A stretch of 64,000 nucleotides of DNA, taken from contig OZ245011.1 in NCBI GenBank assembly GCA_965223665.1, positions 3,840,001 to 3,904,000 of the forward strand. The letters run 5' to 3'. Under the pieces are notes generated by a model. The model had not been told where the DNA came from, made no database searches, and worked only from the letters and a program-made list of their open reading frames with translations. The position numbers and the translations under genes were made by a program. Numbering within the stretch: the first letter of the stretch is position 1; the number at the start of each line of letters is the position of its first letter. Origin of the DNA: Nitrospinaceae bacterium. GTDB taxonomy: Bacteria; Nitrospinota; Nitrospinia; Nitrospinales; Nitrospinaceae. Below are positions 1 through 64,000 of the stretch, piece after piece.

Positions 1-919
1 AATTTTTTAATGACTGAGTAATTTCATTGAATTCCATGTTTAATTCCATGCCCACGGCAACTGCCGCTAAAGTGTTTAAGACATTGTGACGTCCTGGGGC
101 AATTGAATGAATTTCTCCCAAAGATTTTCCCTGGTAGTTGACCGTAAACCAGGTATCCAACCCGTTGTTAGAAATGTCTTTTGCTGTATAATCCGCTTGG
201 CTGGTTAATCCATAGGTGATATACCGTTTTTCTAATTGCGGGATGAGTGATTGTAAATTAGGTTCGTCCAAACATAGAATCGAGCAACCGTAAAAAGGAA
301 CATTGTTCAAAAATTTCAAGAAAGTTTGTTTTAAGTTATCCAATGTTTTGTAATGATCCATGTGTTCTTCGTCCAGGGTCGTGACAACGGCTATGGTTGG
401 CGACAGTTTCAAAAAAGAACCGTCGCTTTCGTCAGCTTCTGCAACTAAATACTCGCTTTCCCCGACCTTGGCATGACTGCCCGCGCTTTTGAGCCTACCC
501 CCCACCACAACAGTAGGATCAAGGTGGCCCCCCGCAAGGACAGTAGCTACTAAGGAAGTAGTAGTCGTTTTTCCATGTGTTCCTGCAATGGCTATCCCAT
601 ATTTCATTCTCATTAATTCGGCCAGCATTTCTGCGCGGGGAATAACCGGAATCATCTGGTCTTTAGCGGCTAAAACTTCAACGTTATAAGATTTTACTGC
701 GCTAGAGGTAACTACAACCTGAGACCCTTCAATATTTTTCGCATGATGCTCGTATTGAATTTCTGCCCCCATTTTCGTCAAATGGTCGGTAACATGGGTT
801 TTGGCTAGATCTGAACCTGAGACTGTGAATCCTTCATTTATTAAAACCTCAGCGATTCCGCTCATGCCAGATCCTCCGATCCCTACAAAATGAATATGTT
901 TTGTTTTTCCTAAAAACAT
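1..919 (-). CDS. murC: UDP-N-acetylmuramate--L-alanine ligase (3' end runs off the window)
   Basis: Not in the ORF track. Manual translation from ATG at 919 gives MFLGKTKHIHFVGIGGSGMSGIAEVL, later IAGTHGKTTTTS and EADESDGSF. Lies directly downstream of murG. Confidence 0.96.
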   Translation of the reverse strand, partial: MFLGKTKHIHFVGIGGSGMSGIAEVLINEGFTVSGSDLAKTHVTDHLTKMGAEIQYEHHAKNIEGSQVVVTSSAVKSYNVEVLAAKDQMIPVIPRAEMLAELMRMKYGIAIAGTHGKTTTTSLVATVLAGGHLDPTVVVGGRLKSAGSHAKVGESEYLVAEADESDGSFLKLSPTIAVVTTLDEEHMDHYKTLDNLKQTFLKFLNNVPFYGCSILCLDEPNLQSLIPQLEKRYITYGLTSQADYTAKDISNNGLDTWFTVNYQGKSLGEIHSIAPGRHNVLNTLAAVAVGMELNMEFNEITQSLKN

Positions 920-952
920 TTGATCTGATCATCTCTTATTTGTTAAGGTGCC

Positions 953-2044
953 TTAAGCGGCAATTTTCATCATTTCTAAGCAAATATTACGTACTTGATT
1001 GGTTGCGTTTCTTTTTCCCAGTTGAAAACTCTTTTTGCTGCGTTTGATAATTTCTCCCGGGTTTTTCAAAGCGAATAAAATCGAGTCAGCCAATCTTCTT
1101 CCACTAATATCTCGGTCTAAAATCATTTCTGCTGCTCCGGCTTGCACCAATGTTTGCGCATTGTGTTCCTGGTGATTGTGGGCTGCAAATGGAAAAGGGA
1201 TTAATATTGAAGCTTTGCCCATTGCAGTTAACTCCGCCAAAGTAGTGGCCCCAGCCCGGCAAATTACTAAAGAGGCCTTTTGGTATTGATTAGCCATATC
1301 AAAAATAAAAGCGTTGACTTCAGCCTCAAACCCTTTTTCTTGATAGTGATTTTTTAATTTTTTTTCGTCTGTTTCACCCGTTTGATGGATGAAAGTTAAT
1401 TGGTTTTTTGCAGACTCCAAAAAATTTAATGCTTCTGCCATTGCTTGGTTAATAGAATGAGCTCCCTGACTGCCCCCCAATAATAAAATGGTAGTTTTTT
1501 CTTTTGGAGTGGTATCGGGTTCTGAGGCATTACTAAATTCCTCGCGTATCATATTTCCAGTGAATACTACTTTTTCTTTTGGAAAATATTTTTCACCTTC
1601 CTGAAAAGATATCGCGACCTTATTTACAATCTTTCCCAACAAACGATTGGTGACTCCAGGAATAGTATTTTGTTCATGTATCAAAATTGGAATAAATAAC
1701 ATTCTTGCAGCTAAAGCAACTGGCCCTGATACATAGCCTCCTACTCCGATTACCAGGGAAGGTCTTTCTTTTAGAAGTAAAGTTAGAGACTGTGCCAGGC
1801 TAATTGGGAGTTTGAGCCAACCGGTCCAGCGTTTAAGGCCTTTTTTGCCGAGTAATCCTGCCGAATCTATAGTTTTCAAGGTCAAGCCTTCCTTAGGTAA
1901 AACTTTTGACTCTATTCCCCGTTCAGTTCCCACAAAGGTTATTTGAAATTCAGGGTCGTACTTCATAAGTGATCTCGCTAAAGCAATTCCGGGAAAAAGA
2001 TGTCCACCTGTACCACCCCCGGCTATTACTATCTTTTTCCTCAT
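953..2044 (-). CDS. murG: Lipid II GlcNAc transferase MurG
   Basis: GGGTGGH, HEQN, GGSQGA and RAGATT motifs; dcw context. Confidence 0.97.
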   Translation of the reverse strand: MRKKIVIAGGGTGGHLFPGIALARSLMKYDPEFQITFVGTERGIESKVLPKEGLTLKTIDSAGLLGKKGLKRWTGWLKLPISLAQSLTLLLKERPSLVIGVGGYVSGPVALAARMLFIPILIHEQNTIPGVTNRLLGKIVNKVAISFQEGEKYFPKEKVVFTGNMIREEFSNASEPDTTPKEKTTILLLGGSQGAHSINQAMAEALNFLESAKNQLTFIHQTGETDEKKLKNHYQEKGFEAEVNAFIFDMANQYQKASLVICRAGATTLAELTAMGKASILIPFPFAAHNHQEHNAQTLVQAGAAEMILDRDISGRRLADSILFALKNPGEIIKRSKKSFQLGKRNATNQVRNICLEMMKIAA

Positions 2045-2053
2045 GATTTCAAC

Positions 2054-3166
2054 TTAAGACCGAATGGTGTTTTCGGAAATATTTAATAAAACTCCCATAC
2101 TGGCCATAGTGATCAGTAGGGAGGACCCACCTAAACTGATAAATGGCAATGTCAGTCCTTTTGTTGGTAATATCCCAACAGCTACTCCCATGTTAATTAA
2201 AGCTTGTATTCCTACTGTAAAAGTCAACCCGAAGGCTAAATGAGTTCCAAATAAATCTTTGGCGCGAAAGGCGGTGCTTAAACCTCTCCAAATTAATAAA
2301 GCAAATAAAGTTATGATTACTAATGATCCTATAAACCCAAGTTCCTCTCCAATCACGGAAAAAATAAAATCGGTATGTGCTTCCGGTAAATAAAAAAGTT
2401 TTTGTTTGCTGTCGCCTAATCCCAATCCCCAAATTCCGCCTCGCCCGAAAGCTAAAAAGGATTGCACAGCCTGAAAGCCACTATTTCCAGCATCTGACCA
2501 TGGGTCTAAAAAAGATAATAGTCTGCGTGCTCTATATTCTGTTCCCCATACTGCTGAAATCAAAAAAGGTAATACTGCCAACACAGAAATGAATAGAAAT
2601 TTCTTGCGGATGCCAGCAATAAAGAACATTGAAAAGGATACGGCAGAAATAATCATGGCCGTTCCAAAGTCCGGTTGAAATAAAATCAGTATAAAAAATA
2701 TTCCTAATACAATGAGGTTTGGAAGATAACCGTATGTAAAGTTTTTTAATTTTGAAGATCGCTTTACCATTGAATGGGCAATAAAAAGTACTATTGCAAA
2801 CTTTGCTAATTCGGAGGGTTGGAATGTGAAGCCAAAAAAATTAAGCCACCGCCGAGCACCCCCCACTTCTTTCCCCCAACCAGGGACAATAACTAATATT
2901 AGAAGGGTTAACGAAATTATAAGAATGGGGTAATTAAACTTTTGCCAATTATGGTAGTCCGTATGTCGAGCCCACAATAAAATTCCAGTTCCTAATAAAA
3001 CCCAAAGCAAGTGGCGTTTTAAAAAATAATAAGAATCCTGATATTCTTGCATGGCGTAAACTGCGCTTGAACTAAAGACCATCACAATTCCAGCTATTAC
3101 TAACGTTGCAATCGTTAGGCTTAACAAAACATCACTGGTTTGTTGTTTGATTCTTGACCGATTCAT
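2054..3166 (-). CDS. ftsW: SEDS peptidoglycan polymerase FtsW
   Basis: Multi-TM protein with GARRW, FQPSELAK, LPEAHTDFIF and GLTLPFISLGGSS; between murD and murG. Confidence 0.96.
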   Translation of the reverse strand: MNRSRIKQQTSDVLLSLTIATLVIAGIVMVFSSSAVYAMQEYQDSYYFLKRHLLWVLLGTGILLWARHTDYHNWQKFNYPILIISLTLLILVIVPGWGKEVGGARRWLNFFGFTFQPSELAKFAIVLFIAHSMVKRSSKLKNFTYGYLPNLIVLGIFFILILFQPDFGTAMIISAVSFSMFFIAGIRKKFLFISVLAVLPFLISAVWGTEYRARRLLSFLDPWSDAGNSGFQAVQSFLAFGRGGIWGLGLGDSKQKLFYLPEAHTDFIFSVIGEELGFIGSLVIITLFALLIWRGLSTAFRAKDLFGTHLAFGLTFTVGIQALINMGVAVGILPTKGLTLPFISLGGSSLLITMASMGVLLNISENTIRS

Positions 3167-3202
3167 AATTCCTTTTTACGTTTGACTTTATTTGAAAAAT
3201 AC

Positions 3203-4537
3203 CTAAAGCTTCTTTACAAAATCTTTAAACTTAGTTCCTCTTTCCGCAAAATCTTTGAACATGTCAAAGCTAGCGCAACCGGGGGAAAGCAAAACGACTT
3301 CTCCGGAGTTTGTCATGGAATATGCTTTTTCGACTGCAGTTTCTAATGAGTCAGCCTCTTCGCATCGGGTAGAACTGGCAAATTCATTTTTAATTTTTTC
3401 TTTGGCATTCCCGATTAGAATGAGCAGCTTCACTTTTTTTTGAATTAAATTTTTTAATGGAGAAAAATCTGCTCCTTTATCCTGCCCACCCATAATTAGA
3501 GTTACTGGATGACTCATGCACCTTAGCGACTTTTCTACGGCTCCAATATTGGTTCCTTTGGAATCATTGATATACTCCACTCCATTTAAATTGCGCACCC
3601 ATTCCAGCCTATGCTCTAAGCCTGAAAAGGACTCAAGAGCTTTTTTAATATCGTGTGTATTTATCCCTATTGCCACTGCCGCAGTAACCGCAGCTAACAC
3701 ATTTTCCAGCTGCCATTTTAGAGATATTTGGAGGTTGTCGATTTTGCAGATAAACTTTTCTTTTCCATCCAGGTTTACCATAATGGATTCATTTTTTAGA
3801 TATCCACCCGTTTTTACTTTGTGTTGTGTACTAAAATAAAGTTTTGTAGCTTTCAGACCCTCAGAAATATTGTTGACCCATTCGTCATCTTTATTGAGAA
3901 TTAAAAAATCTTGTGCCTCCTGGTTTTCTGCAATTTTTCTTTTTATTTGTGCGTAATGCTCTATAGTTGAATGCCTATCCAAATGGTCAGGGGTGATATT
4001 TAAAATTAAACTAACTCGAGGATGAAAAAGATGGGTTCCCTCAAGTTGGAAACTACTTACTTCAATAACTAAATAATCTTCAGGAGGTTCTTCTAATAAG
4101 GAAACAAAAGGGATCCCTATGTTTCCTCCGACTCTAATATCTTTACCCGCAGACTCTAAAATAGCTCCAATTAAAGTTGTTGTGGTAGATTTACCATTAG
4201 TTCCTGTAATGGCTATAATCTGGGTGGAAGTCATTTGACTTGCTAGTTCTAATTCGCTGATGATCATTTTCTTCCTAGCCCGAGCTTCTTTTAATTCAGG
4301 AGAATGAATGTCCATTCCTGGGCTTAAGATGATCAAATCGGATTCCGGTGCAGGTTCTGAAGTTCCAAACAATTTTTTTATTCCAGGTAAAAGTTGTTTT
4401 GAAATATCTCTAAGTGATTCTTCAGATTTCTTATCCTGTAGAACAACACGTGCACCTTGCTTTTGTAAGAAGTTAGCAGTCGAAATCCCTGTTTTTGCCA
4501 TACCAATGACTGACACTGTTTTTCCTTTCAAGTCCAT
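3203..4537 (-). CDS. murD: UDP-MurNAc-L-Ala--D-glutamate ligase
   Basis: ITGTNGKSTTT, EVSSFQL, NDSKGTN and LLSPGCASFDMF. Confidence 0.97.
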   Translation of the reverse strand: MDLKGKTVSVIGMAKTGISTANFLQKQGARVVLQDKKSEESLRDISKQLLPGIKKLFGTSEPAPESDLIILSPGMDIHSPELKEARARKKMIISELELASQMTSTQIIAITGTNGKSTTTTLIGAILESAGKDIRVGGNIGIPFVSLLEEPPEDYLVIEVSSFQLEGTHLFHPRVSLILNITPDHLDRHSTIEHYAQIKRKIAENQEAQDFLILNKDDEWVNNISEGLKATKLYFSTQHKVKTGGYLKNESIMVNLDGKEKFICKIDNLQISLKWQLENVLAAVTAAVAIGINTHDIKKALESFSGLEHRLEWVRNLNGVEYINDSKGTNIGAVEKSLRCMSHPVTLIMGGQDKGADFSPLKNLIQKKVKLLILIGNAKEKIKNEFASSTRCEEADSLETAVEKAYSMTNSGEVVLLSPGCASFDMFKDFAERGTKFKDFVKKL

Positions 4538-4540
4538 GTT

Positions 4541-5626
4541 TTATCGAAGCTTTAAAGTGCTTAAGCTAATCATGGCTAAAACGATTGCGATAATCCAAAA
4601 TCTAACAATGACTTTTGGCTCTTCCCATCCCAATTGTTCAAAGTGATGGTGTAAAGGAGCCATTTTGAAAAATCGCTTGCCCCCGGTGTATTTGAAATAA
4701 GCGACTTGAATAATTACTGAAAGTGCTTCAATTACAAATATGCCACCTACTAAAATCAACAATAGTTCTTGTTTAGAAATAACTGCAACGGTTCCTAATA
4801 CTCCTCCAAGAGAAAGAGAGCCTACGTCTCCCATAAACATTTGTGCGGGATAAGCATTGAACCAAAGAAATCCTAAGCTGGCTCCGACGATGGCGGAGGT
4901 TAAGACTGCAATTTCTCCCGCATCTCGGATATGTTGTATATTGAGGTAGTCTGCAAACTTAAAATGGCCCGAAATATAAGCAATTCCGGTATAAGTTAAC
5001 GTGGCAATTATGATCGGACCAATGGCCAATCCATCAAGGCCATCAGTTAGGTTTACTGCGTTAGAAGTTCCTACAATAATGAATATGATTAATACGACAT
5101 AACCCCAACCCAAATCTGGATTGACGTCTTTGAAAAAGGGAACATAAAGATTTGTTGCGTAATCAGCTCGTTGAGGATCGAAATACACTAAATAAATTCC
5201 TACGCCTAAACTGATTAATATTTGAAAAAACAACTTTCCTTTGGCGGTGATACCTTTCCCCTTACGAAGCTTGAGCCAATCGTCAAAAAAACCAAGTAAA
5301 CCAAACCCCAAGGCAACATAAACCAGCAGCCATATGTAGAAATTAGTCAGGTTAGACCAAAGGATGGTTGCAAATAAAAAAGCAAATATAATGAGAAGTC
5401 CGCCCATTGTGGGAGTTCCCGATTTCGCCATATGCTGCTGCGGGCCTTCTTCGCGAATCGTTTCCCGAATTTGCATCCTTTGTAAGAACCTGATGAGAAT
5501 GGGTCCAAAAAGCAAACACAATGCAAGAGCTGTCAGGCCTGCATAAGCGGATCTAAAAGTAATATAGCGAAATACGTTAAATATCGAGTATTCCGAGCTG
5601 AGTGGGTAGAACCAATGATAGAACAT
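4541..5626 (-). CDS. mraY: Phospho-MurNAc-pentapeptide transferase
   Basis: GTPTMGG, NAVNLTDGLDGL, FMGDVGS and MAPLHHHFE. Confidence 0.98.
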   Translation of the reverse strand: MFYHWFYPLSSEYSIFNVFRYITFRSAYAGLTALALCLLFGPILIRFLQRMQIRETIREEGPQQHMAKSGTPTMGGLLIIFAFLFATILWSNLTNFYIWLLVYVALGFGLLGFFDDWLKLRKGKGITAKGKLFFQILISLGVGIYLVYFDPQRADYATNLYVPFFKDVNPDLGWGYVVLIIFIIVGTSNAVNLTDGLDGLAIGPIIIATLTYTGIAYISGHFKFADYLNIQHIRDAGEIAVLTSAIVGASLGFLWFNAYPAQMFMGDVGSLSLGGVLGTVAVISKQELLLILVGGIFVIEALSVIIQVAYFKYTGGKRFFKMAPLHHHFEQLGWEEPKVIVRFWIIAIVLAMISLSTLKLR

Positions 5627-5631
5627 GAGTT

Positions 5632-7026
5632 TTAAAGTTTTTCCATTAAGTCATTAAAAACGATTTCAATTTCCGCGCCTCTTGAACCCTTGAATAAAAT
5701 GCAATCACCAGACTGAATAATATTTTTCAAAAAGTCTGCTGCCTCATTTTGTTTTTTGAATCGGTGAATATGGTCATTAGGCATTCCTTTTCCGAATGCT
5801 CCTTCCGATATTTCTTCCGCTAACCCACCTACGGTTACTAAATGATCAATTTTTAAACCCGCAATTATTTCTCCAATTTTTTTGTGCTCTTCATGCTCGG
5901 CTTCTCCGAGTTCTAACATGTCACCTAAAACCAGAATTTTTTTGCCAGGGTGTTGGAAATTGATTAACGTATCTAAGGCTTGACGCATGGATTGAGGGTT
6001 CGCATTGTAAGCATCATTAATAAAGAACATGCTTTTAAATTGAATAACCTCACACCGCTGAGAAAGCTTTTCAATTTTATTTAAGCTTTCATTCATGGTC
6101 TCCAAAGGGACACCCAGACAATACCCAGTTGTAATAGCCGCAAGTGCGTTGTAAACATTTCCAAAACCTAAAAGGGGAACATGTATTGCAATTTCGTGGT
6201 CAAAAATTTTTGCCGTAAAATCATACCCAGATGTTCCATTTAATTTGATATCCCGTGCTTGCACATCTGCAGGTTTTTCGATGCCAAAGGTAATAGTTTT
6301 AGAGCGTAAACGAACTGCCAAATCCCGAACCAAGGGGTCATCAGCATTAACAATAGCTGTTCCGCTTTCCGGAAGGGCCTCAAACAATTCTCCTTTAGCG
6401 GCTTGCACTTCATGAATGGTTTTCAAATGAACCATGTGTGCTTTGGAAATATTGGTAATGAGGCCAACTTCTGGCCGAGCTATTTCAGCCAATTGACGAA
6501 TTTCCCCGGCCGCACTCATACCCATTTCGAAAACAGCAACTTCGTGCGATTCTTCTAACTCAAATATGTTTAAAGGAAGCCCGATATGATTATTTAGGTT
6601 TCCGCGTGTTTTAAAAGTTTTGGCCACAGCGGAAACAACCGCCGCAATCATTTCCTTGGTAGTTGATTTTCCGTTCGAACCTGTAACCCCAATAACCTTT
6701 AGGTTCAACTGATTGCGTCGATACTTTGCTAAATCTTGCATAGCCTTCAAGGTATCAGGAACCCAAACCACAAATGTTCCACTGGCCTCAAGATCCAATT
6801 CGGCTACAATGTCTCGATTGGAGATCACTATCCCTCCCGCTTTTTTTTTGATTACTTCTTTTAAAAAATTGTGTCCGTCAAATCGGTCACCACGAATGCA
6901 AAAAAACAATTGCTGGGGTCGAAGAGTCCTTGAGTCAATCGAAACTCCTTTGAATGAGTCCGAAGCTTTTCCAACAATTTTTTTTCCTTTTACTGCCTCC
7001 AGCAAAGATCCTAAATCACTATTCAT
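5632..7026 (-). CDS. murF: UDP-MurNAc-tripeptide--D-Ala-D-Ala ligase
   Basis: VTGSNGKSTTKE, NNHIGLP, EMGM, NDAYNANP and GDMLELG. Confidence 0.97.
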   Translation of the reverse strand: MNSDLGSLLEAVKGKKIVGKASDSFKGVSIDSRTLRPQQLFFCIRGDRFDGHNFLKEVIKKKAGGIVISNRDIVAELDLEASGTFVVWVPDTLKAMQDLAKYRRNQLNLKVIGVTGSNGKSTTKEMIAAVVSAVAKTFKTRGNLNNHIGLPLNIFELEESHEVAVFEMGMSAAGEIRQLAEIARPEVGLITNISKAHMVHLKTIHEVQAAKGELFEALPESGTAIVNADDPLVRDLAVRLRSKTITFGIEKPADVQARDIKLNGTSGYDFTAKIFDHEIAIHVPLLGFGNVYNALAAITTGYCLGVPLETMNESLNKIEKLSQRCEVIQFKSMFFINDAYNANPQSMRQALDTLINFQHPGKKILVLGDMLELGEAEHEEHKKIGEIIAGLKIDHLVTVGGLAEEISEGAFGKGMPNDHIHRFKKQNEAADFLKNIIQSGDCILFKGSRGAEIEIVFNDLMEKL

Positions 7027-8578
7027 TTAAGCTAAGCCTCTTATTTAAGGCCTTTGTTGCTTCTTCGCGATCATCAAAATGAAACTTTTCCTTTCCAATT
7101 ATTTGATAGTCCTCATGCCCTTTTCCTGCTATCAAAACTAAATCTCCTGAGTTCGCCATTATTATGGCTTCCTCAATCGCCTTTTCCCGAGAAGGTATAA
7201 TGGAATAGTGAGTTCCATATTCCGCATTTTGGGGAAGACCTTCGCTAATATGTTCGATGATTTGTTTTGGGTCTTCAGTTCGAGGATTATCAGATGTAAT
7301 AATTGCATAGTCACTTATCTTTAAAGCGACTTCTCCCATAAGCTTTCGTTTTCCTGGATCCCGATCTCCACCGCATCCAAAAACCACAATAAGATGGTTT
7401 CGCGTTAAGTCTCTGGCGGCTTTCAGTACATTTGCCAGAGCATCATCTGTGTGCGCATAATCTACGGCAACCACAAAGTCTTGCCCGCGATCAATTTTTT
7501 CGAAACGACCAGGCACTTTTATTAAATTGCGGATGCCTTCTGCGATTGTATCTAAAGGAATGTTGTAGTGCAGAGCAACGGCGGAGGCGGAGAGGATATT
7601 ATTTACATTGTGCCAACCAAGCAGGGGGGATAAGATGGCTTGGCTACCAGAGGGCGACTTTAGGATAAACCTAATGCCTTCCTCAGATAGGGCGCAACCC
7701 TCCGCCGTCACGTCTGCTTTTTCTTTTAATCCTGTTGTTAAAGTAGATACATTGGTTTCAAAAACAATTTCTCTTCCAACAGGATCATCGATATTAATGA
7801 CTTGTTTTTTGATATTGCAGTCTTTGAATAAACTTTTTTTTGTATTTTTATAATGCTCAAATGTTTGATGATAATCTAAATGGTCCCGAGTTAGGTTTGT
7901 GAACACACCCACAGAAAAATTCAATTCGCGCACTCGTTTCAAGGCTAACGAGTGAGAAGATACTTCCATGCAACAATGGGGAATATTTTCCGTCACCATT
8001 TTTGCTAAAAAGGAATTTATCTCAAGGGATTCGGGTGTGGTCATTGGGGAGGAGATATTTTTGTTTCCATACCTATATTCAATAGATCCTATTAACCCGC
8101 ATTCTTCTCCATGGGCTTTAAATATGCTTTCCAGCAAATAAGTAATCGTTGTTTTTCCATTTGTTCCTGTAATGCCAGTTAACTTAAGGTGCTGAGAGGG
8201 TTCGTTATAATACTGGGATGATACCCAGGCAAGAGCATGACGAGAATCCTCTACTTGAATAGCAGTTGGCATACTAGAACCAAATTCAAACTCGTCCAAG
8301 ATCGAATTAGACACTTCAGTAATAAAAGCAGCAGCCCCTTTTTGACCCGCTTCTCCAATGAATTGGCTTCCATCATGATTATGCCCAGGAATGGCAACAA
8401 ATAAGCTATCTTCCTCTACTTTTCTCGAATCATAAGCAATAGAAGAAATATTTAAATCCAGACGGCCCTTTGAGTTTAAAATTGGGTAGCCCTCGATCAA
8501 TTGAGACAATTTTATTTGTTTACTCGGTTTGATCATAAAATAGTGAAAACCTTTTTTATTTAGTGAAACACTTTTCAT
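7019..8578 (-). CDS. murE: UDP-MurNAc-dipeptide--meso-DAP ligase (start may be 8536)
   Basis: GTNGKTT, MEVSSH, DYAHT and the DNPR motif associated with mDAP specificity. Confidence 0.96.
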   Translation of the reverse strand: MKSVSLNKKGFHYFMIKPSKQIKLSQLIEGYPILNSKGRLDLNISSIAYDSRKVEEDSLFVAIPGHNHDGSQFIGEAGQKGAAAFITEVSNSILDEFEFGSSMPTAIQVEDSRHALAWVSSQYYNEPSQHLKLTGITGTNGKTTITYLLESIFKAHGEECGLIGSIEYRYGNKNISSPMTTPESLEINSFLAKMVTENIPHCCMEVSSHSLALKRVRELNFSVGVFTNLTRDHLDYHQTFEHYKNTKKSLFKDCNIKKQVINIDDPVGREIVFETNVSTLTTGLKEKADVTAEGCALSEEGIRFILKSPSGSQAILSPLLGWHNVNNILSASAVALHYNIPLDTIAEGIRNLIKVPGRFEKIDRGQDFVVAVDYAHTDDALANVLKAARDLTRNHLIVVFGCGGDRDPGKRKLMGEVALKISDYAIITSDNPRTEDPKQIIEHISEGLPQNAEYGTHYSIIPSREKAIEEAIIMANSGDLVLIAGKGHEDYQIIGKEKFHFDDREEATKALNKRLSLNE

Positions 8579-8587
8579 AAAACTTGC

Positions 8588-10333
8588 TCATGCCCTGTTT
8601 GCAACAATTACACGGTCATTACTGGAGGGTATATTAAGATACCGAAGTGTTTTTCGAGCAATTTCACGAAAGACAGGAGCCGCCACTTCACCCCCCCAAT
8701 GTGATTTTTGTGGTTCGTCGATCATGACTAATATGGCCAACTTAGGTTTATTAGCAGGGACAAAACCAATAAATGAAGCGACATATGCTGTTTTGGAATA
8801 ACCTTTTGTAGCGGGATCTATTTTCTGGGCAGTTCCGGTTTTACCGGCAACCTTAAATCCTTTAATAGATGCTTTTTTTCCGGTTCCTTCAGAAACAACG
8901 GTTTGTAAAACATCAATCATTTGTTGGCTCGTTTCTTCAGATAAGACTCGATAAATTTTTTCAAATGATTTGCTTTTCCAGGGTTTGCCGGATTTTAAAA
9001 TAGTTTTTGTGACATAAGGGCGAACCAAATATCCTCCATTAGCAATGGTTGAAATTGCTGCGATCATTTGCAATGGAGTGGTTGAGATCTCCTGGCCAAA
9101 GGAAACAGAGGCTAACGAAAGTTTAGACCATTTTTTTAATGGCCTTAATGTCCCGGTGGCCTCACCCGGTAAATCAATTCCAAGTTTTTTTCCAAAACCA
9201 AATTTAGTTAGATAGGAGTAAAAGTTTTTCTCCCCTAATTCCTGAGCAATTTTAATTGCGCCGATATTGCTTGACTTTGCGATTATATTTTTTAATGTAA
9301 GCCAACCAAATTTATGGTTCGCCGCTTCTCCAATTACGGTATTGCCCAAACGATATTGGCCGTTTTCACAAAAGAAAATATCGTTTGACTTGGCCAGGCC
9401 TTCCTCCAGGGCTGCTGAAGCTAAAATTGGTTTAAATATAGAACCAGGTTCAAAGGCCCCGGAGACAATATCATTTCTCCAATTGTCCTTGGGATAGGCA
9501 GAATAGTGATTAGGGTTGAACTCAGGCAAGGTCGCCATTGCCAATAGTTCCCCATTGTTAGGATTCATGACAACAGCCAATCCTTTCTTGGCTCCATAAA
9601 GTTTCACTTGGTTTTTTAATTCCTGCTCTGCAATGAACTGAATAACCTCATCGATAGTCAAAACAATATCTTTGTTTTGAGAATAAAGGGGGTCTCCCCA
9701 TCCCCGTTTGGGGAGATAGCGACCTCTAGCGTCCTTTTCCACCAATTGACGAATAATCGTTCCTTTTAATAGAGCGTGTTGATAATGCTCCACTCCAGCG
9801 AGTCCCTGGTTGTCAAGACCGACGAAACCAAGAGTACTGGCTGCTAATTGGCGTTTAGGATAAAAGCGCTTGCTTTCCTTAAAAAAGCCAACCCCTTCCA
9901 GTCCCAACTGCTTCAGTTTTTCCGTACGGTTCAAATCGCACTTTCGTTGAATCCATACAAACTGTTTATTGGATTTGATTTTTTTGGAAATATACTTTGG
10001 CTTCAAATTTAACGTTGAGGATAAAACTTGGATGGTATTTCGCCGATCTAAAATATCTTTTGGATTTACGAAAACCGATTCAACGTCAATATTAATGGCA
10101 AGAGGATTGCCATTTCGATCAAATATGTTTCCTCTTCCCGTTGCGATTTCAACAGTTTTTTTGTACTGTTTTTCCGACTGAGCTAAATATTCCTCGTGTT
10201 TGTAAATTTGTAGATAAATTAACCTACCAATTAAAATGCTTCCGTAACCCAAAAAAAGCAAAGAGACTAAAACCATTCGTACTTTAAGATTGGTTTTAGA
10301 AGATGAAATAGCTTTTTTGCCTTTTTTTCTCAT
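8588..10333 (-). CDS. ftsI: Class B penicillin-binding protein FtsI/PBP3
   Basis: N-terminal TM; RGNIFDRNG; transpeptidase motifs SIFK, SSN and KTG; dcw position. Confidence 0.94.
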   Translation of the reverse strand: MRKKGKKAISSSKTNLKVRMVLVSLLFLGYGSILIGRLIYLQIYKHEEYLAQSEKQYKKTVEIATGRGNIFDRNGNPLAINIDVESVFVNPKDILDRRNTIQVLSSTLNLKPKYISKKIKSNKQFVWIQRKCDLNRTEKLKQLGLEGVGFFKESKRFYPKRQLAASTLGFVGLDNQGLAGVEHYQHALLKGTIIRQLVEKDARGRYLPKRGWGDPLYSQNKDIVLTIDEVIQFIAEQELKNQVKLYGAKKGLAVVMNPNNGELLAMATLPEFNPNHYSAYPKDNWRNDIVSGAFEPGSIFKPILASAALEEGLAKSNDIFFCENGQYRLGNTVIGEAANHKFGWLTLKNIIAKSSNIGAIKIAQELGEKNFYSYLTKFGFGKKLGIDLPGEATGTLRPLKKWSKLSLASVSFGQEISTTPLQMIAAISTIANGGYLVRPYVTKTILKSGKPWKSKSFEKIYRVLSEETSQQMIDVLQTVVSEGTGKKASIKGFKVAGKTGTAQKIDPATKGYSKTAYVASFIGFVPANKPKLAILVMIDEPQKSHWGGEVAAPVFREIARKTLRYLNIPSSNDRVIVANRA

Positions 10334-10341
10334 AGGTAAGT

Positions 10342-10659
10342 TTACTTAATAAAAATTGTTACGGTTTGACCAGGTAAAGGTTCTTGCATTTTCAACCGCT
10401 TTTTTGCGATGTATTGAACTCTATCTAAAGTCTGCAAACTATCTCTTTCTAACTTAAGTAAGGTGTTTTCATGTAACAATTCTTGATTTAAATGCTTTTG
10501 CTCCTCGAATTCGTAAGCGAGGTTGGTGAATTCCACGTTGGGCCATAAATAAGCCAACGCGCTCATTAAGAAAAGACCTGAGGCAATTACCACCAATCGA
10601 AACTCACGTTTCGTTACATGAAAAAAACTTTGTATAGAAAAAAATAGACGATTACTCAT
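10342..10659 (-). CDS. ftsL: Cell division protein FtsL (start 10659 or 10677)
   Basis: Small bitopic protein with a coiled coil and an IAKKRLKM tail, between rsmH and ftsI. Confidence 0.85.
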   Translation of the reverse strand: MSNRLFFSIQSFFHVTKREFRLVVIASGLFLMSALAYLWPNVEFTNLAYEFEEQKHLNQELLHENTLLKLERDSLQTLDRVQYIAKKRLKMQEPLPGQTVTIFIK

Positions 10660-11590
10660 AAATCCTCTCAGCAACACGAAGCTTTGCGGAAGAAGCTCTT
10701 GGATTGCGTCTGATTTCTTCGGGCGAGGGAGCTATAGCTTTACGTGTAATAATTTTTAGACGGGGTTTTTTGCCGCAAACGCATTGTGGAATTTTTGGAG
10801 GACAAATACATCCTTTTTGTTCTGTCTGGAAGAAATGTTTAACTTTGCGGCTTTCTAATGAATGAAATGAAATAACTGCAATTCTTCCACCTTCATTCAA
10901 CAGTTCTACTGAATTTTGTAGACCCTTTTCTATATGGTATAATTCATTATTAACCGCAATGCGCAGAGCCTGGAAGGACTTTGTAGCAGGATTTTTCCTG
11001 GTTGGACGCGGGCGTGAGACCGCGCTGGAGAGGATTTTGGACAAGGCTTGGGTTGTTGCGATGGGGCCTTGACTCTGCGCATTGCGGATAAATCGTACAA
11101 TTTTTTTTGACTGCCTTTCTTCGCCATATTCTTTAAAAATTCTTTCCAATTCTTCATCGGGCAATGTCTCCAACAAATCCGACGCTTTGACCTTTTGATT
11201 TTGGTCCATTCTCATATCAATAGGGCCTTCCTTTGAGAATGAAAAACCGCGTTTAGAAGTTTCTAATTGATAAGACGAAACGCCTAAATCTAAAAGAAAC
11301 CCATCCATTCGATTAATTTGTTGGGCCTCCAGAATTTGTTTAATTTCGCTGAAGTTGCCCTTAATAATAGTAACTCGTTTGCCAAAGGGTGCTAACCGCT
11401 TGCGAGCTCTAGATAATGCCTCGCTATCCCGGTCAATCCCAATGACCCTGCATTGAGGGTCTGCCTCCTGTAAAATTGCTTCGGTTAATCCGCCGTCCCC
11501 TAAGGTTCCATCCACAATCAATTTCTTGTTTTGTGGGTCTAAATAATGGAGAACTTCCTTTGTTAATACTGGAACATGGTAATTCTCCAT
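10652..11590 (-). CDS. rsmH: 16S rRNA C1402 N4-methyltransferase
   Basis: HVPVL, DGTLGDGG, DLGVSSYQL, FQALRIAVN, ISFHSLE and NPRASSAKLR. Confidence 0.97.
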   Translation of the reverse strand: MENYHVPVLTKEVLHYLDPQNKKLIVDGTLGDGGLTEAILQEADPQCRVIGIDRDSEALSRARKRLAPFGKRVTIIKGNFSEIKQILEAQQINRMDGFLLDLGVSSYQLETSKRGFSFSKEGPIDMRMDQNQKVKASDLLETLPDEELERIFKEYGEERQSKKIVRFIRNAQSQGPIATTQALSKILSSAVSRPRPTRKNPATKSFQALRIAVNNELYHIEKGLQNSVELLNEGGRIAVISFHSLESRKVKHFFQTEQKGCICPPKIPQCVCGKKPRLKIITRKAIAPSPEEIRRNPRASSAKLRVAERIYE

Positions 11591-11623
11591 AATTGAAACC
11601 TTTAAACATAATGCGGTCCATTG

Positions 11624-12052
11624 TTAAGCGGATTCCTCAAAGTTTTCTGCTTCTTCGTGTCTGTTGGCAGCCCAAATTTCAAAGGACTCGAAACTGCCAA
11701 TAACATAAACATCTTTATTTTCATTTAAACCCGCGGCTTCCCTTAAATTCTGAGGTATCAGAATTTTCCCCGATTTCATTTCACATTTAACTGCCTTTTT
11801 AGCAGTATTTCGTTTTTTTTTACGGTCTCCCTCTTCGAATGGATTTAGATTTCTTAGGTAATCTCTTTGAGTTTGCCATTCAGTATTGGGAAACACGGTT
11901 AAATATTCCTTTTTAATATCCTCATCTTTGGATACAATGATTACTAATTGCGGGCCATAATGGTCATCCAATACCACGCGGTGTTTTGCTGGGATGTTGA
12001 GGCGGCCTTTTTCATCGAGAGTGGCCGGATAGGTTCCTAAAAAATCATCCAT
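11624..12052 (-). CDS. mraZ: dcw transcriptional regulator MraZ
   Basis: FLGTY..LDEKGRLNIP and a degenerate second repeat (SGKILIP..FEIW); first gene of the dcw cluster. Confidence 0.9.
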   Translation of the reverse strand: MDDFLGTYPATLDEKGRLNIPAKHRVVLDDHYGPQLVIIVSKDEDIKKEYLTVFPNTEWQTQRDYLRNLNPFEEGDRKKKRNTAKKAVKCEMKSGKILIPQNLREAAGLNENKDVYVIGSFESFEIWAANRHEEAENFEESA

Positions 12053-12088
12053 TAATTTGCCCGTAATTTAGGTTCAATAAGTCTTAGT

Positions 12089-12140
12089 CACTTTAGAACA
12101 CTTTAGACCCACTATAGGGCAATTTATTACACTTTGTCAA
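12089..12140 (-). promoter_or_regulatory. Sigma70-type dcw promoter overlapped by putative MraZ-binding repeats
   Basis: Minus strand TTGACA (12135-12140), N18, TATAGT (12111-12116). AAAGTG-like boxes start at plus-strand 12089, 12099, 12110, 12120 and 12130. Confidence 0.75.
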
Positions 12141-12367
12141 TACAAAAAGGGATTGCCTGAATTGCGCGAAGTTTAACTAATTGATTTATAGGGATTTTCG
12201 CTTTTCCCCAATTTGAGGCCTTCTCTCAGGTTATTGAAAGGAATTTTGACCTCGAATTTTTGCCTCTTTTCATAACACTTGGATTGTCCGCGAACTTTGG
12301 GGAAAAATGTCGAATTATTTTATAATTTTGCTTTAAAAATCAGCCTGTTGGAGGGTGGTAAATAACT

Positions 12368-12397
12368 TTGACATTAATAATTTCTGAATGATATTAT
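12368..12397 (+). promoter_or_regulatory. Putative sigma70 promoter of the ccm operon
   Basis: TTGACA (12368-12373), N18, TATTAT (12392-12397) preceded by TGn, about 70 bp before ccmE. Confidence 0.6.
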
Positions 12398-12465
12398 TGA
12401 ATCATACTTAGGAAGGCTGAGAAAAAATCGACTAAACCTTTTAAGATAAAGGGATTGCTGAGATT

Positions 12466-12954
12466 ATGCCGCATAAAAAAGTGAAATTTGCTATTGGTAG
12501 TGCCATGATTATTTTGGCCATTGGATACTTGATTTCCACAAGTATTAGCTCTACCTCGAAGTTTTTTGTGACTGTCGATGAATTAGCTGCATCCGCTGAT
12601 GATTATCGAGGGGCTGGTCTTAAAGTAAAGGGTAAAGTGGTAAATGGGTCTATCAATCGTAATCCAGATAACTATTTAGATGTTTCATTTAAAATTGAAG
12701 AGAAAAACTCTTCTTTGCCAGTGACTTTTCGAGGTGTAACTCCTGATATGTTTGAAGATGGTAGAGAAGTAGTGGTTGAAGGTACTTACGGTAGGGATGG
12801 AGTATTCCATGCGAACACATTGCTGACCAGCTGTCCCTCAAAGTATGAGGCGGAAAAGGAAGCGGGAAAAACTCATCCAGGTAACATACCTCTCGATAAT
12901 AAAAAACCGGCACTGCAGTCCCCGAATATCTTGCCGAAAAAAACTTCGATTTAA
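12466..12954 (+). CDS. ccmE: Heme chaperone CcmE, CxxxY variant
   Basis: N-terminal TM, KVKGKV..GSI, PDMFEDG..VVVEG, and CPSKY in place of HDExY. Confidence 0.93.
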   Translation: MPHKKVKFAIGSAMIILAIGYLISTSISSTSKFFVTVDELAASADDYRGAGLKVKGKVVNGSINRNPDNYLDVSFKIEEKNSSLPVTFRGVTPDMFEDGREVVVEGTYGRDGVFHANTLLTSCPSKYEAEKEAGKTHPGNIPLDNKKPALQSPNILPKKTSI

Positions 12955-13029
12955 ACCTTCCGATGGAATATTTTGATCAGAATAGCCTTTCTGTGTTCAT
13001 TTTTATCGTTTGATTAGGGAGAGGGTTCA

Positions 13030-15045
13030 ATGAACGATTTGGGAGAATTTGCCTTACTCTTAGCATTAGCAACTTCGGTCTACGGGGTTGTGGGTTATGT
13101 GATGGCCATCCGTGGCAACCGAGTTGATCTTTACCTAAGTGCAGATAAGACCCCCTTTATTGTATGGGGTTGTGTTGTAGTTTCTTCCATATGTTTATGG
13201 CGGGCGTTCTTTATTGATGATTTTAGCCTCCAATATGTTTGGGCATATTCCAATAAAGATTTAGACATTTTTTATAAAGTGGCCTCGTTTTGGGGAGGGC
13301 AAAAAGGGTCTCTATTATTTTGGACTCTTCTCCTAACCACCTATATGATGGTGGTATATATTCAAAACCGTAATCAAAATATCAGAGTGGTTCCGGTGGC
13401 TTTAACGGTGATGTTATCCATTACCGTATTTTTTCTCCTATTATTGAATTTTTCTACCAATCCTTTTGAGCGTATTCCTTTGCCTCCTGAAGATGGCAGA
13501 GGATTAAATCCTCTATTACAAAACTACTGGATGGTAATTCACCCGCCTACTTTATATTTAGGCTATGTGGGATTTACCGTTCCTTTTGCATTTGCTATTG
13601 CAGCCCTCATTACCAAAAACCTTGATGACGGCTGGATCAGAATGACCCGAAAATGGTCCGTGGTGTCATGGTTTTTTCTATGTTTAGGGAATTTATTTGG
13701 AGCCCAATGGGCCTATGTTGAATTGGGTTGGGGTGGTTATTGGGCTTGGGATCCGGTAGAAAATGCTGCTTTTATGCCCCTCTTAATTGCGACCGCTTAT
13801 TTGCATTCCGTTATGATCCAAGAGAAGAAGGACATGATGAAAGTATGGAATATGTCTCTAATTCTTTTAACTTACGTTATGACAATTTTCGGTACGTTTA
13901 TAACAAGAAGTGGCTTGATCCAGTCTGTTCATACTTTTGATGAAGCCACCTTAGGGTATTTCTTTCTTGGATTTTTAGGAATAGTGACCGTATTTTCTGT
14001 GGGTATGATTATTCGTAGGCTTCCCTTATTGAAAAGCAAAAATGAACTGGACTCTTTTCTTTCAAGGGAAAGTAGTTTTTTACTTAACAATTTGGTGCTT
14101 TTGGGAATTGCTTTTGCGACTTTCTGGGGCACAATTTTTCCGATTATTTCTGAAGCATTCCGAGGAGTTAAGATAACAGTTGGCCCACCTTTTTACAACC
14201 AGGTAAATGTTCCAATAGGACTTATTCTGTTAGCCTTGATTGGTATTGGGCCCGTCATTGCCTGGCGTAAAGCGACATGGTCCAATTTGAAGAGAAACTT
14301 TTCTAAGCCTTTGATTGCTGCATTGATAGGTGGGGTGGCTATGTTTCCTTTTGTCCCATTAACTGACAAATCAGAAATTTATACCTACATCACTTTTATT
14401 CTCTGCATTTTTGTGATGGCAACTATTGTTATCGAGTTTTTAAAAGGAACGGTTGCCAGAAGGCAGGCTAATGGAGAAAGCGCGGTCAATGCCTTTTCTT
14501 CATTAGTTTGGAAAAATAAAAGGCGCTACGGAGGGTATTTTGTGCATGTGGGTGTAGTCCTGATTTTTGCAGGAATAGCGGGCTCTCAATCTTATAGTAC
14601 AAGCTTGGAAAAGCATTTGAAAATTGGAGACAATTTTCAATTACGAGGTTATGACTTTACTTATGAAAAACTATTGGTTCGCCCTCAAAACGATACTAAA
14701 ACCCGGGTGATTGCTCAATTAGGAATTGAAAGAGACGGGAAAAGGGTGTTTACCGGTATGCCTGAAAAAGAATTTTATAAGGGACAAAATCAACCCGTAT
14801 CTGAAGTGGATTTATGGTCCTCGCTTAAAGAAGACGTTTATATGATATTGGCAGATTTTAATCCGGATGATAGTACTGCAACTATTAAAGTTTATATTAA
14901 TCCTATGGTTCGCTGGATGTGGATTGGAGCTTGGATTATTGCGTTTGGAACGGTAATTTGTATGTGGCCGGATCGTTTAGAAGCACGTCGTCGAGTCGAA
15001 CGCTTAAAACGGCAGGAGGCCATTTTTATGCCGGCACAAGAGTAA
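13030..15045 (+). CDS. ccmF: Cytochrome c heme lyase CcmF
   Basis: GLNPLLQ, IHPP, WGGYWAWDPVEN (WWD domain), AYLHS and SVHTF. Confidence 0.96.
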   Translation: MNDLGEFALLLALATSVYGVVGYVMAIRGNRVDLYLSADKTPFIVWGCVVVSSICLWRAFFIDDFSLQYVWAYSNKDLDIFYKVASFWGGQKGSLLFWTLLLTTYMMVVYIQNRNQNIRVVPVALTVMLSITVFFLLLLNFSTNPFERIPLPPEDGRGLNPLLQNYWMVIHPPTLYLGYVGFTVPFAFAIAALITKNLDDGWIRMTRKWSVVSWFFLCLGNLFGAQWAYVELGWGGYWAWDPVENAAFMPLLIATAYLHSVMIQEKKDMMKVWNMSLILLTYVMTIFGTFITRSGLIQSVHTFDEATLGYFFLGFLGIVTVFSVGMIIRRLPLLKSKNELDSFLSRESSFLLNNLVLLGIAFATFWGTIFPIISEAFRGVKITVGPPFYNQVNVPIGLILLALIGIGPVIAWRKATWSNLKRNFSKPLIAALIGGVAMFPFVPLTDKSEIYTYITFILCIFVMATIVIEFLKGTVARRQANGESAVNAFSSLVWKNKRRYGGYFVHVGVVLIFAGIAGSQSYSTSLEKHLKIGDNFQLRGYDFTYEKLLVRPQNDTKTRVIAQLGIERDGKRVFTGMPEKEFYKGQNQPVSEVDLWSSLKEDVYMILADFNPDDSTATIKVYINPMVRWMWIGAWIIAFGTVICMWPDRLEARRRVERLKRQEAIFMPAQE

Positions 15046-15049
15046 CCTT

Positions 15050-15550
15050 ATGATGAAACAGGTTTTTATTATTCTGACATTGTTGGTTTTGCTTTGTTGT
15101 GGAATGGGTTCCAAGGTATTCGCTGCAACAAAGATGGCTGATCTTGAGAATGCATTGATGTGTAAATGCGATGATAAATGTGGCAAAGTTTTGATTAACT
15201 GTACTTGTGATACTTCCAAGAAAACGCGTAAGGATTTGGCACAAAAGCTGGAATCTGGATTGACCGTTGAGCAGATTATCCAGACCTATGTAGATAAATA
15301 TGGAGAGACGGTATTATCAGCTCCTTCTAAATCAGGGTTTAATTTGACAGCTTGGGTGACTCCCTTTTTGGCCCTTGTGATTGGTGGTGTTGGTGTTCGA
15401 AAAATTGCTCAAAATTGGATTCGCAAGTCTTCCCCTTCTGCATCAATTGATAAAGAGTCTACCGCTGAGAACATTGAAAATGAAAATTCTAAAAAAGAGG
15501 TTAAATATTCCAACCGGTTGAAAAAAGAACTGGATAATTTGGAATTTTAA
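15050..15550 (+). CDS. ccmH: CcmH-like protein with a Cys-rich motif
   Basis: Signal peptide, LMCKCDDKCGKVLINCTC, YGETVLSAP and a C-terminal TM; immediately follows ccmF. Confidence 0.8.
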   Translation: MMKQVFIILTLLVLLCCGMGSKVFAATKMADLENALMCKCDDKCGKVLINCTCDTSKKTRKDLAQKLESGLTVEQIIQTYVDKYGETVLSAPSKSGFNLTAWVTPFLALVIGGVGVRKIAQNWIRKSSPSASIDKESTAENIENENSKKEVKYSNRLKKELDNLEF

Positions 15551-15554
15551 AAAT

Positions 15555-15890
15555 ATGTCGGGAGTTCATTTTCTTCAGTTCTTAATTGTTGTTGCCATTT
15601 TGATAATGGTAGGTATTCCTTTGTTTTCCAAGTTTCCTCCTCGAAAAATTTTTGCCCCCTTGAATCCTTTGGGTGAAGAATATAAGCATCTATTAGTTCG
15701 TAAAGAAGAAATTCTTCTCTCTATAAAAGAATTGGAATTTGACTTCAAAACCGATAAGGTTTCTAAGGCTGACTTTGACGTGATGAAAGTTAAATTGGAG
15801 AATGAGGCTTTGCAGGTTTTGGAAAAAATTGACGGGTTGGAGAAGCAATTAAAAAAAATCCCGCCTTCAAAAGCAACTGACATCTCCTGA
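15555..15890 (+). CDS. Small membrane protein resembling the CcmI N-terminal region
   Basis: TM followed by a coiled coil with IKELEFDFKTDKVS..DF; inside the ccm operon; no TPRs visible. Confidence 0.55.
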   Translation: MSGVHFLQFLIVVAILIMVGIPLFSKFPPRKIFAPLNPLGEEYKHLLVRKEEILLSIKELEFDFKTDKVSKADFDVMKVKLENEALQVLEKIDGLEKQLKKIPPSKATDIS

Positions 15891-15964
15891 AATTTTCTTG
15901 AAGATTGAGTTTAAAAATATTTTTAGTGATTGGGTTTCTTTTCTTTAAAGAAAGCGCATTCCGT

Positions 15965-16723
15965 ATGCCAGAAGAAATAAAATCGTCAAAGCTGGATTTA
16001 GCGATAGAAGTTTCAGGGCTTACCAAAAGCTTTGGATTTCTAAATGCTATAAAAGGAATTGATTTTAAATTAAATAAGGGAGAGTTCCTGACATTATTCG
16101 GTCCAAATGGCGCAGGCAAAACAACTCTTATTCGAATTTTATCTGCGCTTACGCGACCTACATCGGGCACTGCAATAGTTGCGGGTTACGATGTGAAAGA
16201 GGCTGGCCCGACAATGCGAAGGGAAATTGGGGTGATTTCTCATGCGAGTTACCTATATGGGGATTTAACACCTCTGGAAAATATTTTATTTTTTGCAGAA
16301 ATGTATAATGTAAAAAATGCAAAAGAAAGATCCCTGGAAGTAATTGAGGAAGTGGGTTTAAAAAAAAGAATGCATGATCGGGTAAGAACTTTTTCCCGAG
16401 GCATGCTTCAAAGGTTATCTATTGCCAGAGCCATAGTTCATGATCCCTCCATTTTATTTTTAGATGAACCTTATACAGGACTGGACCAACATGCTTCAAA
16501 TGTCCTAAAAGAGCAACTTCAGACTTTGCATACCAATAAGAGAACTATTTTAATGACAACTCACGATTTTGAGAGAGGGTTAGAAATGTGTGATCGTGTG
16601 GCAATCCAAGTCAATGGAAGGTTCGCGCTGTGGGATTCTGTTGAAAATATTAATATTGGTGACTTTGAAAAGACCTATTTGGAAACCGTGAAAATGAGCC
16701 GGGCTAACAACGCCTCTGTGTGA
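15965..16723 (+). CDS. ccmA: Heme ABC exporter ATPase CcmA (ATG 15965 preferred over TTG 15905)
   Basis: GPNGAGKT, FSRGM signature and LDEPYTGLD; precedes ccmB. Confidence 0.9.
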   Translation: MPEEIKSSKLDLAIEVSGLTKSFGFLNAIKGIDFKLNKGEFLTLFGPNGAGKTTLIRILSALTRPTSGTAIVAGYDVKEAGPTMRREIGVISHASYLYGDLTPLENILFFAEMYNVKNAKERSLEVIEEVGLKKRMHDRVRTFSRGMLQRLSIARAIVHDPSILFLDEPYTGLDQHASNVLKEQLQTLHTNKRTILMTTHDFERGLEMCDRVAIQVNGRFALWDSVENINIGDFEKTYLETVKMSRANNASV

Positions 16724-16777
16724 AACGAGGACGAATTATGTGCGCCATGATATGGTGAAAGGGACTGGAAGAAAAGA

Positions 16778-17458
16778 ATGGCCGGTTATTTAAATCAAAT
16801 TGCAATTATTGTTCGAAAGGATTTGATCACAGAGTTTAAAACAAGGGAACTGTTTAGTTCTATGTTTGTCTTTGGAGTTTTGGTAATTTTGATTTTTATA
16901 TTTTCCATTGATTTGAGCATTGTCAATGGAAACGATGTTGGACCGGGGATATTATGGGTAGCGATACTTTTTTCTGGAACATTAGGATTGAATCGATCTT
17001 TCACCTTAGAAAAGGAAAATGGTTGTTTGCAAGGTTTGATGCTGGCTCCAATAGACCGATCCGTCATATATTTCGGGAAAATGATCAGTAATTTATTGTT
17101 TTTATTAATAATGGAAGCGTTCATTTTACCAGTGTTTATGATATTTTTTAATGTGGATTTATTATCACATTTTGGTTCTATTTTATTTGTGATTTTTTTG
17201 GGGACTCTTGGGTTTTCTTCACTTGGAACCTTGCTGTCTTCCCTGGCATCTAATTTAAAAACTCGGGAGATAATGCTTCCAATATTGTTATATCCTTTAA
17301 TGATTCCAGTAGCGATCGGGGCTGTCAGGCTTACCGGTCAATTATTAGAAGGCAAATCTTTATCGGAGATGATGAATTGGGTTGGACTCATTGCATGTTT
17401 CGATGTGATTTTTATTGCTGTTTCCATAATGACTATTGACCATATTCTTGAGGAGTGA
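16778..17458 (+). CDS. ccmB: Heme exporter membrane protein CcmB
   Basis: About 6 TMs, KDL..E, PGILW, EKENGCLQGLML and LPILLYPLMIP. Confidence 0.92.
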   Translation: MAGYLNQIAIIVRKDLITEFKTRELFSSMFVFGVLVILIFIFSIDLSIVNGNDVGPGILWVAILFSGTLGLNRSFTLEKENGCLQGLMLAPIDRSVIYFGKMISNLLFLLIMEAFILPVFMIFFNVDLLSHFGSILFVIFLGTLGFSSLGTLLSSLASNLKTREIMLPILLYPLMIPVAIGAVRLTGQLLEGKSLSEMMNWVGLIACFDVIFIAVSIMTIDHILEE

Positions 17459-17462
17459 GGGA

Positions 17463-17612
17463 ATGGGAAATTTAGGGTACTTGTTTGCGGCGAATTTATT
17501 CGTTTGGGGAGGAATATTTTTATATTTATTTAATTTGATGCGAAAAAACAAAGCTCTAAAAAAAGATCTTGATATTGTTATGGAAACTCTAAACAAGGAA
17601 GATAAACAGTGA
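17463..17612 (+). CDS. ccmD: CcmD-family small membrane protein (49 aa, not in the ORF track)
   Basis: Manual translation MGNLGYLFAANLFVWGGIFLYLFNLMRKNKALKKDLDIVMETLNKEDKQ. Purine-rich RBS upstream; the stop overlaps the ccmC start (GTGA). Confidence 0.85.
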   Translation: MGNLGYLFAANLFVWGGIFLYLFNLMRKNKALKKDLDIVMETLNKEDKQ

Positions 17613-18319
17613 GCGAGGAGTCACGAGAACCGCAAGGATCAGGAATAATTTTATATGGGCTCACCCTGGTGACAATAATTGTTTCCATGGTAGCAATTTT
17701 CCTTTATGTTCCCACCGAAAAAACTGAAGGTCTTGTTCAGAGAATTATGTATTTTCATATTCCCTCGGCTTGGATAGCTTTTTTTGCTTTTTTCATAGTT
17801 TTTATATGTAGCATTTTATTTCTTTGGAAAAAGGAACGGGAATGGGATATTTATGCACATGCTTCCGCCGAAGTCGGAGTATTGTTTTGTACATTGGTTT
17901 TGATTACCGGGCCAATTTGGGCTAAACCGATTTGGGGAACCTGGTGGGTTTGGGATGCTCGGCTTACATCAACCCTGGTGCTTTGGCTGATATATGTAGC
18001 CTATTTAATGCTTAGGGTCCAAAGTGAAGCTGGTTCCACGCGTGCAAAGTATGCAGCGGTTGTTGGAATTGTTGGTTTTTTAGATATCCCGTTAATACAT
18101 TTTTCAGTTCTTTGGTGGCGTACTTTTCATCCACAACCCAAAATAATAACAACAGAAGGCCTTGGTGCTGGAATGGATAATTCAATGATAGCCACTTTGA
18201 TGATTTCTTTAGCGGCGTTTACTTTAATGTATTTTGTTTTAATGGGACAACGAATACGATTGGAAAAAATGAAGGATGAAATCGATCGAATTAAAAGAGA
18301 AAAGTTATACTCTCACTAA
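17609..18319 (+). CDS. ccmC: Heme exporter CcmC
   Basis: RIMYFHIP, WAKPIWGTWWVWDARLT (WWD) and WWRTFHP. Confidence 0.95.
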   Translation: MSEESREPQGSGIILYGLTLVTIIVSMVAIFLYVPTEKTEGLVQRIMYFHIPSAWIAFFAFFIVFICSILFLWKKEREWDIYAHASAEVGVLFCTLVLITGPIWAKPIWGTWWVWDARLTSTLVLWLIYVAYLMLRVQSEAGSTRAKYAAVVGIVGFLDIPLIHFSVLWWRTFHPQPKIITTEGLGAGMDNSMIATLMISLAAFTLMYFVLMGQRIRLEKMKDEIDRIKREKLYSH

Positions 18320-18878
18320 AAAATATATTTCAATTTACCTTGTATTGTTTGTTGGAGCCCTAATGGTATTTGTGAGTCATTTTTATGAAACACCCTTCAC
18401 AGTCGATGAGGTTCAAATTGACGAGCCCTCTTTGCAACAAAAATCTGAGGTGGGTTATATGGCTCCTGATTTCACCGTTAGAAACCTTAAGGGTAACAGG
18501 GTCAGTTTAAATGATTTTGAGGGAAAAGTGGTGGTTTTGAATTTGTGGGCCACATGGTGCGGGCCTTGTCGGGTGGAAATGCCAGGTTTTGAAAATTTGT
18601 ATCGTCGATTTCGATCAGAAGGGTTAACTATATTGGCAGTAAGTTTGGATAAGGGAGACTCCCAAAAAGTAAAAGATTTTGTAGAAAAATATAAACTGTC
18701 CTTCCCTGTCCTAATGGATGATGAAGGAAAAGTTGAAAAAAGTTATCAAACTTATACCATTCCAACGACTTTTGTGATTGATAAGAAAGGTCGTGTGGTT
18801 GCTAAGATTGATGGAGCGAAGAATTGGGAATCTGAACAGACCTTTGAGGCTTTAAGATTTTTGTTAGAAGCGGCCTAG
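18276..18878 (+). CDS. Membrane-anchored TlpA/ResA/CcmG-type thiol-disulfide oxidoreductase
   Basis: TM, APDF, NLWATWCGPCRVEMP and IPTTFVID; last gene of the ccm run. Confidence 0.9.
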   Translation: MKSIELKEKSYTLTKKYISIYLVLFVGALMVFVSHFYETPFTVDEVQIDEPSLQQKSEVGYMAPDFTVRNLKGNRVSLNDFEGKVVVLNLWATWCGPCRVEMPGFENLYRRFRSEGLTILAVSLDKGDSQKVKDFVEKYKLSFPVLMDDEGKVEKSYQTYTIPTTFVIDKKGRVVAKIDGAKNWESEQTFEALRFLLEAA

Positions 18879-18917
18879 TAAGAATGGTTAGATTCATTAT
18901 TTTTGGTAAAGAGTAAA

Positions 18918-19325
18918 ATGGACTCAGAGAAGTTAATTCTAGCAGTGAATGATAGTTTTTATGAGGCTTTTAATAAGCAGAGTATGGAATTAATGACTAG
19001 CGTTTGGTCAAAGGAAAATATTGCTACTTGTATTCACCCTGGCTGGCCAGTACTTCGTGGGATAAAGGATATTTTAAAAAGTTGGGGTGATATTTTTGAA
19101 AATACTGATCATATGGAAATTCGTTTGTCTGATGTTTCTATTTGTCAATCGACGGGAATTGCTTGGGTAAATTGTCAGGAAAATTTGTTCTCCATCAACA
19201 TGTCTGGAGTTCAAACCTCCAAGGTATTTGCAACAAACGGCTTTAAACTGGTTGGGGGTGAATGGAAAATGGCACTTCATCACGCGGCTGCAATTCCGGC
19301 TGATCCTTTGGCCAACCAAGGCTAA
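18918..19325 (+). CDS. SnoaL-like / NTF2 family protein
   Basis: NDSFYEAF, CIHPGW, ATN.F and WKMALHHA are typical of SnoaL_3 proteins. Confidence 0.8.
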   Translation: MDSEKLILAVNDSFYEAFNKQSMELMTSVWSKENIATCIHPGWPVLRGIKDILKSWGDIFENTDHMEIRLSDVSICQSTGIAWVNCQENLFSINMSGVQTSKVFATNGFKLVGGEWKMALHHAAAIPADPLANQG

Positions 19326-19366
19326 TTAACACTTTCCTAATTTTAATCATTTGAAACAAATAAAAA

Positions 19367-20128
19367 ATGAAAATATATAGTTGGAATGTAAATGGCATTC
19401 GTGCGGTAATGAGAAAAGGATTTATGGATTGGTTTCAAAATTTGTCTGCTGATGTTGTTTGCCTTCAGGAAATTAAGGCAAATATTGACCAGGTCGACCC
19501 AGTTTTAGTTGAACCTGAGGGTTATTTTTCCGTATGGAACTCTGCCCAGCGAAAGGGTTACAGCGGTGTGGCTGTGTTTAGTAAAAAAAAACCAAAGTCA
19601 ATACATTTAGGGATGGGGATTGAACGATTTGACGATGAAGGGCGTTATATTCGTTTGGAATATCCTAAATTTGATTTACTCAATATTTATTTCCCTAATG
19701 GAACTAGTGGCCAGGATCGGCTGAAATATAAAATGGATTTTTATGATGCATTTTTAAACCATTGTGAGGAGTTGCGTTCACAAGGGAAAAAGCTGGTTAT
19801 ATGTGGAGATGTGAATACAGCACATAAGGCCATTGACCTTAAAAACCCAAAGCAAAATGAAAAGAACTCTGGTTTTCTTCCTATTGAACGATCGTGGATG
19901 GATAAATTTGTTTCGCATGGATATATAGATACTTTTAGAGAAATAAATCAAGAACCAGATAATTATACATGGTGGACATATCGTGCAAATGCAAGGGAAA
20001 GAAATATTGGATGGCGTATAGATTATTTTTTTGTGTCGTCTGATTTAAAAAAGAAAGTTAAAGATGCTTTTATTTTACCGGAGATAATGGGCTCAGACCA
20101 TTGTCCCATAGGCCTTGAAATTTTCTAA
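19367..20128 (+). CDS. xth: Exodeoxyribonuclease III / AP endonuclease
   Basis: SWNVNG, CLQE, YFPNG, GDVNTAH, GWRIDY and SDHCP. Confidence 0.96.
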   Translation: MKIYSWNVNGIRAVMRKGFMDWFQNLSADVVCLQEIKANIDQVDPVLVEPEGYFSVWNSAQRKGYSGVAVFSKKKPKSIHLGMGIERFDDEGRYIRLEYPKFDLLNIYFPNGTSGQDRLKYKMDFYDAFLNHCEELRSQGKKLVICGDVNTAHKAIDLKNPKQNEKNSGFLPIERSWMDKFVSHGYIDTFREINQEPDNYTWWTYRANARERNIGWRIDYFFVSSDLKKKVKDAFILPEIMGSDHCPIGLEIF

Positions 20129-20188
20129 TTCAAAAAACTTAAATAAAACTAAACAGGTTTAGTTTTTTTTATAAGGAGTTACTCATAT

Positions 20189-23116
20189 ATGAACCTTGAA
20201 GTGAATCAATCTCGACATGGGTTTAAACTTATTCGTAAAGAAACTGTAGAAGAAATTCAATCAGAAGCTCTTATTTTTAAACATGAGAAAAATGGAGCGG
20301 AGCTGATAATTTTAGAAAATGATGATGATAACAAGGTTTTCAGTGTCACTTTTCGAACCCCACCTAGCAATGATTTTGGAGTGCCTCATATTTTAGAACA
20401 TAGTGTGTTGTGCGGATCAAAAAAATACCCTGTTAAGGAACCCTTTGTTGAACTAATGAAAGGAAGTTTGCAAACATTTTTGAATGCAATGACCTTCCCG
20501 GATAAAACGATGTATCCCATCGCCAGTCGCAACCAGAAAGATTTTTTTAATTTAATGAGTGTGTATTTAGATGCGGTTTTTTATCCCAATATAACTAAAG
20601 AGACATTTATGCAAGAAGGTTGGCATTATGAGTTGGAAGATGTGGGCTCGGAGATGGTTTATAAAGGGGTTGTTTTTAACGAAATGAAAGGCGTTTTCTC
20701 CAGCCCGGAAGGAGTTTTAGACCGCCATCTTGCGCATTCATTGTTTCCAAATACTACTTATGGGTGTGAATCGGGTGGTGATCCAAAATCGATACCTAAT
20801 TTGACATTTGAGGAGTTCAAAGAATTTCATAAACAATATTATCATCCATCAAACAGTAGAATTTTTTTATATGGGGATGGAAACACGGAAGACTATTTAA
20901 AATTTTTAAATGATGAATATTTGAAAGATTTTGATAGCCAAGAAGTTAATTCTACAATCCAATTGCAAAAAAAATTCACAGATACTGAGCGTCAGGAAAT
21001 TTTTTATCCTGTATCTAAAGAAGAAACTTTAGAGAAAAAAACTTTTATTGTTCTGGGTTTGAAACTTGGGTCATCCACTGATAGTGAGCATTGTTTATCC
21101 ATGGAAATTTTAAGCCACATATTAATAGGAACCTCTGCTTCGCCATTGCGGAAAGCTTTGTTGGAGTCTGAATTGGGTTCAGAAGTCATTGGTGGAGGAT
21201 TCGATGATAATCGTTTAGAAACTATCTTTGCGGTGGGTTTAAAGGGAACAGAAAAGGAGCATGAAACAAAAATAATCGATTTAATTTTATCAACCTTACA
21301 GGGGTTAGTAGAAAACGGGATAGATAAAAACCAAATTAAATCTTCTGTAAATACCATTGATTTTAAATTACGGGAAGCCAATTTTGGCGGTTTTCCTAAA
21401 GGAATCGTTTATAACATTCATGCTCTGGGATCCTGGTTATATGAGGGTGATCCGTTGAGTCATCTTCGATACGAAGAATTAATGGCGAATATAAAAGTGC
21501 AAGCTGAGGAAAATTATTTTGAAGATTTAATCAGTAAGTTTATTTTAAATAATACTCATCGCAGTATTATTGTGCTTTCTCCCAAACCCGGTTTGGCAGA
21601 AGAAGAAGAGAGTGAAGCTAAAAATATCTTAAAAGGAATAAAAGACTCTTTAAGTAACCAGGAACTGGAAAATGTGGTTGAGGAAACCAAACGATTGCAA
21701 GCGCTGCAAATGGCGGTCGACCCCCCTGAAAAATTGGCAACTTTACCCAGGTTAGAATTGAACGATGTTAATAAGCAGGCTCCTTTATATCCTGGAGAAA
21801 TAAAGAAGGAAAACTCGCCAAAAATATTATTGCATGATTTGTTTACCAATAAAATTGCCTATACACAAATGTGTTTTAACGCTAGGCAGGTCCCTAAAGA
21901 TAAAATTCAATATTTACCTTTGCTGGGAAGATTGATTACAGGGATGGGAACGAATAAAAGGGATTATGTTGGCATGTCTCAACATATTGGTATTCATACG
22001 GGAGGAATAAGTTCTTCCCACTTTTCATCTGTGACTATGAAAGACCGGGATGAAATACTTTCCTTTGTTAATTTTAATGGCACGGCTCTAATGGAAAAAG
22101 CAGATGAATTGTTTGATATTTACTCTGAATTATTTTTAGAGAGAAACTTTGGGAATTATAAAAGGCTTCAAGAAATTATACGTAGTGCAAAAGCAAATAT
22201 GGAGGCCTCTATTGTTCCCAGTGGAAATCAATATGTTTTAACTCGCCTGCAGGCCTATCATTCGCAGATTGGTAGATATAATGAAATAACGGAAGGAATT
22301 ACTTTTTATTTATTTCTGGAGAACCTGCTTGAACGAGTTGAGAAAGATCCGGAAGAAGTGGCAAATTGTTTTAAGGAGGTTGCGGAATTAGTTTTCCGAG
22401 GTGAAAATCTTTTAGCCAATATTACTTGCGAAGGGAAAGATTACTCTCAGTTAGAGGAGAAAACTTTAAATCTTTCTAAAAATTTCCCAAATGGAAATTC
22501 AACCTCCCTTCCGTTTAAGTTTGATCCAATTCAAACGAATGAGGCTTTTATAACAGCAAGTACCGTCCAATATGTAGGTAAGGGTGCTAATCTTTTCGAT
22601 TTGGGTTACAAGTACTCTGGAAAATTTGAAGTATTAAAATCTGTTTTACGTACCGGTTACCTTTGGGAAAAGGTTCGTGTTCAAGGTGGTGCTTATGGCA
22701 GCATGATTGGTTTCGATTATTTTACCGGAGACTTGGGATTGGTATCGTATAGAGATCCAAATCTGATGGAGACTCTTAATATTTATGATGAGATTGCAGA
22801 TTTTTTGGAACAGTTAGAATTGGACCGGGATGAGTTAGAAAAAATCATTATTGGATGTGTCGGCCATCTGGATCCACCATTAACTGAAGATAGAAAAGGG
22901 TCCATTGCAAAAGTAGAATTTCTTACAGGCATTAATCAAGAGTTTAAACAAAAGAGATTGGAAGATTTATTGCAAACCCAATTAGAGGATATCAAAGGAT
23001 TTGCCCCATTATTTCGAGAAGTAAAAAAATCAGGAAAAGTTTGTGTGTTGGGCAATGAGGATAAAATAAAAAAGTCATCCGAACAGTTTGATGAGTTGGT
23101 GCAAATTTTTAAGTAG
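20189..23116 (+). CDS. M16C insulinase-family (PreP-like) metallopeptidase
   Basis: HILEH inverted zinc motif, LCGS.KYP, FLNAMT.PD and RVQGGAYG; 975 aa. Confidence 0.93.
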   Translation: MNLEVNQSRHGFKLIRKETVEEIQSEALIFKHEKNGAELIILENDDDNKVFSVTFRTPPSNDFGVPHILEHSVLCGSKKYPVKEPFVELMKGSLQTFLNAMTFPDKTMYPIASRNQKDFFNLMSVYLDAVFYPNITKETFMQEGWHYELEDVGSEMVYKGVVFNEMKGVFSSPEGVLDRHLAHSLFPNTTYGCESGGDPKSIPNLTFEEFKEFHKQYYHPSNSRIFLYGDGNTEDYLKFLNDEYLKDFDSQEVNSTIQLQKKFTDTERQEIFYPVSKEETLEKKTFIVLGLKLGSSTDSEHCLSMEILSHILIGTSASPLRKALLESELGSEVIGGGFDDNRLETIFAVGLKGTEKEHETKIIDLILSTLQGLVENGIDKNQIKSSVNTIDFKLREANFGGFPKGIVYNIHALGSWLYEGDPLSHLRYEELMANIKVQAEENYFEDLISKFILNNTHRSIIVLSPKPGLAEEEESEAKNILKGIKDSLSNQELENVVEETKRLQALQMAVDPPEKLATLPRLELNDVNKQAPLYPGEIKKENSPKILLHDLFTNKIAYTQMCFNARQVPKDKIQYLPLLGRLITGMGTNKRDYVGMSQHIGIHTGGISSSHFSSVTMKDRDEILSFVNFNGTALMEKADELFDIYSELFLERNFGNYKRLQEIIRSAKANMEASIVPSGNQYVLTRLQAYHSQIGRYNEITEGITFYLFLENLLERVEKDPEEVANCFKEVAELVFRGENLLANITCEGKDYSQLEEKTLNLSKNFPNGNSTSLPFKFDPIQTNEAFITASTVQYVGKGANLFDLGYKYSGKFEVLKSVLRTGYLWEKVRVQGGAYGSMIGFDYFTGDLGLVSYRDPNLMETLNIYDEIADFLEQLELDRDELEKIIIGCVGHLDPPLTEDRKGSIAKVEFLTGINQEFKQKRLEDLLQTQLEDIKGFAPLFREVKKSGKVCVLGNEDKIKKSSEQFDELVQIFK

Positions 23117-23221
23117 TCTATCTCCGCGCAAATCAATAAGTCTCAAATTTCAACTAGCCTTGCTTTTGGTAGCATGTTAACCTTTTATTATTCAATTTGT
23201 TAACAACTACCCTTTTTTTTT

Positions 23222-23920
23222 GTGATGAATGATAAGTTTGGGCTAAGGAAAAATTTTGTCCTTTTCTTGGGACTTGCCGTTTTAGATTTACTGATTTTAT
23301 TTATTATTTGGGAATTCTTTTTGAGGGAACCTGTATTATCTTCTTTAGTTGGAGAAAATGGTGCCTCTTCTTCTGCGAAAATAGTAAGTAGTCTTGCCGT
23401 ATTTGGCATTTCGATTTTAGCCTTGATTGGACCTGGCTATTTATTGGTTCAAAGTATATTGGAAGATTTTGACATTGCCCAAAAAGAAATAGAATCAACT
23501 TCTCGTCGTTATAAAGCCATAGTTGAGGCAACAAACGATTTAATTTTTCAAGTGGATTCCGAGGGAATAATCCTTTATGCAAATCCAGCTATTCGTTTAT
23601 TAGGTTATGAAAAATCAGATCTAATCGGAAAGAATATTTATGATGTTTTGTATATGGATGATAAACGCGAGGTAATTCCCAAGATTACTACCAAGCGTGT
23701 AGGGCATCGCGCTACTTTTAATTGTCCTGTTCAATTAATGACCAGCGAAAACTCTGTAATTTCCAATGAAATTCCAGCTATGGAATTTGTTATGGATGCA
23801 TGTGGAATTTGGGAAGAACCCGATGATATAGTGCAAACACAAGGAACTGAAAAGAAGTTTTTAGGTACCTTATGTATTGCCCGCCCGGTTGTAGATCGAG
23901 CTCTGATAGAGAATTTATAA
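23222..23920 (+). CDS. Two-TM protein with a single cytoplasmic PAS domain
   Basis: Two hydrophobic helices, then RYKAIVEATNDLIFQVDSEGIILYANPA..LGY..DLIG; no output domain. Confidence 0.75.
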   Translation: MMNDKFGLRKNFVLFLGLAVLDLLILFIIWEFFLREPVLSSLVGENGASSSAKIVSSLAVFGISILALIGPGYLLVQSILEDFDIAQKEIESTSRRYKAIVEATNDLIFQVDSEGIILYANPAIRLLGYEKSDLIGKNIYDVLYMDDKREVIPKITTKRVGHRATFNCPVQLMTSENSVISNEIPAMEFVMDACGIWEEPDDIVQTQGTEKKFLGTLCIARPVVDRALIENL

Positions 23921-23944
23921 ATAAGTCAATTTTTTATGAATATT

Positions 23945-24520
23945 TTATAGCAATGATTTTGCAACTCCAAACGCCTTTTTCATATCTGGTAATTGACCCA
24001 AATCAGACACGATTTCCAAATGTCTGATCATACCTTCTTTATCTAAAACCATTAATGCTCTAGTTAGCAATTTGCTTTCTTGAATCATTAGTCCGCTACT
24101 GTTTCCAAAAGCACCCTCCCGATAGTCTGAAAGAAACATTACATTTTCAATTTTGGCATTTTCAGCAAAGCGACTTTGAGCAAAGGGCAGGTCTCGACTA
24201 ATGGTTACCAGGCGAACGGTAGGGTCTAATCCTCCATTTTCTTCACTTAATATATGGGTTTGTTTTTCACATACCTTAGTATCTATAGATGGAACAACGC
24301 TAATAATAGTTACATTACCTTTTAAAGATTTAAAGGGAATTAATTTCATAGAAGAATCCGGTAAACTGATATTCGGAAGGGAATCACCTTTTTTTATTAA
24401 ACTCCCGGTTAGTGTTAGTGGTTTTCCGTGAAGCGTGACACTTACCTTGTTACCAGAAGCATTTTGAATAAGAAAAATTAAAATAGCGAAAATAATGGTT
24501 GAACCAGCTATTTTTTTCAT
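23945..24520 (-). CDS. tpx: Tpx-family thiol peroxidase with a signal peptide
   Basis: PSIDTKVC, ISRDLPFAQSRF and LSDYR; hydrophobic N-terminal leader. Confidence 0.85.
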   Translation of the reverse strand: MKKIAGSTIIFAILIFLIQNASGNKVSVTLHGKPLTLTGSLIKKGDSLPNISLPDSSMKLIPFKSLKGNVTIISVVPSIDTKVCEKQTHILSEENGGLDPTVRLVTISRDLPFAQSRFAENAKIENVMFLSDYREGAFGNSSGLMIQESKLLTRALMVLDKEGMIRHLEIVSDLGQLPDMKKAFGVAKSLL

Positions 24521-24596
24521 TTTAATCCTCGATCAATTTGTAGTGAAAAGCTCTAAATTTATTGTTAATTTCATTTTATGATAAAGAAACCAAAAA

Positions 24597-26984
24597 TCAA
24601 AATTCAACTATGGTAACACCATCACCGCCTTCGTGGCGTTCTCCCGGTCGAAAGTTTTTACCAATTCCTGTGCTTCCTAAATAATCTCGAACCATAGATT
24701 TAATTTTTCCCATTCCATGGCCATGCACTATAGTGATTTTTTTCAATTTGTTGACCACTGCTTGACTTAAAAATGCTTCTAGAATTCCCTGGGCTTCATC
24801 GACCCGCATTCCACGAAGATCACATGTTTGGTTGGGAGGGGTTTGAGTTTCTGTGTGAATATTTATTTCGTTTAAAGAGCTTTTGACTTGGTTTTCCGAT
24901 GATTTTTGTGAGTTACCAAATAACTGGTTAGCATCGATTAGAGTAGTTAATTTTCCTAGCAAAATACGGACTTTGGTTTTTCCATTGGGGTTCTCTAAAA
25001 GTTTACCGATAGCGTCATAAGATTTTACTAATACTTCATCGCCTTTTTTCAAACGGTCTACGGGTATATCCCAGCCTGTTGGTAAATTGGGTAGAACCTG
25101 TATAGATTGTTGTCCAATTTGATGAATTTGTTTTTCTGCTTTTTTTAATTGTTGAGTCCCTGGGTTTTCTTTGAGGGTTTGTAATAGATTTTTGATTTCT
25201 CGTTTAGCTTCGCGTACAAATGCTTGTACCTTTTTAGATTTTGTTTTTGCTAAGTCAGTCTCTTTTTCTCTTAAACTATCTGTGATTGTTTTTTGTTCCT
25301 CATAGAGTTTTTGAGTTTTTTTAACTTTTTCCTGTAAAGAATTTTCCCTTTCTTTTAAAGCGAGCATTTGAAGATTGAGTTTATTTAAAAGTTCTTCAGC
25401 ACGATGGTCAGTTTTATTATAGATAGATTGTGCTGTTGAAATTATTTTGGGATTCAATCCCAGCCTTTCGGCTGTTTCAATCGCCGCACTTTGTCCGGGC
25501 ACTCCAAATATTAGACGGTAAGTAGGTTTATGGGTAGTTGAATTAAATTCTGTGCAGGCATTCATAAATCCGGACTGAGTTTGGGCTAGAGTTTTTAAAG
25601 TTAAATAATGGGTAGAAACAAGAGTCACTAATCCTCGTTGTTTCATTTCCATTAAAATTGCTTCTGCTAATGCCGCTCCTTCTTGAGGATTGGTAGCAAC
25701 TCCTATTTCATCTAGTAAGATTAAAGCTCCATCCGGAGCATTATTAAGAAAATAATTTATTTTATTTAGATGCGCGGAGAAGGTAGAAAGCTGCAGTTGA
25801 ACACTTTGATTATCTCCAATATCCGCGAAAACTTCGGGGAAAAAGCTCATCTCTGAATTTTCTCCAACAGGTAGGAATAAACCAGCTCGCACCATAATAG
25901 ACATTAGTCCCACAGTTTTTAGGGTGACTGTTTTGCCCCCGGTATTAGGGCCTGATATAATTATTACTTTAATAGATTCGTCCCAGTGAATGTTATTGGG
26001 TACAACAGGTTGTCTGTCCAAAACTAATTCAGGATTTCGTGCCTGGATTAAATTCATGTTTCCCGACTCATGTAATCTTACATTGCGTCCTGCCATTAAC
26101 TCTGCCAAACGAGACTTTGCATTTAAAAGATCTAGTAATATAAGTTGCTCTTCATTTTGTGTTAGCGCGGATTGATTTGTTAAAATATCCTTTGCCAATT
26201 GGCTAAGTATTCTATTTTTCTCTTGTTCAACTTTCAGGCGAGAAATTTTTAATTGATTGTTTAAGGGCAGTAAGTTTGTGGGTTCCATGAAAAGAGTTTG
26301 TCCGCTGCCTGAACTGTCATGAACTATGCCTTCAAATCTAGACCGTGCTTCTGCCCTGACCGGAAATACAACTCGACCTTCTCTTTCCGTGTAATACATA
26401 TCTTGAAGAACATCAGAAGAGTGTTTGGAAAGTATTTTTTTAATTGCGTTTTCTAAACTTTGTTTGACTTTGAAATATTCGCGAATCGCTTCTTTCAATT
26501 CAGGAGAAGCATCTTCTTTTATTTCACCCTCTGGATCGATGCAACGTTCTAGCTCTTTTTTTAAAGAGGTTAGGGGATCAAGTTTTTCGCCATAACGTTT
26601 GAGTAATGATACTTCGGGATTTTTCTTTAAATAGCGATGTGTTTCTGAAACGATTTTTAAAAATTTTAAAACCGAAAGTCCATCATTGATTTCTATAAAG
26701 AAATGCTCTTTTGCAATTTGTAAAATTGGAGCTAATGGAGAAAACTTTTTTATGGGAAATGTTTCAGTAGACTGGTTCAGGTGAACCATTTCATTTGTTT
26801 CTTTTAACCAAAGTTGGGCGGTTTCAAAATCTTTGGTTGGCTTTAATGTTAAACAATGTTGGCGAGTTTCTTCAGCTTGTGCTAGAGAAGAAAGAGTTTT
26901 TCTAACACGATCCCAACCCACAAGGGTATATGAGATATGAGAATCTAGGGTGAGGTTGGCTGGGTTTTTAGGAGGGGTTTCCAT
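24597..26984 (-). CDS. mutS2: MutS2 ATPase with C-terminal Smr domain (start 26984 or 27005)
   Basis: GIVHDSSGSGQTLFMEP, SGPNTGGKT, LSTFSAH, and Smr DLRGMRVDEA..VHGHG..GGDGVT. Confidence 0.95.
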   Translation of the reverse strand: METPPKNPANLTLDSHISYTLVGWDRVRKTLSSLAQAEETRQHCLTLKPTKDFETAQLWLKETNEMVHLNQSTETFPIKKFSPLAPILQIAKEHFFIEINDGLSVLKFLKIVSETHRYLKKNPEVSLLKRYGEKLDPLTSLKKELERCIDPEGEIKEDASPELKEAIREYFKVKQSLENAIKKILSKHSSDVLQDMYYTEREGRVVFPVRAEARSRFEGIVHDSSGSGQTLFMEPTNLLPLNNQLKISRLKVEQEKNRILSQLAKDILTNQSALTQNEEQLILLDLLNAKSRLAELMAGRNVRLHESGNMNLIQARNPELVLDRQPVVPNNIHWDESIKVIIISGPNTGGKTVTLKTVGLMSIMVRAGLFLPVGENSEMSFFPEVFADIGDNQSVQLQLSTFSAHLNKINYFLNNAPDGALILLDEIGVATNPQEGAALAEAILMEMKQRGLVTLVSTHYLTLKTLAQTQSGFMNACTEFNSTTHKPTYRLIFGVPGQSAAIETAERLGLNPKIISTAQSIYNKTDHRAEELLNKLNLQMLALKERENSLQEKVKKTQKLYEEQKTITDSLREKETDLAKTKSKKVQAFVREAKREIKNLLQTLKENPGTQQLKKAEKQIHQIGQQSIQVLPNLPTGWDIPVDRLKKGDEVLVKSYDAIGKLLENPNGKTKVRILLGKLTTLIDANQLFGNSQKSSENQVKSSLNEINIHTETQTPPNQTCDLRGMRVDEAQGILEAFLSQAVVNKLKKITIVHGHGMGKIKSMVRDYLGSTGIGKNFRPGERHEGGDGVTIVEF

Positions 26985-28311
26985 GACGAAATGCAAATTG
27001 GACATCTTCTTCCAAAGAAACAGGAATTACAGCATCGTAGAGTAATTCTGGGTCCCGTCTGAGCTTATAGTGTGTTAATAAGACCTTTAGACTTTTTTTC
27101 ACTTTCCCTTTGAAACTGACAATCTTAGGTCCTTTTATAAACTTTTTGTTTTCCTCCTTCAACTCCTGGAAGGTAATAGTGATTGGTTCCTCAAAATTAA
27201 CCCTTTCTGCATCCAGGAAAATTTTAAATGCAAGGAGGTTTTTCCCTACCAATTCGAATAGATTGGATTCTTTATGCGTAGCAATAAGAGTGGCTATTTT
27301 CCCATCTTTAAGATTAACAGGTTCTCCTTCGGGTCCTGGAATTTGTAGTGCAGCCATTTTTTTTCCTTTAATCACTTGTGCCCAATGAACAGAGTCCAAA
27401 TGATTGGCCTCTCTTACTAATCTAATAATATTGGGATGGGGTTGCCGGCTTATTGATTTCATCCATTTAATTAAATCTGGAACCTCTGATTCAGGCAAAA
27501 AATGTCCTCCGTGTCCTTGGCCTTTTTCTTTATGTTCCCTGTAAGTTAAAGGATATTTCATATCATTTAAAATTTTACTTATTCTCCGGCTATAAGTTAT
27601 TGGGAACATCGGATCATAAAAACCCTGGATACTATAAAGAGGGGTATTTCCTAAATTGACTAGAAAATGCATATAGCGTTCTGTTACTGCTCCAGCAATT
27701 GGAACTATTCCTGAAAAATAATCTGGATAAAACATTCCCATCATATAGGCCCCAATGGCTCCATTAGAAAGGCCTATTAGAATAATACGGTTTGGATCTA
27801 CCGGGTATTTTTGCTTAACTTTTTGGATGACATTAAATACTAAATCTTCTGCTCGAAAGGACCACCAAGCTCCCCCGGGATAACTAGGGCAAACAATAAT
27901 GAAATCATCTCCCAAACGTTCCATCCATTTTTGCAGCGTGAATCTACCACTACCTCCCATCCCATGTAAAATTACGACTAATGGTAATGGTTTGGAGGAA
28001 TTCTCAAACTTGGGAGAATAAAGTGAATAAGTATAATTGTTTTTATTTAGATTAATTTTTTGGGTTAAATGTTGACCTGGGAGACCCTTATGATCTGTGG
28101 AGAGAGATCGTAAATATGTTTTTGCAATATCATTTGTTAAGTTATGGGCTTTGAGGTTGGCCAATGCTTTTTGTTCTTCCAGAGGATCCTGGGTACTAAG
28201 AAATAAATCAATATCGACTTTAGCATTGTAAGGAGGATCTTTGGGATTTTGCGATTGTCCAGCGCATCCCCAAAATAGGAATAAGAGAAGGATTGGAAGA
28301 TGTTTTTTCAT
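26968..28311 (-). CDS. Lipoprotein alpha/beta hydrolase (esterase/peptidase-like)
   Basis: Lipobox FWGC after a basic-hydrophobic leader; LHGMGG, nucleophile GLSNG, candidate Asp (YDP) and His (GGHF). Confidence 0.75.
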   Translation of the reverse strand: MKKHLPILLLFLFWGCAGQSQNPKDPPYNAKVDIDLFLSTQDPLEEQKALANLKAHNLTNDIAKTYLRSLSTDHKGLPGQHLTQKINLNKNNYTYSLYSPKFENSSKPLPLVVILHGMGGSGRFTLQKWMERLGDDFIIVCPSYPGGAWWSFRAEDLVFNVIQKVKQKYPVDPNRIILIGLSNGAIGAYMMGMFYPDYFSGIVPIAGAVTERYMHFLVNLGNTPLYSIQGFYDPMFPITYSRRISKILNDMKYPLTYREHKEKGQGHGGHFLPESEVPDLIKWMKSISRQPHPNIIRLVREANHLDSVHWAQVIKGKKMAALQIPGPEGEPVNLKDGKIATLIATHKESNLFELVGKNLLAFKIFLDAERVNFEEPITITFQELKEENKKFIKGPKIVSFKGKVKKSLKVLLTHYKLRRDPELLYDAVIPVSLEEDVQFAFRHGNPS

Positions 28312-28478
28312 GTTCCCATCATTACATGAAATAAACTGCAAGTAAAGATTAGCCTAAATAAATTATCGCAAAAAGAGTTTGATTTTTATGTCCTTTTATA
28401 GGTAACATTCGAAAGAAAGTTCATACCGTATTTATCCTCGTTTTATTCTTAAAACCTTTAACAATTTTCAAAAAAATC

Positions 28479-29252
28479 ATGGAATCGACCCTTACAACTA
28501 TTGAAAAAACCAAAAAAATAAACCCAGGAACTATTCGATTGGGAGAAGCGCGGCTATCCGGGGATGCGCCCTCCACTTATAAACAAATTTTTCGTTGTAA
28601 AAAACATAATTTTGAGTACCTGGGGCAAGTTCGAGTGGAAGTAACCCCACCTTCCGTCCAAGTGGAATTATTCAATAGTAATTTTTATGATCAATTTGAA
28701 ACTGATGCAGAGAAAGTTAAGGGCGCTTTAGAAGATCGATTGTTTTTAGATATTTTGAAACAGGAAAACTTTTCTTTACCTCATAGGGAAGTCATTGATG
28801 GATATATAAAAGAAAAAAAAACAAATGATGAAAGTGAATCAATCCCTGAAGATTTACCGGTTGATGAGAGAGATTTAGAATTTTTGAAACAAGGATTAAA
28901 TCAAGATTATTTTAGCGGAAAATTGGATGTAAATATTGAGTGGGGTAAAAAAGTAAACACCACCAACCGACGTTCGATTAAATTTGGTTCATTTGAGGAA
29001 AAGAAAAACTTAATACGAATTCATCCTAGATTGAAACAGGATTTTGTTCCCCTAGAGGTTTTAAAGTTAACGATATATCATGAGATGTGCCACAAATTTT
29101 TGCCCCCGGTAAAACGAAATGGAAAATGGGAAGCTCATCACAAAGATTTTAAAAAGAAAGAACGTGAGTTTTCCCAATACCGACAAGCGATTCAGTGGGA
29201 AAAGAAAAACTGGGCGAAATTATTAAAACCCATGCAGGAAGTCGAAAATTAA
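28479..29252 (+). CDS. Protein with a C-terminal SprT-like zinc metallopeptidase domain
   Basis: LNQDYF, IRIHP.L, YHEMCH (HExxH) and a downstream H..F. Confidence 0.65.
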   Translation: MESTLTTIEKTKKINPGTIRLGEARLSGDAPSTYKQIFRCKKHNFEYLGQVRVEVTPPSVQVELFNSNFYDQFETDAEKVKGALEDRLFLDILKQENFSLPHREVIDGYIKEKKTNDESESIPEDLPVDERDLEFLKQGLNQDYFSGKLDVNIEWGKKVNTTNRRSIKFGSFEEKKNLIRIHPRLKQDFVPLEVLKLTIYHEMCHKFLPPVKRNGKWEAHHKDFKKKEREFSQYRQAIQWEKKNWAKLLKPMQEVEN

Positions 29253-29261
29253 AGATTTATT

Positions 29262-31697
29262 TTATCCTGGATTTATGGGTAACAAGATTATGAAGGTAGC
29301 CCCTTTCCCGTTTTCCGATTCTACGTTGATTTTGCCGCCATATTTTTCAACCATTTTGTGAACGATATTTAATCCCAACCCAGTTCCAGAGCCTTGGCCT
29401 TTAGTAGTGAAGAATGGATCAAAAACCTTGGTTAAATATTCATGGGGAATACCGGGCCCGCTGTCTTTAATTTTTACCTCAATTGACCCATTGAGATGGT
29501 TTGAGTGAATTGAGATTTTCCCTTTACCCTCCATGGCTTGAACTCCATTTCGAATAATATTTACGAATATTTGTTGAATCTCTTCCGGTTTTGCTTTTAT
29601 TGGAGGAAGCGAAGAGTAATATTTTTCTAATTTTATATCATCCGAATAGGAAGCCAGGATAGCAATCTCTGCTGCCGCATCGATTTTTTCATTAATATCC
29701 ACATCCTGTTCTGTATCTTTTTCATTAGATCGGGAATAACCAGCCATATTCAAAATAACTGAAGACATATGTTTGGCTCTGTCTAAAACTTTTTTTGAAT
29801 ATTTGTGAATTTTATCTATATTTTTTTCACCAGAGATTGCTTCTGTATAACCGATAATACTGTATAAGGGATTATTCATTTCATGTGCGATCCCAGCTGT
29901 GAGAGTTCCTAATCCAGACAATTTGTCTGCCCGCATTAATTGATCCAATAATTTTTTCTCTTCTGTAATGTCTTTAAGCATTAAGCCGATCTGATGTTTA
30001 TCCTCTTCTTCAAGAAGAACATCAAAAAATTGGAAGGTAAATATTTTATTTCCCAGATTTACTGAACTGTGTCTCTTGATCTCATTGTCATCTTGAGGTG
30101 CCAAAGGATCCTTTATCTCGTAATTTATAGATGAATTTGAACAAACTTTTCCATTTGTGCCCCTTTTCCCTTCTTTGTAATTCTGAAATTCCTGTTCAAG
30201 CCGAATCCAATCACTTTGGAAATTTTGCTTTAAATCTTCTATGGATTCGATTTTTTGACCATTTAAAATAGGAGAAAAAAAATTATCAAACGCTGAGTTT
30301 GTATATTGTATTTTCCCATTAATATCAAAAATTAATATTGCCTCGGGGACACTCATTAAAATATTTTCAGTATATTTTTTTATATAAACAACCTCTTTGC
30401 TTTTTTCTTCGACTTTTTGCTCTAAGCCAGAAAATGTTCTTTGTAGCATCGAATTCATCGTATTAATTTCTTCAGATAGAACTTCAATTTCGTCACCAGT
30501 TTTTATTTCCAGAGGTTCAACTTGTTTTCCTTGCCCAATGTCCACGGCGGTTTTTTGAAGTTGTTTTATTGGACGGACAATCCTATCCGCAGCAAAAGAT
30601 CCCATTGTTGCTATTAAAATAATTGATACAATTCCCGCAATGGATGCCCACCAAAAAAGCTTTTGCATGGGAGTAAACAGTTCTTCGGATGACTGCCAGG
30701 CAAATGTAAACCAGCTTTTTCCTGTGGAGGCTAAGATGACTTTATTGGTTTCCTCCAAAGGGGAATACCCAATGATGGATAAGTCCTTACTCCCGTGACC
30801 GTCACCTTCTGTTTGTACCCAATTTGCAGAGGGTTGAGTTACGCTTTTGATTAAACTATGGTTTGACAATTTGTGACCCGTTGGCAAAATCGGGCATTGT
30901 ATAACCCTTCCCGTCGAGTCAATAAGCATGACGTGTCCTGTTTCGCCAAAACTGATACGTTCCATAGACGAGGCAAAAAATTCTTTTGCCGAATAATAAC
31001 TATGAAGGATACCGATGGGTTTTTTATTGATTCCTAATATGGGAATTGCTATTTCAAAAATATAATGGCCGGTTTGAGTATCAAAAAATAAATCGCCAAT
31101 GTATTGTTTTTGTGAACCCGATATTATGGGTTGGTGGGATGGGATTTGACGGTTTATGTATGTGGGGTAGTTGTTTACACTTCCTACCAAAACGCCTCTC
31201 AGATCACTTATGTAAAATGCTTTAATAAATTGATTAGTGTGAGAGGAGCTTTTTAAAATACTTTGCAATATTCTTAAGACTCCTCTTTTTAAAAATGAAT
31301 TCGGATGATCTCCGTGAGTTTGATTCCAAATTTGCGTTTGCTCATCCAAAAAAAGTTTTCTGTCCTTTTCCTTCATATTGTCTAAGGTTTTATTTTGCTG
31401 CTGTACCGATAAAATTAAGGTGGGGTGGGAGGACAAATGTTGAAGTCTTATTAATTCATTCTTAAGTAGTAAGTCAATTTTTGTGGAGGTTTCATACGCT
31501 AATGCTTTGAAACTTGCGCCGATAACGGAAATTAAAGATTGGCTACCTTGAATATATGAAAATATTACTGCAAGAAGTAGAGGGATGGCTCCTACCAATA
31601 GAACCATTCGGATTATTTTGGTTTTTAAACCTATTTGCAAAGGTTTAGAAGACTTTGTTTTAGAAGGTTTGATCGTTTTTACATCATGCCTTTGCAT
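29262..31697 (-). CDS. Membrane sensor histidine kinase (Cache-like, HAMP, PAS-like, HisKA, HATPase)
   Basis: Two TMs, HAMP (RPIKQL..GDEIEVL), H-box AGIAHEMNNPL, N-box, DSGPGI, FFTTK and GTGLGL; RBS before ATG 31697. Confidence 0.93.
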   Translation of the reverse strand: MQRHDVKTIKPSKTKSSKPLQIGLKTKIIRMVLLVGAIPLLLAVIFSYIQGSQSLISVIGASFKALAYETSTKIDLLLKNELIRLQHLSSHPTLILSVQQQNKTLDNMKEKDRKLFLDEQTQIWNQTHGDHPNSFLKRGVLRILQSILKSSSHTNQFIKAFYISDLRGVLVGSVNNYPTYINRQIPSHQPIISGSQKQYIGDLFFDTQTGHYIFEIAIPILGINKKPIGILHSYYSAKEFFASSMERISFGETGHVMLIDSTGRVIQCPILPTGHKLSNHSLIKSVTQPSANWVQTEGDGHGSKDLSIIGYSPLEETNKVILASTGKSWFTFAWQSSEELFTPMQKLFWWASIAGIVSIILIATMGSFAADRIVRPIKQLQKTAVDIGQGKQVEPLEIKTGDEIEVLSEEINTMNSMLQRTFSGLEQKVEEKSKEVVYIKKYTENILMSVPEAILIFDINGKIQYTNSAFDNFFSPILNGQKIESIEDLKQNFQSDWIRLEQEFQNYKEGKRGTNGKVCSNSSINYEIKDPLAPQDDNEIKRHSSVNLGNKIFTFQFFDVLLEEEDKHQIGLMLKDITEEKKLLDQLMRADKLSGLGTLTAGIAHEMNNPLYSIIGYTEAISGEKNIDKIHKYSKKVLDRAKHMSSVILNMAGYSRSNEKDTEQDVDINEKIDAAAEIAILASYSDDIKLEKYYSSLPPIKAKPEEIQQIFVNIIRNGVQAMEGKGKISIHSNHLNGSIEVKIKDSGPGIPHEYLTKVFDPFFTTKGQGSGTGLGLNIVHKMVEKYGGKINVESENGKGATFIILLPINPG

Positions 31698-31944
31698 AAA
31701 TTCCTTTCCCAAAAGATGTATAAAAACGTCCAAATACAAAAAAAAGAAAAAGGAGCCTCTAACTAAGAAATATAGGACTTTATACTAAAAAAGTCATCTT
31801 CTTGTGAAAAAAAGTTGCAAATTATTCCCTCATGTCCCTATGTTTAATATTAATGAGAAAGGAGCATATAAAGGCTTCCTTGTGCTCCCCTTTGTAAAAA
31901 AACATATTAATTTTGTCCGTAAACCTTTTCGGGTGGAGGATCCT

Positions 31945-32340
31945 ATGATTAAAGGTAAAATCTTAGTCGTTGATGATGAAGATGATATTCGCGATGTAAT
32001 AAGAATGCAATTGGAAGAAAGAGGATTTAGAGTCATTGAAGCAACAAATGGAGAAGAAGCAATCGAATTGCTGCATAGTGAAAATAATTTAGTTAATGTA
32101 GGCCTGATGCTTTGTGATATCCGGATGCCAAAAGTTAACGGAGTGGAAGCAATTGACTATTTGAAACAACATGCTCCGGGGATTCCTATTGTGGTTATAA
32201 CAGGATATCCTGATACGCAATTGGCCACAGAGCTTATGAAAAAGGGTGTTAAAGACTACCTTGTCAAACCAGTCGAAAAGGACAAGCTTATTCAGGTCGT
32301 GGACAATATAATTGCTGTTGGTAAGGATTTTGAGTATTAG
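31945..32340 (+). CDS. Single-domain response regulator (receiver only)
   Basis: ILVVDDE, CDIRMP, ITG and YLVKP. GGAGG RBS before ATG 31945, so the ORF-track start at 31804 is probably too early. Confidence 0.92.
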   Translation: MIKGKILVVDDEDDIRDVIRMQLEERGFRVIEATNGEEAIELLHSENNLVNVGLMLCDIRMPKVNGVEAIDYLKQHAPGIPIVVITGYPDTQLATELMKKGVKDYLVKPVEKDKLIQVVDNIIAVGKDFEY

Positions 32341-32363
32341 AATGGTGTAACCTTAAAATTAAT

Positions 32364-32403
32364 AAAGGCTTTGTAACCTTTGGGTTGCAAAGCCTTTTTT
32401 TTT
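32364..32403 (+). terminator. Rho-independent terminator after the response regulator
   Basis: AAAGGCTTTGTAACC-TTTG-GGTTGCAAAGCCTTT hairpin followed by a T-run. Confidence 0.85.
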
Positions 32404-32425
32404 CGTCTAAATTATCATCAATCTT

Positions 32426-32773
32426 ATGAAAATGATCAAATGCTACATTCGATATGAAAAATTGGATGAAGTGAGAGAAAAACTTTTTGCACTTGGTGTT
32501 CCCGGTTTGTCAGTTAGTGAAGTTAAGGGGATTGGGAAACCACTTAGCCAAATGCGTTCTGACTCTAATTCTACACTGGATAAGGTTCCGCATTTCCGGC
32601 CCCGAATGGAAGTTACCATTGTTTTAGAAAATGAAGGTGTTGAGGAAGTTATCCAAGCTTTAGAAGATACATTGCGAACAGGTAGTTTAGGGGACGGTAA
32701 AATTTTTGTGCTTCCTGTTGAAGATGCAATTCGCGTTCGTACAGGCGAAAGAGGCAGACAAGCGCTTTATTAA
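32426..32773 (+). CDS. P-II family protein with a non-canonical T-loop
   Basis: MKMIKCYIR, B-loop TGSLGDGKIFV and C-loop RVRTGE. Confidence 0.9.
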   Translation: MKMIKCYIRYEKLDEVREKLFALGVPGLSVSEVKGIGKPLSQMRSDSNSTLDKVPHFRPRMEVTIVLENEGVEEVIQALEDTLRTGSLGDGKIFVLPVEDAIRVRTGERGRQALY

Positions 32774-32834
32774 GAATTAACTCTCCTGATTCACCAATAC
32801 CTGCTTCATAAAAGTGGAGCAGTTAACCGCTAGA

Positions 32835-33527
32835 ATGAACTTAATCCAGCAGAATCTTTCCGCTGTTAAAAACAAGATTGATCAAGCAATAAAAAGATCT
32901 GGAAGGGACCCTCAACAGGTCCGCCTGGTTGCTGTTTCTAAACAAGTGGCGGTATCAAATATTTTAATAGCTTATCAAGCAGGTCAGTTAATTTTTGGGG
33001 AAAATAAAATACAAGAAGCACATCAAAAAATTGAAGAATGTAAGAACTATAATATAGGCTGGCATTTTATTGGTCATTTGCAAAAAAATAAAGCTAAATG
33101 GATTCCCGGATTTTTTGAATTAGTCCACTCAGTTGATGACTTTGAATTGGCAGAGCGAATTCATAAGTTTAGTTTAAAGCAAGATTTGGTTACAAAAATA
33201 CTGGTTCAGGTAAATATTGCTGGAGAGTCCTCCAAGTTTGGAGTCTCTTCAACCCATTTGATGAAATTGCTCAAAGATATTTCTCCTTTGGAAGGAATTT
33301 CGGTAAGAGGTTTAATGTGTATTCCACCCTATGATTTAGACCCAGAGAAATCTAGAAAATACTTTGTGCAGTTGAGGGAATTGCGTGACAAAATGGTTAA
33401 AGAAAATATATCAAACATTTTTTTAGATGAATTATCGATGGGAATGTCAAACGATTTTGAAATTGCAATTGAAGAAGGTGCCACCTTAGTTCGGGTGGGT
33501 ACGTCGATTTTTGGATCCAGGGATTAG
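32835..33527 (+). CDS. yggS: PLP homeostasis protein YggS
   Basis: LVAVSK, FGEN..QE, WHFIGHLQKNK, LSMGMSND and RVGTSIFG; adjacent to proC. Confidence 0.96.
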   Translation: MNLIQQNLSAVKNKIDQAIKRSGRDPQQVRLVAVSKQVAVSNILIAYQAGQLIFGENKIQEAHQKIEECKNYNIGWHFIGHLQKNKAKWIPGFFELVHSVDDFELAERIHKFSLKQDLVTKILVQVNIAGESSKFGVSSTHLMKLLKDISPLEGISVRGLMCIPPYDLDPEKSRKYFVQLRELRDKMVKENISNIFLDELSMGMSNDFEIAIEEGATLVRVGTSIFGSRD

Positions 33528-33578
33528 CTGGAAACCCAATTCAATAAAATTTTGCAAGAAAATAAGGAGAAACCCTAA

Positions 33579-34418
33579 GTGTTACGAGGAAAAAAAATAG
33601 GTTTTTTAGGTGGTGGAAATATGGCGGAGGCCATGATCAAAGGTTTATTGTCAGCTTCTTTTATCGAATCAAAAAATATTATTTCTTCAGATCTATCTGA
33701 TGAACGATTGCAAATTTTAAAAGATAAATACAGCATTCATGTCTCCCAGGACAATAGAGACATGGCGAAAAACTCAGACATAATAATTATTGCTGTAAAA
33801 CCACAAGCCATAAAAAATGTTTTGTCTGAGATCTACGATTTGATTAATGAAAATAAGCTAATAATATCTGTCGCTGCAGGTGTTTCTATTAAGTCATTAG
33901 AATCATATTTAAATTTGGATGGGCATAGTAAAGTGAATGTAATTCGATCAATGCCAAATACTCCTGCCCTAGTTCAAGCAGGGGTAACTGCATTGGCTTC
34001 TGGTCATAATGTTTCAAAATCAAATTTAAAAATTGGTCACCGAATATTTGAAGCCATTGGGAAAACTGTTGATGTTGATGAAACCCATTTAGATGCCGTC
34101 ACCGGTCTTAGTGGAAGTGGCCCAGCATATATTTTTACTATCATTGAGGCTTTATCCGATGCGGGAGTTAAAATGGGTTTATCTCGGGAAGTTGCAAACA
34201 TCCTAACTATTCAAACCGTTTTGGGGTCTGCAAAGCTGGCGTTAGAAACTGGGAAACATCCGGGTGAATTAAAAGATATGGTGACTTCCCCTGGAGGAAC
34301 TACTATTTCTGGATTGCATACTATAGAAAAGGGTGGTTTAAGAACTACTCTGATCAATGCTGTAGAGGAAGCTACGAAACGTTCCATAATGCTTGGTAAA
34401 GGAACTATTGGATCTTAA
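33579..34418 (+). CDS. proC: Pyrroline-5-carboxylate reductase
   Basis: GGGNMAEA, AVKPQ, RSMPNTP, SGSGPAY and VTSPGGTT. Confidence 0.97.
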   Translation: MLRGKKIGFLGGGNMAEAMIKGLLSASFIESKNIISSDLSDERLQILKDKYSIHVSQDNRDMAKNSDIIIIAVKPQAIKNVLSEIYDLINENKLIISVAAGVSIKSLESYLNLDGHSKVNVIRSMPNTPALVQAGVTALASGHNVSKSNLKIGHRIFEAIGKTVDVDETHLDAVTGLSGSGPAYIFTIIEALSDAGVKMGLSREVANILTIQTVLGSAKLALETGKHPGELKDMVTSPGGTTISGLHTIEKGGLRTTLINAVEEATKRSIMLGKGTIGS

Positions 34419-34635
34419 AGGAATTTAGTTGACGACTTATACCTAGGGGATCATATTAATTGAAAAGAGTAGGTAAGTAATTTGGAATGATTTGGGAGGG
34501 GCCTACTTTTTAAATTGTGTTGTATGGATTATAGGGTTGTTCAGAAAAAAAATTATATGAGAAAATAATTGTAAATGGGTAATAAATGCGGCAACCCTTT
34601 TAAAGATTAATTGAGATTCTTTTTGTCAATTCATT

Positions 34636-34869
34636 TTATTTCGCTCTATACTTTTGCCATTCCCCCCATCCACAAAGACCCAATCCAACAAATAATAACC
34701 AAGTAGGATGCAAAACTTGTTCAGGTTTTTGAAAATATAGAATTAGCATTAATGCTACACCGGCCATCGTAATCACCAATCCCCAATGAAGCTTATCCAT
34801 TCCCTTGCAAAAAAGATCTGGATTTTTTAATTCTTTGCGAATTTCCGGTTTAAGTTCAAAGTGAAACAT
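34636..34869 (-). CDS. Small two-TM hypothetical protein overlapping the larE stop
   Basis: 77 aa, two hydrophobic segments, 14-nt overlap with larE. Confidence 0.6.
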   Translation of the reverse strand: MFHFELKPEIRKELKNPDLFCKGMDKLHWGLVITMAGVALMLILYFQKPEQVLHPTWLLFVGLGLCGWGEWQKYRAK

Positions 34870-35698
34870 TGTTATTTTCCATTTTTTCTGTTTTAGAGAT
34901 AGTTTCGTTTAAACTTCCCGTTCGGTATCCTTCTAGGTCAACAGTTACATAGTTGAATCCGAACCTTTTTAATTGGGCAACGATTGAGGAATAGTTTTCC
35001 TCTTGAAAAAACTTTTTCAGATCTGTTTTAGAGAACTCAATGCGAGCCAAATATTCATGATTGCGAACTCGGACTTGACGGTAACCTAAATTTTTAAGAA
35101 AATCCTCAGCTAACTCTATCATTCTTAATTTTTTTTCAGTAATTTTTGACCCATAAGGAATTCGGGAAGATAAGCACGCCATGGCTGGCTTATCCCAAGT
35201 GGGTAAATTGAGTTCCTTGGAAAATTCTCTTACATCTTTTTTTGTAAAAGACGCTTCACAGAGAGGACTTCGAATTTTGTTTTCTTCAGCAGATTTCAAA
35301 CCCGGACGGTGATCACCTAAATCATCTAAGTTCGTTCCGTTTGCTATGAAAGGTATCTTATATTGATCAGCAATTTTTTTAAGTTGGGAATAGAGTTCTG
35401 TTTTGCAATGGTAACAGCGGTTAGTAGGATTTTCGATATATTCTTTCGAGTCCATTTCATGGGTAGATACAACAATATGTTTGGCATCAACGAGTTTGGC
35501 AAACTGTTTGGCTTTATCCAATTCGCTAAAAGGTAAACTTGGAGATTGAGCCGTTACCGCAATGGCACTTTCGCCTAGTACCTGTTTGCTGACGGCTAAA
35601 AGTAACGCACTATCTACACCTCCAGAAAAGGCAACTAAGATACTTCCCATTTCTTTCAATATATTTTCTAATTTAATCTTCTTTTGGGTTAGGGACAT
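34856..35698 (-). CDS. larE: LarE-family ATP-dependent sulfur insertase
   Basis: PP-loop AFSGGVDS, RCYHCK, GTN.DD..D.RPG, ACLSSRIPYG and VRVR.H. Confidence 0.9.
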   Translation of the reverse strand: MSLTQKKIKLENILKEMGSILVAFSGGVDSALLLAVSKQVLGESAIAVTAQSPSLPFSELDKAKQFAKLVDAKHIVVSTHEMDSKEYIENPTNRCYHCKTELYSQLKKIADQYKIPFIANGTNLDDLGDHRPGLKSAEENKIRSPLCEASFTKKDVREFSKELNLPTWDKPAMACLSSRIPYGSKITEKKLRMIELAEDFLKNLGYRQVRVRNHEYLARIEFSKTDLKKFFQEENYSSIVAQLKRFGFNYVTVDLEGYRTGSLNETISKTEKMENNNVSL

Positions 35699-35750
35699 TG
35701 GGATAAATTGGAAAAGCAATAAAGAGATAAAATATCACAAAATGGAAGAC

Positions 35751-35789
35751 AAAAAAATATCCGGGAGCGGGGGGAGCCGCTCCCGGATA
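35751..35789 (-). terminator. Strong Rho-independent terminator (minus strand)
   Basis: Perfect 13-bp stem TATCCGGGAGCGG / CCGCTCCCGGATA with a 6-nt loop, followed by U7 on the minus strand. Confidence 0.85.
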
Positions 35790-35830
35790 AGGAGGAGGTA
35801 TAAAAGGTTTTAAGTTTTACTATCCTTATT
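35751..35830 (-). ncRNA. Candidate small RNA with anti-Shine-Dalgarno C-rich motifs
   Basis: TATAAT at 35837-35842 (minus), CCUCCUCCUU just 5' of the terminator stem, and a CUCCCC terminator loop. Confidence 0.4.
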
Positions 35831-36062
35831 AGCTATATTATAAACAATTTATTTGAAGACCGATGGTTTAGACTTATCCAGTTTTTAAGATCAGAAATGA
35901 TATTTTTTTTATTCTATTTTTTGAATTACACTTTCCATCAATAAAATAATATAAAACAAGGGGTTGAATAATTTAGGATAAGTTAAGAGGTGAGTTTATT
36001 AAGGCAAAAAAGGCATAAACAAGGACATCTTGGTGTCAGCTTGAGAAGTCAGCCAAGAAAAC

Positions 36063-37076
36063 CTAACCGCCAATGGCATGCATGGCCCGGGTGGGACGTT
36101 CGAAATCATCTAAATTAATTTTATGTCCTGGTTCTTTAATGACAAGAGCCTCCCGAATTCTTTGCTCAATTTGATGGTCAGTAGCACCACTTCGGATTAA
36201 CTCTTTTAAATTGTGTTCATTGGTTGAGAAAAGACAAGTTCGCAGTTTACCGTCTGCAGTCATTCTAATGCGGTTACAATAGTCACAAAAGGGATTGCTC
36301 ACGGCAGTAATAATTCCTATTTTCCCTTTGCCATCTGCAAAACGATATTCACTTGCTGGTCCAATTTCTAATGAATCCTGAATCGGGACTAAATCATATT
36401 TTTTGCCTATAATTTCTAAAATCTCATGGCCAAAGAGGACTTTATCTCTCTCCCAGATTTGGTCCGCATCTAAAGGCATAAACTCAATAAACCTTATCTC
36501 GAAACCCTCGGATCGCCCCATGTCAACCAATTTTACCAATTCGGGTTCAGAGAAATTTCGGATCGCTACAGCATTGACTTTTATAGATTGAAAACCTAAT
36601 TCTCTAGCCTCTGACATACCCTCCAGAACCTGATCTAAGCAATCTCTTCGATTTACATGGGTAAACTTTTCTTTGTCTAATGCATCTAAGCTTATATTCA
36701 ATCTTTGTAATCCAGCCTCTTTTAAAGCCTTTGCATGTTGCTTTAGAAAAAATGCATTAGTAGTCATTGCTATGTCTTCAATGCCATCTACGCTCTTAAG
36801 CATCCGAATCAGTAGGGGTAGATCTTTCCTTAAGAGGGGTTCTCCGCCTGTTAATCGAAGGCGAAAAATTCCCATACGAGAGACTACTTCAACGACGCGT
36901 TGGATTTCTTCAAAGGATAGTAAATTTGAACGATCCATAAACTCAACATTGTCTGCAGGCATACAATAAGTACAGCGAAAATTACAACGATCTGTCACTG
37001 AGATCCGCAAATTAACAATTTTACGTCCCATTCCATCAATGAGTTCAGGCCGTTTAACTTTATTAGTTTCTTCCAT
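36063..37076 (-). CDS. moaA: GTP 3',8-cyclase (molybdopterin biosynthesis)
   Basis: LRISVTDRCNFRCTYCMP, TGGEP, FCDYCNRIR...C and C-terminal IGG. Confidence 0.97.
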   Translation of the reverse strand: MEETNKVKRPELIDGMGRKIVNLRISVTDRCNFRCTYCMPADNVEFMDRSNLLSFEEIQRVVEVVSRMGIFRLRLTGGEPLLRKDLPLLIRMLKSVDGIEDIAMTTNAFFLKQHAKALKEAGLQRLNISLDALDKEKFTHVNRRDCLDQVLEGMSEARELGFQSIKVNAVAIRNFSEPELVKLVDMGRSEGFEIRFIEFMPLDADQIWERDKVLFGHEILEIIGKKYDLVPIQDSLEIGPASEYRFADGKGKIGIITAVSNPFCDYCNRIRMTADGKLRTCLFSTNEHNLKELIRSGATDHQIEQRIREALVIKEPGHKINLDDFERPTRAMHAIGG

Positions 37077-37568
37077 TGGGGTATCTTTTGGCTGTATTAT
37101 TTATAAACAAAACTCTTTTAGAGATTTTCTCTGAAAAAAAATTAATTCTTTTTATCTGAATTATATTTTGCAAATTATACTCTTTTTGATAATTAGATGC
37201 ACTGGAATTGTCATATTGGAGGATTAAACAAAGTAAACCAGATCAAGTTTTATTTAATTTTTAATTCATAGGATTGTCATTTCTTTAAAAAGAGCTCCAA
37301 TTAGGATGTTTTTGTGAAAATTCTCTTTATAACTATTTGAATTTATTGAACCTGCTGATGGTTTGTAGATTTTTATCTGATGAAATTTGCCTGATATTGA
37401 TGAAAACTAAGAACTTTAACAGGCCTTTCGCATCTAAATTACGGTAAATGGCAATAATTAAAGGATTTATTATTCGGCTTTCAAGGAACTTTGATATAGA
37501 ATAAATCCTTCAATTTTTAAATAACTAATACAAAAATTTAACCAACAAAAGGTTGAAATAAAAGCCCT

Positions 37569-38321
37569 ATGTCTGTTGTTGAAGAAAAGTTTTCATCAAA
37601 GTTTGATGAGGCTGCAAGTAAACCCAAAAATCGTGGAGCATATTATCAGGAAGATGCTGCCGATAAAGGATTAGCACTAGTAGAGGCAAAATTTAAGGAT
37701 ATGAAATTATATTGGTTGGTTGATACTCAGGAAGATCGAGTATACAGTGCCAAATTCTTTGCATATGGTGGAAAAGTTTCTATAGCGATTTGTGAAACCC
37801 TTTGTTCTATGGTGAAAGGCTTAACCATTGAGGAAGCCTGTTCGCTATTAGGGGCTGATGTTGAAAATGCGCTGAGGGATTCTCCGGAGGAACCTGCTGT
37901 ACCGGAATCAAAAAAATTAGCTTTTGGAAATATTCCTGAGCTATTGAAACTTATAAAAGAAAAATATCCAGAAGCCAAAGCAATCGCATTAGCAAGTCAA
38001 TCCATTAAAGATACCGGGGTCAAACCTGCGAGTGCTAAAGAGCTTACTCTTCAAGAACAAGCATGGTTAGGTTTAAGTGAGGAAGAACAAATCCAGCAAA
38101 TAAATATAGTTTTAGATGAAAAAATTCGACCTGCACTTATGAATGATGGAGGAAATGTGCAGGTTATGGAAGTGGTTGATGGAGAAAAAATAATCATTCA
38201 ATACCAAGGTGCGTGTGGGAGTTGCGGATCTTCTTTGGGAGCTACCCTTTCTTTTATTGAGCAAACCTTGAGAAAAAGCATTTACAATGATTTGCAAGTA
38301 GTTCCTAACTCAGTTCTTTAA
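37569..38321 (+). CDS. NifU-like fusion: degenerate IscU-like N-domain plus NifU-C (Nfu) domain
   Basis: AKFFAYG..VKGLTIEEA (IscU-like) and IRPALMNDGG..YQGACGSC (Nfu); heads the suf operon. Confidence 0.8.
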   Translation: MSVVEEKFSSKFDEAASKPKNRGAYYQEDAADKGLALVEAKFKDMKLYWLVDTQEDRVYSAKFFAYGGKVSIAICETLCSMVKGLTIEEACSLLGADVENALRDSPEEPAVPESKKLAFGNIPELLKLIKEKYPEAKAIALASQSIKDTGVKPASAKELTLQEQAWLGLSEEEQIQQINIVLDEKIRPALMNDGGNVQVMEVVDGEKIIIQYQGACGSCGSSLGATLSFIEQTLRKSIYNDLQVVPNSVL

Positions 38322-38416
38322 TGATTTCTTGTTCCTCTATTGGACCTTTTTAAATAGTTTTTATTAATAGGTGCTTTCCAAAATTTCTTTCTTTATTTGA
38401 AAGAAGGAGTCTTAAA

Positions 38417-39880
38417 ATGACAGATGAATTAAATCCAAAATTGACTGATATGGATGAAGTATTGGCCAACACGGATTATAAATATGGATTTCAAACAGAA
38501 GTAGATGCAGAAGTTTTACCAAAAGGACTTAATGAAGAGGTTATTCGGACGATCTCAAAAAAGAAAAATGAACCTGAGTTCATGTTGGAATTCCGTTTGA
38601 AGGCCTATCGAAAATGGTTGACGATGGAAGAACCCAAATGGCCGAATGTTCAATATCCTCCTATTGATTACCAGGACATTTCATACTACTCAGCACCCAA
38701 GCCGAAAAAGAAACTCAAAAGCTTGGATGAAGTCGACCCTGAAATATTGCGCACGTTTGACAAATTAGGAATCCCTCTTGACGAACAGAAAAAGTTGTCA
38801 AATGTTGCCGTAGACGCTGTCTTTGACAGTGTTAGTGTCGCCACAACCCATAAGAAAAAACTGATGGAAGTGGGTATTATTTTTTGTTCAATATCTGAGG
38901 CATTGCAAGAATACCCCGAACTTGTGGAAGAGTATCTAGGTACGGTGGTACCCATTGGTGACAATTTCTACTCGGCTCTAAATAGTGCGGTCTTTACTGA
39001 TGGATCATTCGTATATATTCCACCGGATACCATCTCCCCTATGGAACTTTCCACTTATTTTCGAATTAACACTGAAGAAACCGGACAATTTGAAAGAACA
39101 TTGATAATTTGTGCTGAGAATAGTTATGTCTCTTATTTGGAGGGTTGTACTGCTCCCCAATTCGATACGAATCAACTTCATGCCGCCGTAGTTGAACTGG
39201 TTACATTGGATAATGCTGAAATAAAATACAGCACGGTTCAAAATTGGTATGCAGGCGATCCAGAAACAGGAAAAGGTGGAATTTATAATTTTGTAACTAA
39301 ACGTGGAAAATGTTTGGGAGAAAAATCTAAAATTTCTTGGACCCAAGTCGAGACAGGATCTGCGATTACCTGGAAATACCCTAGCTGTATTTTGCAGGGT
39401 GATAATAGTCAGGGAGAGTTTTTTTCTGTGGCGCTTACTAATGGATTAATGCAGGCAGATACGGGGACGAAAATGATCCATATTGGAAAAAATACGCGAT
39501 CCAGTATTATTTCGAAAGGAATCTCTGCAGATAAATCCAGTAATAGTTATCGGGGATTGGTTAAAGTTAATAAGAATGCTGAAAATGCCCGCAATTATAC
39601 GCAATGTGACAGTATGTTGGTGGGGGATCAAAGTAGTGCTCACACTTTCCCTTATATCGAAACAGCTAATAGCTCGGTTCAGCTTGAACATGAAGCCTCC
39701 ACTTCAAAAATTAGTGAAGAGCAATTGTTTTACTTTGAACAGCGAGGAATTTCTAGAGAGAATGCAATAACAGCACTAATTAATGGGTTTTGCAAGGAAG
39801 TGTTTAAACAGCTTCCAATGGAGTTTGCCGTTGAAGCAGAAAAGTTGTTGACTTTGAAGCTAGAAAATAGTGTTGGATAA
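38417..39880 (+). CDS. sufB: Fe-S assembly scaffold SufB
   Basis: [28 protein letters not shown] and HEASTSKI. Confidence 0.98.
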
Positions 39881-40106
39881 AAATTATTGGGGTTGCAGTC
39901 GCATTTAGAAATAAAAAGATTTTCGAAGCTTCAAAGCTTTTATTTAAAAAATTCGCTTAATTTTGATTTTAGGTGTGCTTTAAGTTGTTAAATTGAAGGC
40001 CAGGTAGGGAATTTCCCGAAAAAATATGCCTGGCTTCATTCATTTTATATTTGTCGATAGTGGAATAGGTGAATTCCATTGTTTGAAACATATTTGAGGA
40101 TCGAAA

Positions 40107-40856
40107 ATGCTTGAAATAAAAGATTTACATGCAGGTTTTGATGGTACAGAAATAGTTAAGGGAGTAAACCTTTCAGTGAATAGAGGTGAAATTCATGCGG
40201 TAATGGGGCCCAATGGTTCCGGTAAAAGCACCTTATCTAAAGTTTTAGCAGGCCACCCCGCTTATCAGGTGAGTAAGGGCACTGTGACTTTAGATGGGAA
40301 AGATCTTTTGGATATGGATCCAGAAGTAAGGGCTCTAGAAGGAGTGTTTATGGGTTTTCAATATCCTGTAGAAATTCCTGGTGTAAATAATGCTGAGTTT
40401 TTACGCATGGCTTTTAATGCGAAAAAAGTCCACTTGGGGGAAGAGGAGATTGATCCACTCGATTTTGATGAAATTCTTGATGAAAAAATGAAATTAGTGG
40501 GAATGGATAAGAAATATAAAAATCGATTTTTAAATGAAGGTTTCTCTGGGGGAGAAAAAAAGAAAAATGAAATCTTACAGATGGCTATTTTAGAACCTAA
40601 ATTAGCAATTTTAGATGAGACAGACTCTGGATTAGACATTGATGCTTTAAAGGTAGTGGCTGAAGGAGTGAATAAACTAGTAAACCAAAACAACGCGTTA
40701 ATTTTGATCACCCATTATCAGCGCCTCTTAAACTATATTCAACCGGACTTCGTCCATGTTTTTAGCCAGGGCCAAATTATAAAGTCCGGTGATAAAGGTT
40801 TGGCTAAAGAATTAGAAGCCGAAGGTTACGATAAATTAACTGCTGCTGCTAAGTAG
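40107..40856 (+). CDS. sufC: Fe-S assembly ATPase SufC
   Basis: GPNGSGKST, FQYPVEIPGV, FSGGEKK and LDETDSGLD. Confidence 0.98.
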   Translation: MLEIKDLHAGFDGTEIVKGVNLSVNRGEIHAVMGPNGSGKSTLSKVLAGHPAYQVSKGTVTLDGKDLLDMDPEVRALEGVFMGFQYPVEIPGVNNAEFLRMAFNAKKVHLGEEEIDPLDFDEILDEKMKLVGMDKKYKNRFLNEGFSGGEKKKNEILQMAILEPKLAILDETDSGLDIDALKVVAEGVNKLVNQNNALILITHYQRLLNYIQPDFVHVFSQGQIIKSGDKGLAKELEAEGYDKLTAAAK

Positions 40857-40866
40857 GAGAAATAGA

Positions 40867-42180
40867 ATGACGGGCTCAATGGCAGATTTAAAGCAAACAC
40901 AAGAAGCAGAAATCATTGATTTATTTAAAAAAATTAAACCCTCCGATAGTTTGCAGGAACTACGAGAAGCAGCTATTCATCGATTTGAGGCTTTAAAGTT
41001 TCCACACAAAAAACATGAAATGTATACGTTTGCCAATGTGAAGGAGTTGGCTACCACCTCTTTCGTTTTGGCAAAAGAAGGGCCAATAGATTCAAAATTA
41101 ATTTTAGATAATGTGTACCCGTCTTGTAAAAATAGCTTTATTGTTTTTGTGAATGGATTTTTCCATGAGGGGCTGTCAAATATTTCTTCAATGGGAACTT
41201 CAATAAAGTTAATTGATTTAAATTCGGCGACTTTAGATAAAACTTTGCATTCCTATTTATTAGAAACAAATTCTAATGAAAATGATGTGTTTGCTACTTT
41301 AAATGGGGCTTTTTCTAATGGTGGATTACTTGTTGATGTTGCCGAAAACGCTACCTTTGAACAACCGTTACAAATTGTTTATGTTTCCCATTCCTCATCA
41401 CCCCAACCAATGACTTCACATCCACGTTTATTGATTCGACTTGGGAAATCAGCAGAGTTGAAGTTGATTGTTAAATTCTTAGGATGTGGAGAGAAGTATT
41501 TTGTGAACTGTGTTCAAGACTTTTTAGTTGAGGAAAATGCAGGTCTTACTTATTCGCAAATTCAACAGGATAATGCAAATGCTTGGCATTGCTCTAAAAC
41601 GCGTGCCAACATAAAAAGAAATGGTCGGTTTATTTCTTCTAATGCATCCTCCGGAAACCGTTTGACCCGGCACCATTATGAAGTCCATTTAAAAGATGAG
41701 GGAGCTGAAGCCCAACTGAATGGAGCTTCTGTTTTGATAAATGAAGAACAGGTTCATAACTTTGTTCGCATTCATCATGAAGCGCCTCATTGTACGAGCC
41801 AGCAATTATTTAGAAATGTTATTAATCATAAAGGGCGTTCAAGCTTTGATGGAACGGTGATCGTCAATAAAGGGGCGCAACTAACATATTCTGATCAATT
41901 AATAAATAACTTAATGCTTTCAGATGAAGCTCATGCAGATAATAAACCTAATTTAATGATTTTTGCAGATGATGTGAAATGTACTCACGGAGCAACCGTT
42001 GGGCAAATTGATGAGGATCAATTATTTTATTTGAAAACTCGAGGACTTTCCGAGGAGTTAGCGCAATCTTTGCTTACTAAAAGCTTTGTGGAAACGGTTA
42101 TACAAACAATACCTTTTCCCGAAGTTCGGGAGGACCTGGATGATATTTTATTGAAAAAATTGGAGGCCAATCATGGCTGA
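40867..42180 (+). CDS. sufD: Fe-S assembly protein SufD
   Basis: KPNLMIFADDVKCTHGATVGQID..LFYL.TRG; operon position. Confidence 0.95.
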   Translation: MTGSMADLKQTQEAEIIDLFKKIKPSDSLQELREAAIHRFEALKFPHKKHEMYTFANVKELATTSFVLAKEGPIDSKLILDNVYPSCKNSFIVFVNGFFHEGLSNISSMGTSIKLIDLNSATLDKTLHSYLLETNSNENDVFATLNGAFSNGGLLVDVAENATFEQPLQIVYVSHSSSPQPMTSHPRLLIRLGKSAELKLIVKFLGCGEKYFVNCVQDFLVEENAGLTYSQIQQDNANAWHCSKTRANIKRNGRFISSNASSGNRLTRHHYEVHLKDEGAEAQLNGASVLINEEQVHNFVRIHHEAPHCTSQQLFRNVINHKGRSSFDGTVIVNKGAQLTYSDQLINNLMLSDEAHADNKPNLMIFADDVKCTHGATVGQIDEDQLFYLKTRGLSEELAQSLLTKSFVETVIQTIPFPEVREDLDDILLKKLEANHG

Positions 42181-43426
42181 TGCAGATACAACCACTCTGG
42201 TTTCGGGGTTTGAGGTAGATAAAATTCGTAGTGAATTCCCTGTGCTTTCACAAAAGGTTAATGATAAACCCCTAGTTTATTTAGATAATGCGGCTACTAC
42301 TCAAAAACCCTGGCGGGTAATCAACCGAGTCCATAAGTTTGATTCTGAAGAGTATGGAACTGTGCGTCGCGGAGCTTATAGGGTAAGTGAAAGATCGACC
42401 CAGTTATATGAAGATGCACGACAAAAATTGGCAGACTTTCTAGGGACACCGGATCGCAAAGAAATTATTTTTACTAGTGGTACGACACAGTCGATAAATT
42501 TAGTGGCTCATAGTTATGGTAAAAAATTTGTAGAGTCTGGGGATGAAGTTATTATTTCTACTATCGAACACCACGCAAATACGGTTCCCTGGCAAGTTTT
42601 ATGTGAAGAAAAGGGTGCGAAATTAAAAGCAATCCCAGTAAACGACCGTGGCGAATTGATAATGGAAGAGTATGATAAGTTATTGACGAATCGTACTAAG
42701 GTAGTTTCCGTTAACCATGTTTCAAATGCATTGGGAACTATTAACCCTATTAAAGAAATCACTGATAAGGCCCAAGCTGTAGGCGCCAAGGTATTAATTG
42801 ATGGAGCGCAAAGTGCTCCTCACATGAAAGTGAATGTGAAAGAATTGGGTTGTGATTTTTATACATTTTCCGGACATAAAATGTATGGTCCCAGTGGCAT
42901 CGGAGGCCTTTATGGAAAAATGGAAGTGTTGGAGTCTATGATTCCTTATGTAACTGGCGGTGATATGATTCGCCAAGTTACCCTGGAAAAAGCAACTTAT
43001 GCGGATCCTCCTGCGCGATTTGAAGCTGGAACGCCACCAATTTCACAAGTTATTGGCCTTGGAGAAGCAGTTGATTATTTACAGGAAATTGGATTAGATA
43101 AAATAGCTGAATATGAGAATAGTTTATTAGAATATGGAACCCGACTGTTTGAAGACATTGGGGGATTAAATATTATTGGAACGGCAGAAGAAAAGGCGAG
43201 CATAATTTCTTTCCATTCAGATGTAATACATCCTCATGATATGGTTACATTATTGGATCAAGATGGAATTGCTGTAAGAGGGGGGCATCATTGTGCTCAA
43301 CCGACCATGCAAAGATTTCAGGTTCCGGCCACCTCTCGGGCGTCGGTATCTTTTTATAATAAATTTGAAGAGCTTGATGCTTTAGCTGAGAGCGTTCAAA
43401 AAGCGATTAAACTTTTTTCAGGATAA
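42173..43426 (+). CDS. sufS: Group II cysteine desulfurase SufS
   Basis: YLDNAATTQKP, EHHAN, SGHKM and RGGHHCAQP. Confidence 0.96.
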   Translation: MADADTTTLVSGFEVDKIRSEFPVLSQKVNDKPLVYLDNAATTQKPWRVINRVHKFDSEEYGTVRRGAYRVSERSTQLYEDARQKLADFLGTPDRKEIIFTSGTTQSINLVAHSYGKKFVESGDEVIISTIEHHANTVPWQVLCEEKGAKLKAIPVNDRGELIMEEYDKLLTNRTKVVSVNHVSNALGTINPIKEITDKAQAVGAKVLIDGAQSAPHMKVNVKELGCDFYTFSGHKMYGPSGIGGLYGKMEVLESMIPYVTGGDMIRQVTLEKATYADPPARFEAGTPPISQVIGLGEAVDYLQEIGLDKIAEYENSLLEYGTRLFEDIGGLNIIGTAEEKASIISFHSDVIHPHDMVTLLDQDGIAVRGGHHCAQPTMQRFQVPATSRASVSFYNKFEELDALAESVQKAIKLFSG

Positions 43427-43500
43427 TAACGACTATTTTTTAGATATTGAAATAGTGGTAAAACAAGTTTTTTTGGAGTTGATTGAAAAGGAATTAAATT

Positions 43501-43953
43501 ATGTCCTATGATAATGAGCTTTACCAACAGGTGATTCTGGATCATAACAAAAAGCCGAAAAATTTCCGTGATATGGAAGATGCTACTCATTCCTGTCATG
43601 GATTCAATCCGCTTTGTGGAGATGATTATACTGTTTACCTTAAGGTCGATGGCCAAAACATTATTCAGGATATTAGTTTTATGGGATCAGGATGCGCTAT
43701 ATCTAAGGCAAGTTCTTCATTAATGACCAGTTTTTTAAAAGGAAAACCTATTGAGGATGCTAAAGTTGTCTATGAAGAGTTTCACAAGATGGTATTAGGT
43801 GAATTTGATCCTGAAAAAGAAGAGAATCATTTGGGAAAACTAAAATTGTTTATGGGGATACGAGAATTCCCCTCACGAATTAAGTGCGCTAGTTTGTCAT
43901 GGCATTCTATGGTTGGCGCTTTAAATAAAGACGATAAGGTTACAACGGAATAA
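43501..43953 (+). CDS. sufU: SufU-type sulfur transfer protein
   Basis: LYQQVILDH, NPLCGD, GCAIS and RIKCA; follows sufS. Confidence 0.92.
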   Translation: MSYDNELYQQVILDHNKKPKNFRDMEDATHSCHGFNPLCGDDYTVYLKVDGQNIIQDISFMGSGCAISKASSSLMTSFLKGKPIEDAKVVYEEFHKMVLGEFDPEKEENHLGKLKLFMGIREFPSRIKCASLSWHSMVGALNKDDKVTTE

Positions 43954-43998
43954 TTTGAAGATTTAACTTCTAAATATCACCCCATCAAAAGGAGGTGG

Positions 43999-45069
43999 GT
44001 GATTAACACACCGAACGCACAATCCTTGTTAGATCAATCCACCCGGTCGGGTGATTTGTCCATCCCTTTAAAAAATAAATCACTCATTTGCACAGCTTGT
44101 GGGCATCGTTGTGAATTAAAGCCTGGAAAGCGAGGGGTTTGTAAAGTCCGGTTTAATGAAGAGGGTGTTTTAAGAGTTCCTTTTCAATATACAGCAGGAT
44201 TGCAGAATGATCCAATCGAGAAGAAACCCTTTTTTCATGTTTTACCAGGAAGTGATTCGCTAAGTTTTGGAATGTTGGGTTGTGACTTTAAATGTGGGTA
44301 TTGTCAAAACTGGTTTACCTCGCAAACTTTAAGCGATGAAGCTTCAACAGTAAGCTTCAACGCAATTACCTCCAATGAAATTTGTGACGTAGCGGAAAAG
44401 CATAAAGTAAAGACAATAATTTCTACTTATAATGAACCATTAATTACAAGTGAATGGGCTGTAGAGGTATTTAGAGAAGCGCGAACACGCAATTTTCTAA
44501 CCGGCTACGTTTCTAACGGTCACGGAACGCCCGAAGTGCTTGAATATATAAAACCTTGGTTAGATATAATTAAAATCGATTTAAAATGTTTTGATAAAAA
44601 TAAATATAGGAAATTGGGTGGGGGGTTGGATCAAGTATTGGAAACTATTCATTCGGTAAAAAGTATGGGATTTTGGTTGGAAATTGTTACCTTAGTGATT
44701 CCTGAATATAATGACTCAAACTCAGAATTAACCAAAATAGCGAAATTTATTGCTTCAATTTCTCCTGACATCCCTTGGCATGTAACCGGTTTTAATCCTC
44801 AATATAAAATGTTGGATAAAAGAAGTACCGAAATTAACCATTTAGTGAGGGCAAGGGATATCGGTATGAGTTTCGGGCTTCATTATGTTTATGCCGGAAA
44901 TAGGCCGGGCATGATTAAGAATGCAGAGGATACATTTTGTCCTAGTTGTAAGAGAACTTTAATTAAGCGTTTCGGATTTCGCGTTTTGAAAAACTATTTA
45001 ATCAATGGAAGATGTCCGCATTGTTTTTACTCCATTCCGGGGGTTTGGAGTAAAAATTTTCTAAAATAA
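43999..45069 (+). CDS. AmmeMemoRadiSam-system radical SAM enzyme
   Basis: N-terminal CTACGHRC..C, DPIEKKPFFH, CDFKCGYC, TYNEP and C-terminal CPSC..CPHC. Confidence 0.9.
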   Translation: MINTPNAQSLLDQSTRSGDLSIPLKNKSLICTACGHRCELKPGKRGVCKVRFNEEGVLRVPFQYTAGLQNDPIEKKPFFHVLPGSDSLSFGMLGCDFKCGYCQNWFTSQTLSDEASTVSFNAITSNEICDVAEKHKVKTIISTYNEPLITSEWAVEVFREARTRNFLTGYVSNGHGTPEVLEYIKPWLDIIKIDLKCFDKNKYRKLGGGLDQVLETIHSVKSMGFWLEIVTLVIPEYNDSNSELTKIAKFIASISPDIPWHVTGFNPQYKMLDKRSTEINHLVRARDIGMSFGLHYVYAGNRPGMIKNAEDTFCPSCKRTLIKRFGFRVLKNYLINGRCPHCFYSIPGVWSKNFLK

Positions 45070-45426
45070 GAGAGAAATGAAAAGTGGTTCTAATTCTTAA
45101 CCTTCAAAAAATGTTTTGTAATAATAAGATTCCTGTTTCGCCTCTTCAAGATACTCGCTTTGTAAAACCAAATTTTATAATCAATTAGAAAATTTTGGTT
45201 TCCTCGGTTTGATTTTCTGTTTAGTTGTGTCGCTAAAAATGTTAAGGTTGTTTCCCCGCCTTTTGCAGGCCTTATAAGGCTATTCAAAATTTTGGGAACT
45301 TATTCGAGGTTTTCTGTTTTGAGGCTGTATAAAAAATGGATGGGCGGGTTTCTTCATTTTATTGATTGAGTCCGATAGAAAATTTCTGATAAAAAAATGA
45401 TTTTGATTGAAAATAAAATAAGGAGA

Positions 45427-47145
45427 ATGGGAAGTTTTAAAAGTTTGATTTTTGCTTGTGTTTTAATTTGGGTTTCATCAAATGCATTTGGACAAACTAA
45501 TGTTCCGCCAGCTGGGGAATCGGGCGTAATTGAAAAATCCCTGCGGTCTTCTCGTCCACAGTTTCAATCACCTGAGAAAGATATATCAAATATAATAAAA
45601 AATGATAGCCGAAAGGTTGAGGATCCTGGAGCCGGACCGCGTTTTTTTGTTGAAAAAATTCAGGTTCAAGGAAATACTCTGTTTTCCGATCAAGAATTAG
45701 CTCCTTTTGTAAACTTAGGTGGCACGGTAGAAGTTACTTTAGGAGTTCTGACCTTAATTGCCAATGAAATTACCGCCTTTTATGTTTCCAAAGGCTATAT
45801 TTTATCTTTTGCCTATATTCCTCCTCAGGAAATTGCTAATGGGGTGGTCCTTGTCCAAATTGTAGAATCAAGGATTGGCAAAATAGAGGTGCAAGGGAAT
45901 GAAAGATATACTGACGGCGAGATTTTGTCTTGGATGGAACAAGTACAAAAAGAGCGGGTTTTAAGTGAGCAAACTCTAGAACGAGCTTTACTTGATTTGA
46001 ATGATATATATGGGCTAAAAGTGCAATCCATTTTAAAACCCGGTGATAAAACTGGAACTTCCGATTTAGTTTTAAAAATTCAAGAATCAAAATCCTTTAA
46101 ATTTGAATTTGATGTAGATAACTTTGGTTCTCGATTTACAGGTCGACATCGATTTGGTTTAACTGCTTCTATTGACAATTTAGGATTGTTTGGAGACTCA
46201 TTCTCTATTCGGGGTTTAAAGTCCGAAAACAATCAAAATTATATTAATGCTAATTATTCTGTTCCAGTTTCCAATTATGGAACGCGGGCCAACTTTTCCT
46301 TTATATATTCTGACTTTGTATTAGGAGATTCGTTGAGCATTTTAAATGCTGAAGGGACATCAAATCTCATTTTGTTTGATATTACCCAAAAGATACATCG
46401 TTCTCGAAGATCCGAATTGTACATTTCAATCGGAGGTGAAATTAGAAACTTTAAAAATAGCCAAGCTAATAATCAAACCAGCAACGATAAGTTAAGAGAT
46501 ATATTTTTGGGATTAGGAGGAAATTGGTCTGATGGATTGTTTGGAAGGACTTTTTATGATATTCGACTTCAATGGGGTTTTACTGAAGGAAATATTGCGG
46601 ACCCACTTAACTCTCGATTTCATGGCAGAGGAGATGTTTTGATTTCCAGCTTTTCTTTTCAAAGATTTCAATCCATAAAAATTTTTAATTCATACTTTGT
46701 GATTAGGGGGAAGGGACAAATTGTTGCCAATCGGGTATTATCACCGGATCAGTTTGCTATTGGTGGTTTTGGAACAGTGCGTGGTTTTCCCCTGGCTGAA
46801 AATGCTGGTGACAATGGATTTACTTTTTCCTGGGAGTATGTATTGCCTTTTCCTGTAAAAATTCCTTTAACTTCTAAACCAGGTTTAAAAAGTTTGAATG
46901 AAATACTTTCGTTGTTTGGCTTTATTGATCACGGTCAGATTTTTGTCAGAAATAAACAGCCTGGAGAAATTAATAGTGAATTAACCGGCGCGGGCGGAGG
47001 CATTCGCGTCAATATTCCGAAAATAGATTGGCTTTTTCCTCAGATTAGTATAACCGCCTCCTATGGCTTTCCTGTTTTTACAAATAATGACCCCTCCGAT
47101 GGTTCTTCATCTACATTTTATTTTGCTGGTTTGATTTCCTTTTAA
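45427..47145 (+). CDS. ShlB/FhaC/HecB (TpsB) two-partner secretion outer-membrane transporter
   Basis: Signal peptide, POTRA-like regions (Y..KGY..A.IPPQEI..G), DNFGS..TG, VRGF motif and terminal Phe. AGGAG RBS precedes ATG 45427. Confidence 0.93.
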   Translation: MGSFKSLIFACVLIWVSSNAFGQTNVPPAGESGVIEKSLRSSRPQFQSPEKDISNIIKNDSRKVEDPGAGPRFFVEKIQVQGNTLFSDQELAPFVNLGGTVEVTLGVLTLIANEITAFYVSKGYILSFAYIPPQEIANGVVLVQIVESRIGKIEVQGNERYTDGEILSWMEQVQKERVLSEQTLERALLDLNDIYGLKVQSILKPGDKTGTSDLVLKIQESKSFKFEFDVDNFGSRFTGRHRFGLTASIDNLGLFGDSFSIRGLKSENNQNYINANYSVPVSNYGTRANFSFIYSDFVLGDSLSILNAEGTSNLILFDITQKIHRSRRSELYISIGGEIRNFKNSQANNQTSNDKLRDIFLGLGGNWSDGLFGRTFYDIRLQWGFTEGNIADPLNSRFHGRGDVLISSFSFQRFQSIKIFNSYFVIRGKGQIVANRVLSPDQFAIGGFGTVRGFPLAENAGDNGFTFSWEYVLPFPVKIPLTSKPGLKSLNEILSLFGFIDHGQIFVRNKQPGEINSELTGAGGGIRVNIPKIDWLFPQISITASYGFPVFTNNDPSDGSSSTFYFAGLISF

Positions 47146-47342
47146 TTTCCCTGAATTCAATATTTTTTACGCCTTGGATAAAATATCGGTGATTATGAGA
47201 ATTTTTCATAATTTGATCTTAAATCCCAAAAAACAAACCCTAATGGGGTATTTATTCTGATAAATGGTAAAATTGCTTTACTTTTGTTGGGTAAGTTCAT
47301 AATATCTACAAGGTAAATCTAATTTATGGATAAAGGCTATCC

Positions 47343-48167
47343 ATGCAAAATCTTTCCATTATAAGAAAATACCTAATCTTTTTAGCCTCAATCTCAGTTT
47401 ATATTTTTTTTGGGGGTTTGAGCCTAGCCCATTCTGAAGAAAAATCCATCGGCAAAATAATAGCTATTATTGGCCAAGCAGAGTTTATTAATGAAACAGC
47501 AGAAGTAACTTCTGAACTTAAAGGTGGTTCGATAAAAAAGGTTTCCTCTCCGATTTGGCAGAAAGTGATTCCCCATCAAAAGGTTTTTCCTCAAGATGTA
47601 TTTAGAACCTCAAAGAAAAGTCGGCTGAGAATTCTTTTTAACGATAGTAGTTTAATGGCATTGGGACCTAGTACAAAGATGAAAGTCTCTTCATATATTG
47701 TTAATTCAGAAAAAAAGTTTCGAAAAGGTGTAATGGATTTAGCGCATGGGCTTTCAATGTATATTGTTAATAAACAGCATAAAAGTGAGGGCTCCTCTTT
47801 CAAAATGGTATCACCCACTGCAAATATTACTGCAAGAGGAACTCAAGGGTATTTAAGTGTGTCTAAACAAAAGACTCTAGTGGCAAATTTAGCGGGAGCT
47901 GTTTCTGCAGAAAATTCTGATCCAGCTGTTACTGGGGAAGTTTTAGTCGGAATCAAGGAAAGCTCTATAGTTGAGAAAGGCAAACCTCCTACAGAACCAC
48001 AGCCTATTCGTAATGTAGAATTACAGTTTCTACAGCAAACGGTTATGGGTTGGCCTAATCCAAAAATAGATGAAGAATCAAATGGGGATTCAACTTTAGA
48101 GGAAGCTTTTGAGGAAGATTTTGAGCCGTTTGATGATATTGATAGCAATTCTTGTAAATCAGGATGA
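47343..48167 (+). CDS. Exported FecR-domain protein
   Basis: Signal/TM, then D.FRT..SRL.I.F.DSS..LG..T and SPTANITARGT; acidic tail ending SNSCKSG. Confidence 0.85.
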   Translation: MQNLSIIRKYLIFLASISVYIFFGGLSLAHSEEKSIGKIIAIIGQAEFINETAEVTSELKGGSIKKVSSPIWQKVIPHQKVFPQDVFRTSKKSRLRILFNDSSLMALGPSTKMKVSSYIVNSEKKFRKGVMDLAHGLSMYIVNKQHKSEGSSFKMVSPTANITARGTQGYLSVSKQKTLVANLAGAVSAENSDPAVTGEVLVGIKESSIVEKGKPPTEPQPIRNVELQFLQQTVMGWPNPKIDEESNGDSTLEEAFEEDFEPFDDIDSNSCKSG

Positions 48168-48171
48168 ACAT

Positions 48172-50439
48172 ATGCGTAAGGGGAGAAAAGTGAAACTTAT
48201 TCCATTCAAAATATCTAACTTTATTCTTTTGGGATGGTTATACTGCGTTTTTTCAATTTTCCCTTCTAAAATTTATGCGCTTCCTTCGGGGGGAAATATT
48301 ATCCAGGGAGAAGGTTCTATTCGACTACCCTCCGCCCAAGAATTAAATGTTCAACAAAATTCGCAAAAGTTAATTGCCGAATGGAACTCTTTTGGAATTG
48401 GGGCTACAGAATCAGTACGGTTTATTCAGCCCAATGCAAATTCAGTTGCCTTAAATAGAGTGATAGGTAGTGACCCGAGCCAAATTTTAGGAAAGTTATC
48501 AGCAAATGGACAAGTATTTTTGGTCAATCCTTCAGGAGTCTATTTTGGGCCAAACTCTATTGTGGATGCCCACGGATTTATTGGATCTACTTTAGATCTT
48601 AGCAATCAGGATTTTTTCGATGGTAATTATACCTTTATCAAAAATCCCTCAAAACCTCTGGCTTCTATTATTAACCAAGGGGAAATTAAAGCAGGGGCAT
48701 ATGCCGGCCTTGTAGCTCCTGCAATTTCAAATGGGGGAAAAATTATTGTAGCTGATCTGGGAACAGTGGCTTTAGGGGCGGGAGAAGCAGCTGTTTTAGA
48801 TTTCAATGGAGATGGCTTAATAAACTTTACCATCACCCAACCAGTATTAGGAGAAGTTCCAGATAATAATGGAATTTTATTACCAAATAGGATCTTAAAC
48901 TCCGGTCAAATTCAGGCAAATGGAGGACAAGTTCTTTTAATGGCTAAGGAAGCTGGAAATATAGTACGTGATGTTGTTAATCATTCAGGAATAATTGAGG
49001 TCAACTCAGTTGTTAAAAAAAATGGACGGATTGTTCTATCAGGTGGAGAAAAGGGTATTGTTAATGTTTCTGGAACCCTCAACGCTATAGGAAATAATAT
49101 TGATGAAAATGGTGGCCATATTACCATTGAAGGTGAAGAAATAGGATTGTTTCAGTCAGCAATATTGAATGTTGCTGGAATGGCTAGTGGTGGAATGATT
49201 AATGTGGGTAAAGGTTCAAATGGAACTATCAATGCTCCCACAGCTAAAAATGTTTATATAGGTGAAAATGTTCAAATGTTAGCCAATTCATTATCATTTG
49301 GGGAAGGTGGAATAGTCGGCCTTTATGCCGCGGATACGTTACGCCACTATGGGCAAATTAATGCTGCGGGAGGTCCTTTGAATGGGAATGGTGGAACCGT
49401 AATTAATTCTGGAAAGCGTTCTATCGAGATCAAAAATGCTCCCGATATTAGTACAAATAATGGTTCGGGCGGGGATTGGTTAGTAATTGATGCAGATGTA
49501 ATTGAAATTTTACCAGGAAAAGGAGTATTTGATTCTGGTGGCGACCCCTTTGGGAATATTGAAGATGGATTGAAATTTGGGGCTGATTTAATTCTAGATG
49601 CTTTTGATGAAGGTTCAACTGTATTTATTGCAACAGGTTTTTTGGGAAAGAAAGAAAATGGTAGTCTCTTTTTGAATGCTCCAATTGATTTCACAGGCAA
49701 AGGGCCAAATTCTTTAATTTTAGGTGCCAGGAAGCATATTTTCTTAAACGAAAGTATATTTACACCTGGTAAAAACTTTAATGACCGATTAAATGTAACT
49801 TTATTAGCCAATACTGATGAGGGAATAATAGGTTCCTTCTATTTGAAGGAAGGTAAAGTTGTTGATTCGAATAATAGAGATATCTGGATAAGAGGGGCAG
49901 ATTTTCATTCGAGGGGATTATTAAAAAGTGGAACGGCACGGGTAGTTATTCGAACTCGCGGAATTAATAGAATGTCTATAGGAAATGGAACTAATAATCC
50001 TGGATTTACCATAGATAATGACGAACTGAGCAGAATTATGGCTGATAGGGTAATCTTTGATAGTTTGGGTAATATTTATATTGATGGGGTCCAACAAAAT
50101 TCAACCAATTCTATTAATCAATTATTATTCTTTTCTGGCGAAAAAATTGTAACTCAAGGTGAAAAATCTTCTTTTACCCCTGGGGTGGAATTAAATGCTC
50201 GTGATAAGATTGAAGTTAATGCTGATTTAGAAGTCCAGGGGGACTTGGTTGCCAATGTGCAAGTAGGAGGAGTTGAAGTAAGTGAAGACGTTTCTGTGGA
50301 GGCTGTCAATTCACAATTTAACGAAAATGGTTCCGGGAATTCTTTGAGCTTTGAAGAAAGAGAATTGGTGGAGCAAGGTAACTTAAGTACTTTTATAAAA
50401 GAATTTCTGGAAAATGGAAAAACTTTTAACGATTGTTAA
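48172..50439 (+). CDS. Filamentous haemagglutinin-like TpsA exoprotein (about 755 aa)
   Basis: Signal peptide, then LPSGG, W.SF.I, F.QP..VALNRV, NGQVFLVNPSG (TPS domain) and Gly/Asn/Ile beta-helix repeats. ATG 48172 follows an AGGA at the fecR stop. Confidence 0.9.
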   Translation: MRKGRKVKLIPFKISNFILLGWLYCVFSIFPSKIYALPSGGNIIQGEGSIRLPSAQELNVQQNSQKLIAEWNSFGIGATESVRFIQPNANSVALNRVIGSDPSQILGKLSANGQVFLVNPSGVYFGPNSIVDAHGFIGSTLDLSNQDFFDGNYTFIKNPSKPLASIINQGEIKAGAYAGLVAPAISNGGKIIVADLGTVALGAGEAAVLDFNGDGLINFTITQPVLGEVPDNNGILLPNRILNSGQIQANGGQVLLMAKEAGNIVRDVVNHSGIIEVNSVVKKNGRIVLSGGEKGIVNVSGTLNAIGNNIDENGGHITIEGEEIGLFQSAILNVAGMASGGMINVGKGSNGTINAPTAKNVYIGENVQMLANSLSFGEGGIVGLYAADTLRHYGQINAAGGPLNGNGGTVINSGKRSIEIKNAPDISTNNGSGGDWLVIDADVIEILPGKGVFDSGGDPFGNIEDGLKFGADLILDAFDEGSTVFIATGFLGKKENGSLFLNAPIDFTGKGPNSLILGARKHIFLNESIFTPGKNFNDRLNVTLLANTDEGIIGSFYLKEGKVVDSNNRDIWIRGADFHSRGLLKSGTARVVIRTRGINRMSIGNGTNNPGFTIDNDELSRIMADRVIFDSLGNIYIDGVQQNSTNSINQLLFFSGEKIVTQGEKSSFTPGVELNARDKIEVNADLEVQGDLVANVQVGGVEVSEDVSVEAVNSQFNENGSGNSLSFEERELVEQGNLSTFIKEFLENGKTFNDC

Positions 50440-50506
50440 AATATCTTTTATAAAATTTTAATGGTAAATGATTGAATCCTTCCTATTTTTAAAGTATTAA
50501 TTCTAA

Positions 50507-52735
50507 ATGAAAAAGTGGTGGTTGAATCCCTTAACAATTTCTGTATTCATCACTTTAATTTCCTTATCCATTTATAGATTAGACTTTTTCTTTTTTCGCT
50601 TACTTGAGTTAAAAGCTTATGACTTTCTTATGTCCACACGCGGAGTCCAACCCGTTTCGGATAAAGTAGTCATAATTTCGATTGATGAAAAAAGTTTAAA
50701 GCAAGAAGGACGATGGCCATGGCCAAGAACGCGATTAGCAAAGCTGGTTGATCGTTTGGTAGAAAACAATGTTTCTGTAATTGGGATCGATCTTCTATTT
50801 CCTGAAAAGGATGATCATGTTTCCTATAATGAATTTCTATCCAATTTAAAAAGTCAAAAGTTTAAACGGAAGGATGCGGATGAAATAATTGATTGGGTTG
50901 TTAATTTAGAACATGCGGATCAACAGTTTGAAACATCATTAGAACAATCAAATCGTGCCGTGTTAAGTTATTTCGTATATTCTTCTAAAGAACAGGCCGG
51001 GAACCACGTATTGCCCCTAAGTACAAAAGATTTTAACTTGTTGGATTTTTCCCAGTACCCTTTGGTGAAAAAAGAAAAAAATAGTGATCCTTCAGCTTAT
51101 CTAAGATCCATTTATGCTGTTGGAATGTCTTTACCAATTCTGATGAAAGCAGCGAATAGCGCAGGTTTTGTTTCTTTCATCCCGGAGCATGATGGGGTAA
51201 TCCGAAGAATTCCACTAATTCAGATCTATAAAGATTATCTGTTTCCTCCATTTAGCCTTCAAGTAATAAAAGAAGCTACCAGTTTGAATTTATTTGCTCA
51301 TCTTCTCCCGCAAAGGGTAGGAGAAATTTCATTAGGGGGAAGGTTAATTCCCGTATCCGAGGAAGGAGATTTTTTAATAAATTTCTTTGGTCCCAATAAA
51401 ACATTTTCTCATTATTCAGCTACTGACGTTTTACAAAAAAAAATCAATCCCAATAATTTAAAAAATAAAATTGTATTAATTGGTGCGACAGCCACCGCAA
51501 TTCATGATTTGCATACCACTCCTTTTGGCCCCTTAATGCCAGGAGTCGAGGTCCATGCTAATGTTATTGAGAATATTTTATTTGATAAATTTATTCGAAG
51601 ACCTGCTTGGGTTCCTTTGTTTGATGCCGCGATGATTTTAGCACCAGGGTTATTAATTGGCGCTTTTGCCTTATCCCTAAAAGCATTTGGAACAGCCGTT
51701 CTCTTAATTTTTGGTTTAATTGGTTTTTGCACCCTGGATTTTTATCTGTTTTGGATGGAAGGACTATGGGTTAATACTGTATACCCTATTTTTTCACAGT
51801 TATTTGTTTATTTTGGGATCACTTTGTATCGCTTCGCTTTTGAAGAAAAAGAAAAGCGATTTATAAAGGAAGCTTTTAGTCAATACCTTGCGCCTACGGT
51901 AGTTGATCGTCTTGTAAAAGACCCTTCCTTATTAAAGCTAGGTGGAGAGCGGCGGATCATCTCTGCATTTTTTTCGGATATTGCTGGGTTTTCGAGTATT
52001 TCTGAAAGGATGTCCCCTGAAGATTTGGTGGATTTATTAAATTTATATTTAACTGAAATGACACAAGTATTAATGAAGCAGGAAGGTACAGTTGATAAGT
52101 TTGAGGGAGACGCCATTATTGCCTTTTTTGGAGCTCCGATTTCTTATAAGGATCATGCCAAACGGGCCTGTTGGGCCGCATTGGAAATGCAAGGTCGTTT
52201 GAATGAACTTCGAAAACGTTGGAAGGAGGAAGGTAAACCTGAGCTTTTTATGCGAATTGGAATCAATACTGGCACTGTTGTTGTAGGGAATTTAGGATCT
52301 AAAAGTCGCATGGATTATACAATGATGGGGGATTCAGTTAATCTTGCTTCTCGACTTGAAGGAGTAAACAAACAATACCATACAGAAATTATTATTAGTC
52401 AATTTACATATGAAGAAGCCAAAAACCATATACAGGTTCGGCAGTTGGACTTAATTCGTGTGATCGGTAAACAGCAGCCCATAAAAATTTATGAGTTATT
52501 AGGGAAAAAAGATGAAATGAAAGAAAGTATAAGAAAAATTCTTCCATTTTATAATGAAGGATTGCGTCATTATCAAAACCAAAATTGGGAGGAAGGAATT
52601 GAATGTTTTGAGAAAGCGCTTAATATCGATGAAGACGATGGTCCTGCATTAACCTACTTCGAAAGATGTTTAACATTTCAAATGCATCCACCACCAAAAA
52701 ATTGGGATGGTGTGTTTACTATGCGAAATAAATAG
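50507..52735 (+). CDS. CHASE2-domain class III adenylate cyclase with a C-terminal TPR-like tail
   Basis: IDEKSL..GRWPWPR, DGVIRR and GVEVHAN (CHASE2); 3 TMs; FSDIAGFS, DKFEGDA and GDSVNLASRLE. Confidence 0.93.
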   Translation: MKKWWLNPLTISVFITLISLSIYRLDFFFFRLLELKAYDFLMSTRGVQPVSDKVVIISIDEKSLKQEGRWPWPRTRLAKLVDRLVENNVSVIGIDLLFPEKDDHVSYNEFLSNLKSQKFKRKDADEIIDWVVNLEHADQQFETSLEQSNRAVLSYFVYSSKEQAGNHVLPLSTKDFNLLDFSQYPLVKKEKNSDPSAYLRSIYAVGMSLPILMKAANSAGFVSFIPEHDGVIRRIPLIQIYKDYLFPPFSLQVIKEATSLNLFAHLLPQRVGEISLGGRLIPVSEEGDFLINFFGPNKTFSHYSATDVLQKKINPNNLKNKIVLIGATATAIHDLHTTPFGPLMPGVEVHANVIENILFDKFIRRPAWVPLFDAAMILAPGLLIGAFALSLKAFGTAVLLIFGLIGFCTLDFYLFWMEGLWVNTVYPIFSQLFVYFGITLYRFAFEEKEKRFIKEAFSQYLAPTVVDRLVKDPSLLKLGGERRIISAFFSDIAGFSSISERMSPEDLVDLLNLYLTEMTQVLMKQEGTVDKFEGDAIIAFFGAPISYKDHAKRACWAALEMQGRLNELRKRWKEEGKPELFMRIGINTGTVVVGNLGSKSRMDYTMMGDSVNLASRLEGVNKQYHTEIIISQFTYEEAKNHIQVRQLDLIRVIGKQQPIKIYELLGKKDEMKESIRKILPFYNEGLRHYQNQNWEEGIECFEKALNIDEDDGPALTYFERCLTFQMHPPPKNWDGVFTMRNK

Positions 52736-52746
52736 GGAGAGATTAT

Positions 52747-53118
52747 TTGTTTTTTGGTGAATATTTGGTGCAGCAAAAAATTATAAGCGAGAAGGATTTA
52801 GCTTTTGTATTAGATACTTTAGGGCAAAATAATAAGGTTCCTTTAGGACAATTAGCCGTTCAAAACGGTTGGCTAAGCCGAAAGGAGTTATTTAAAATTC
52901 TATCTGGGCAAAGAAAAGATAAAGATGTTAAGAAGAATTTTGGGACGCTTGCAATTGAATTAGGTTTTATGAATCAAACCCAAATTGATAACTTATTAAA
53001 AATGCAAGCTCAATCTCATCAGATGCTTGGGGAATATTTGCTTTCCAAAGAACTAATTAATAGAAAGAAATTAATTCAGTCTTTGCGTGCCTATAGATTA
53101 TTTTTGAATAACTTATGA
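52747..53118 (+). CDS. Small protein built from four MshEN/T2SSE_N-like helical repeats
   Basis: Repeats FFGEYLV, PLGQLAV..G, NFGTLAI..G and MLGEYLL. TTG start with a GGGAG RBS, 11 nt after the cyclase stop. Confidence 0.65.
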   Translation: MFFGEYLVQQKIISEKDLAFVLDTLGQNNKVPLGQLAVQNGWLSRKELFKILSGQRKDKDVKKNFGTLAIELGFMNQTQIDNLLKMQAQSHQMLGEYLLSKELINRKKLIQSLRAYRLFLNNL

Positions 53119-53220
53119 TCTTCTTTTGTGGAAGTTTATTAGACATGTATAATAAGTCTCTAATTATTTTATAGCTCGGTTATTTGGCAATAACTTCATT
53201 CAATTGGAAATATATAGATT

Positions 53221-53697
53221 ATGAAAAATAAAAAACAAGTTGGGAAAGCTCTAGGGAAGGTGCCTAGTGGATTATTTATTGTAACTACTGCGTATAAAGA
53301 TCAAGAAGATGCCGTATTGGCAAGTTGGGTTAATCAAACCTCATTTAATCCTCCAGCTGTAACCATTGCTTTAGCCATTACGCGTTCAGCACGATTGCAA
53401 ATTGAAGCATCCAATGCTTTTATCATAAACATTTTGGGTAAAGAATCTAGTGCCCTTATGAAACATTTTTTCCAACCCCCCAAACCTGGAACTTCAATTT
53501 TTAAGGGGCTGAAAGTAAAGAAGGGTTTTCAGGAAATAAAGGTTTTGAATGAATGTATTGGGTATTTGGAATGTAAAGTAATCAATCAAACTATTGCAGG
53601 AGACCATGTGGTATATGTGGGAGAAATTGTTGGAGGAAATATCTTAAAAGGGGGGGATCCTTATGTGCACATTAGGGATAATGGATTTAACTATTAA
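53221..53697 (+). CDS. Flavin reductase-like (flavoredoxin-type) protein
   Basis: ALGKVPSGLFIVT, ASWVNQTSFNPP, LEC and GDHVVYVGE. Confidence 0.88.
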   Translation: MKNKKQVGKALGKVPSGLFIVTTAYKDQEDAVLASWVNQTSFNPPAVTIALAITRSARLQIEASNAFIINILGKESSALMKHFFQPPKPGTSIFKGLKVKKGFQEIKVLNECIGYLECKVINQTIAGDHVVYVGEIVGGNILKGGDPYVHIRDNGFNY

Positions 53698-53705
53698 ATA
53701 ATGAA

Positions 53706-53972
53706 TTAATTCAAGCCAAGCATTTTGGGGAGGTCTGTACGGGTAAAAACCCAATATAGCAGCAAGCTAATAAAGGCTACTCCCCCAATAGTGCTCGCTA
53801 CCATTATTGCCATTCGTTTGGGATTTGCTTGTGCAAAATCCTTCATATCCCCCGCTAAGCTTCCAATGACGTTTTCATCCGGGCGTTTACGGAAGGTTTT
53901 ATCTATAGCATCTTTACCATAGATGATTCCAAAAATTATGAGAACGATTAATATTTCAATTGCGCCTATCAT
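53706..53972 (-). CDS. Small two-TM hypothetical protein
   Basis: 88 aa; TatA-like N-terminus MIGAIEILIVLIIFGIIYG but with a second TM; overlaps the upstream stop. Confidence 0.6.
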   Translation of the reverse strand: MIGAIEILIVLIIFGIIYGKDAIDKTFRKRPDENVIGSLAGDMKDFAQANPKRMAIMVASTIGGVAFISLLLYWVFTRTDLPKMLGLN

Positions 53973-56469
53973 ATCTTAAAACATTTGCCATAGAAATTTT
54001 AGATGGAACTATATAAACTCCGGGTTCGTTGGAGGTCATTTTTTTTGGAGTATCCATTTTTGATCCACTGAGGGCGCAACGAAATCCATAATCATCCATT
54101 TGTGTTTCAGGATAACTGTTGTTTCGAAAGGAGGCGTATATGAGAGAACGCAAATCTCTCCATGACCCTCCCTTGAGTACCTTAAATTCACCCCCAATTT
54201 GTCCCTTTGGATTTATATATTGAGTTTCATCCTTATAATACTCTCGATCATACCAATCGTCTACCCATTCTTTTACATTCCCTAGTAAATGGAAAACTCC
54301 GTAAAGACTTTGACCCTTGGGCATTGTATCCACAGGTACCATGACCCGATGTTTTAAATCATCAGTCCAAGTTTGAAGATATCTAGCAAGCTGAGGGCTG
54401 ATAGGGTCCGATCCCCAAGGAAATAAGCGACCATCAGTACTTCGGGCGGCTTTTTCCCACTCTGCTTCGGTAGGTAGTCTTTTACCTTTCCAACGACAAT
54501 AAGCATCTGCTCCATACCAACTCACATTATTTATGGGATATTTATCAAAACCCTTTCTAGGTTTAAAAACCGAATTATAAATTAATATCCCATATTGGCT
54601 GTCTTTATAAAATTTTTTATGATCTTTAGTTTGATTTAAAAAATCAGAATAATCTTTTGCTGTCACTTCATATTTATCAATGTAATAGGAGTCCAAGAAA
54701 ACCTTATGTTCGGGAAATTCGTCATCCCCATGATGCTGGGCTCCCATAATAAAAAACCCTTTGGGAACAAGAACCATGTCTTTAAAAGTTAATTTTTTTT
54801 CCTCAGACTTAAGCAATGATTTAGCCCTATCAATAAATGGTCCATTAGAATCCTTATTTATATATTTTTCTAAATAAGGTTGAGCTTTGTGAAAGTTATT
54901 ACTGCGTATTAAAATCCAACCTAAATAAAAAAGAAGGTCTTTTCGTTGTGGATATTTCCCCATTGCCTCTTGTAGGTCAAATACTATAGAGTCAATGGTT
55001 TTGGAATCTTTTGAATCCAAAGACTGTTGATACCATTTTTCTGCAGTGGAATAATCTTTTTTTATCACATTGTAAAAACCAAGGTTCATATAAGCTAATG
55101 ATAAGAAGCCTTTTGATTTTGATTTTTCAAGTCCTTTTTTTGTCCAATCTATTGCGGTATCTATACTGCCCATTTGATAATGTGTCCAACCCAACTGGAT
55201 ATACATTTGTAGCATGTGGGGAAGTTTTTCAATCAAAAACTCATATTGAATAATGGCATTATCATAATCTTTCAATCGATAATGGGCCTCCGCAATTCTT
55301 TCATTTACTTCAATTCTCTGAGGAAACATTTTTTGAACCTTTTGAAATTGATTTAAGGCCAGGTCATATTGTTTCATTTCTAAATAAAGGGTACCTACAT
55401 TTAAATGAGGAACAAAGTCCTGTGGTTGTAACTCTGTCATTACTGTTGTATGTAGAAGCGCGCTAATATATTTTTTCTGATCCATAAAAAGTCGAGCAAG
55501 CATCTCGTGAACTCTAGGAAAACCGGGATTGATTTGAGCTACTTGTAAAAATGATTGAATTGCCTTTTCTTTTTTGCCGGAATCTGAATAAGCTACTCCC
55601 AGGTTGTATAAAGTAGAAAAATTATTTGGGTCTACTTTTAAAGCTTTTTCATATTGTTCAATAGACTTAACAAAATTTTTTGTGTCTGAATACATGTTCC
55701 CAAGGTTATTAAGGGTGTCTATTGAAAGGGGATTGATTTTAGCGGCAAGTTCCATGTAGAAAAATGCTTTTTCCATTTTTCTGATTTTGTAATATGTGAT
55801 TCCTACATTTGAAAAATAAGCACCCAAAGTTTGTTTTTTATTAAGGTTTTTTAAATAATATAGAGAGTTGGGAGAAGGAGAAAATCGGTTCTTGTAAAAA
55901 ATATCCTGATAGATTGTTCCTTTAGCCGTCGTTTCAATATTTATTTTTTTACCACCGGATTCGTAGCGGACGAAAAAATGATTGGGCAAAGGGACACCAT
56001 ATATAGGCAAGTTTAATTTTTCTGCGATGATTAAATATAGTAAAGATAAATTCATACAATATCCGCGTTTGTTTTGTAAGAGCCCATGAAGAAAAAGCTC
56101 TTCTGGGTTTAGGGGAAACCCTTGCGGATCTGTAAAAGGTGTGTAATCAAACCCCCATTTAAGATGGATTACTTTTTTCAGGGCATCAATAATCTCTTCC
56201 GGAGAATTTTTTTCAGTTATAGCAACTTGAGCATCTTTAACAATCTCATCAATTAATTTTTTTAAACTTTCTAAATCTATATTGGGTTGCCAATCTTGTG
56301 ATATTAAAAATAAAATCTCTGTTAGCTCGATTTTATCGTTTGAAAGTTGCAACAGGCTTTCAATGTTTTCTTTGGAAGAGTTGTTGGGGAAATTTTGTCC
56401 TGAGGAATAGGAAAACAAGGACAACCATAAGACAAACAATAACAATAAAGTTTTATTATGAAATTTCAA
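53956..56469 (-). CDS. Exported fusion: SirB1/transglutaminase-like domain, TPRs and FGE-sulfatase-fold domain
   Basis: Signal peptide; RGYC..L..LY..PNHFFVRY; TPR repeats; YIDKYEVT, RLPTEAEWEKAAR, GNVKEW, KGGSW and GFRC. Confidence 0.85.
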   Translation of the reverse strand: MKFHNKTLLLLFVLWLSLFSYSSGQNFPNNSSKENIESLLQLSNDKIELTEILFLISQDWQPNIDLESLKKLIDEIVKDAQVAITEKNSPEEIIDALKKVIHLKWGFDYTPFTDPQGFPLNPEELFLHGLLQNKRGYCMNLSLLYLIIAEKLNLPIYGVPLPNHFFVRYESGGKKINIETTAKGTIYQDIFYKNRFSPSPNSLYYLKNLNKKQTLGAYFSNVGITYYKIRKMEKAFFYMELAAKINPLSIDTLNNLGNMYSDTKNFVKSIEQYEKALKVDPNNFSTLYNLGVAYSDSGKKEKAIQSFLQVAQINPGFPRVHEMLARLFMDQKKYISALLHTTVMTELQPQDFVPHLNVGTLYLEMKQYDLALNQFQKVQKMFPQRIEVNERIAEAHYRLKDYDNAIIQYEFLIEKLPHMLQMYIQLGWTHYQMGSIDTAIDWTKKGLEKSKSKGFLSLAYMNLGFYNVIKKDYSTAEKWYQQSLDSKDSKTIDSIVFDLQEAMGKYPQRKDLLFYLGWILIRSNNFHKAQPYLEKYINKDSNGPFIDRAKSLLKSEEKKLTFKDMVLVPKGFFIMGAQHHGDDEFPEHKVFLDSYYIDKYEVTAKDYSDFLNQTKDHKKFYKDSQYGILIYNSVFKPRKGFDKYPINNVSWYGADAYCRWKGKRLPTEAEWEKAARSTDGRLFPWGSDPISPQLARYLQTWTDDLKHRVMVPVDTMPKGQSLYGVFHLLGNVKEWVDDWYDREYYKDETQYINPKGQIGGEFKVLKGGSWRDLRSLIYASFRNNSYPETQMDDYGFRCALSGSKMDTPKKMTSNEPGVYIVPSKISMANVLRYDRRN

Positions 56470-56544
56470 ACTGGAACCTCTGAAAAGGTAGTCGTTAGTG
56501 TTAGTTTGAAAGTATTATATCAAAAACCTAATTGTAGAGGGGGG

Positions 56545-58689
56545 TCAATCCTTGCGTAAAATCCAGCCTTCAAAAAACAGCATAGATGCCAAAATTATAA
56601 AAAATGAAGTAGTAAGTGGAGTGCCCTCAGAAGTGTTTGGAGAACCAATGTCAGTATCTTTCTGAAAATCTATTCGAGTGCCAGGAAGCAATTCTTTGAT
56701 TCTTTTAGGGGATATCTTGCCGGGAATGGATTCTTGGATATCTACATTAACCACGAAATTACCAACGCTTTCTGCATTTTTCGGTAACGACTTTAAAATA
56801 GTTGGAGTTCCATTCGTCCGGGCATCTGATTGGGAATTTTCGGGAGTTTGGAAAATCTGATAGTTTCCCGGGTACCAAGTTTCTTTAAATACGGGTGTTG
56901 TGTTTTTTTCAATTTGAAATATTTTTTTATTTGGAGAAAGGATTAATATAGTTTTTTGGTTTTCTTCAATTGTTACGGTATCTCCAATTTTTAGAGATGG
57001 TCGAGAAATGGTGTCCAGACTTTTCGAAGCATATTTTACCCACCGCTGAATCCATGGAAGAAATGTGGGCTGTATGGGGAAGTTATTCCAGTCTCGGTCC
57101 AGGGTTGAAACGAAAAGAAATACCTTACCTTCACCAAAATTGGATTCGATTAATGCCGGAAATTTGTTAGAGAAACGCATTGGCGTTATATATTTTCTTC
57201 CTTCACGTTTCTGAATACTGTAAATAGTTTGAAAATTTATTTGACTCATTTCTTCCAAAGTTTTTTTATTAAAAACTTTTAGAACATTATGTTTGTAAGG
57301 TTTTTGCTCTAGGCGAAAAGGCTTATTGTTTGGGCTCACTTGATTAACGGATTGCAAGGTTACAGGTAAAAGAATTCCCAATTTTTCATTATAAAAACGA
57401 GCATTGATCTGGTCACCTAATGAAATAAATAATGCGCCCCCTCTATGCACAAACTCTTCTAATTTTTGTTCATATCCAAAGGGTAAATTTCGAACATTAC
57501 ATAAGACCACCATTGAAAATCGTTTGAGATTAAAATTAGATAATTCTGCCAAGGTCGAAATAATGGGTTCAATATCGGAAACAGCCGTAGTAAATGGATT
57601 TAGAGCTTTTTCAATATAAAATGTTTCATTCTGATGGGATACGCCTCGTGGATCTCCATCCACGACTAAGACGCGAATTTTGTGCTGAGGTCTGTAAAAA
57701 AAATTACGGCGATTGTCAACGTTTAGTGCATCGTTTTGGATTTCAACATGTCCAGAAATGGGCTGGGTACCTAAATAGGGAAAAGTAAACTCTTTTTCTA
57801 CGGAAGCTCCTGCGGGAATGTCAGTGAATATTTCCTTTTCAAGTTTTCCCTGGAGAATTAAAGCAATACGGATTTGTTGGAGGGATTGATCCGTTAGTAA
57901 ATTTTTAACTTTAGGTTTGACGCGAATGATTCGGCTGTTAGTTAAATATTCCTGGCTTATAGATACACTTTGAACAAGAGCTTTGTTCAAGTTGGTTTGA
58001 TGCTCTGAAACGTCAATAATTTTTATGTGTATGTCTAAAGCACCCTCCATGGTAGAAAAATTTTTGGATTTCCAGCCATTGTTGTCTCTATCTGTAAAAA
58101 TGATAATTTCTTTATTTTCCTGCTCTGCTAAGTCTAATAAATCTTTGGCTTTAGTAAACGCAGATCCTATGTCTGTAGTCTGATAACTCGGTTGGACGGT
58201 TTCAAGAAATTTTAAGATTGACTTGGTCCCTTGAGACCAACCGACTGCAACTTTTGTGGGATGAGAAGCCAGGACTAGGCTTAATTGGGTATCAGATGAA
58301 ATTTTTTCTAAAAACCGAGATAAAGCTGATTTGGAATAATGAAAGAGACTTTGGTCTCCTGCTTGTGTTCTCAAGCTATAAGAGTCATCAAGTATCAGGA
58401 CGAGGGCAGAAGGGCGATTAGGCAATAATTTGCTGGTTTCTGTAAGAGAAAAAATAGGATTTGCCAATGCAAAGCACAAAGCCGTAATTCCTAAACACCT
58501 TATTATTAAAAGTAGCAATCTATTGGGACGAGACCTTTTTACAGAACGTTTTTGAGCTTGTTGTAATAGATGTACAGCAGAAAATTTTATATGAGTTTGA
58601 TGTCTTCTGGTCAGTAAATGTATGAGAATGGGAATGGAAATTCCAAAGAGTCCCATTAAAAACAAGGGAGAAAGAAAATTTAAACTCAT
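56545..58689 (-). CDS. BatA-domain / vWA membrane protein with a GATase-like C-terminal region
   Basis: FLSP..PILIHLL (BatA N-terminus), MIDAS-like LDDSYS, TD, RVLVVDG and a C-terminal TM ending EG. Confidence 0.85.
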   Translation of the reverse strand: MSLNFLSPLFLMGLFGISIPILIHLLTRRHQTHIKFSAVHLLQQAQKRSVKRSRPNRLLLLIIRCLGITALCFALANPIFSLTETSKLLPNRPSALVLILDDSYSLRTQAGDQSLFHYSKSALSRFLEKISSDTQLSLVLASHPTKVAVGWSQGTKSILKFLETVQPSYQTTDIGSAFTKAKDLLDLAEQENKEIIIFTDRDNNGWKSKNFSTMEGALDIHIKIIDVSEHQTNLNKALVQSVSISQEYLTNSRIIRVKPKVKNLLTDQSLQQIRIALILQGKLEKEIFTDIPAGASVEKEFTFPYLGTQPISGHVEIQNDALNVDNRRNFFYRPQHKIRVLVVDGDPRGVSHQNETFYIEKALNPFTTAVSDIEPIISTLAELSNFNLKRFSMVVLCNVRNLPFGYEQKLEEFVHRGGALFISLGDQINARFYNEKLGILLPVTLQSVNQVSPNNKPFRLEQKPYKHNVLKVFNKKTLEEMSQINFQTIYSIQKREGRKYITPMRFSNKFPALIESNFGEGKVFLFVSTLDRDWNNFPIQPTFLPWIQRWVKYASKSLDTISRPSLKIGDTVTIEENQKTILILSPNKKIFQIEKNTTPVFKETWYPGNYQIFQTPENSQSDARTNGTPTILKSLPKNAESVGNFVVNVDIQESIPGKISPKRIKELLPGTRIDFQKDTDIGSPNTSEGTPLTTSFFIILASMLFFEGWILRKD

Positions 58690-59600
58690 AATTTTTGTAA
58701 ACTCTTTCGGCGCAGTAAGTAATATTTCAGTGCTTGCTCAAGAGAACTTGAAGTATCTAAAAATAAATAATCAATTCCTAAAGAGGGGCAATTTTTTTTA
58801 AAACTGGAAATTTGCTCCCGGATGACTTCTTTATAAGCTTTCCTTACATCCGCTGGGTCTAGTCCTATAGTCGGATCATTCTCCAGAGATTCAAAAACAA
58901 TGTCTCCTTCAAAAGGTAAATTGACTTCGTCAGGGTGTAAAATATGAAATAAAATTACCTCTAATCCTCGAGAACAAATAAGTTTTAAAGTTTTTAATAT
59001 ACTCTTATCTTTTGTTAATAAATCAGAAATCAAAATAAACAGACCACGTCCATGTAAACCTTCTAAAAGATCACTAATTACAGGGCTCAATTGGGTAATG
59101 CCCTGAAATTTTATTTCTTGTAAACCATGTAAAATATGCTGGAAATGTGAAGGTTTTGATCGGGGAGGTATATGGCTTGTTACTTTTTCATTAAATGTGG
59201 TTAAACCTACAGCGTCAAATTGTTTTAATAATAAATAAGACATTGCTGCAGCTAAAGTACAAGCATATTCCCTTTTGTCCAGAGCGGTGGACCTTTGGTT
59301 AGGAGATCTATAGTTCATCGAACCGCTGGTATCTAATAAAATTGTGCACTTTAAATTTGTTGATTGTTCAAATTGTTTTACATGGTATTTATCCGTTTTC
59401 CCAAAGGCTTTCCAATCGATGTGACGGATATCGTCCCCTGGGGAATAATCTTTATATTCTGCAAACTCAACACTTGATCCTTTATGTGGGCTTCGATGGT
59501 GGCCAGATAATAACCCTTCCACCAAATTAATTGCCCTAAGGCTTAGTGAGGAAATTTCGGATAAAGTGTCTGATTGATGAGTAGTTTTGGGTTCTGCCAT
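58686..59600 (-). CDS. DUF58 domain protein
   Basis: G.H.S..G.SVEF.EY..Y.PGDD.RHIDWK, LDTSGSM and ISDL. Confidence 0.93.
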   Translation of the reverse strand: MAEPKTTHQSDTLSEISSLSLRAINLVEGLLSGHHRSPHKGSSVEFAEYKDYSPGDDIRHIDWKAFGKTDKYHVKQFEQSTNLKCTILLDTSGSMNYRSPNQRSTALDKREYACTLAAAMSYLLLKQFDAVGLTTFNEKVTSHIPPRSKPSHFQHILHGLQEIKFQGITQLSPVISDLLEGLHGRGLFILISDLLTKDKSILKTLKLICSRGLEVILFHILHPDEVNLPFEGDIVFESLENDPTIGLDPADVRKAYKEVIREQISSFKKNCPSLGIDYLFLDTSSSLEQALKYYLLRRKSLQKL

Positions 59601-59716
59601 GATTCTTAGGATAAAGGGATCATTAGAATTTGTACCTACATTTTATTATTATTTGATGGCCAATCAACCTAACTTTGAAAGAAAATGGTCAATATAATAA
59701 TTTATTTTTCTGCGAG

Positions 59717-59744
59717 TTGACTTTGTTTGGAAGCTAGATACAAT
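59717..59744 (+). promoter_or_regulatory. Putative sigma70 promoter of the LRR gene
   Basis: TTGACT, N16, TACAAT. Confidence 0.45.
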
Positions 59745-59884
59745 GCATTGGATGTAAATCAATCATGGTTTTTGGGTTTTTTTTTAAGATTTAAATTTTT
59801 TTTAAGTATTTTGGAAATAATAGCAAAAAGACATTTTAATAACTAAATTATGGAAAAACAAAGTTTAAGGATACCAGGTGATTT

Positions 59885-60457
59885 ATGAAGAGGCCATTTA
59901 ATGACGAGCCAATTGAAACTTTGATTAAAAAAGTTTTATCAAAAGATGGCGCAAGGCTCGACCTCCGGTTAAAATATATAGGTGATAAAGGTTTGGAATA
60001 TTTAGCTAATTTGGAAGAATTGAAAAATTTAAAAGAATTAAATTTGGAGCGAAATGATATTACGGATGTTGGAATTCGTTCCTTATCGGAATCTCCCTTT
60101 ATTAGACATTTAAGTATTCTTCATCTAGAAAGAAATGAGATTGGTGATGAGGGAATGAGGATGATTGCAAATTCTAATAACTTCTCTCATTTAAATTATC
60201 TAAATTTGTGGAAAAATAATGTGGGATCTGAAGGAGCGAAAGCATTGGCAGATTCATTGATTTTGTCAAGTTTAGAAATTTTAGATTTGGCGCAAAATCA
60301 TATTGGGGACGAAGGCGCAAAATTTCTTTCTGAAACATTGACTCTTTCTGGATTAAATTATTTGGACGTTTTTGGAAATGGTATCACAGAAGAGGGGCAA
60401 AAAGTTTTAAAGGAATCAGAGGCGTTTAAAAACACTCAGGATATTATTTTGACATAA
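59885..60457 (+). CDS. Leucine-rich repeat protein (ribonuclease-inhibitor-like, about 28-aa repeats)
   Basis: Repeated LxxLxLxxNxIGDEGxxxLA units. Confidence 0.88.
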   Translation: MKRPFNDEPIETLIKKVLSKDGARLDLRLKYIGDKGLEYLANLEELKNLKELNLERNDITDVGIRSLSESPFIRHLSILHLERNEIGDEGMRMIANSNNFSHLNYLNLWKNNVGSEGAKALADSLILSSLEILDLAQNHIGDEGAKFLSETLTLSGLNYLDVFGNGITEEGQKVLKESEAFKNTQDIILT

Positions 60458-60481
60458 CGGGTAGGTTAGGAGGATGGTTCA

Positions 60482-60943
60482 TTGAAATACAAACATTTTT
60501 TAATACTTGGTTGGATTTTTTTACTGGCTTTTAATTTTACATTTACCTTTAATGTTTTTATTGGGTCGGATAGCTTGGTATGGGCTCAAAGTACTGGAGA
60601 TAGTTTAGACCGTGATTACGAGAACGAGACCGCTCAAGCTTCTAAAGAAGCGAAAGAAAATATTTCAGGTTTTTGGGGTTCTATATCTAATTTTTTTAAT
60701 AATGTCGCAGCTCTCATAGGCGGAATTATTAATAGCATGACTAGTTTTGTAGACAACCTTTTTGGATTCGCAAATGGAGATGGGGCCAAAGCAGCTTTTG
60801 CTGGACCCATTTATTTTTTAATGTTTGTGGTTTTAATATTTGCTTTAAAGTTCTTTTACAATATTTTAAAAGACATGGTCAAAAAAGTGAGTTCGCCTAC
60901 TCCAGAGCGTTATAGAAAACCAGTTAGAAAGTCCGGAAGATAA
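60482..60943 (+). CDS. Hypothetical membrane protein
   Basis: GGAGG RBS before the TTG start; N-terminal leader and C-terminal TM. Confidence 0.65.
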   Translation: MKYKHFLILGWIFLLAFNFTFTFNVFIGSDSLVWAQSTGDSLDRDYENETAQASKEAKENISGFWGSISNFFNNVAALIGGIINSMTSFVDNLFGFANGDGAKAAFAGPIYFLMFVVLIFALKFFYNILKDMVKKVSSPTPERYRKPVRKSGR

Positions 60944-60964
60944 TGGAATTATCAATTTAATTTT

Positions 60965-63664
60965 TTATTCAATTTTTTCTGACCATTGCCATCCGGTTGA
61001 ATTTAATTTTAAGTATTTATTTTTCTGTGATTTAAGAAACGTTTGTATTTCTTTTAATCCTTCCAAATAACTTTTTTGTTCGAATTTAGAATTTCCAGGG
61101 CCTAAATACCTTTGTGAAAAAATAGATAACCTTTGTGCTGTTCTTGTTTGATAAATCCCCGAAAAGTAATTTTTTTCTTTAAGTGTCCAGCCTTTTACAG
61201 GTGGATGTCGATTAACCCTGAATCTCAAAAAATTTATAAAAGTCTCATCAGTCTGTTTTTTTAAAGGTGGGACCAAAGTGACAGGCGAATGCTCTAATAG
61301 AGGGAAGTCATCCGTTATTGTTTTAGCGTTTTCTGTAATTTGGAAAAGGCTCTTTCCATCAGTAAGATAGAAATCCATAAAGTCCTCAAAACCATACACC
61401 CCAATTTCATGAGCCATCGTTTTTATTGGACCTTGTTTCATAAGATTATTGAAATGAGTGATATCTAACTGTAGAGGTTTTTCTGATCCCACTAACAAAA
61501 CAATTCGTGTTAAAAAACTATTCCATATGGTTGTGTGAGGAAATACGGACTGAAAAGTTTTTAAAATAGACCATGTATCCTTAGGACCCACTAAATGTAA
61601 GGGAAGCCATTGCATCATAATTCCCCCAGAGTTTAAATGAGCTTTTGAGTGCTGGTAAAAATCTTGGGAATACAAGCTATTCACCCCCGCTTGAACCGGA
61701 GACATGGGTTCAAGGGTAATGACATCATATTTGTCTTGGGTCCACTGAATAAAGTTTCTGGCATCTTGAACATGGATTTGTACATGGGGTTGTTCCAGGA
61801 CATTCCGATTCCATTTTGAAAACCAGGGGGCAACCGATAGAACATTTCGATCAATTTCAACTGCATCCACCGAAACATTAGGAAATTGGGACACTGTGCT
61901 TAGAGTATTACCGGTTCCAAAACACATTACTAAAGCCTTTTTGGGATTAAAGTGCAGCATCATTGGGATCCATCCCATAGCTTGCATGTAGGCGCTTCCT
62001 CCGACAGAATTAGAGGCAGTTGCTGTACTGAATCCGTCAATATAAAGCGTTCTAGCTCCAGTTTGTTTTTCTTCAACCACAGCGAGTGTTGAGAAACTTC
62101 CTTCCTTATAATCCAGAAGCAAAGTGTTATCTAAGGAAGAGTTGATCTCAACCCGGGTGAAATTTTTATTTCCGATTTGGCTTGTATCAACCTGTAAAGT
62201 ACCCCAATCAAATGTAATTCCTAAAATTATCAGGGTAACAAAGCTGATTGCTAAAGTAAGTTTTCTGGGTCTGATATGAATTAAAAGACAAACTAAAGAT
62301 AGAAGAATTAAAATTCCATACAAAGTAAATAATGATAATTTAATTCCCAGCCACGGAATTAAGAAGAAGGGAGTGATTATAGTTCCCAAAATTGCGCCAA
62401 TAGTGTTGACGGCATAGCTATTGCCCAAAGTTTTGGTCACATTATTAAAAATGGAAAAATGTATATGATTTGCTAAAGGAAATGCCATTCCAAATCCCAG
62501 GGTAGGTATCAACATGAGCCCAAAGGCAAAAAGGGTCCGTATCCAAAGAGTTTTTTCTGGAGAGCTTTGTTGACTATAGAATATTTGATCGATTTGTGAT
62601 ATTAGCTCAGTAAATTGATTAAAAATCGGGAATATCATTAAACAAAATACTCCAATTGCAAGTTCTACCAGAATAAACTTCAGAATCCATTTTGAATTTC
62701 CCAGCAAGGGTTTAGAAATAATGCTTCCCAAACCAATTCCGAATAAAAAGGCGGAAAGGATAATTGCAAAAGAATATAAAGAACTACCCAATGGGAATAC
62801 CAATATTCGTGTCCACAGAATTTCGCTGGACAAGGCTACTAATCCGGAATATCCAAATAAAACTAATAATAGAAAGCTTAAAATCGGTTGAGTAGCAGAA
62901 CTGTTTCGAATATTTGAGCTTTCGGATTTAGAAGTAGTTATATTGGGGTTAGCTTTTAACTGAATACCCCAAAAACAAAGACCAAATACCAAAATGTTAA
63001 TTATCACTGCGGAAAAATTGGTCCCAGAAATCCCCAAATGAGAGACTGCTATAAATTGGGTCCAAACACAACCAGCCACCGCTCCGAAAGTATTTAATCC
63101 ATATAATACTGATAAGCCCGGAAATATTTGATATTGGTCTGAAATGGCCCATCTGCCTAAAACTGGCAAAGTGGCTCCCATCAGCATAGTGGCGGGTAGC
63201 ATAACAAGTGTGCCTATGAAAAATTGTAATATATGAAGTGTTCCATCTGAGTTTTGCGACAAAGATATTAAATGGGGATAGATGGGAGATAAAGATTTCA
63301 ATATTAAAGGAAGAATCAAGGCATATATGCCGATGATAAGTTCTAGTATTCCGTAAAATCGAATGGGATGGAATTTTTTGATGTTTGGTGCATCCAGAAA
63401 TTTCGTAATCAACCATGCTCCTAAAGCCAAACCAAGCATAAAGGCACATAGGACAGCGCTGATGGCATATAAGGTGGCCCCAAAAAGTAATTTAAATTGT
63501 TTGATCCAAAGAAGCTCGTAAGTTAAGCTGGTGAATCCCGAAAGAAAAATACCAACGTATGGGATAAATTTAGTCGAATTCTGATGCAAGATATTTTGTG
63601 TTGGAAAATTGAAAGAAATTGTTTTCGGATTGTCACATAAGGTGATTGGGGAGTCAACAGGCAT
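60965..63664 (-). CDS. Multi-TM membrane domain fused to a spermidine-synthase-like SAM-dependent domain (start 63664 or 63694)
   Basis: Duplicated SG..L.YE..W / Y..NT.GA TM halves, then CFGTG, VEID, DAR and YDVITLEP. Confidence 0.88.
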   Translation of the reverse strand: MPVDSPITLCDNPKTISFNFPTQNILHQNSTKFIPYVGIFLSGFTSLTYELLWIKQFKLLFGATLYAISAVLCAFMLGLALGAWLITKFLDAPNIKKFHPIRFYGILELIIGIYALILPLILKSLSPIYPHLISLSQNSDGTLHILQFFIGTLVMLPATMLMGATLPVLGRWAISDQYQIFPGLSVLYGLNTFGAVAGCVWTQFIAVSHLGISGTNFSAVIINILVFGLCFWGIQLKANPNITTSKSESSNIRNSSATQPILSFLLLVLFGYSGLVALSSEILWTRILVFPLGSSLYSFAIILSAFLFGIGLGSIISKPLLGNSKWILKFILVELAIGVFCLMIFPIFNQFTELISQIDQIFYSQQSSPEKTLWIRTLFAFGLMLIPTLGFGMAFPLANHIHFSIFNNVTKTLGNSYAVNTIGAILGTIITPFFLIPWLGIKLSLFTLYGILILLSLVCLLIHIRPRKLTLAISFVTLIILGITFDWGTLQVDTSQIGNKNFTRVEINSSLDNTLLLDYKEGSFSTLAVVEEKQTGARTLYIDGFSTATASNSVGGSAYMQAMGWIPMMLHFNPKKALVMCFGTGNTLSTVSQFPNVSVDAVEIDRNVLSVAPWFSKWNRNVLEQPHVQIHVQDARNFIQWTQDKYDVITLEPMSPVQAGVNSLYSQDFYQHSKAHLNSGGIMMQWLPLHLVGPKDTWSILKTFQSVFPHTTIWNSFLTRIVLLVGSEKPLQLDITHFNNLMKQGPIKTMAHEIGVYGFEDFMDFYLTDGKSLFQITENAKTITDDFPLLEHSPVTLVPPLKKQTDETFINFLRFRVNRHPPVKGWTLKEKNYFSGIYQTRTAQRLSIFSQRYLGPGNSKFEQKSYLEGLKEIQTFLKSQKNKYLKLNSTGWQWSEKIE

Positions 63665-63750
63665 ACAGAAATGTTGTGGCGAAGTTATTTTCAAACATTT
63701 ATGTTGTTAGCGTTTAGCCCACAATACATGGGAAAACGGAAAGACGTTAA

Positions 63751-64000
63751 ATGCGAAAAGTGATTTGGATTTTAGTCTTATTTACATTATTATGCTTTAC
63801 AACCCAAGCCTTTGCGGATTCAAAGCGTGGCAAAAAATTGTTTAAAGAAAAACGCTGTGTATTGTGCCATGATATTACCTTGCCGGGGACAGTCTTTAAG
63901 CCCATTTGTCCCGGGTTAAAAGGAGTTAAAGCACGCCATAATAAATTATGGATTAAAAAGTGGCTACAAAATCCGGCTAAAGTTTGGGCTGGTAAAGACA
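63751..64000 (+). CDS. Exported class I c-type cytochrome (runs off the window; not in the ORF track)
   Basis: Manual translation MRKVIWILVLFTLLCFTTQAFA-DSKRGKKLFKEKRCVLCHDI...WIKKWLQNP shows a signal peptide, G..LF and CxxCH. Confidence 0.88.
   Translation, partial: MRKVIWILVLFTLLCFTTQAFADSKRGKKLFKEKRCVLCHDITLPGTVFKPICPGLKGVKARHNKLWIKKWLQNPAKVWAGKD

Follow-up and report, generated by a model that had tools for sequence, protein, structure and literature searches.

The closest known system to the locus described here is NsrA-CyaK of Sinorhizobium meliloti, together with CyaD1/CyaD2. NsrA is a fusion of a FecR domain, a TPR stretch and a barrel and is encoded beside cyaK, and according to the available parts of two reports, the CHASE2 cyclases of S. 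meliloti synthesize more cAMP upon sensing a protein signal via NsrA (PMC13001267, PMC7529298). The neighbourhood of FecR and CHASE2 genes in this species is likewise described in the accessible text of a published study (PMC5498481). Exported FecR-domain proteins are also reported beside CHASE2 sensors with differing outputs in the BiofilmReg operon of Burkholderiales, which contains genes for a LysM-FecR protein and a CHASE2 histidine kinase (PMC5192318), and in a cluster of Campylobacterota coding for a CHASE2 cyclase, a FecR-OMP, a TPR protein and a phosphodiesterase (PMC9239204). The available parts of these two sources report neither a two-partner secretion pair nor terminal cysteines for these clusters, and the former names as an open question what CHASE2 domains sense.

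Two further groups of systems share single components with the locus. In FecA-FecR-FecI and FoxA-FoxR-FoxI, the output is the regulated proteolysis of an anti-sigma factor, and FoxR is reported to cleave itself at a periplasmic Gly-Thr site (G191-T192) in the accessible part of PMC11637429. The two-partner secreted proteins HMW1 and HxuA are described, in the text available from PMC5422565, as keeping their C-terminus in the periplasm, where a loop closed by a disulfide holds it locked in the pore of TpsB. Our literature search retrieved no paper joining "CHASE2" with any "Tps" word, and a co-mention of "CHASE2" with "hemagglutinin" was unrelated. To our knowledge, NsrA-CyaK is the only worked CHASE2 example, and we know of no mechanism for the communication of its outer-membrane protein with the cyclase. 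The gene block analysed here, from a marine-type Nitrospinota bacterium, is probably a new version of this known type of cell-surface-to-cAMP signalling system.

Gene content of the locus

The window, i.e. the whole stretch of 64,000 nucleotides that was analysed (C1:3840001-3904000), contains five co-oriented genes coding for TpsB, a FecR-fold protein, a TpsA, a CHASE2 cyclase and an MshEN-like protein, with fecR sitting between tpsB and tpsA (Table 1). The coordinates of the open reading frames and their Pfam and NCBIfam domains confirmed this arrangement as given in the initial annotation, including the short gaps of 4, 67 and 11 nt after fecR; the gap between tpsB and fecR is 197 nt. The longest reading frames of tpsB and tpsA begin at 45397 and at a TTG codon at 48109, respectively, and the first of the short gaps results from the start at ATG 48172. 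Scans of positions 44800-54200 yielded 22 promoter sites vs. 33.2 in shuffled sequences and 7 terminator sites vs. 8.4. The sequencing runs listed as containing the stretch were four runs of DNA or unknown type, all from one study, and none of RNA.

Table 1. Features of the gene block, with positions counted from the first letter of the window.
Feature	Position	Strand	Domain matches and remarks
TpsB outer-membrane transporter	45427..47145	+	Pfam ShlB 5.6e-26, POTRA_2 1.3e-18, POTRA 1.5e-08
Exported FecR-fold protein, 274 aa	47343..48167	+	Pfam FecR (PF04773) 4.1e-10
Short TpsA, 755 aa	48172..50439	+	Pfam TPS 2.5e-33, NCBIfam TIGR01901 2.2e-21
CHASE2-cyclase-TPR protein	50507..52735	+	CHASE2 4.7e-66, Guanylate_cyc 4.1e-25, TPR_2 5.5e-06 (below cut-off)
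MshEN-like protein	52747..53118	+	NCBIfam NF053729 4.3e-18, 64.8 bits vs. cut-off 38, 2 stretches
Flavin-reductase-like gene	53221..53697	+	Pfam Flavin_Reduct 7.8e-29; module membership uncertain

TpsB consists of two POTRA domains and a ShlB/FhaC-type barrel, and its sole cysteine, at position 11, belongs to the signal sequence, which leaves the mature protein without any. TpsA is indeed short and lacks a recognizable toxin or protease, as had been noted at the outset: TPS is its sole Pfam domain, and no extra domain appears in the structure model (pLDDT 84), which shows a strand-rich part (residues 42-718) followed by a 35-residue tail of low confidence. The body is modelled as a beta-helix up to about residue 718, and the flexible tail with its conserved motif ends in the terminal Cys755. 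The best Foldseek matches were EtpA (1e-24), the secretion domain of HMW1 (1.5e-19) and HxuA (8e-15). By their sequences, TpsB and TpsA have the gene make-up of a two-partner (type Vb) secretion pair, and export of TpsA is predicted. We rejected a toxin or contact-dependent inhibition function of TpsA, because no domain was found C-terminal of the beta-helix.

The FecR-fold protein starts with a hydrophobic helix (residues 3-26), followed by strands from residue 37, a beta-rich FecR domain and an acidic disordered tail; the pLDDT of its AlphaFold model is 80, with values below 50 in the tail (residues 238-274). No Pfam family besides FecR was matched, and the N-terminal cytoplasmic anti-sigma domain and membrane span are absent. 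A word-index protein search gave 28 close relatives, and the wider FecR family was reached by profile search. The columns that are invariant in an alignment of 25 orthologues include R165, G166, T167 and C271, the last being the single cysteine of the protein, three residues from its end. The top Foldseek matches were the C-terminal cell-surface signalling domain of PupR (6ovk_R; 1.1e-06, TM 0.40/0.51) and BDI_1681, and the likeness to FecA-FecR-FecI and FoxA-FoxR-FoxI lies in this fold: both PupR and the periplasmic domain of a Bacteroidales anti-sigma protein were matched at about 1e-06, with some 150 of 213 target residues aligned. As in FoxR, a Gly-Thr pair is present, which is invariant here (R165-G166-T167); the likeness is one of the residue pair as such. 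Unlike in these systems, a cytoplasmic anti-sigma domain is lacking, a cyclase is the presumed output, and the window contains no ECF sigma factor and no TonB-dependent transducer, in accordance with the initial annotation: the genome has 11 Sigma70_r2 and 9 TonB_dep_Rec matches, all of which lie outside it. A classical FecIRA-type system was rejected because the anti-sigma part, the sigma factor and the transducer are all absent. The FecR fold is present, but since the protein is not a classical FecR, the statement that FecR domains relay signals applies to it by analogy only. The protein also matched the NCBIfam family of the Leptospira surface adhesin Lsa33 weakly (1.5e-07), far under the cut-off.

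Like NsrA-CyaK, the locus combines the gene of a CHASE2 class III cyclase with that of a barrel protein of the outer membrane, the FecR domain is predicted to face the periplasm, and the cyclase has the same CHASE2-class III cyclase architecture as CyaK. The window FecR aligns to the FecR domain of NsrA at 4e-10. Unlike in NsrA, however, the FecR domain is a separate protein, the barrel is the TpsB exporter and the TPR stretch between them is absent, whereas a secreted TpsA fibre, terminal cysteines and an MshEN-like gene are added. The NsrA-type single-chain fusion is absent from the window and occurs in the genome only at a paralogous locus (L001), where the second CHASE2 cyclase of the genome is encoded 3.9 kb from an NsrA-like protein that is collinear with NsrA (FecR, TPR, barrel; 4e-23, 8e-06). 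The L001 cyclase nests within the clade of the TPS-linked cyclases.

Conservation of the gene block

A census of 65 de-duplicated FecR orthologues in 62 loci was used to analyse the core linkage; all source-named loci belong to Nitrospinota, and the counts overstate the support because related genomes are not independent. Where 600 nt or more of downstream sequence are available, TpsA is encoded directly downstream of FecR in 45 of 49 orthologues (47 if any place in the locus is accepted); where the upstream sequence comprises 900 nt or more, the gene directly preceding FecR codes for TpsB in 38 of 52. Of the 20 loci flanked by 6 kb or more on each side, 13 contain a CHASE2 cyclase gene, and rearranged orders occur, namely cyclase-MshEN-FecR (L148), cyclase-MshEN-TpsB-FecR (L155), cyclase-TpsB-FecR (L139, L153) and TpsB-FecR-cyclase-MshEN without TpsA (L144). 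The trees of FecR, TpsA, TpsB and cyclase contain the same four groups (those of TpsB and CHASE2 are quick versions), and L007 and L008, two clusters of one genome, split alike in all four, a pattern that we read as an en-bloc duplication. The co-conservation for which the initial annotation proposed a survey applies to the nearly invariant TpsB-FecR-TpsA core, which the cyclase joins in several lineages, but not throughout to the cyclase, which is missing from the other 7 of the 20 well-flanked loci and is encoded apart in genus g9. There, the orthologues of the cyclase, MshEN-like and flavin reductase genes lie behind glyoxalase and phosphoglucomutase genes, with up to six TpsB-FecR-TpsA sets elsewhere.

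Viewed from the cyclase, a FecR-domain reading frame was detected with our own profile in 10 of the best 80 CHASE2-cyclase loci from other genomes, and a TpsB-FecR-TpsA set in one, with two more containing a 5'-truncated TpsA; 35 of these 80 loci contain genes for alanine racemase and D-Ala-D-Ala ligase instead. The scarcity of FecR in this sample indicates that close CHASE2 cyclases work without it, and the coupling of CHASE2 to TpsB-FecR-TpsA is not obligatory. The interchangeable outputs that had been anticipated were not seen in the TPS-containing version, because every CHASE2 partner found there was a cyclase.

These data would also be expected if two independent units were merely neighbours, namely an anchored adhesin (TpsB, TpsA and a FecR stopper or chaperone) and a separate sensor made up of CHASE2 cyclase, MshEN-like protein and flavin reductase, which would respond to a cue of its own. 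Their separation in g9, the seven loci without a CHASE2 gene, the lack of a FecR or TPS neighbour for most close CHASE2 cyclases in the best 80 loci, and the cyclase-MshEN pair kept alone in L025, L032, L034, L038, L091 and L107 all agree with such a division. We nevertheless consider it unlikely, because the link survives in at least four gene orders and an en-bloc duplication and because FecR-CHASE2 pairing recurs in unrelated bacteria. Moreover, the genome contains exactly two CHASE2 and two FecR matches in total, and each FecR gene lies less than 4 kb from a CHASE2 gene; with both FecR genes adjoining the only two CHASE2 genes, the arrangement exceeds chance.

The CHASE2 cyclase, the MshEN-like protein and the direction of signalling

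As judged from its sequence, the protein combines a CHASE2 sensor of the inner membrane with a class III adenylate/guanylate cyclase domain and a C-terminal TPR. The gene directly 3' of it codes for the MshEN-like protein in the window, L002-L005, L020, L025 and L032, and the same adjacency was found in L033, L034, L038, L091, L092 (Desulfurivibrionaceae) and L107 (Nitrospirae). A flavin-reductase-like gene follows in L002-L005 and L020, and also in L025 and L032, which are devoid of TpsB-FecR-TpsA. The MshEN-like protein is small and cytoplasmic, and its four tandem MshEN-type repeats form two MshEN-like domains; the repeats are kept as tandem 24-residue motifs in 23 orthologues. It aligns to MshE (5htl, residues 9-61) and PilF (6f8l). 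The c-di-GMP motif of MshEN domains begins with RLG, the arginine being part of the motif; R9 and R38 of MshE correspond to Pro and Asn in the window protein, and no arginine is conserved at these positions in the family. NCBIfam NF053729 is an MshE-related c-di-GMP-binding domain family, and binding by the window protein is only predicted. The protein may act as a partner of the cyclase or as its effector.

The presence of such a regulator beside a secretion system also fits the reversed direction of control, in which the cyclase and the MshEN-like protein would govern the expression, export or retention of the neighbouring TpsA, with cAMP (or c-di-GMP cross-talk) set by an unrelated periplasmic cue at CHASE2. 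Second messengers are reported to control two-partner adhesins or toxins, e.g. the secretion of ExlA by c-di-GMP in the available part of PMC8472254, and NCBIfam names the MshEN-like domain family a c-di-GMP receptor. Furthermore, a cNMP-binding PAS-GGDEF-EAL protein is encoded together with FecR proteins and a CHASE2 cyclase at L024, which demonstrates a wiring of cAMP with c-di-GMP in this order, and the FecR-domain gene smc02177 of S. meliloti is described as a target of CHASE2 cyclase and Clr that is dispensable for signal perception (PMC5498481, accessible text). However, this direction of control accounts neither for the invariant pairing of TpsA with a FecR-fold protein, nor for the repeated occurrence of FecR-domain proteins next to CHASE2 sensors of differing output, nor for the action of NsrA upstream of CyaK, as far as the S. 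meliloti reports describe it; in addition, none of the genome's 10 cNMP_binding matches lie inside the window. For these reasons, we assign a low probability to it and return to the sensory module with TpsA as its outermost part.

Terminal cysteines and the proposed trans-envelope module

The conserved terminal cysteines of FecR and TpsA are a new finding of the present analysis. A C-terminal cysteine is present in 59 of 60 complete FecR orthologues, and the tail motif with a terminal cysteine in 32 of 37 TpsA reading frames with complete 3' end; the five others are either interrupted or additional second copies, and at L136 the motif is found on the reading frame that continues the interrupted one. 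The background for a C-terminal cysteine is 130 of 1688 reading frames, and of the 106 FecR-domain proteins that are more distantly related, just 11 carry one at the corresponding position. Only the FecR-linked one of the five TpsA genes in the genome codes for the tail motif and terminal cysteine, whereas the nearest paralogue (C1:2583487-2585670) lacks a FecR gene and terminates in a cysteine pair resembling the anchor of HMW1 and HxuA. Because the periplasmic part of the CHASE2 cyclase (hydrophobic segments near residues 11-30 and 366-418) contains no cysteine either, C271 of FecR and Cys755 of TpsA are the only extracytoplasmic cysteines among the four envelope proteins of the window. Since each of the two proteins has one conserved cysteine at its extreme C-terminus, we infer a FecR-TpsA disulfide tether through the TpsB pore. 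HMW1 and HxuA both rank among the best structural matches of the window TpsA, after EtpA, but differ from it in supplying the cysteine pair themselves; here, the second cysteine would come from the FecR-fold protein, and the stopper would therefore be a whole folded protein able to signal to a sensor.

The genome (98.6% complete) contains matches to the DsbA family but none to the DsbB or VKOR families, so the usual route to periplasmic disulfides is not evident. This agrees with a reading in which the terminal cysteines homodimerize, bind metal or are modified and FecR is a secretion chaperone or second TpsB cargo rather than a tether, as do the low-confidence tails of both models and the naming of the weakly matched Leptospira FecR-domain family Lsa33 (NCBIfam) as a surface adhesin, but we consider it very improbable, because both cysteines are extremely C-terminal, near-invariant and co-occurring, the FecR-less paralogous TpsA carries two cysteines instead of one, and the compact, folded FecR domain of the model would hardly pass the TpsB pore.

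The proposed tether would act within a sensory module that spans the envelope and resembles NsrA-CyaK, but with the parts split into separate proteins. In this module, TpsB would export the short beta-helical TpsA, except for a flexible tail that remains in the periplasm and whose terminal cysteine would be disulfide-bonded to the C-terminal cysteine of FecR; TpsA would stay cell-bound because the bonded FecR-fold protein cannot pass the pore. Through the FecR domain, the CHASE2 domain in the periplasm would then be informed whether the fibre is bound, pulled, cut off or still awaiting export, and the cyclase would alter cAMP synthesis in response, with the MshEN-like protein, encoded 11 nt downstream, acting together with it on the cytoplasmic side. 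A complex prediction of FecR (residues 31-240) with CHASE2 (residues 25-368), run without controls on alignments of 25 rows for FecR and 57 sequences for CHASE2 (56 rows reported), gave scores of 0.01 and 0.20 vs. a mark of 0.32. We give this proposal as a whole slightly less than an even chance of being correct.

Its more specific part is that the two-partner system works as a receptor, as already suggested in the initial annotation, and in particular that the fibre is disulfide-tied to FecR through the TpsB pore, with its loss, pulling or occupancy passed on to the CHASE2 cyclase. The terminal cysteines offer a possible physical coupling of the surface-exposed TpsA to the periplasmic FecR, which fits the original idea of TpsA as an antenna, and the conserved block and the precedent of NsrA-CyaK, as far as the sources describe it, point in the same direction; the non-obligatory coupling to CHASE2 speaks against it, and we hold this part to be rather doubtful.

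The module would divide an NsrA-CyaK-type system into small separable parts, namely TpsB, a short TpsA and a FecR-fold protein of 274 residues, and it leads to a clear-cut biochemical prediction: the single cysteines of two proteins should form a mixed disulfide. If the receptor reading is true, it would identify a direct protein input of a CHASE2 domain for the first time, and NsrA-type receptors and TpsB-FecR-TpsA sets would be interchangeable front ends for the same cyclase. If the predicted disulfide holds, two-partner secretion would gain a sensory role, and FecR-fold proteins would gain a role outside sigma-factor control.

Gene block, second CHASE2 locus and published neighbours

The five co-oriented genes of the initial annotation were all recovered as open reading frames with the domains assigned to them (see the table). 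A gap of 197 nt precedes fecR, and the short gaps of 4, 67 and 11 nt reported after it agree with the ORF coordinates. The C-terminal TPR region of the CHASE2 protein scored under the Pfam cut-off. The 123-aa MshEN-like protein was assigned to no family by the Pfam scan and matched its NCBIfam model over the cut-off in two stretches. The annotation was also right in seeing neither an ECF sigma factor nor a TonB-dependent receptor here, as none of the genome's 11 profile matches to sigma-70 region 2 and none of its nine to the TonB-dependent receptor barrel lie inside the window.

Features of the module and of related loci in the same genome (G000, the window's own genome; C1, its contig; L001, its second CHASE2 locus)
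Feature	Length	Position	Orientation	Domain matches
TpsB		45427-47145	co-oriented with the rest	Pfam ShlB 5.6e-26, POTRA_2 1.3e-18, POTRA 1.5e-08
FecR-domain protein	274 aa	47343-48167	co-oriented	Pfam FecR 4.1e-10
TpsA		48172-50439	co-oriented	Pfam TPS 2.5e-33
CHASE2 cyclase	742 aa	50507-52735	co-oriented	Pfam CHASE2 4.7e-66, Guanylate_cyc 4.1e-25
MshEN-like protein	123 aa	52747-53118	co-oriented	NCBIfam MshE-related c-di-GMP-binding domain 4.3e-18
Second CHASE2-cyclase-TPR paralogue		L001 8201-10429 = G000:C1:911200-913428		
NsrA-like FecR-TPR-barrel protein	1192 aa	L001 14327-17905 = G000:C1:917326-920904		
Paralogous TpsB/TpsA pair without a FecR gene	TpsA 727 aa	G000:C1:2583487-2587477		

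A flavin-reductase-like gene (53221-53697) comes after the MshEN-like gene, likewise in loci L002-L005, L020, L025 and L032, and keeps to the cyclase-MshEN pair even at loci without secretion genes. The NifU-like and radical SAM genes upstream (43501-45069) adjoin the cluster only in genera g1 and g2 (L002-L005, L020), which is probably mere synteny.

The window genome (4.35 Mb, 98.6% complete) contains exactly two CHASE2 and exactly two FecR matches; the related loci belong to Nitrospinota and Nitrospinaceae, as labelled in their records. The second CHASE2 protein also has 742 aa and the same CHASE2-cyclase-TPR build, and 3.9 kb from its gene a protein with a FecR domain, TPR repeats and a TonB-receptor-like barrel is encoded. 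Thus, each FecR gene adjoins one of the genome's only two CHASE2 genes; by rough arithmetic, the chance of two random placements within 6 kb in 4.35 Mb is about 3 in 100,000. Genes for a LuxR-type response regulator, a PAS-GAF protein, a HATPase fragment and a single-domain receiver lie between this second pair, and an 805-aa ORF with two cNMP-binding domains follows about 5 kb beyond it (C1:925261-926670).

The 1192-aa protein and Sinorhizobium meliloti NsrA are collinear (BLASTP 4e-23 for the N-terminal half and 8e-06 for the barrel), and a tblastn search against plasmids matched the former to pSymB records, one of them annotated as nsrA. On pSymB, cyaK directly abuts nsrA, and our domain scan gave FecR and TPR for NsrA, CHASE2 and cyclase for CyaK. 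The 274-aa FecR protein of the window aligned with the FecR domain of NsrA at 4e-10. In the cyclase tree, obtained by a quick search, the NsrA-linked paralogues of L001 and L035 nest within the TPS-linked clade (SH-aLRT 99), so either front end appears to pair with the same kind of cyclase.

The FecR-domain gene SMc02177 adjoins cyaD1 in S. meliloti. According to published work, cAMP synthesis by CyaD1, CyaD2 and CyaK increases when a plant ribosomal protein is sensed via the outer-membrane barrel NsrA (PMC13001267), whose barrel comprises residues 600-1200 (PMC7529298), and SMc02177 is among the genes targeted by the CHASE2-cyclase/Clr pathway (PMC5498481). Other papers describe a CHASE2 histidine kinase beside a LysM-FecR protein in Burkholderiales (PMC5192318) and a Campylobacterota cluster of a CHASE2 cyclase, a FecR-domain outer-membrane protein, a TPR protein and a phosphodiesterase (PMC9239204). 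The pairing of FecR with CHASE2 has therefore already been published. For two-partner secretion joined to CHASE2, with or without FecR, we found no published account in the literature searched, and the sole match linking CHASE2 with a hemagglutinin was unrelated. Judged from its sequences, we regard the module as NsrA-CyaK-type CHASE2 signalling in a new form, with a two-partner secretion pair.

Conservation seen from FecR and from the cyclase

Of 41 genomes from the same order, 27 gave matches to the FecR protein (E up to 0.001), with none in the four genomes of genus g4. Twenty regions around strong matches were fetched, chosen among the longest contigs: TpsA stands beside the FecR gene in all 20 and a full TpsB in 17, while a CHASE2 cyclase comes after TpsA in ten and the MshEN-like gene as well in five. 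A metagenome scan with the FecR alignment added 49 further loci, and the pooled, de-duplicated set comprised 65 orthologues in 62 loci. TpsA lies directly 3' of FecR for 45 of the 49 orthologues with at least 600 nt available and anywhere in the locus for 47, being absent from L144 and L161; TpsB lies directly 5' for 38 of the 52 with at least 900 nt. Among the 20 loci with at least 6 kb on each side, 13 contain the CHASE2 cyclase and nine the MshEN-like gene. The cyclase also stays linked in other gene orders, namely cyclase-MshEN-FecR (L148, L158), cyclase-MshEN-TpsB-FecR (L155), cyclase-TpsB-FecR (L139, L153) and, without TpsA, TpsB-FecR-cyclase-MshEN (L144). The neighbourhood survey proposed in the initial annotation yielded a near-invariant core and a cyclase kept across gene orders, but the cyclase is missing from 7 of the 20 loci and separated from the core in genus g9.

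Genomes of g9 contain as many as six FecR-TpsA sets, none with a cyclase beside it; a class A penicillin-binding protein and a SPOR protein are encoded 3' of these sets. The orthologous trio of cyclase, MshEN-like protein and flavin reductase sits elsewhere, after glyoxalase and phosphoglucomutase genes. At three g9 loci (L010, L012, L013), two FecR-TpsA sets point apart, with some 8.5 kb of unrelated genes (ketoacyl synthase, amine oxidases) between them, one set at each having only a 105-113-aa TpsB-like fragment, and full-length TpsB is present in none. A convergent gene for an 853-aa TIR-Sel1/TPR protein (L011 13192-15753) lies just past tpsA in one of the g9 TpsB-FecR-TpsA sets. Another g9 row (L024 768-11536) combines a PAS-GGDEF-EAL protein with a cNMP-binding domain, a pair of FecR-domain proteins (590 aa each), a TPR protein and a CHASE2 cyclase, a gene content which suggests cross-talk of cAMP and c-di-GMP around a FecR-CHASE2 pair.

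Four groups recur in each of the trees built for FecR, for the TPS domain, for TpsB and for the cyclase (TpsB and cyclase by quick searches), and clusters L007 and L008, both from a single genome, split alike in each. Because related genomes have a common ancestry, congruence alone is weak, and we take this duplicated cluster to be its informative part.

From the cyclase side, we analyzed the best 80 CHASE2-domain loci in contigs of one genome per species, using profiles built from our own sequences. Almost all encode cyclases of about 750 aa. The counts are lower bounds, because many contigs are short and the FecR profile may miss distant domains. A FecR-domain ORF was found in at least ten loci, five of these ORFs being about 1,100-1,200 aa long (from Nitrospinaceae, Spirochaetia, Desulfurivibrionaceae, Syntrophobacteraceae and Dadabacteria, as labelled in their records); the two that were scanned both contain FecR and TPR. 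At least one locus (L033) has a complete TpsB-FecR-TpsA set, two further sets (L036, L037) have TpsA cut by the contig end, and at least six loci have an MshEN-like gene. Closely related CHASE2 cyclases without any FecR neighbour clearly exist.

In at least 35 of the 80 loci (L040 9974-15447 and 34 more, from Syntrophales-type genomes), an alanine racemase fusion of 653 aa directly follows the cyclase 3' on the same strand, with a D-Ala-D-Ala ligase next in 18; Pfam was run on one representative. This neighbourhood hints at a tie of CHASE2 to the cell wall in these genomes. In L026 (6141-11381), a TPR-CHAT (caspase-like) protein is encoded directly 5' of a further CHASE2 cyclase paralogue, which has 687 aa.

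Terminal cysteines and predicted structures

In an alignment of 25 FecR orthologues, an invariant cysteine lies 1-5 residues from the end, after an acidic or low-complexity tail of highly variable length. All complete neighbouring TpsA proteins share a conserved tail, in which a short amphipathic segment leads through a glycine-rich turn to the terminal cysteine. Over the larger set, 59 of 60 FecR orthologues with a complete end have a cysteine within the last eight residues, the exception (L139) lying 86 nt from a contig end. Terminal cysteine and tail-profile match were found in 32 of the 37 TpsA ORFs with a complete 3' end; the five exceptions are interrupted ORFs or second copies, and in L136 tail and cysteine are present on an overlapping continuation ORF. 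For comparison, a cysteine stands in the last three residues of 130 out of the 1688 ORFs from the same loci that are 200 aa or longer. C271 is the sole cysteine of the window's FecR protein and C755 the sole one of TpsA outside the signal sequence, while mature TpsB and the periplasmic part of the cyclase contain none.

A profile search of 1.84 billion proteins gave 44 representatives at E 1e-30 or better, 31 of them with the terminal cysteine and several of the rest being fragments; among the next 106 (E 1e-29 to 1e-20), 11 have it. Only one of the five TpsA genes in the window genome encodes the cysteine tail. The nearest TpsA paralogue, with its own TpsB and no FecR gene, ends in C-x7-C, two cysteines eight residues apart, which resembles the anchor loop of HMW1 and HxuA. 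According to a review (PMC5422565), those proteins keep their C-termini in the periplasm, locked into the TpsB pore by a loop that a disulfide bond closes.

The FecR model (pLDDT 80) consists of an N-terminal helix (3-26), a beta-rich body (37-211), a further helix (224-235) and a disordered tail (238-274); the N-terminal helix may be either a signal peptide that is cleaved off or an anchor in the membrane. Just two Foldseek matches were obtained at E up to 0.001, the cell-surface signalling domain of PupR (1.1e-06) and a Bacteroidales anti-sigma periplasmic domain. The aligned family has an invariant Arg-Gly-Thr; FoxR reportedly cleaves itself at a Gly-Thr site of its periplasmic domain (PMC11637429). 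TpsA was modelled (pLDDT 84) as a beta-helix as far as residue 718, and the tail beyond it, of low confidence, has two short helices. In structure it matched EtpA best (1e-24), then the HMW1 secretion domain (1.5e-19) and HxuA (8e-15).

A FecR-stoppered fibre as a possible input to the cyclase

TpsA would be exported by TpsB, leaving its tail in the periplasm, disulfide-bonded to the FecR-fold protein; this protein would serve as a stopper, a task performed in HMW1, HxuA and the local paralogue by an intramolecular loop. The stopper by itself would explain the invariant TpsB-FecR-TpsA core, including the sets without a cyclase. At loci with a cyclase, the FecR domain would additionally take the part presumed for the FecR domain of NsrA and contact CHASE2, making cAMP synthesis dependent on the condition of the surface fibre. 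Of the cyclase's neighbours, the MshEN-like protein is the most faithful. The c-di-GMP motif of MshEN includes an arginine; the alignment shows the MshEN-like protein to be without it, so it is proposed to act downstream.

We hold the whole model, a FecR-stoppered TpsA fibre read by the CHASE2 cyclase, only tentatively, at somewhat short of even chances; its weakest points are that FecR would touch CHASE2 and which way the signal would run. The initial annotation had seen surface-exposed TpsA as an antenna signalling through FecR to CHASE2 and cAMP, with the secretion pair as receptor. That reading is supported in part: the conserved core and the linkage of the cyclase in 13 of 20 loci speak for it, but the 7 of 20 well-flanked loci without a cyclase and the separate halves in g9 count against it and against our model, as do the lack of a FecR neighbour at most of the closely related cyclases elsewhere, L144 without TpsA, and the origin of all counts from related genomes.

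The loci without a cyclase, the separate halves in g9 and the cyclases without FecR would suit two units that are merely adjacent; with both FecR genes of the genome beside its CHASE2 genes and the duplicated cluster splitting alike in four trees, we think this unlikely. Equally improbable in our estimate is that the cyclase controls the fibre instead of reading it, a reversal touching the direction of signalling and compatible with the same linkage. Least likely, and rather remote given the paired tails, is another purpose of the cysteines, with FecR as a chaperone or cargo; DsbA-family matches are present in the 98.6% complete window genome, and the absence of any DsbB/VKOR family match there weighs against our model. 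The model of a FecR-stoppered fibre yields a concrete and cheaply testable structural prediction, namely that FecR and TpsA would be joined by a disulfide.

Follow-up and report, generated by a model that had tools for sequence, protein, structure and literature searches.

We found that two adjacent genes of a Nitrospinaceae bacterium, encoding a FecR-domain protein and the exoprotein TpsA of a two-partner secretion system, each specify a mature product with a single cysteine, and that both cysteines lie at the extreme C-terminus. These residues are conserved and specific to FecR-linked TpsAs, and neither the CHASE2 sensor encoded in the operon nor mature TpsB has another conserved cysteine. 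For these reasons we regard an intermolecular disulfide between FecR and TpsA, a hook split over two proteins, as the best reading of the locus, and we hold it with moderate confidence.

The window, the whole stretch of 64,000 nucleotides analyzed here, contains consecutive genes for TpsB, the FecR-domain protein, TpsA, and a CHASE2 adenylate cyclase. Their coordinates and those of the two C-terminal peptides are summarized in Table 1. TpsA has an N-terminal TPS secretion domain (Pfam PF05860, residues 57-303, 116.5 bits against a cut-off of 33.5), and the FecR domain (PF04773) scored 40.4 bits against a cut-off of 24. The product of the last gene is predicted from its domain content to be a CHASE2 receptor class III cyclase, with CHASE2 at residues 17-371, Guanylate_cyc at residues 485-663 (E 4.1e-25), and TPR_2 (E 5.5e-06). 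The order TpsB-FecR-TpsA recurs across related loci, and the cognate TpsB is encoded in the locus. An ORF finder proposed a TTG start for tpsA at 48109. The ATG at 48172 is the likelier start, because it lies 4 nt past the FecR stop codon with AGGA upstream, while the TTG overlaps the sequence encoding the FecR tail. A promoter and terminator scan of 44900-53300 yielded no more sites than shuffled sequences.

Table 1 Predicted genes and C-terminal peptides of the locus.
Feature	Position	Strand	Evidence
tpsB: Omp85-type TpsB transporter, 582 aa	45397..47145	+	Pfam ShlB E 5.6e-26, POTRA_2 E 1.3e-18, POTRA E 1.5e-08
FecR-domain periplasmic protein (predicted), 274 aa: signal peptide, beta-sandwich, linker, C-terminal Cys peptide	47343..48167	+	Pfam FecR E 4.1e-10
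FecR C-terminal peptide AFEEDFEPFDDIDSNSCKSG with lone Cys271 (48153-48155)	48105..48164	+	Cys within the last eight residues of 70 of 71 tails (see text)
tpsA, 755 aa: signal peptide (~residues 1-36, with Cys25), TPS domain, beta-helix, C-terminal helix, terminal Cys	48172..50439	+	Pfam TPS E 2.6e-33
TpsA C-terminal tail ELVEQGNLSTFIKEFLENGKTFNDC, last residue Cys755 (50434-50436)	50362..50436	+	terminal Cys invariant in 33 aligned tails (see text)
CHASE2 - transmembrane - class III adenylate/guanylate cyclase - TPR protein, 742 aa	50507..52735	+	Pfam CHASE2 E 4.7e-66

An earlier note on this DNA had described a lone FecR cysteine fourth from the end and a lone cysteine as the final residue of mature TpsA, with a second one in the signal peptide. 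Both descriptions were borne out. FecR has exactly one cysteine, residue 271 (codon TGT), in the C-terminus ...DDIDSNSCKSG. TpsA read from the ATG has cysteines at positions 25 and 755 only; Cys25 lies within the N-terminal hydrophobic signal sequence (...LLGWLYCVFSIFPSKIYA/LPSGG), and the TGT codon of Cys755 is followed directly by TAA, leaving the final residue as the single cysteine of the mature protein. Among 2042 ORFs of at least 250 aa in the genome, 15 (0.7%) end in cysteine and 139 (6.8%) have a cysteine within the last eight residues. The paired terminal cysteines were confirmed as real and far from chance.

We examined the conservation of the two residues in related loci, which belong to one Nitrospinota order and come mostly from metagenome-assembled genomes with frameshifts and contig breaks. 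The co-occurrence of the terminal cysteines, proposed earlier as a check, was strongly positive, and the tether read into them by the earlier note is supported in part. Of 71 distinct complete FecR tails, 70 have a cysteine within the last eight residues (2-7 from the end); it is the third-last residue in 43 tails and the fourth-last in 23. The FecR homologues are 36-86% identical to the window protein, and every mature FecR of the examined homologous loci has exactly one cysteine. The tails follow the pattern [DE]-[FY]...F-[DE], 6-9 residues, Cys, and 1-6 further residues. FecR-linked TpsAs range from about 530 to 5329 aa in length, and 35 of the 43 distinct ORFs with a stop codon end in cysteine, as do all three long linked TpsAs whose tails were retrieved separately. 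The eight remaining ORFs include no clean loss of the cysteine. Apparent exceptions had a penultimate cysteine, frameshifts in L058/L224, L062, L221/L240 and L234, a split gene in L065, masked sequence in L050, or a contig end in L222 and L227. A giant TpsA in L164 was missed by phmmer with the default bias filter and was recovered by a genome search and direct translation. In the FecR-linked pairs both cysteines are near-invariant although identity elsewhere is 13-50%.

This pattern makes it highly improbable that the tails have only a non-covalent interaction, or none, with the cysteines as incidental passengers of conserved terminal motifs. Both tails do have further conserved residues, aromatic and acidic ones in FecR and an amphipathic helix in TpsA. 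However, when 33 TpsA tails were aligned, the terminal cysteine was the sole invariant column (mean column identity 19%) and the adjacent motif positions vary; the FecR cysteine is retained while its surroundings diverge completely between subgroups; and even frameshifted TpsA genes keep a cysteine-ending tail in the next frame. Distant FecR-domain proteins (profile matches with E above 1e-30) have Pro-rich tails and a terminal cysteine in only 12 of 104 cases, all of which are unrelated multi-cysteine contexts or a fragment of the near subfamily. Since distant FecR-domain proteins mostly have no terminal cysteine, the motif belongs to this FecR subfamily and not to FecR domains generally.

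To assess specificity, we compared TpsAs with and without a FecR neighbor. None of the 47 assessable TpsAs without such a neighbor (36, 7, and 4 from separate sets) ends in cysteine, and four of them, three in the source genome, have the classical two-cysteine hook. The three unlinked TpsAs of the source genome (744, 3046, and 3784 aa) have two C-terminal cysteines spaced 7-13 residues apart, and the FecR-linked protein is the only single-cysteine TpsA there. Two cysteines in the last 20-30 residues, as in HMW1 and CdrA, are therefore found in these three paralogues but not in the TpsA of the window.

In a quick IQ-TREE phylogeny of the TPS domain, all 41 FecR-linked rows fell inside one 52-row clade (SH-aLRT 100), with 11 unlinked rows nested within it. 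FecR linkage and the single terminal cysteine were concordant in 50 of 50 assessable rows; each changed four times, in the same places. The earlier suggestion that the two cysteines would be lost together thus agrees with the rows of the tree, but it falls short of a statistical demonstration: independent transitions number two on well-supported branches and four on all branches, all of them concordant, with a sign test p of 0.5. Because these transitions are few, much of the association is shared descent. Moreover, locus L166 (genome G106) and its metagenome twin L232 have the order TpsB-FecR-CHASE2 cyclase with a 252-nt gap and no tpsA, and their FecR still ends ...TGCTS; no cysteine-tailed TpsA was found elsewhere in the L166 genome, which is 92% complete. 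Here tpsA was lost and the FecR cysteine was kept.

These observations bear on homodimers. Two FecR molecules joined by a disulfide would match a class III cyclase that is dimeric, two TpsA fibers would be linked in this way below two TpsB pores, and co-occurrence would reflect shared operon descent. The few independent transitions separating the two traits and the FecR cysteine retained in L166 and L232 speak for this explanation. So do the several loci in which one FecR is accompanied by two TpsAs in tandem (L065, L069, and L070 among them), so that the stoichiometry at the gene level differs from 1:1. Cysteine parity is satisfied equally well. Homodimers nevertheless need two separate reasons for two terminal cysteines, both restricted to one module, and a single terminal cysteine is never used by unlinked TpsAs of the same clade. 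The motifs beside the cysteine also differ between the two tails, which is unexpected for self-pairing alone, and the structure prediction described below gave weak support to a heteromeric pair. We therefore consider homodimers unlikely.

The earlier note also suggested looking for natural TpsA-FecR fusions, and no trustworthy one was found. A search among proteins of 481-2000 aa, whose negative outcome counts as weak evidence, detected no long relative of the window FecR that could be a fused FecR-TpsA protein. One 303-aa protein from a profile search (P0066) combines a middle piece of a FecR domain with the C-terminal region of a TpsA, the last residues being ...KPNC. Its start falls within the FecR domain, and it resembles a deletion product or an assembly chimera; we did not use it as evidence.

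We then considered other proteins of the operon as partners of a lone cysteine. TpsB was rejected: the sole cysteine of the window protein is residue 21, in the signal peptide, and no conserved mature cysteine was found among 38 homologous TpsB ORF segments, which have only sporadic ones (a CC pair in three loci and a single cysteine in one). The CHASE2 sensor was rejected as well, as the cysteines of the window cyclase are at 408, 555, 700, and 721 and its periplasmic part has none, nor does that part in any of the 17 homologues covering it. A small downstream ORF (52747-53118) contains no cysteine and was also discarded. Beyond the FecR and TpsA tails, no conserved extracytoplasmic cysteine was found in the operon. 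Further cysteines in linked TpsAs come as close pairs (CxxxC, Cx5C, Cx6C), which leaves the terminal one odd.

Structure models were consistent with accessible tails. The AF2 model of FecR comprises a helix at residues 4-25, a beta-sandwich at 37-211 with pLDDT above 90, and a tail at 239-274 with pLDDT below 50. The cysteine is thus predicted to lie in a disordered tail, behind a linker that varies from about 20 to 200 aa among homologues. In a Foldseek search the best solved match was the C-terminal cell-surface signaling domain of PupR (6ovk_R, E 6.8e-07), which the 6ovk crystal entry shows in complex with a domain of an outer-membrane protein; 4m0h and 4m0n also matched, with E about 1e-06. 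The model of the last 160 aa of TpsA is a strand-rich beta-helix with pLDDT above 90 to about residue 123 of 160, followed by helices at 132-140 and 143-156 with pLDDT 55-65, so that the cysteine comes after a helix and beyond the beta-helix. Complex prediction with FecR residues 33-274 and this TpsA segment gave a score of 0.56, compared with 0.00 for the best of three controls, which weakly supports a heteromeric pair. The runs showed at least 44% contact agreement and a partner pLDDT of at least 74. Of 157 solved complexes, 116 pass this score mark, as do 2 of 215 mismatched pairs; these counts hold only roughly here because custom alignments were used. At scores of 0.60 or below, where only 18 of the 157 solved complexes and both passing mismatches lie, a pass is more often wrong unless the pairing is likely beforehand.

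The redox context of the envelope was examined in the source genome. Three DsbA-family ORFs with signal peptides were found (motifs CPYC, CGHC, and CPFC). Crudely predicted exported proteins have an even number of cysteines in 222 cases and an odd number in 168, versus 885 and 986 for non-exported proteins (Fisher p 5.5e-4). With this even-cysteine bias and the DsbA homologues, few free thiols are to be expected in the envelope. This argues against functional thiols that form no disulfide and would serve metal binding, redox or electrophile sensing for the CHASE2 pathway, or covalent modification. Such roles might suit cysteines in tails predicted to be flexible and exposed, the CHASE2 ligand is described as unknown in the available text of one account (PMC5192318), and searches of the genome detected neither the DsbB nor the VKOR family. 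However, neither cysteine is accompanied by a His/Cys-rich metal motif, and loci that encode no CHASE2 protein conserve the pair just as well. We judge free thiols very unlikely.

Taken as a split hook, the four genes would constitute a two-partner secretion module plus a third, periplasmic partner. TpsA would be exported by Sec and then threaded outward through TpsB with its C-terminus last. We infer that its final 25 residues (amphipathic helix, short Gly-rich spacer, and terminal cysteine) would remain periplasmic and there come into contact with the soluble FecR-domain protein through the latter's flexible C-terminal peptide. Periplasmic oxidoreductases could then link the two lone cysteines. 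The folded FecR beta-sandwich of about 180 residues, being too large for the TpsB pore, would act as a stopper and retain TpsA, in the role of the intramolecular disulfide loop of HMW1, HxuA, and CdrA. The same paired cysteines are expected if the disulfide is transient. FecR would then be a periplasmic holdase or checkpoint: during secretion it would catch the TpsA C-terminus in a mixed disulfide, and reduction or exchange would later free TpsA instead of leaving it permanently anchored. The variable, flexible FecR linker would suit a mobile carrier, and loci without a cyclase show the pair serving secretion and not signaling. We nonetheless think a transient disulfide quite unlikely, since the loci examined share no conserved gene for a dedicated reductase or isomerase and the parallel with the two-cysteine hooks of the paralogues favors stable anchoring.

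To our knowledge, the C-terminal disulfide loops that retain TpsA proteins have been described only in cis. According to the available text of the sources, a disulfide-bearing C-terminal anchor locks HMW1 and HxuA of Haemophilus influenzae in their TpsB (PMC5422565), and CdrA of Pseudomonas aeruginosa bears a cysteine hook at its C-terminus (PMC13405001). The proposed arrangement resembles HMW1/HMW1B and HxuA/HxuB in that TpsA would be retained by a disulfide-dependent bulky element in the periplasm at its extreme C-terminus (PMC5422565). It differs in that HMW1 and HxuA carry both cysteines in TpsA, as an intramolecular loop with no third protein, whereas here TpsA has one cysteine and the candidate second one is in a separate FecR protein. 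CdrA/CdrB with LapG/LapD, as far as these sources describe it, is similar in that the adhesin is held in the TpsB pore by a cysteine hook and its retention is tied to a cyclic-nucleotide pathway via a periplasmic partner (PMC13405001, PMC5422565). There the hook is in cis, the partner is the protease LapG, which cuts the tail, and signaling runs inside-out from c-di-GMP; here the partner would be a FecR-fold protein and the nucleotide enzyme a CHASE2 adenylate cyclase. No LapG-like gene was seen in the locus.

In the FecA-FecR-FecI and PupB-PupR-PupI systems, a periplasmic domain of FecR fold touches a protein of the outer membrane and passes a surface event on to the cell interior, and the likeness to the window protein is in this fold (6ovk_R). 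The window FecR is unlike FecR-type sigma regulators: it has no N-terminal anti-sigma domain or membrane anchor, and its signal-peptide-like, cleavable-looking helix is followed directly by the beta-sandwich. Neither sigma-70/ECF sigma factors nor TonB-dependent receptor families were found among the neighboring ORFs scanned. In contrast to the FecR/PupR systems, TpsB/TpsA would serve as the outer-membrane partner, and the output would come from a cyclase.

Genes for CHASE2 sensors recur next to genes for secreted FecR-domain proteins, as reported in the available text of three accounts (PMC5498481, PMC5192318, PMC9239204). Known cases in these partial sources are S. meliloti CyaD1 with SMc02177 and the NsrA pathway, Burkholderia BiofilmReg, and the Campylobacterota cAMP cluster. 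The CHASE2 cyclases of S. meliloti are described, again in partial text, as answering an external protein signal via an outer-membrane beta-barrel protein (PMC13001267). The available text of these four accounts mentions no TpsA/TpsB pair or terminal cysteines, and among the papers listed in a literature search none contained both 'CHASE2' and 'two-partner secretion'. Where the operon encodes a CHASE2 cyclase, as here, the FecR domain would be the likely contact to the CHASE2 sensor, and cAMP synthesis could respond to whether the surface fiber is present, pulled, cleaved, or reduced. The earlier note had proposed such coupling of TpsA to the cyclase. It may apply to the operon of the window, but it does not stand as a general feature, because many loci have no cyclase; those of family f3 have TpsB-FecR-TpsA without a CHASE2 gene, with the cysteine pair equally conserved. 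A full outside-in relay, in which the TpsA fiber is disulfide-tied through the TpsB pore to FecR on a 20-200-residue tether, FecR docks on CHASE2, and pulling, cleaving, or reducing the fiber alters cAMP synthesis, is a tentative and rather doubtful extension of the split hook.

If the split hook is true, a type Vb system would gain a third obligatory component, a dedicated periplasmic partner that shares the hook with the exoprotein, and TpsA retention could be controlled via a separate protein, through its abundance, redox state, or receptor binding. The locus is also a testable entry into CHASE2 receptor activation, as the FecR partner has the FecR/PupR signaling fold and is often encoded with a CHASE2 cyclase. 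Should the relay hold, CHASE2, whose ligand is described as unknown, would gain a defined protein input, and a two-partner secretion system would work as a mechanical or redox sensor and not as an adhesin or toxin exporter.

We inventoried the cysteines of a module in the window in which tpsB, a FecR-domain gene, tpsA and a CHASE2 cyclase gene lie closely spaced on the + strand. An earlier note held that the FecR protein and mature TpsA each carry one cysteine at the extreme C-terminus, and this is the case: the sole FecR cysteine is residue 271 of 274, and TpsA ends in Cys755, its Cys25 lying in the signal sequence. The sole cysteine of TpsB is in its signal peptide, and the periplasmic CHASE2 part of the cyclase contains none. 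Among ORFs of at least 250 aa in the window's genome, 15 of 2042 end in Cys.

Features of the module, its surroundings and related loci. Positions without a prefix are in the window; G000 is the window's genome, other G numbers are Nitrospinota genomes and L numbers are homologous loci.
Feature	Position	Strand	Remarks
SUF Fe-S cluster assembly operon (NifU, SufB, SufC, SufD, SufS, NifU_N) and radical-SAM gene	37569-45069		directly upstream of tpsB
tpsB	45397-47145	+	ShlB barrel, POTRA_2, POTRA
FecR-domain protein	47343-48167	+	274 aa; Pfam FecR, E 4.1e-10
tpsA	48172-50439	+	755 aa counted from ATG; TPS domain, E 2.6e-33
CHASE2-membrane-class III cyclase-TPR protein	50507-52735	+	
Small ORF	52747-53118		123 aa, no Cys; 3' of cyclase; no Pfam family above cut-off
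Second CHASE2 cyclase paralogue	G000:C1:911200-913425		E about 1e-303 against the window's
Protein with weak FecR-domain match	G000:C1:917326-920901		1192 aa; E 3e-09; no terminal Cys
Classical-hook TpsA	G000:C1:2583490-2585721	-	744 aa
Classical-hook TpsA	G000:C1:1119808-1128945	-	3046 aa
Classical-hook TpsA	G000:C1:1060882-1072233	-	3784 aa
Unlinked TpsA, terminal Cys absent	G000:C1:4215759-4220738		1660 aa
Gap between FecR and cyclase genes, tpsA absent	L166:6431-6683 (G106:C50)		252 nt
Mini-TpsA	L038:2374-2799 (G018)		122-142 aa in the three
Mini-TpsA	L047:651-1016 (G019)		
Mini-TpsA	L208:1520-1891		
Gene order variant	L238:2923-5283	-	Cys ending kept (...GGNNC)

The module is followed by the small ORF and a flavin reductase gene, with TPR/FGE-sulfatase and BatA/VWA genes on the opposite strand; these and the upstream SUF and radical-SAM genes look unrelated to it. 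The SUF/radical-SAM adjacency appears not to be conserved, since the neighbourhoods of the three homologous loci scanned in genome family f3 (L063, L066 and L069) contain other gene families. The small ORF may belong to a conserved neighbourhood, because a homologue also lies 3' of a shortened tpsA in L047, where the cyclase is absent. The second CHASE2 paralogue has no tpsB, FecR or tpsA gene adjoining, and the weak FecR-domain protein is encoded 4 kb downstream of it.

Loci were fetched from genomes (38 + 9) and metagenomes (45), ORFs were classified against the four window proteins, and FecR and TpsA tails were counted once for each distinct stretch of the last 100 residues. The FecR subfamily (E up to 1e-25) was present in 33 of 120 Nitrospinota genomes (by family, f1 14/20, f2 12/70, f3 5/6, f4 1/5, f5-f9 0/18). 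Cys was found among the last 8 residues of 70 of 71 complete tails, at the third-to-last position in 43 and the fourth-to-last in 23; in the sole exception, L227, the stop lies within the low-complexity linker, 89 nt from the contig end. Each mature FecR protein of the genomic loci whose cysteines were listed had exactly one. The terminal Cys was also present in 28/28 close relatives from a large protein collection, and a Cys lay among the last 8 residues in 32 of 46 profile matches at E up to 1e-30 (including one fragment, P0063, and one chimera, P0066), the rest being mostly visibly truncated. It occurred in just 12 of 104 more distant FecR-domain proteins.

Linked TpsAs, namely those encoded beside a FecR-domain gene, ended in Cys in 35 of 43 ORFs with a stop codon; the co-occurrence check suggested by the earlier note was thus strongly positive. 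The apparent exceptions were L048, with a penultimate Cys; four frameshifted genes (L058/L224, L062, L221/L240 and L234) whose next frame ends ...GC-stop; L065, a split gene in which this ORF is the first half and the second one ends in Cys; L050, which is masked; and L222, where the contig stops 98 nt further on. A terminal Cys is likewise present in three linked TpsAs of great length (2120, 3792 and 5329 aa), the tails of which were fetched separately. Across 33 aligned TpsA tails, columns averaged 19% identity and the terminal Cys was the sole invariant one. The splits in the frameshifted genes and L065 recur at differing positions with the Cys-ending tail intact in the downstream frame, and could reflect either phase variation or misassembly of the repetitive beta-helix DNA. 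Gene order also varies among metagenome contigs (L238, L235, L241, L227, L239 and L244), the cyclase preceding tpsB-FecR or tpsA following FecR on the opposite strand.

None of 47 assessable TpsAs lacking a FecR neighbour in the same genomes ended in Cys. These tails comprised 36 (50 fetched, less 3 FecR-linked, 3 with linkage hidden by contig ends, 6 cut and 2 masked), 7, and 4 from the window's genome. Four of the 47, three of them in that genome, instead have the classical hook, a pair of terminal Cys spaced 7-13 residues from each other. The three tails with hidden linkage (G025:C47 twice and G025:C7) are Cys-ended and are orthologues of FecR-linked TpsAs. In a TPS-domain tree (65 rows, quick IQ-TREE), all 41 FecR-linked rows fell within one 52-row clade (SH-aLRT 100), with 11 unlinked rows nested among them that end ...TITDTSF, ...LTDKSE, ...LNDTSAP or in the two-Cys hook. 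In 50/50 assessable rows the presence of a FecR neighbour matched that of a single terminal Cys, and both traits changed at the same 4 places. Joint loss of the cysteines, which the earlier note asked about, matches every assessable row, with only 2 (on well-supported branches) to 4 independent contrasts (sign test p 0.5). The terminal Cys pair is confirmed as a strongly conserved, module-specific feature.

Five unlinked giant TpsAs (L111, L114, L115, L174 and L175; 3566-8814 aa) have TPS domains nested in the FecR-linked clade and share the Cys-free ending ...G-T-[IT]-x-L-x-D-x-S-[FE]. Neither tpsB nor FecR was found within 4.9 kb upstream of the giant TpsA gene on G106:C18.

Several loci depart from the usual gene content. 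Counting against a split hook, L166 (in G106) and its twin from a metagenome, L232, encode TpsB, FecR and the cyclase but tpsA is cleanly absent between FecR and the cyclase, and FecR keeps its terminal Cys (...TGCTS); a Cys-tailed TpsA was not found elsewhere in G106, which is 92% complete. The loss is recent and local, because tpsA still follows FecR in sister contigs that share this FecR tail type (L228, L230 and L242/L243). No convincing natural FecR-TpsA fusion, which the earlier note suggested looking for, was found among proteins of 481-2000 aa or the profile matches. One such match, P0066 (303 aa), has the middle of a FecR domain joined to the C-terminal region of a TpsA (...KPNC) and was set aside; it is possibly a deletion fusion or a metagenome chimera.

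Extra Cys of linked TpsAs form close pairs (CxxxC, Cx5C and Cx6C), leaving the terminal Cys unpaired. No Cys occurred in the periplasmic region of the 17/17 CHASE2 homologues covering it, and mature TpsB homologues had no conserved Cys. The window's genome encodes three DsbA-family proteins, each with a signal peptide and a CxxC motif; no member of the DsbB or VKOR families was detected in it. Exported proteins, predicted with a crude home-made signal-peptide rule, had even versus odd Cys counts of 222 and 168, against 885 and 986 among the other proteins (Fisher p 5.5e-4). This even-Cys bias is a signature of envelope disulfide formation, and therefore two conserved lone Cys of one module are most simply partners. 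Rival readings are homodimers of either protein, a mixed disulfide that is only transient, and thiol chemistry other than a disulfide. As the best explanation we lean slightly towards a disulfide between FecR and TpsA, so that the exoprotein and its periplasmic partner would each supply half of a cysteine hook.

In the structural model, the FecR signal peptide forms an N-terminal helix (4-25) and is followed by a confident beta-sandwich (37-211); a further helix (224-235) precedes the tail (239-274), which is disordered. Among solved structures it best matches the C-terminal cell-surface signalling domain of PupR (6ovk_R, E 6.8e-07, TM 0.40/0.51) and an anti-sigma factor domain from Bacteroides. 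FecR homologues carry 20 to about 200 residues between the sandwich and the Cys peptide (columns about 320-520 of their alignment, A1). This insert is acidic/Gly/Ser/Lys-rich, of low complexity and of differing length across genera, and is plausibly a periplasm-spanning tether. The TpsA tail was modelled as a beta-helix followed by two low-confidence helices and four disordered residues, the last being Cys. Complex prediction with FecR 33-274 and the last 160 aa of TpsA, using self-built alignments as input, so that the reference counts below hold only roughly, gave weak support, a score of 0.56 (best of 3 controls, 0.00), with contacts agreeing at least 44% between runs and partner pLDDT of at least 74. 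The mark is passed by 116/157 solved complexes and 2/215 mismatches, and just 18/157 solved complexes plus both passing mismatches do so at 0.60 or under.

In the accessible parts of the cited papers, HMW1 and HxuA have a disulfide-bearing C-terminal anchor and the CdrA tail is cleaved by LapG (PMC5422565), CdrA has a "cysteine hook" (PMC13405001), CHASE2 receptors have adjoining FecR-domain genes (PMC5192318, PMC5498481, PMC9239204), and CHASE2 cyclases answer a protein signal via an outer-membrane beta-barrel (PMC13001267). The present arrangement was not described in the literature found on FecR, CHASE2 or cyclases with two-partner secretion, or on two-partner secretion with an intermolecular disulfide. 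The only paper found to unite FecR with TpsA/TpsB (PMC2729926) concerns, in its accessible part, how a cell-surface signalling system controls PdtA transcriptionally.

The coupling of TpsA to the cyclase, also proposed earlier, is plausible for the FecR-TpsA pair in this window but is not general. Genomes of f3 have four to six FecR matches each, and their TpsB-FecR-TpsA modules, some with two tandem tpsA genes, have no CHASE2 gene nearby, the neighbours being TIR-Sel1, PBP, TPR and others. Therefore the Cys pair belongs to the three-gene secretion module, to which part of the clade, the window included, has added the cyclase. The three mini-TpsA genes are in-frame internal deletions; what remains is the signal peptide, some 30 residues from the start of the TPS domain, and the Cys tail within the final 60-75 residues, with differing junctions in L038 and L047. 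L038 has tpsB in fragments with FecR and cyclase intact, and the cyclase is missing too in L047. If real and not assembly artefacts, the mini-TpsAs suggest a periplasmic role for the tail that does not depend on secretion.
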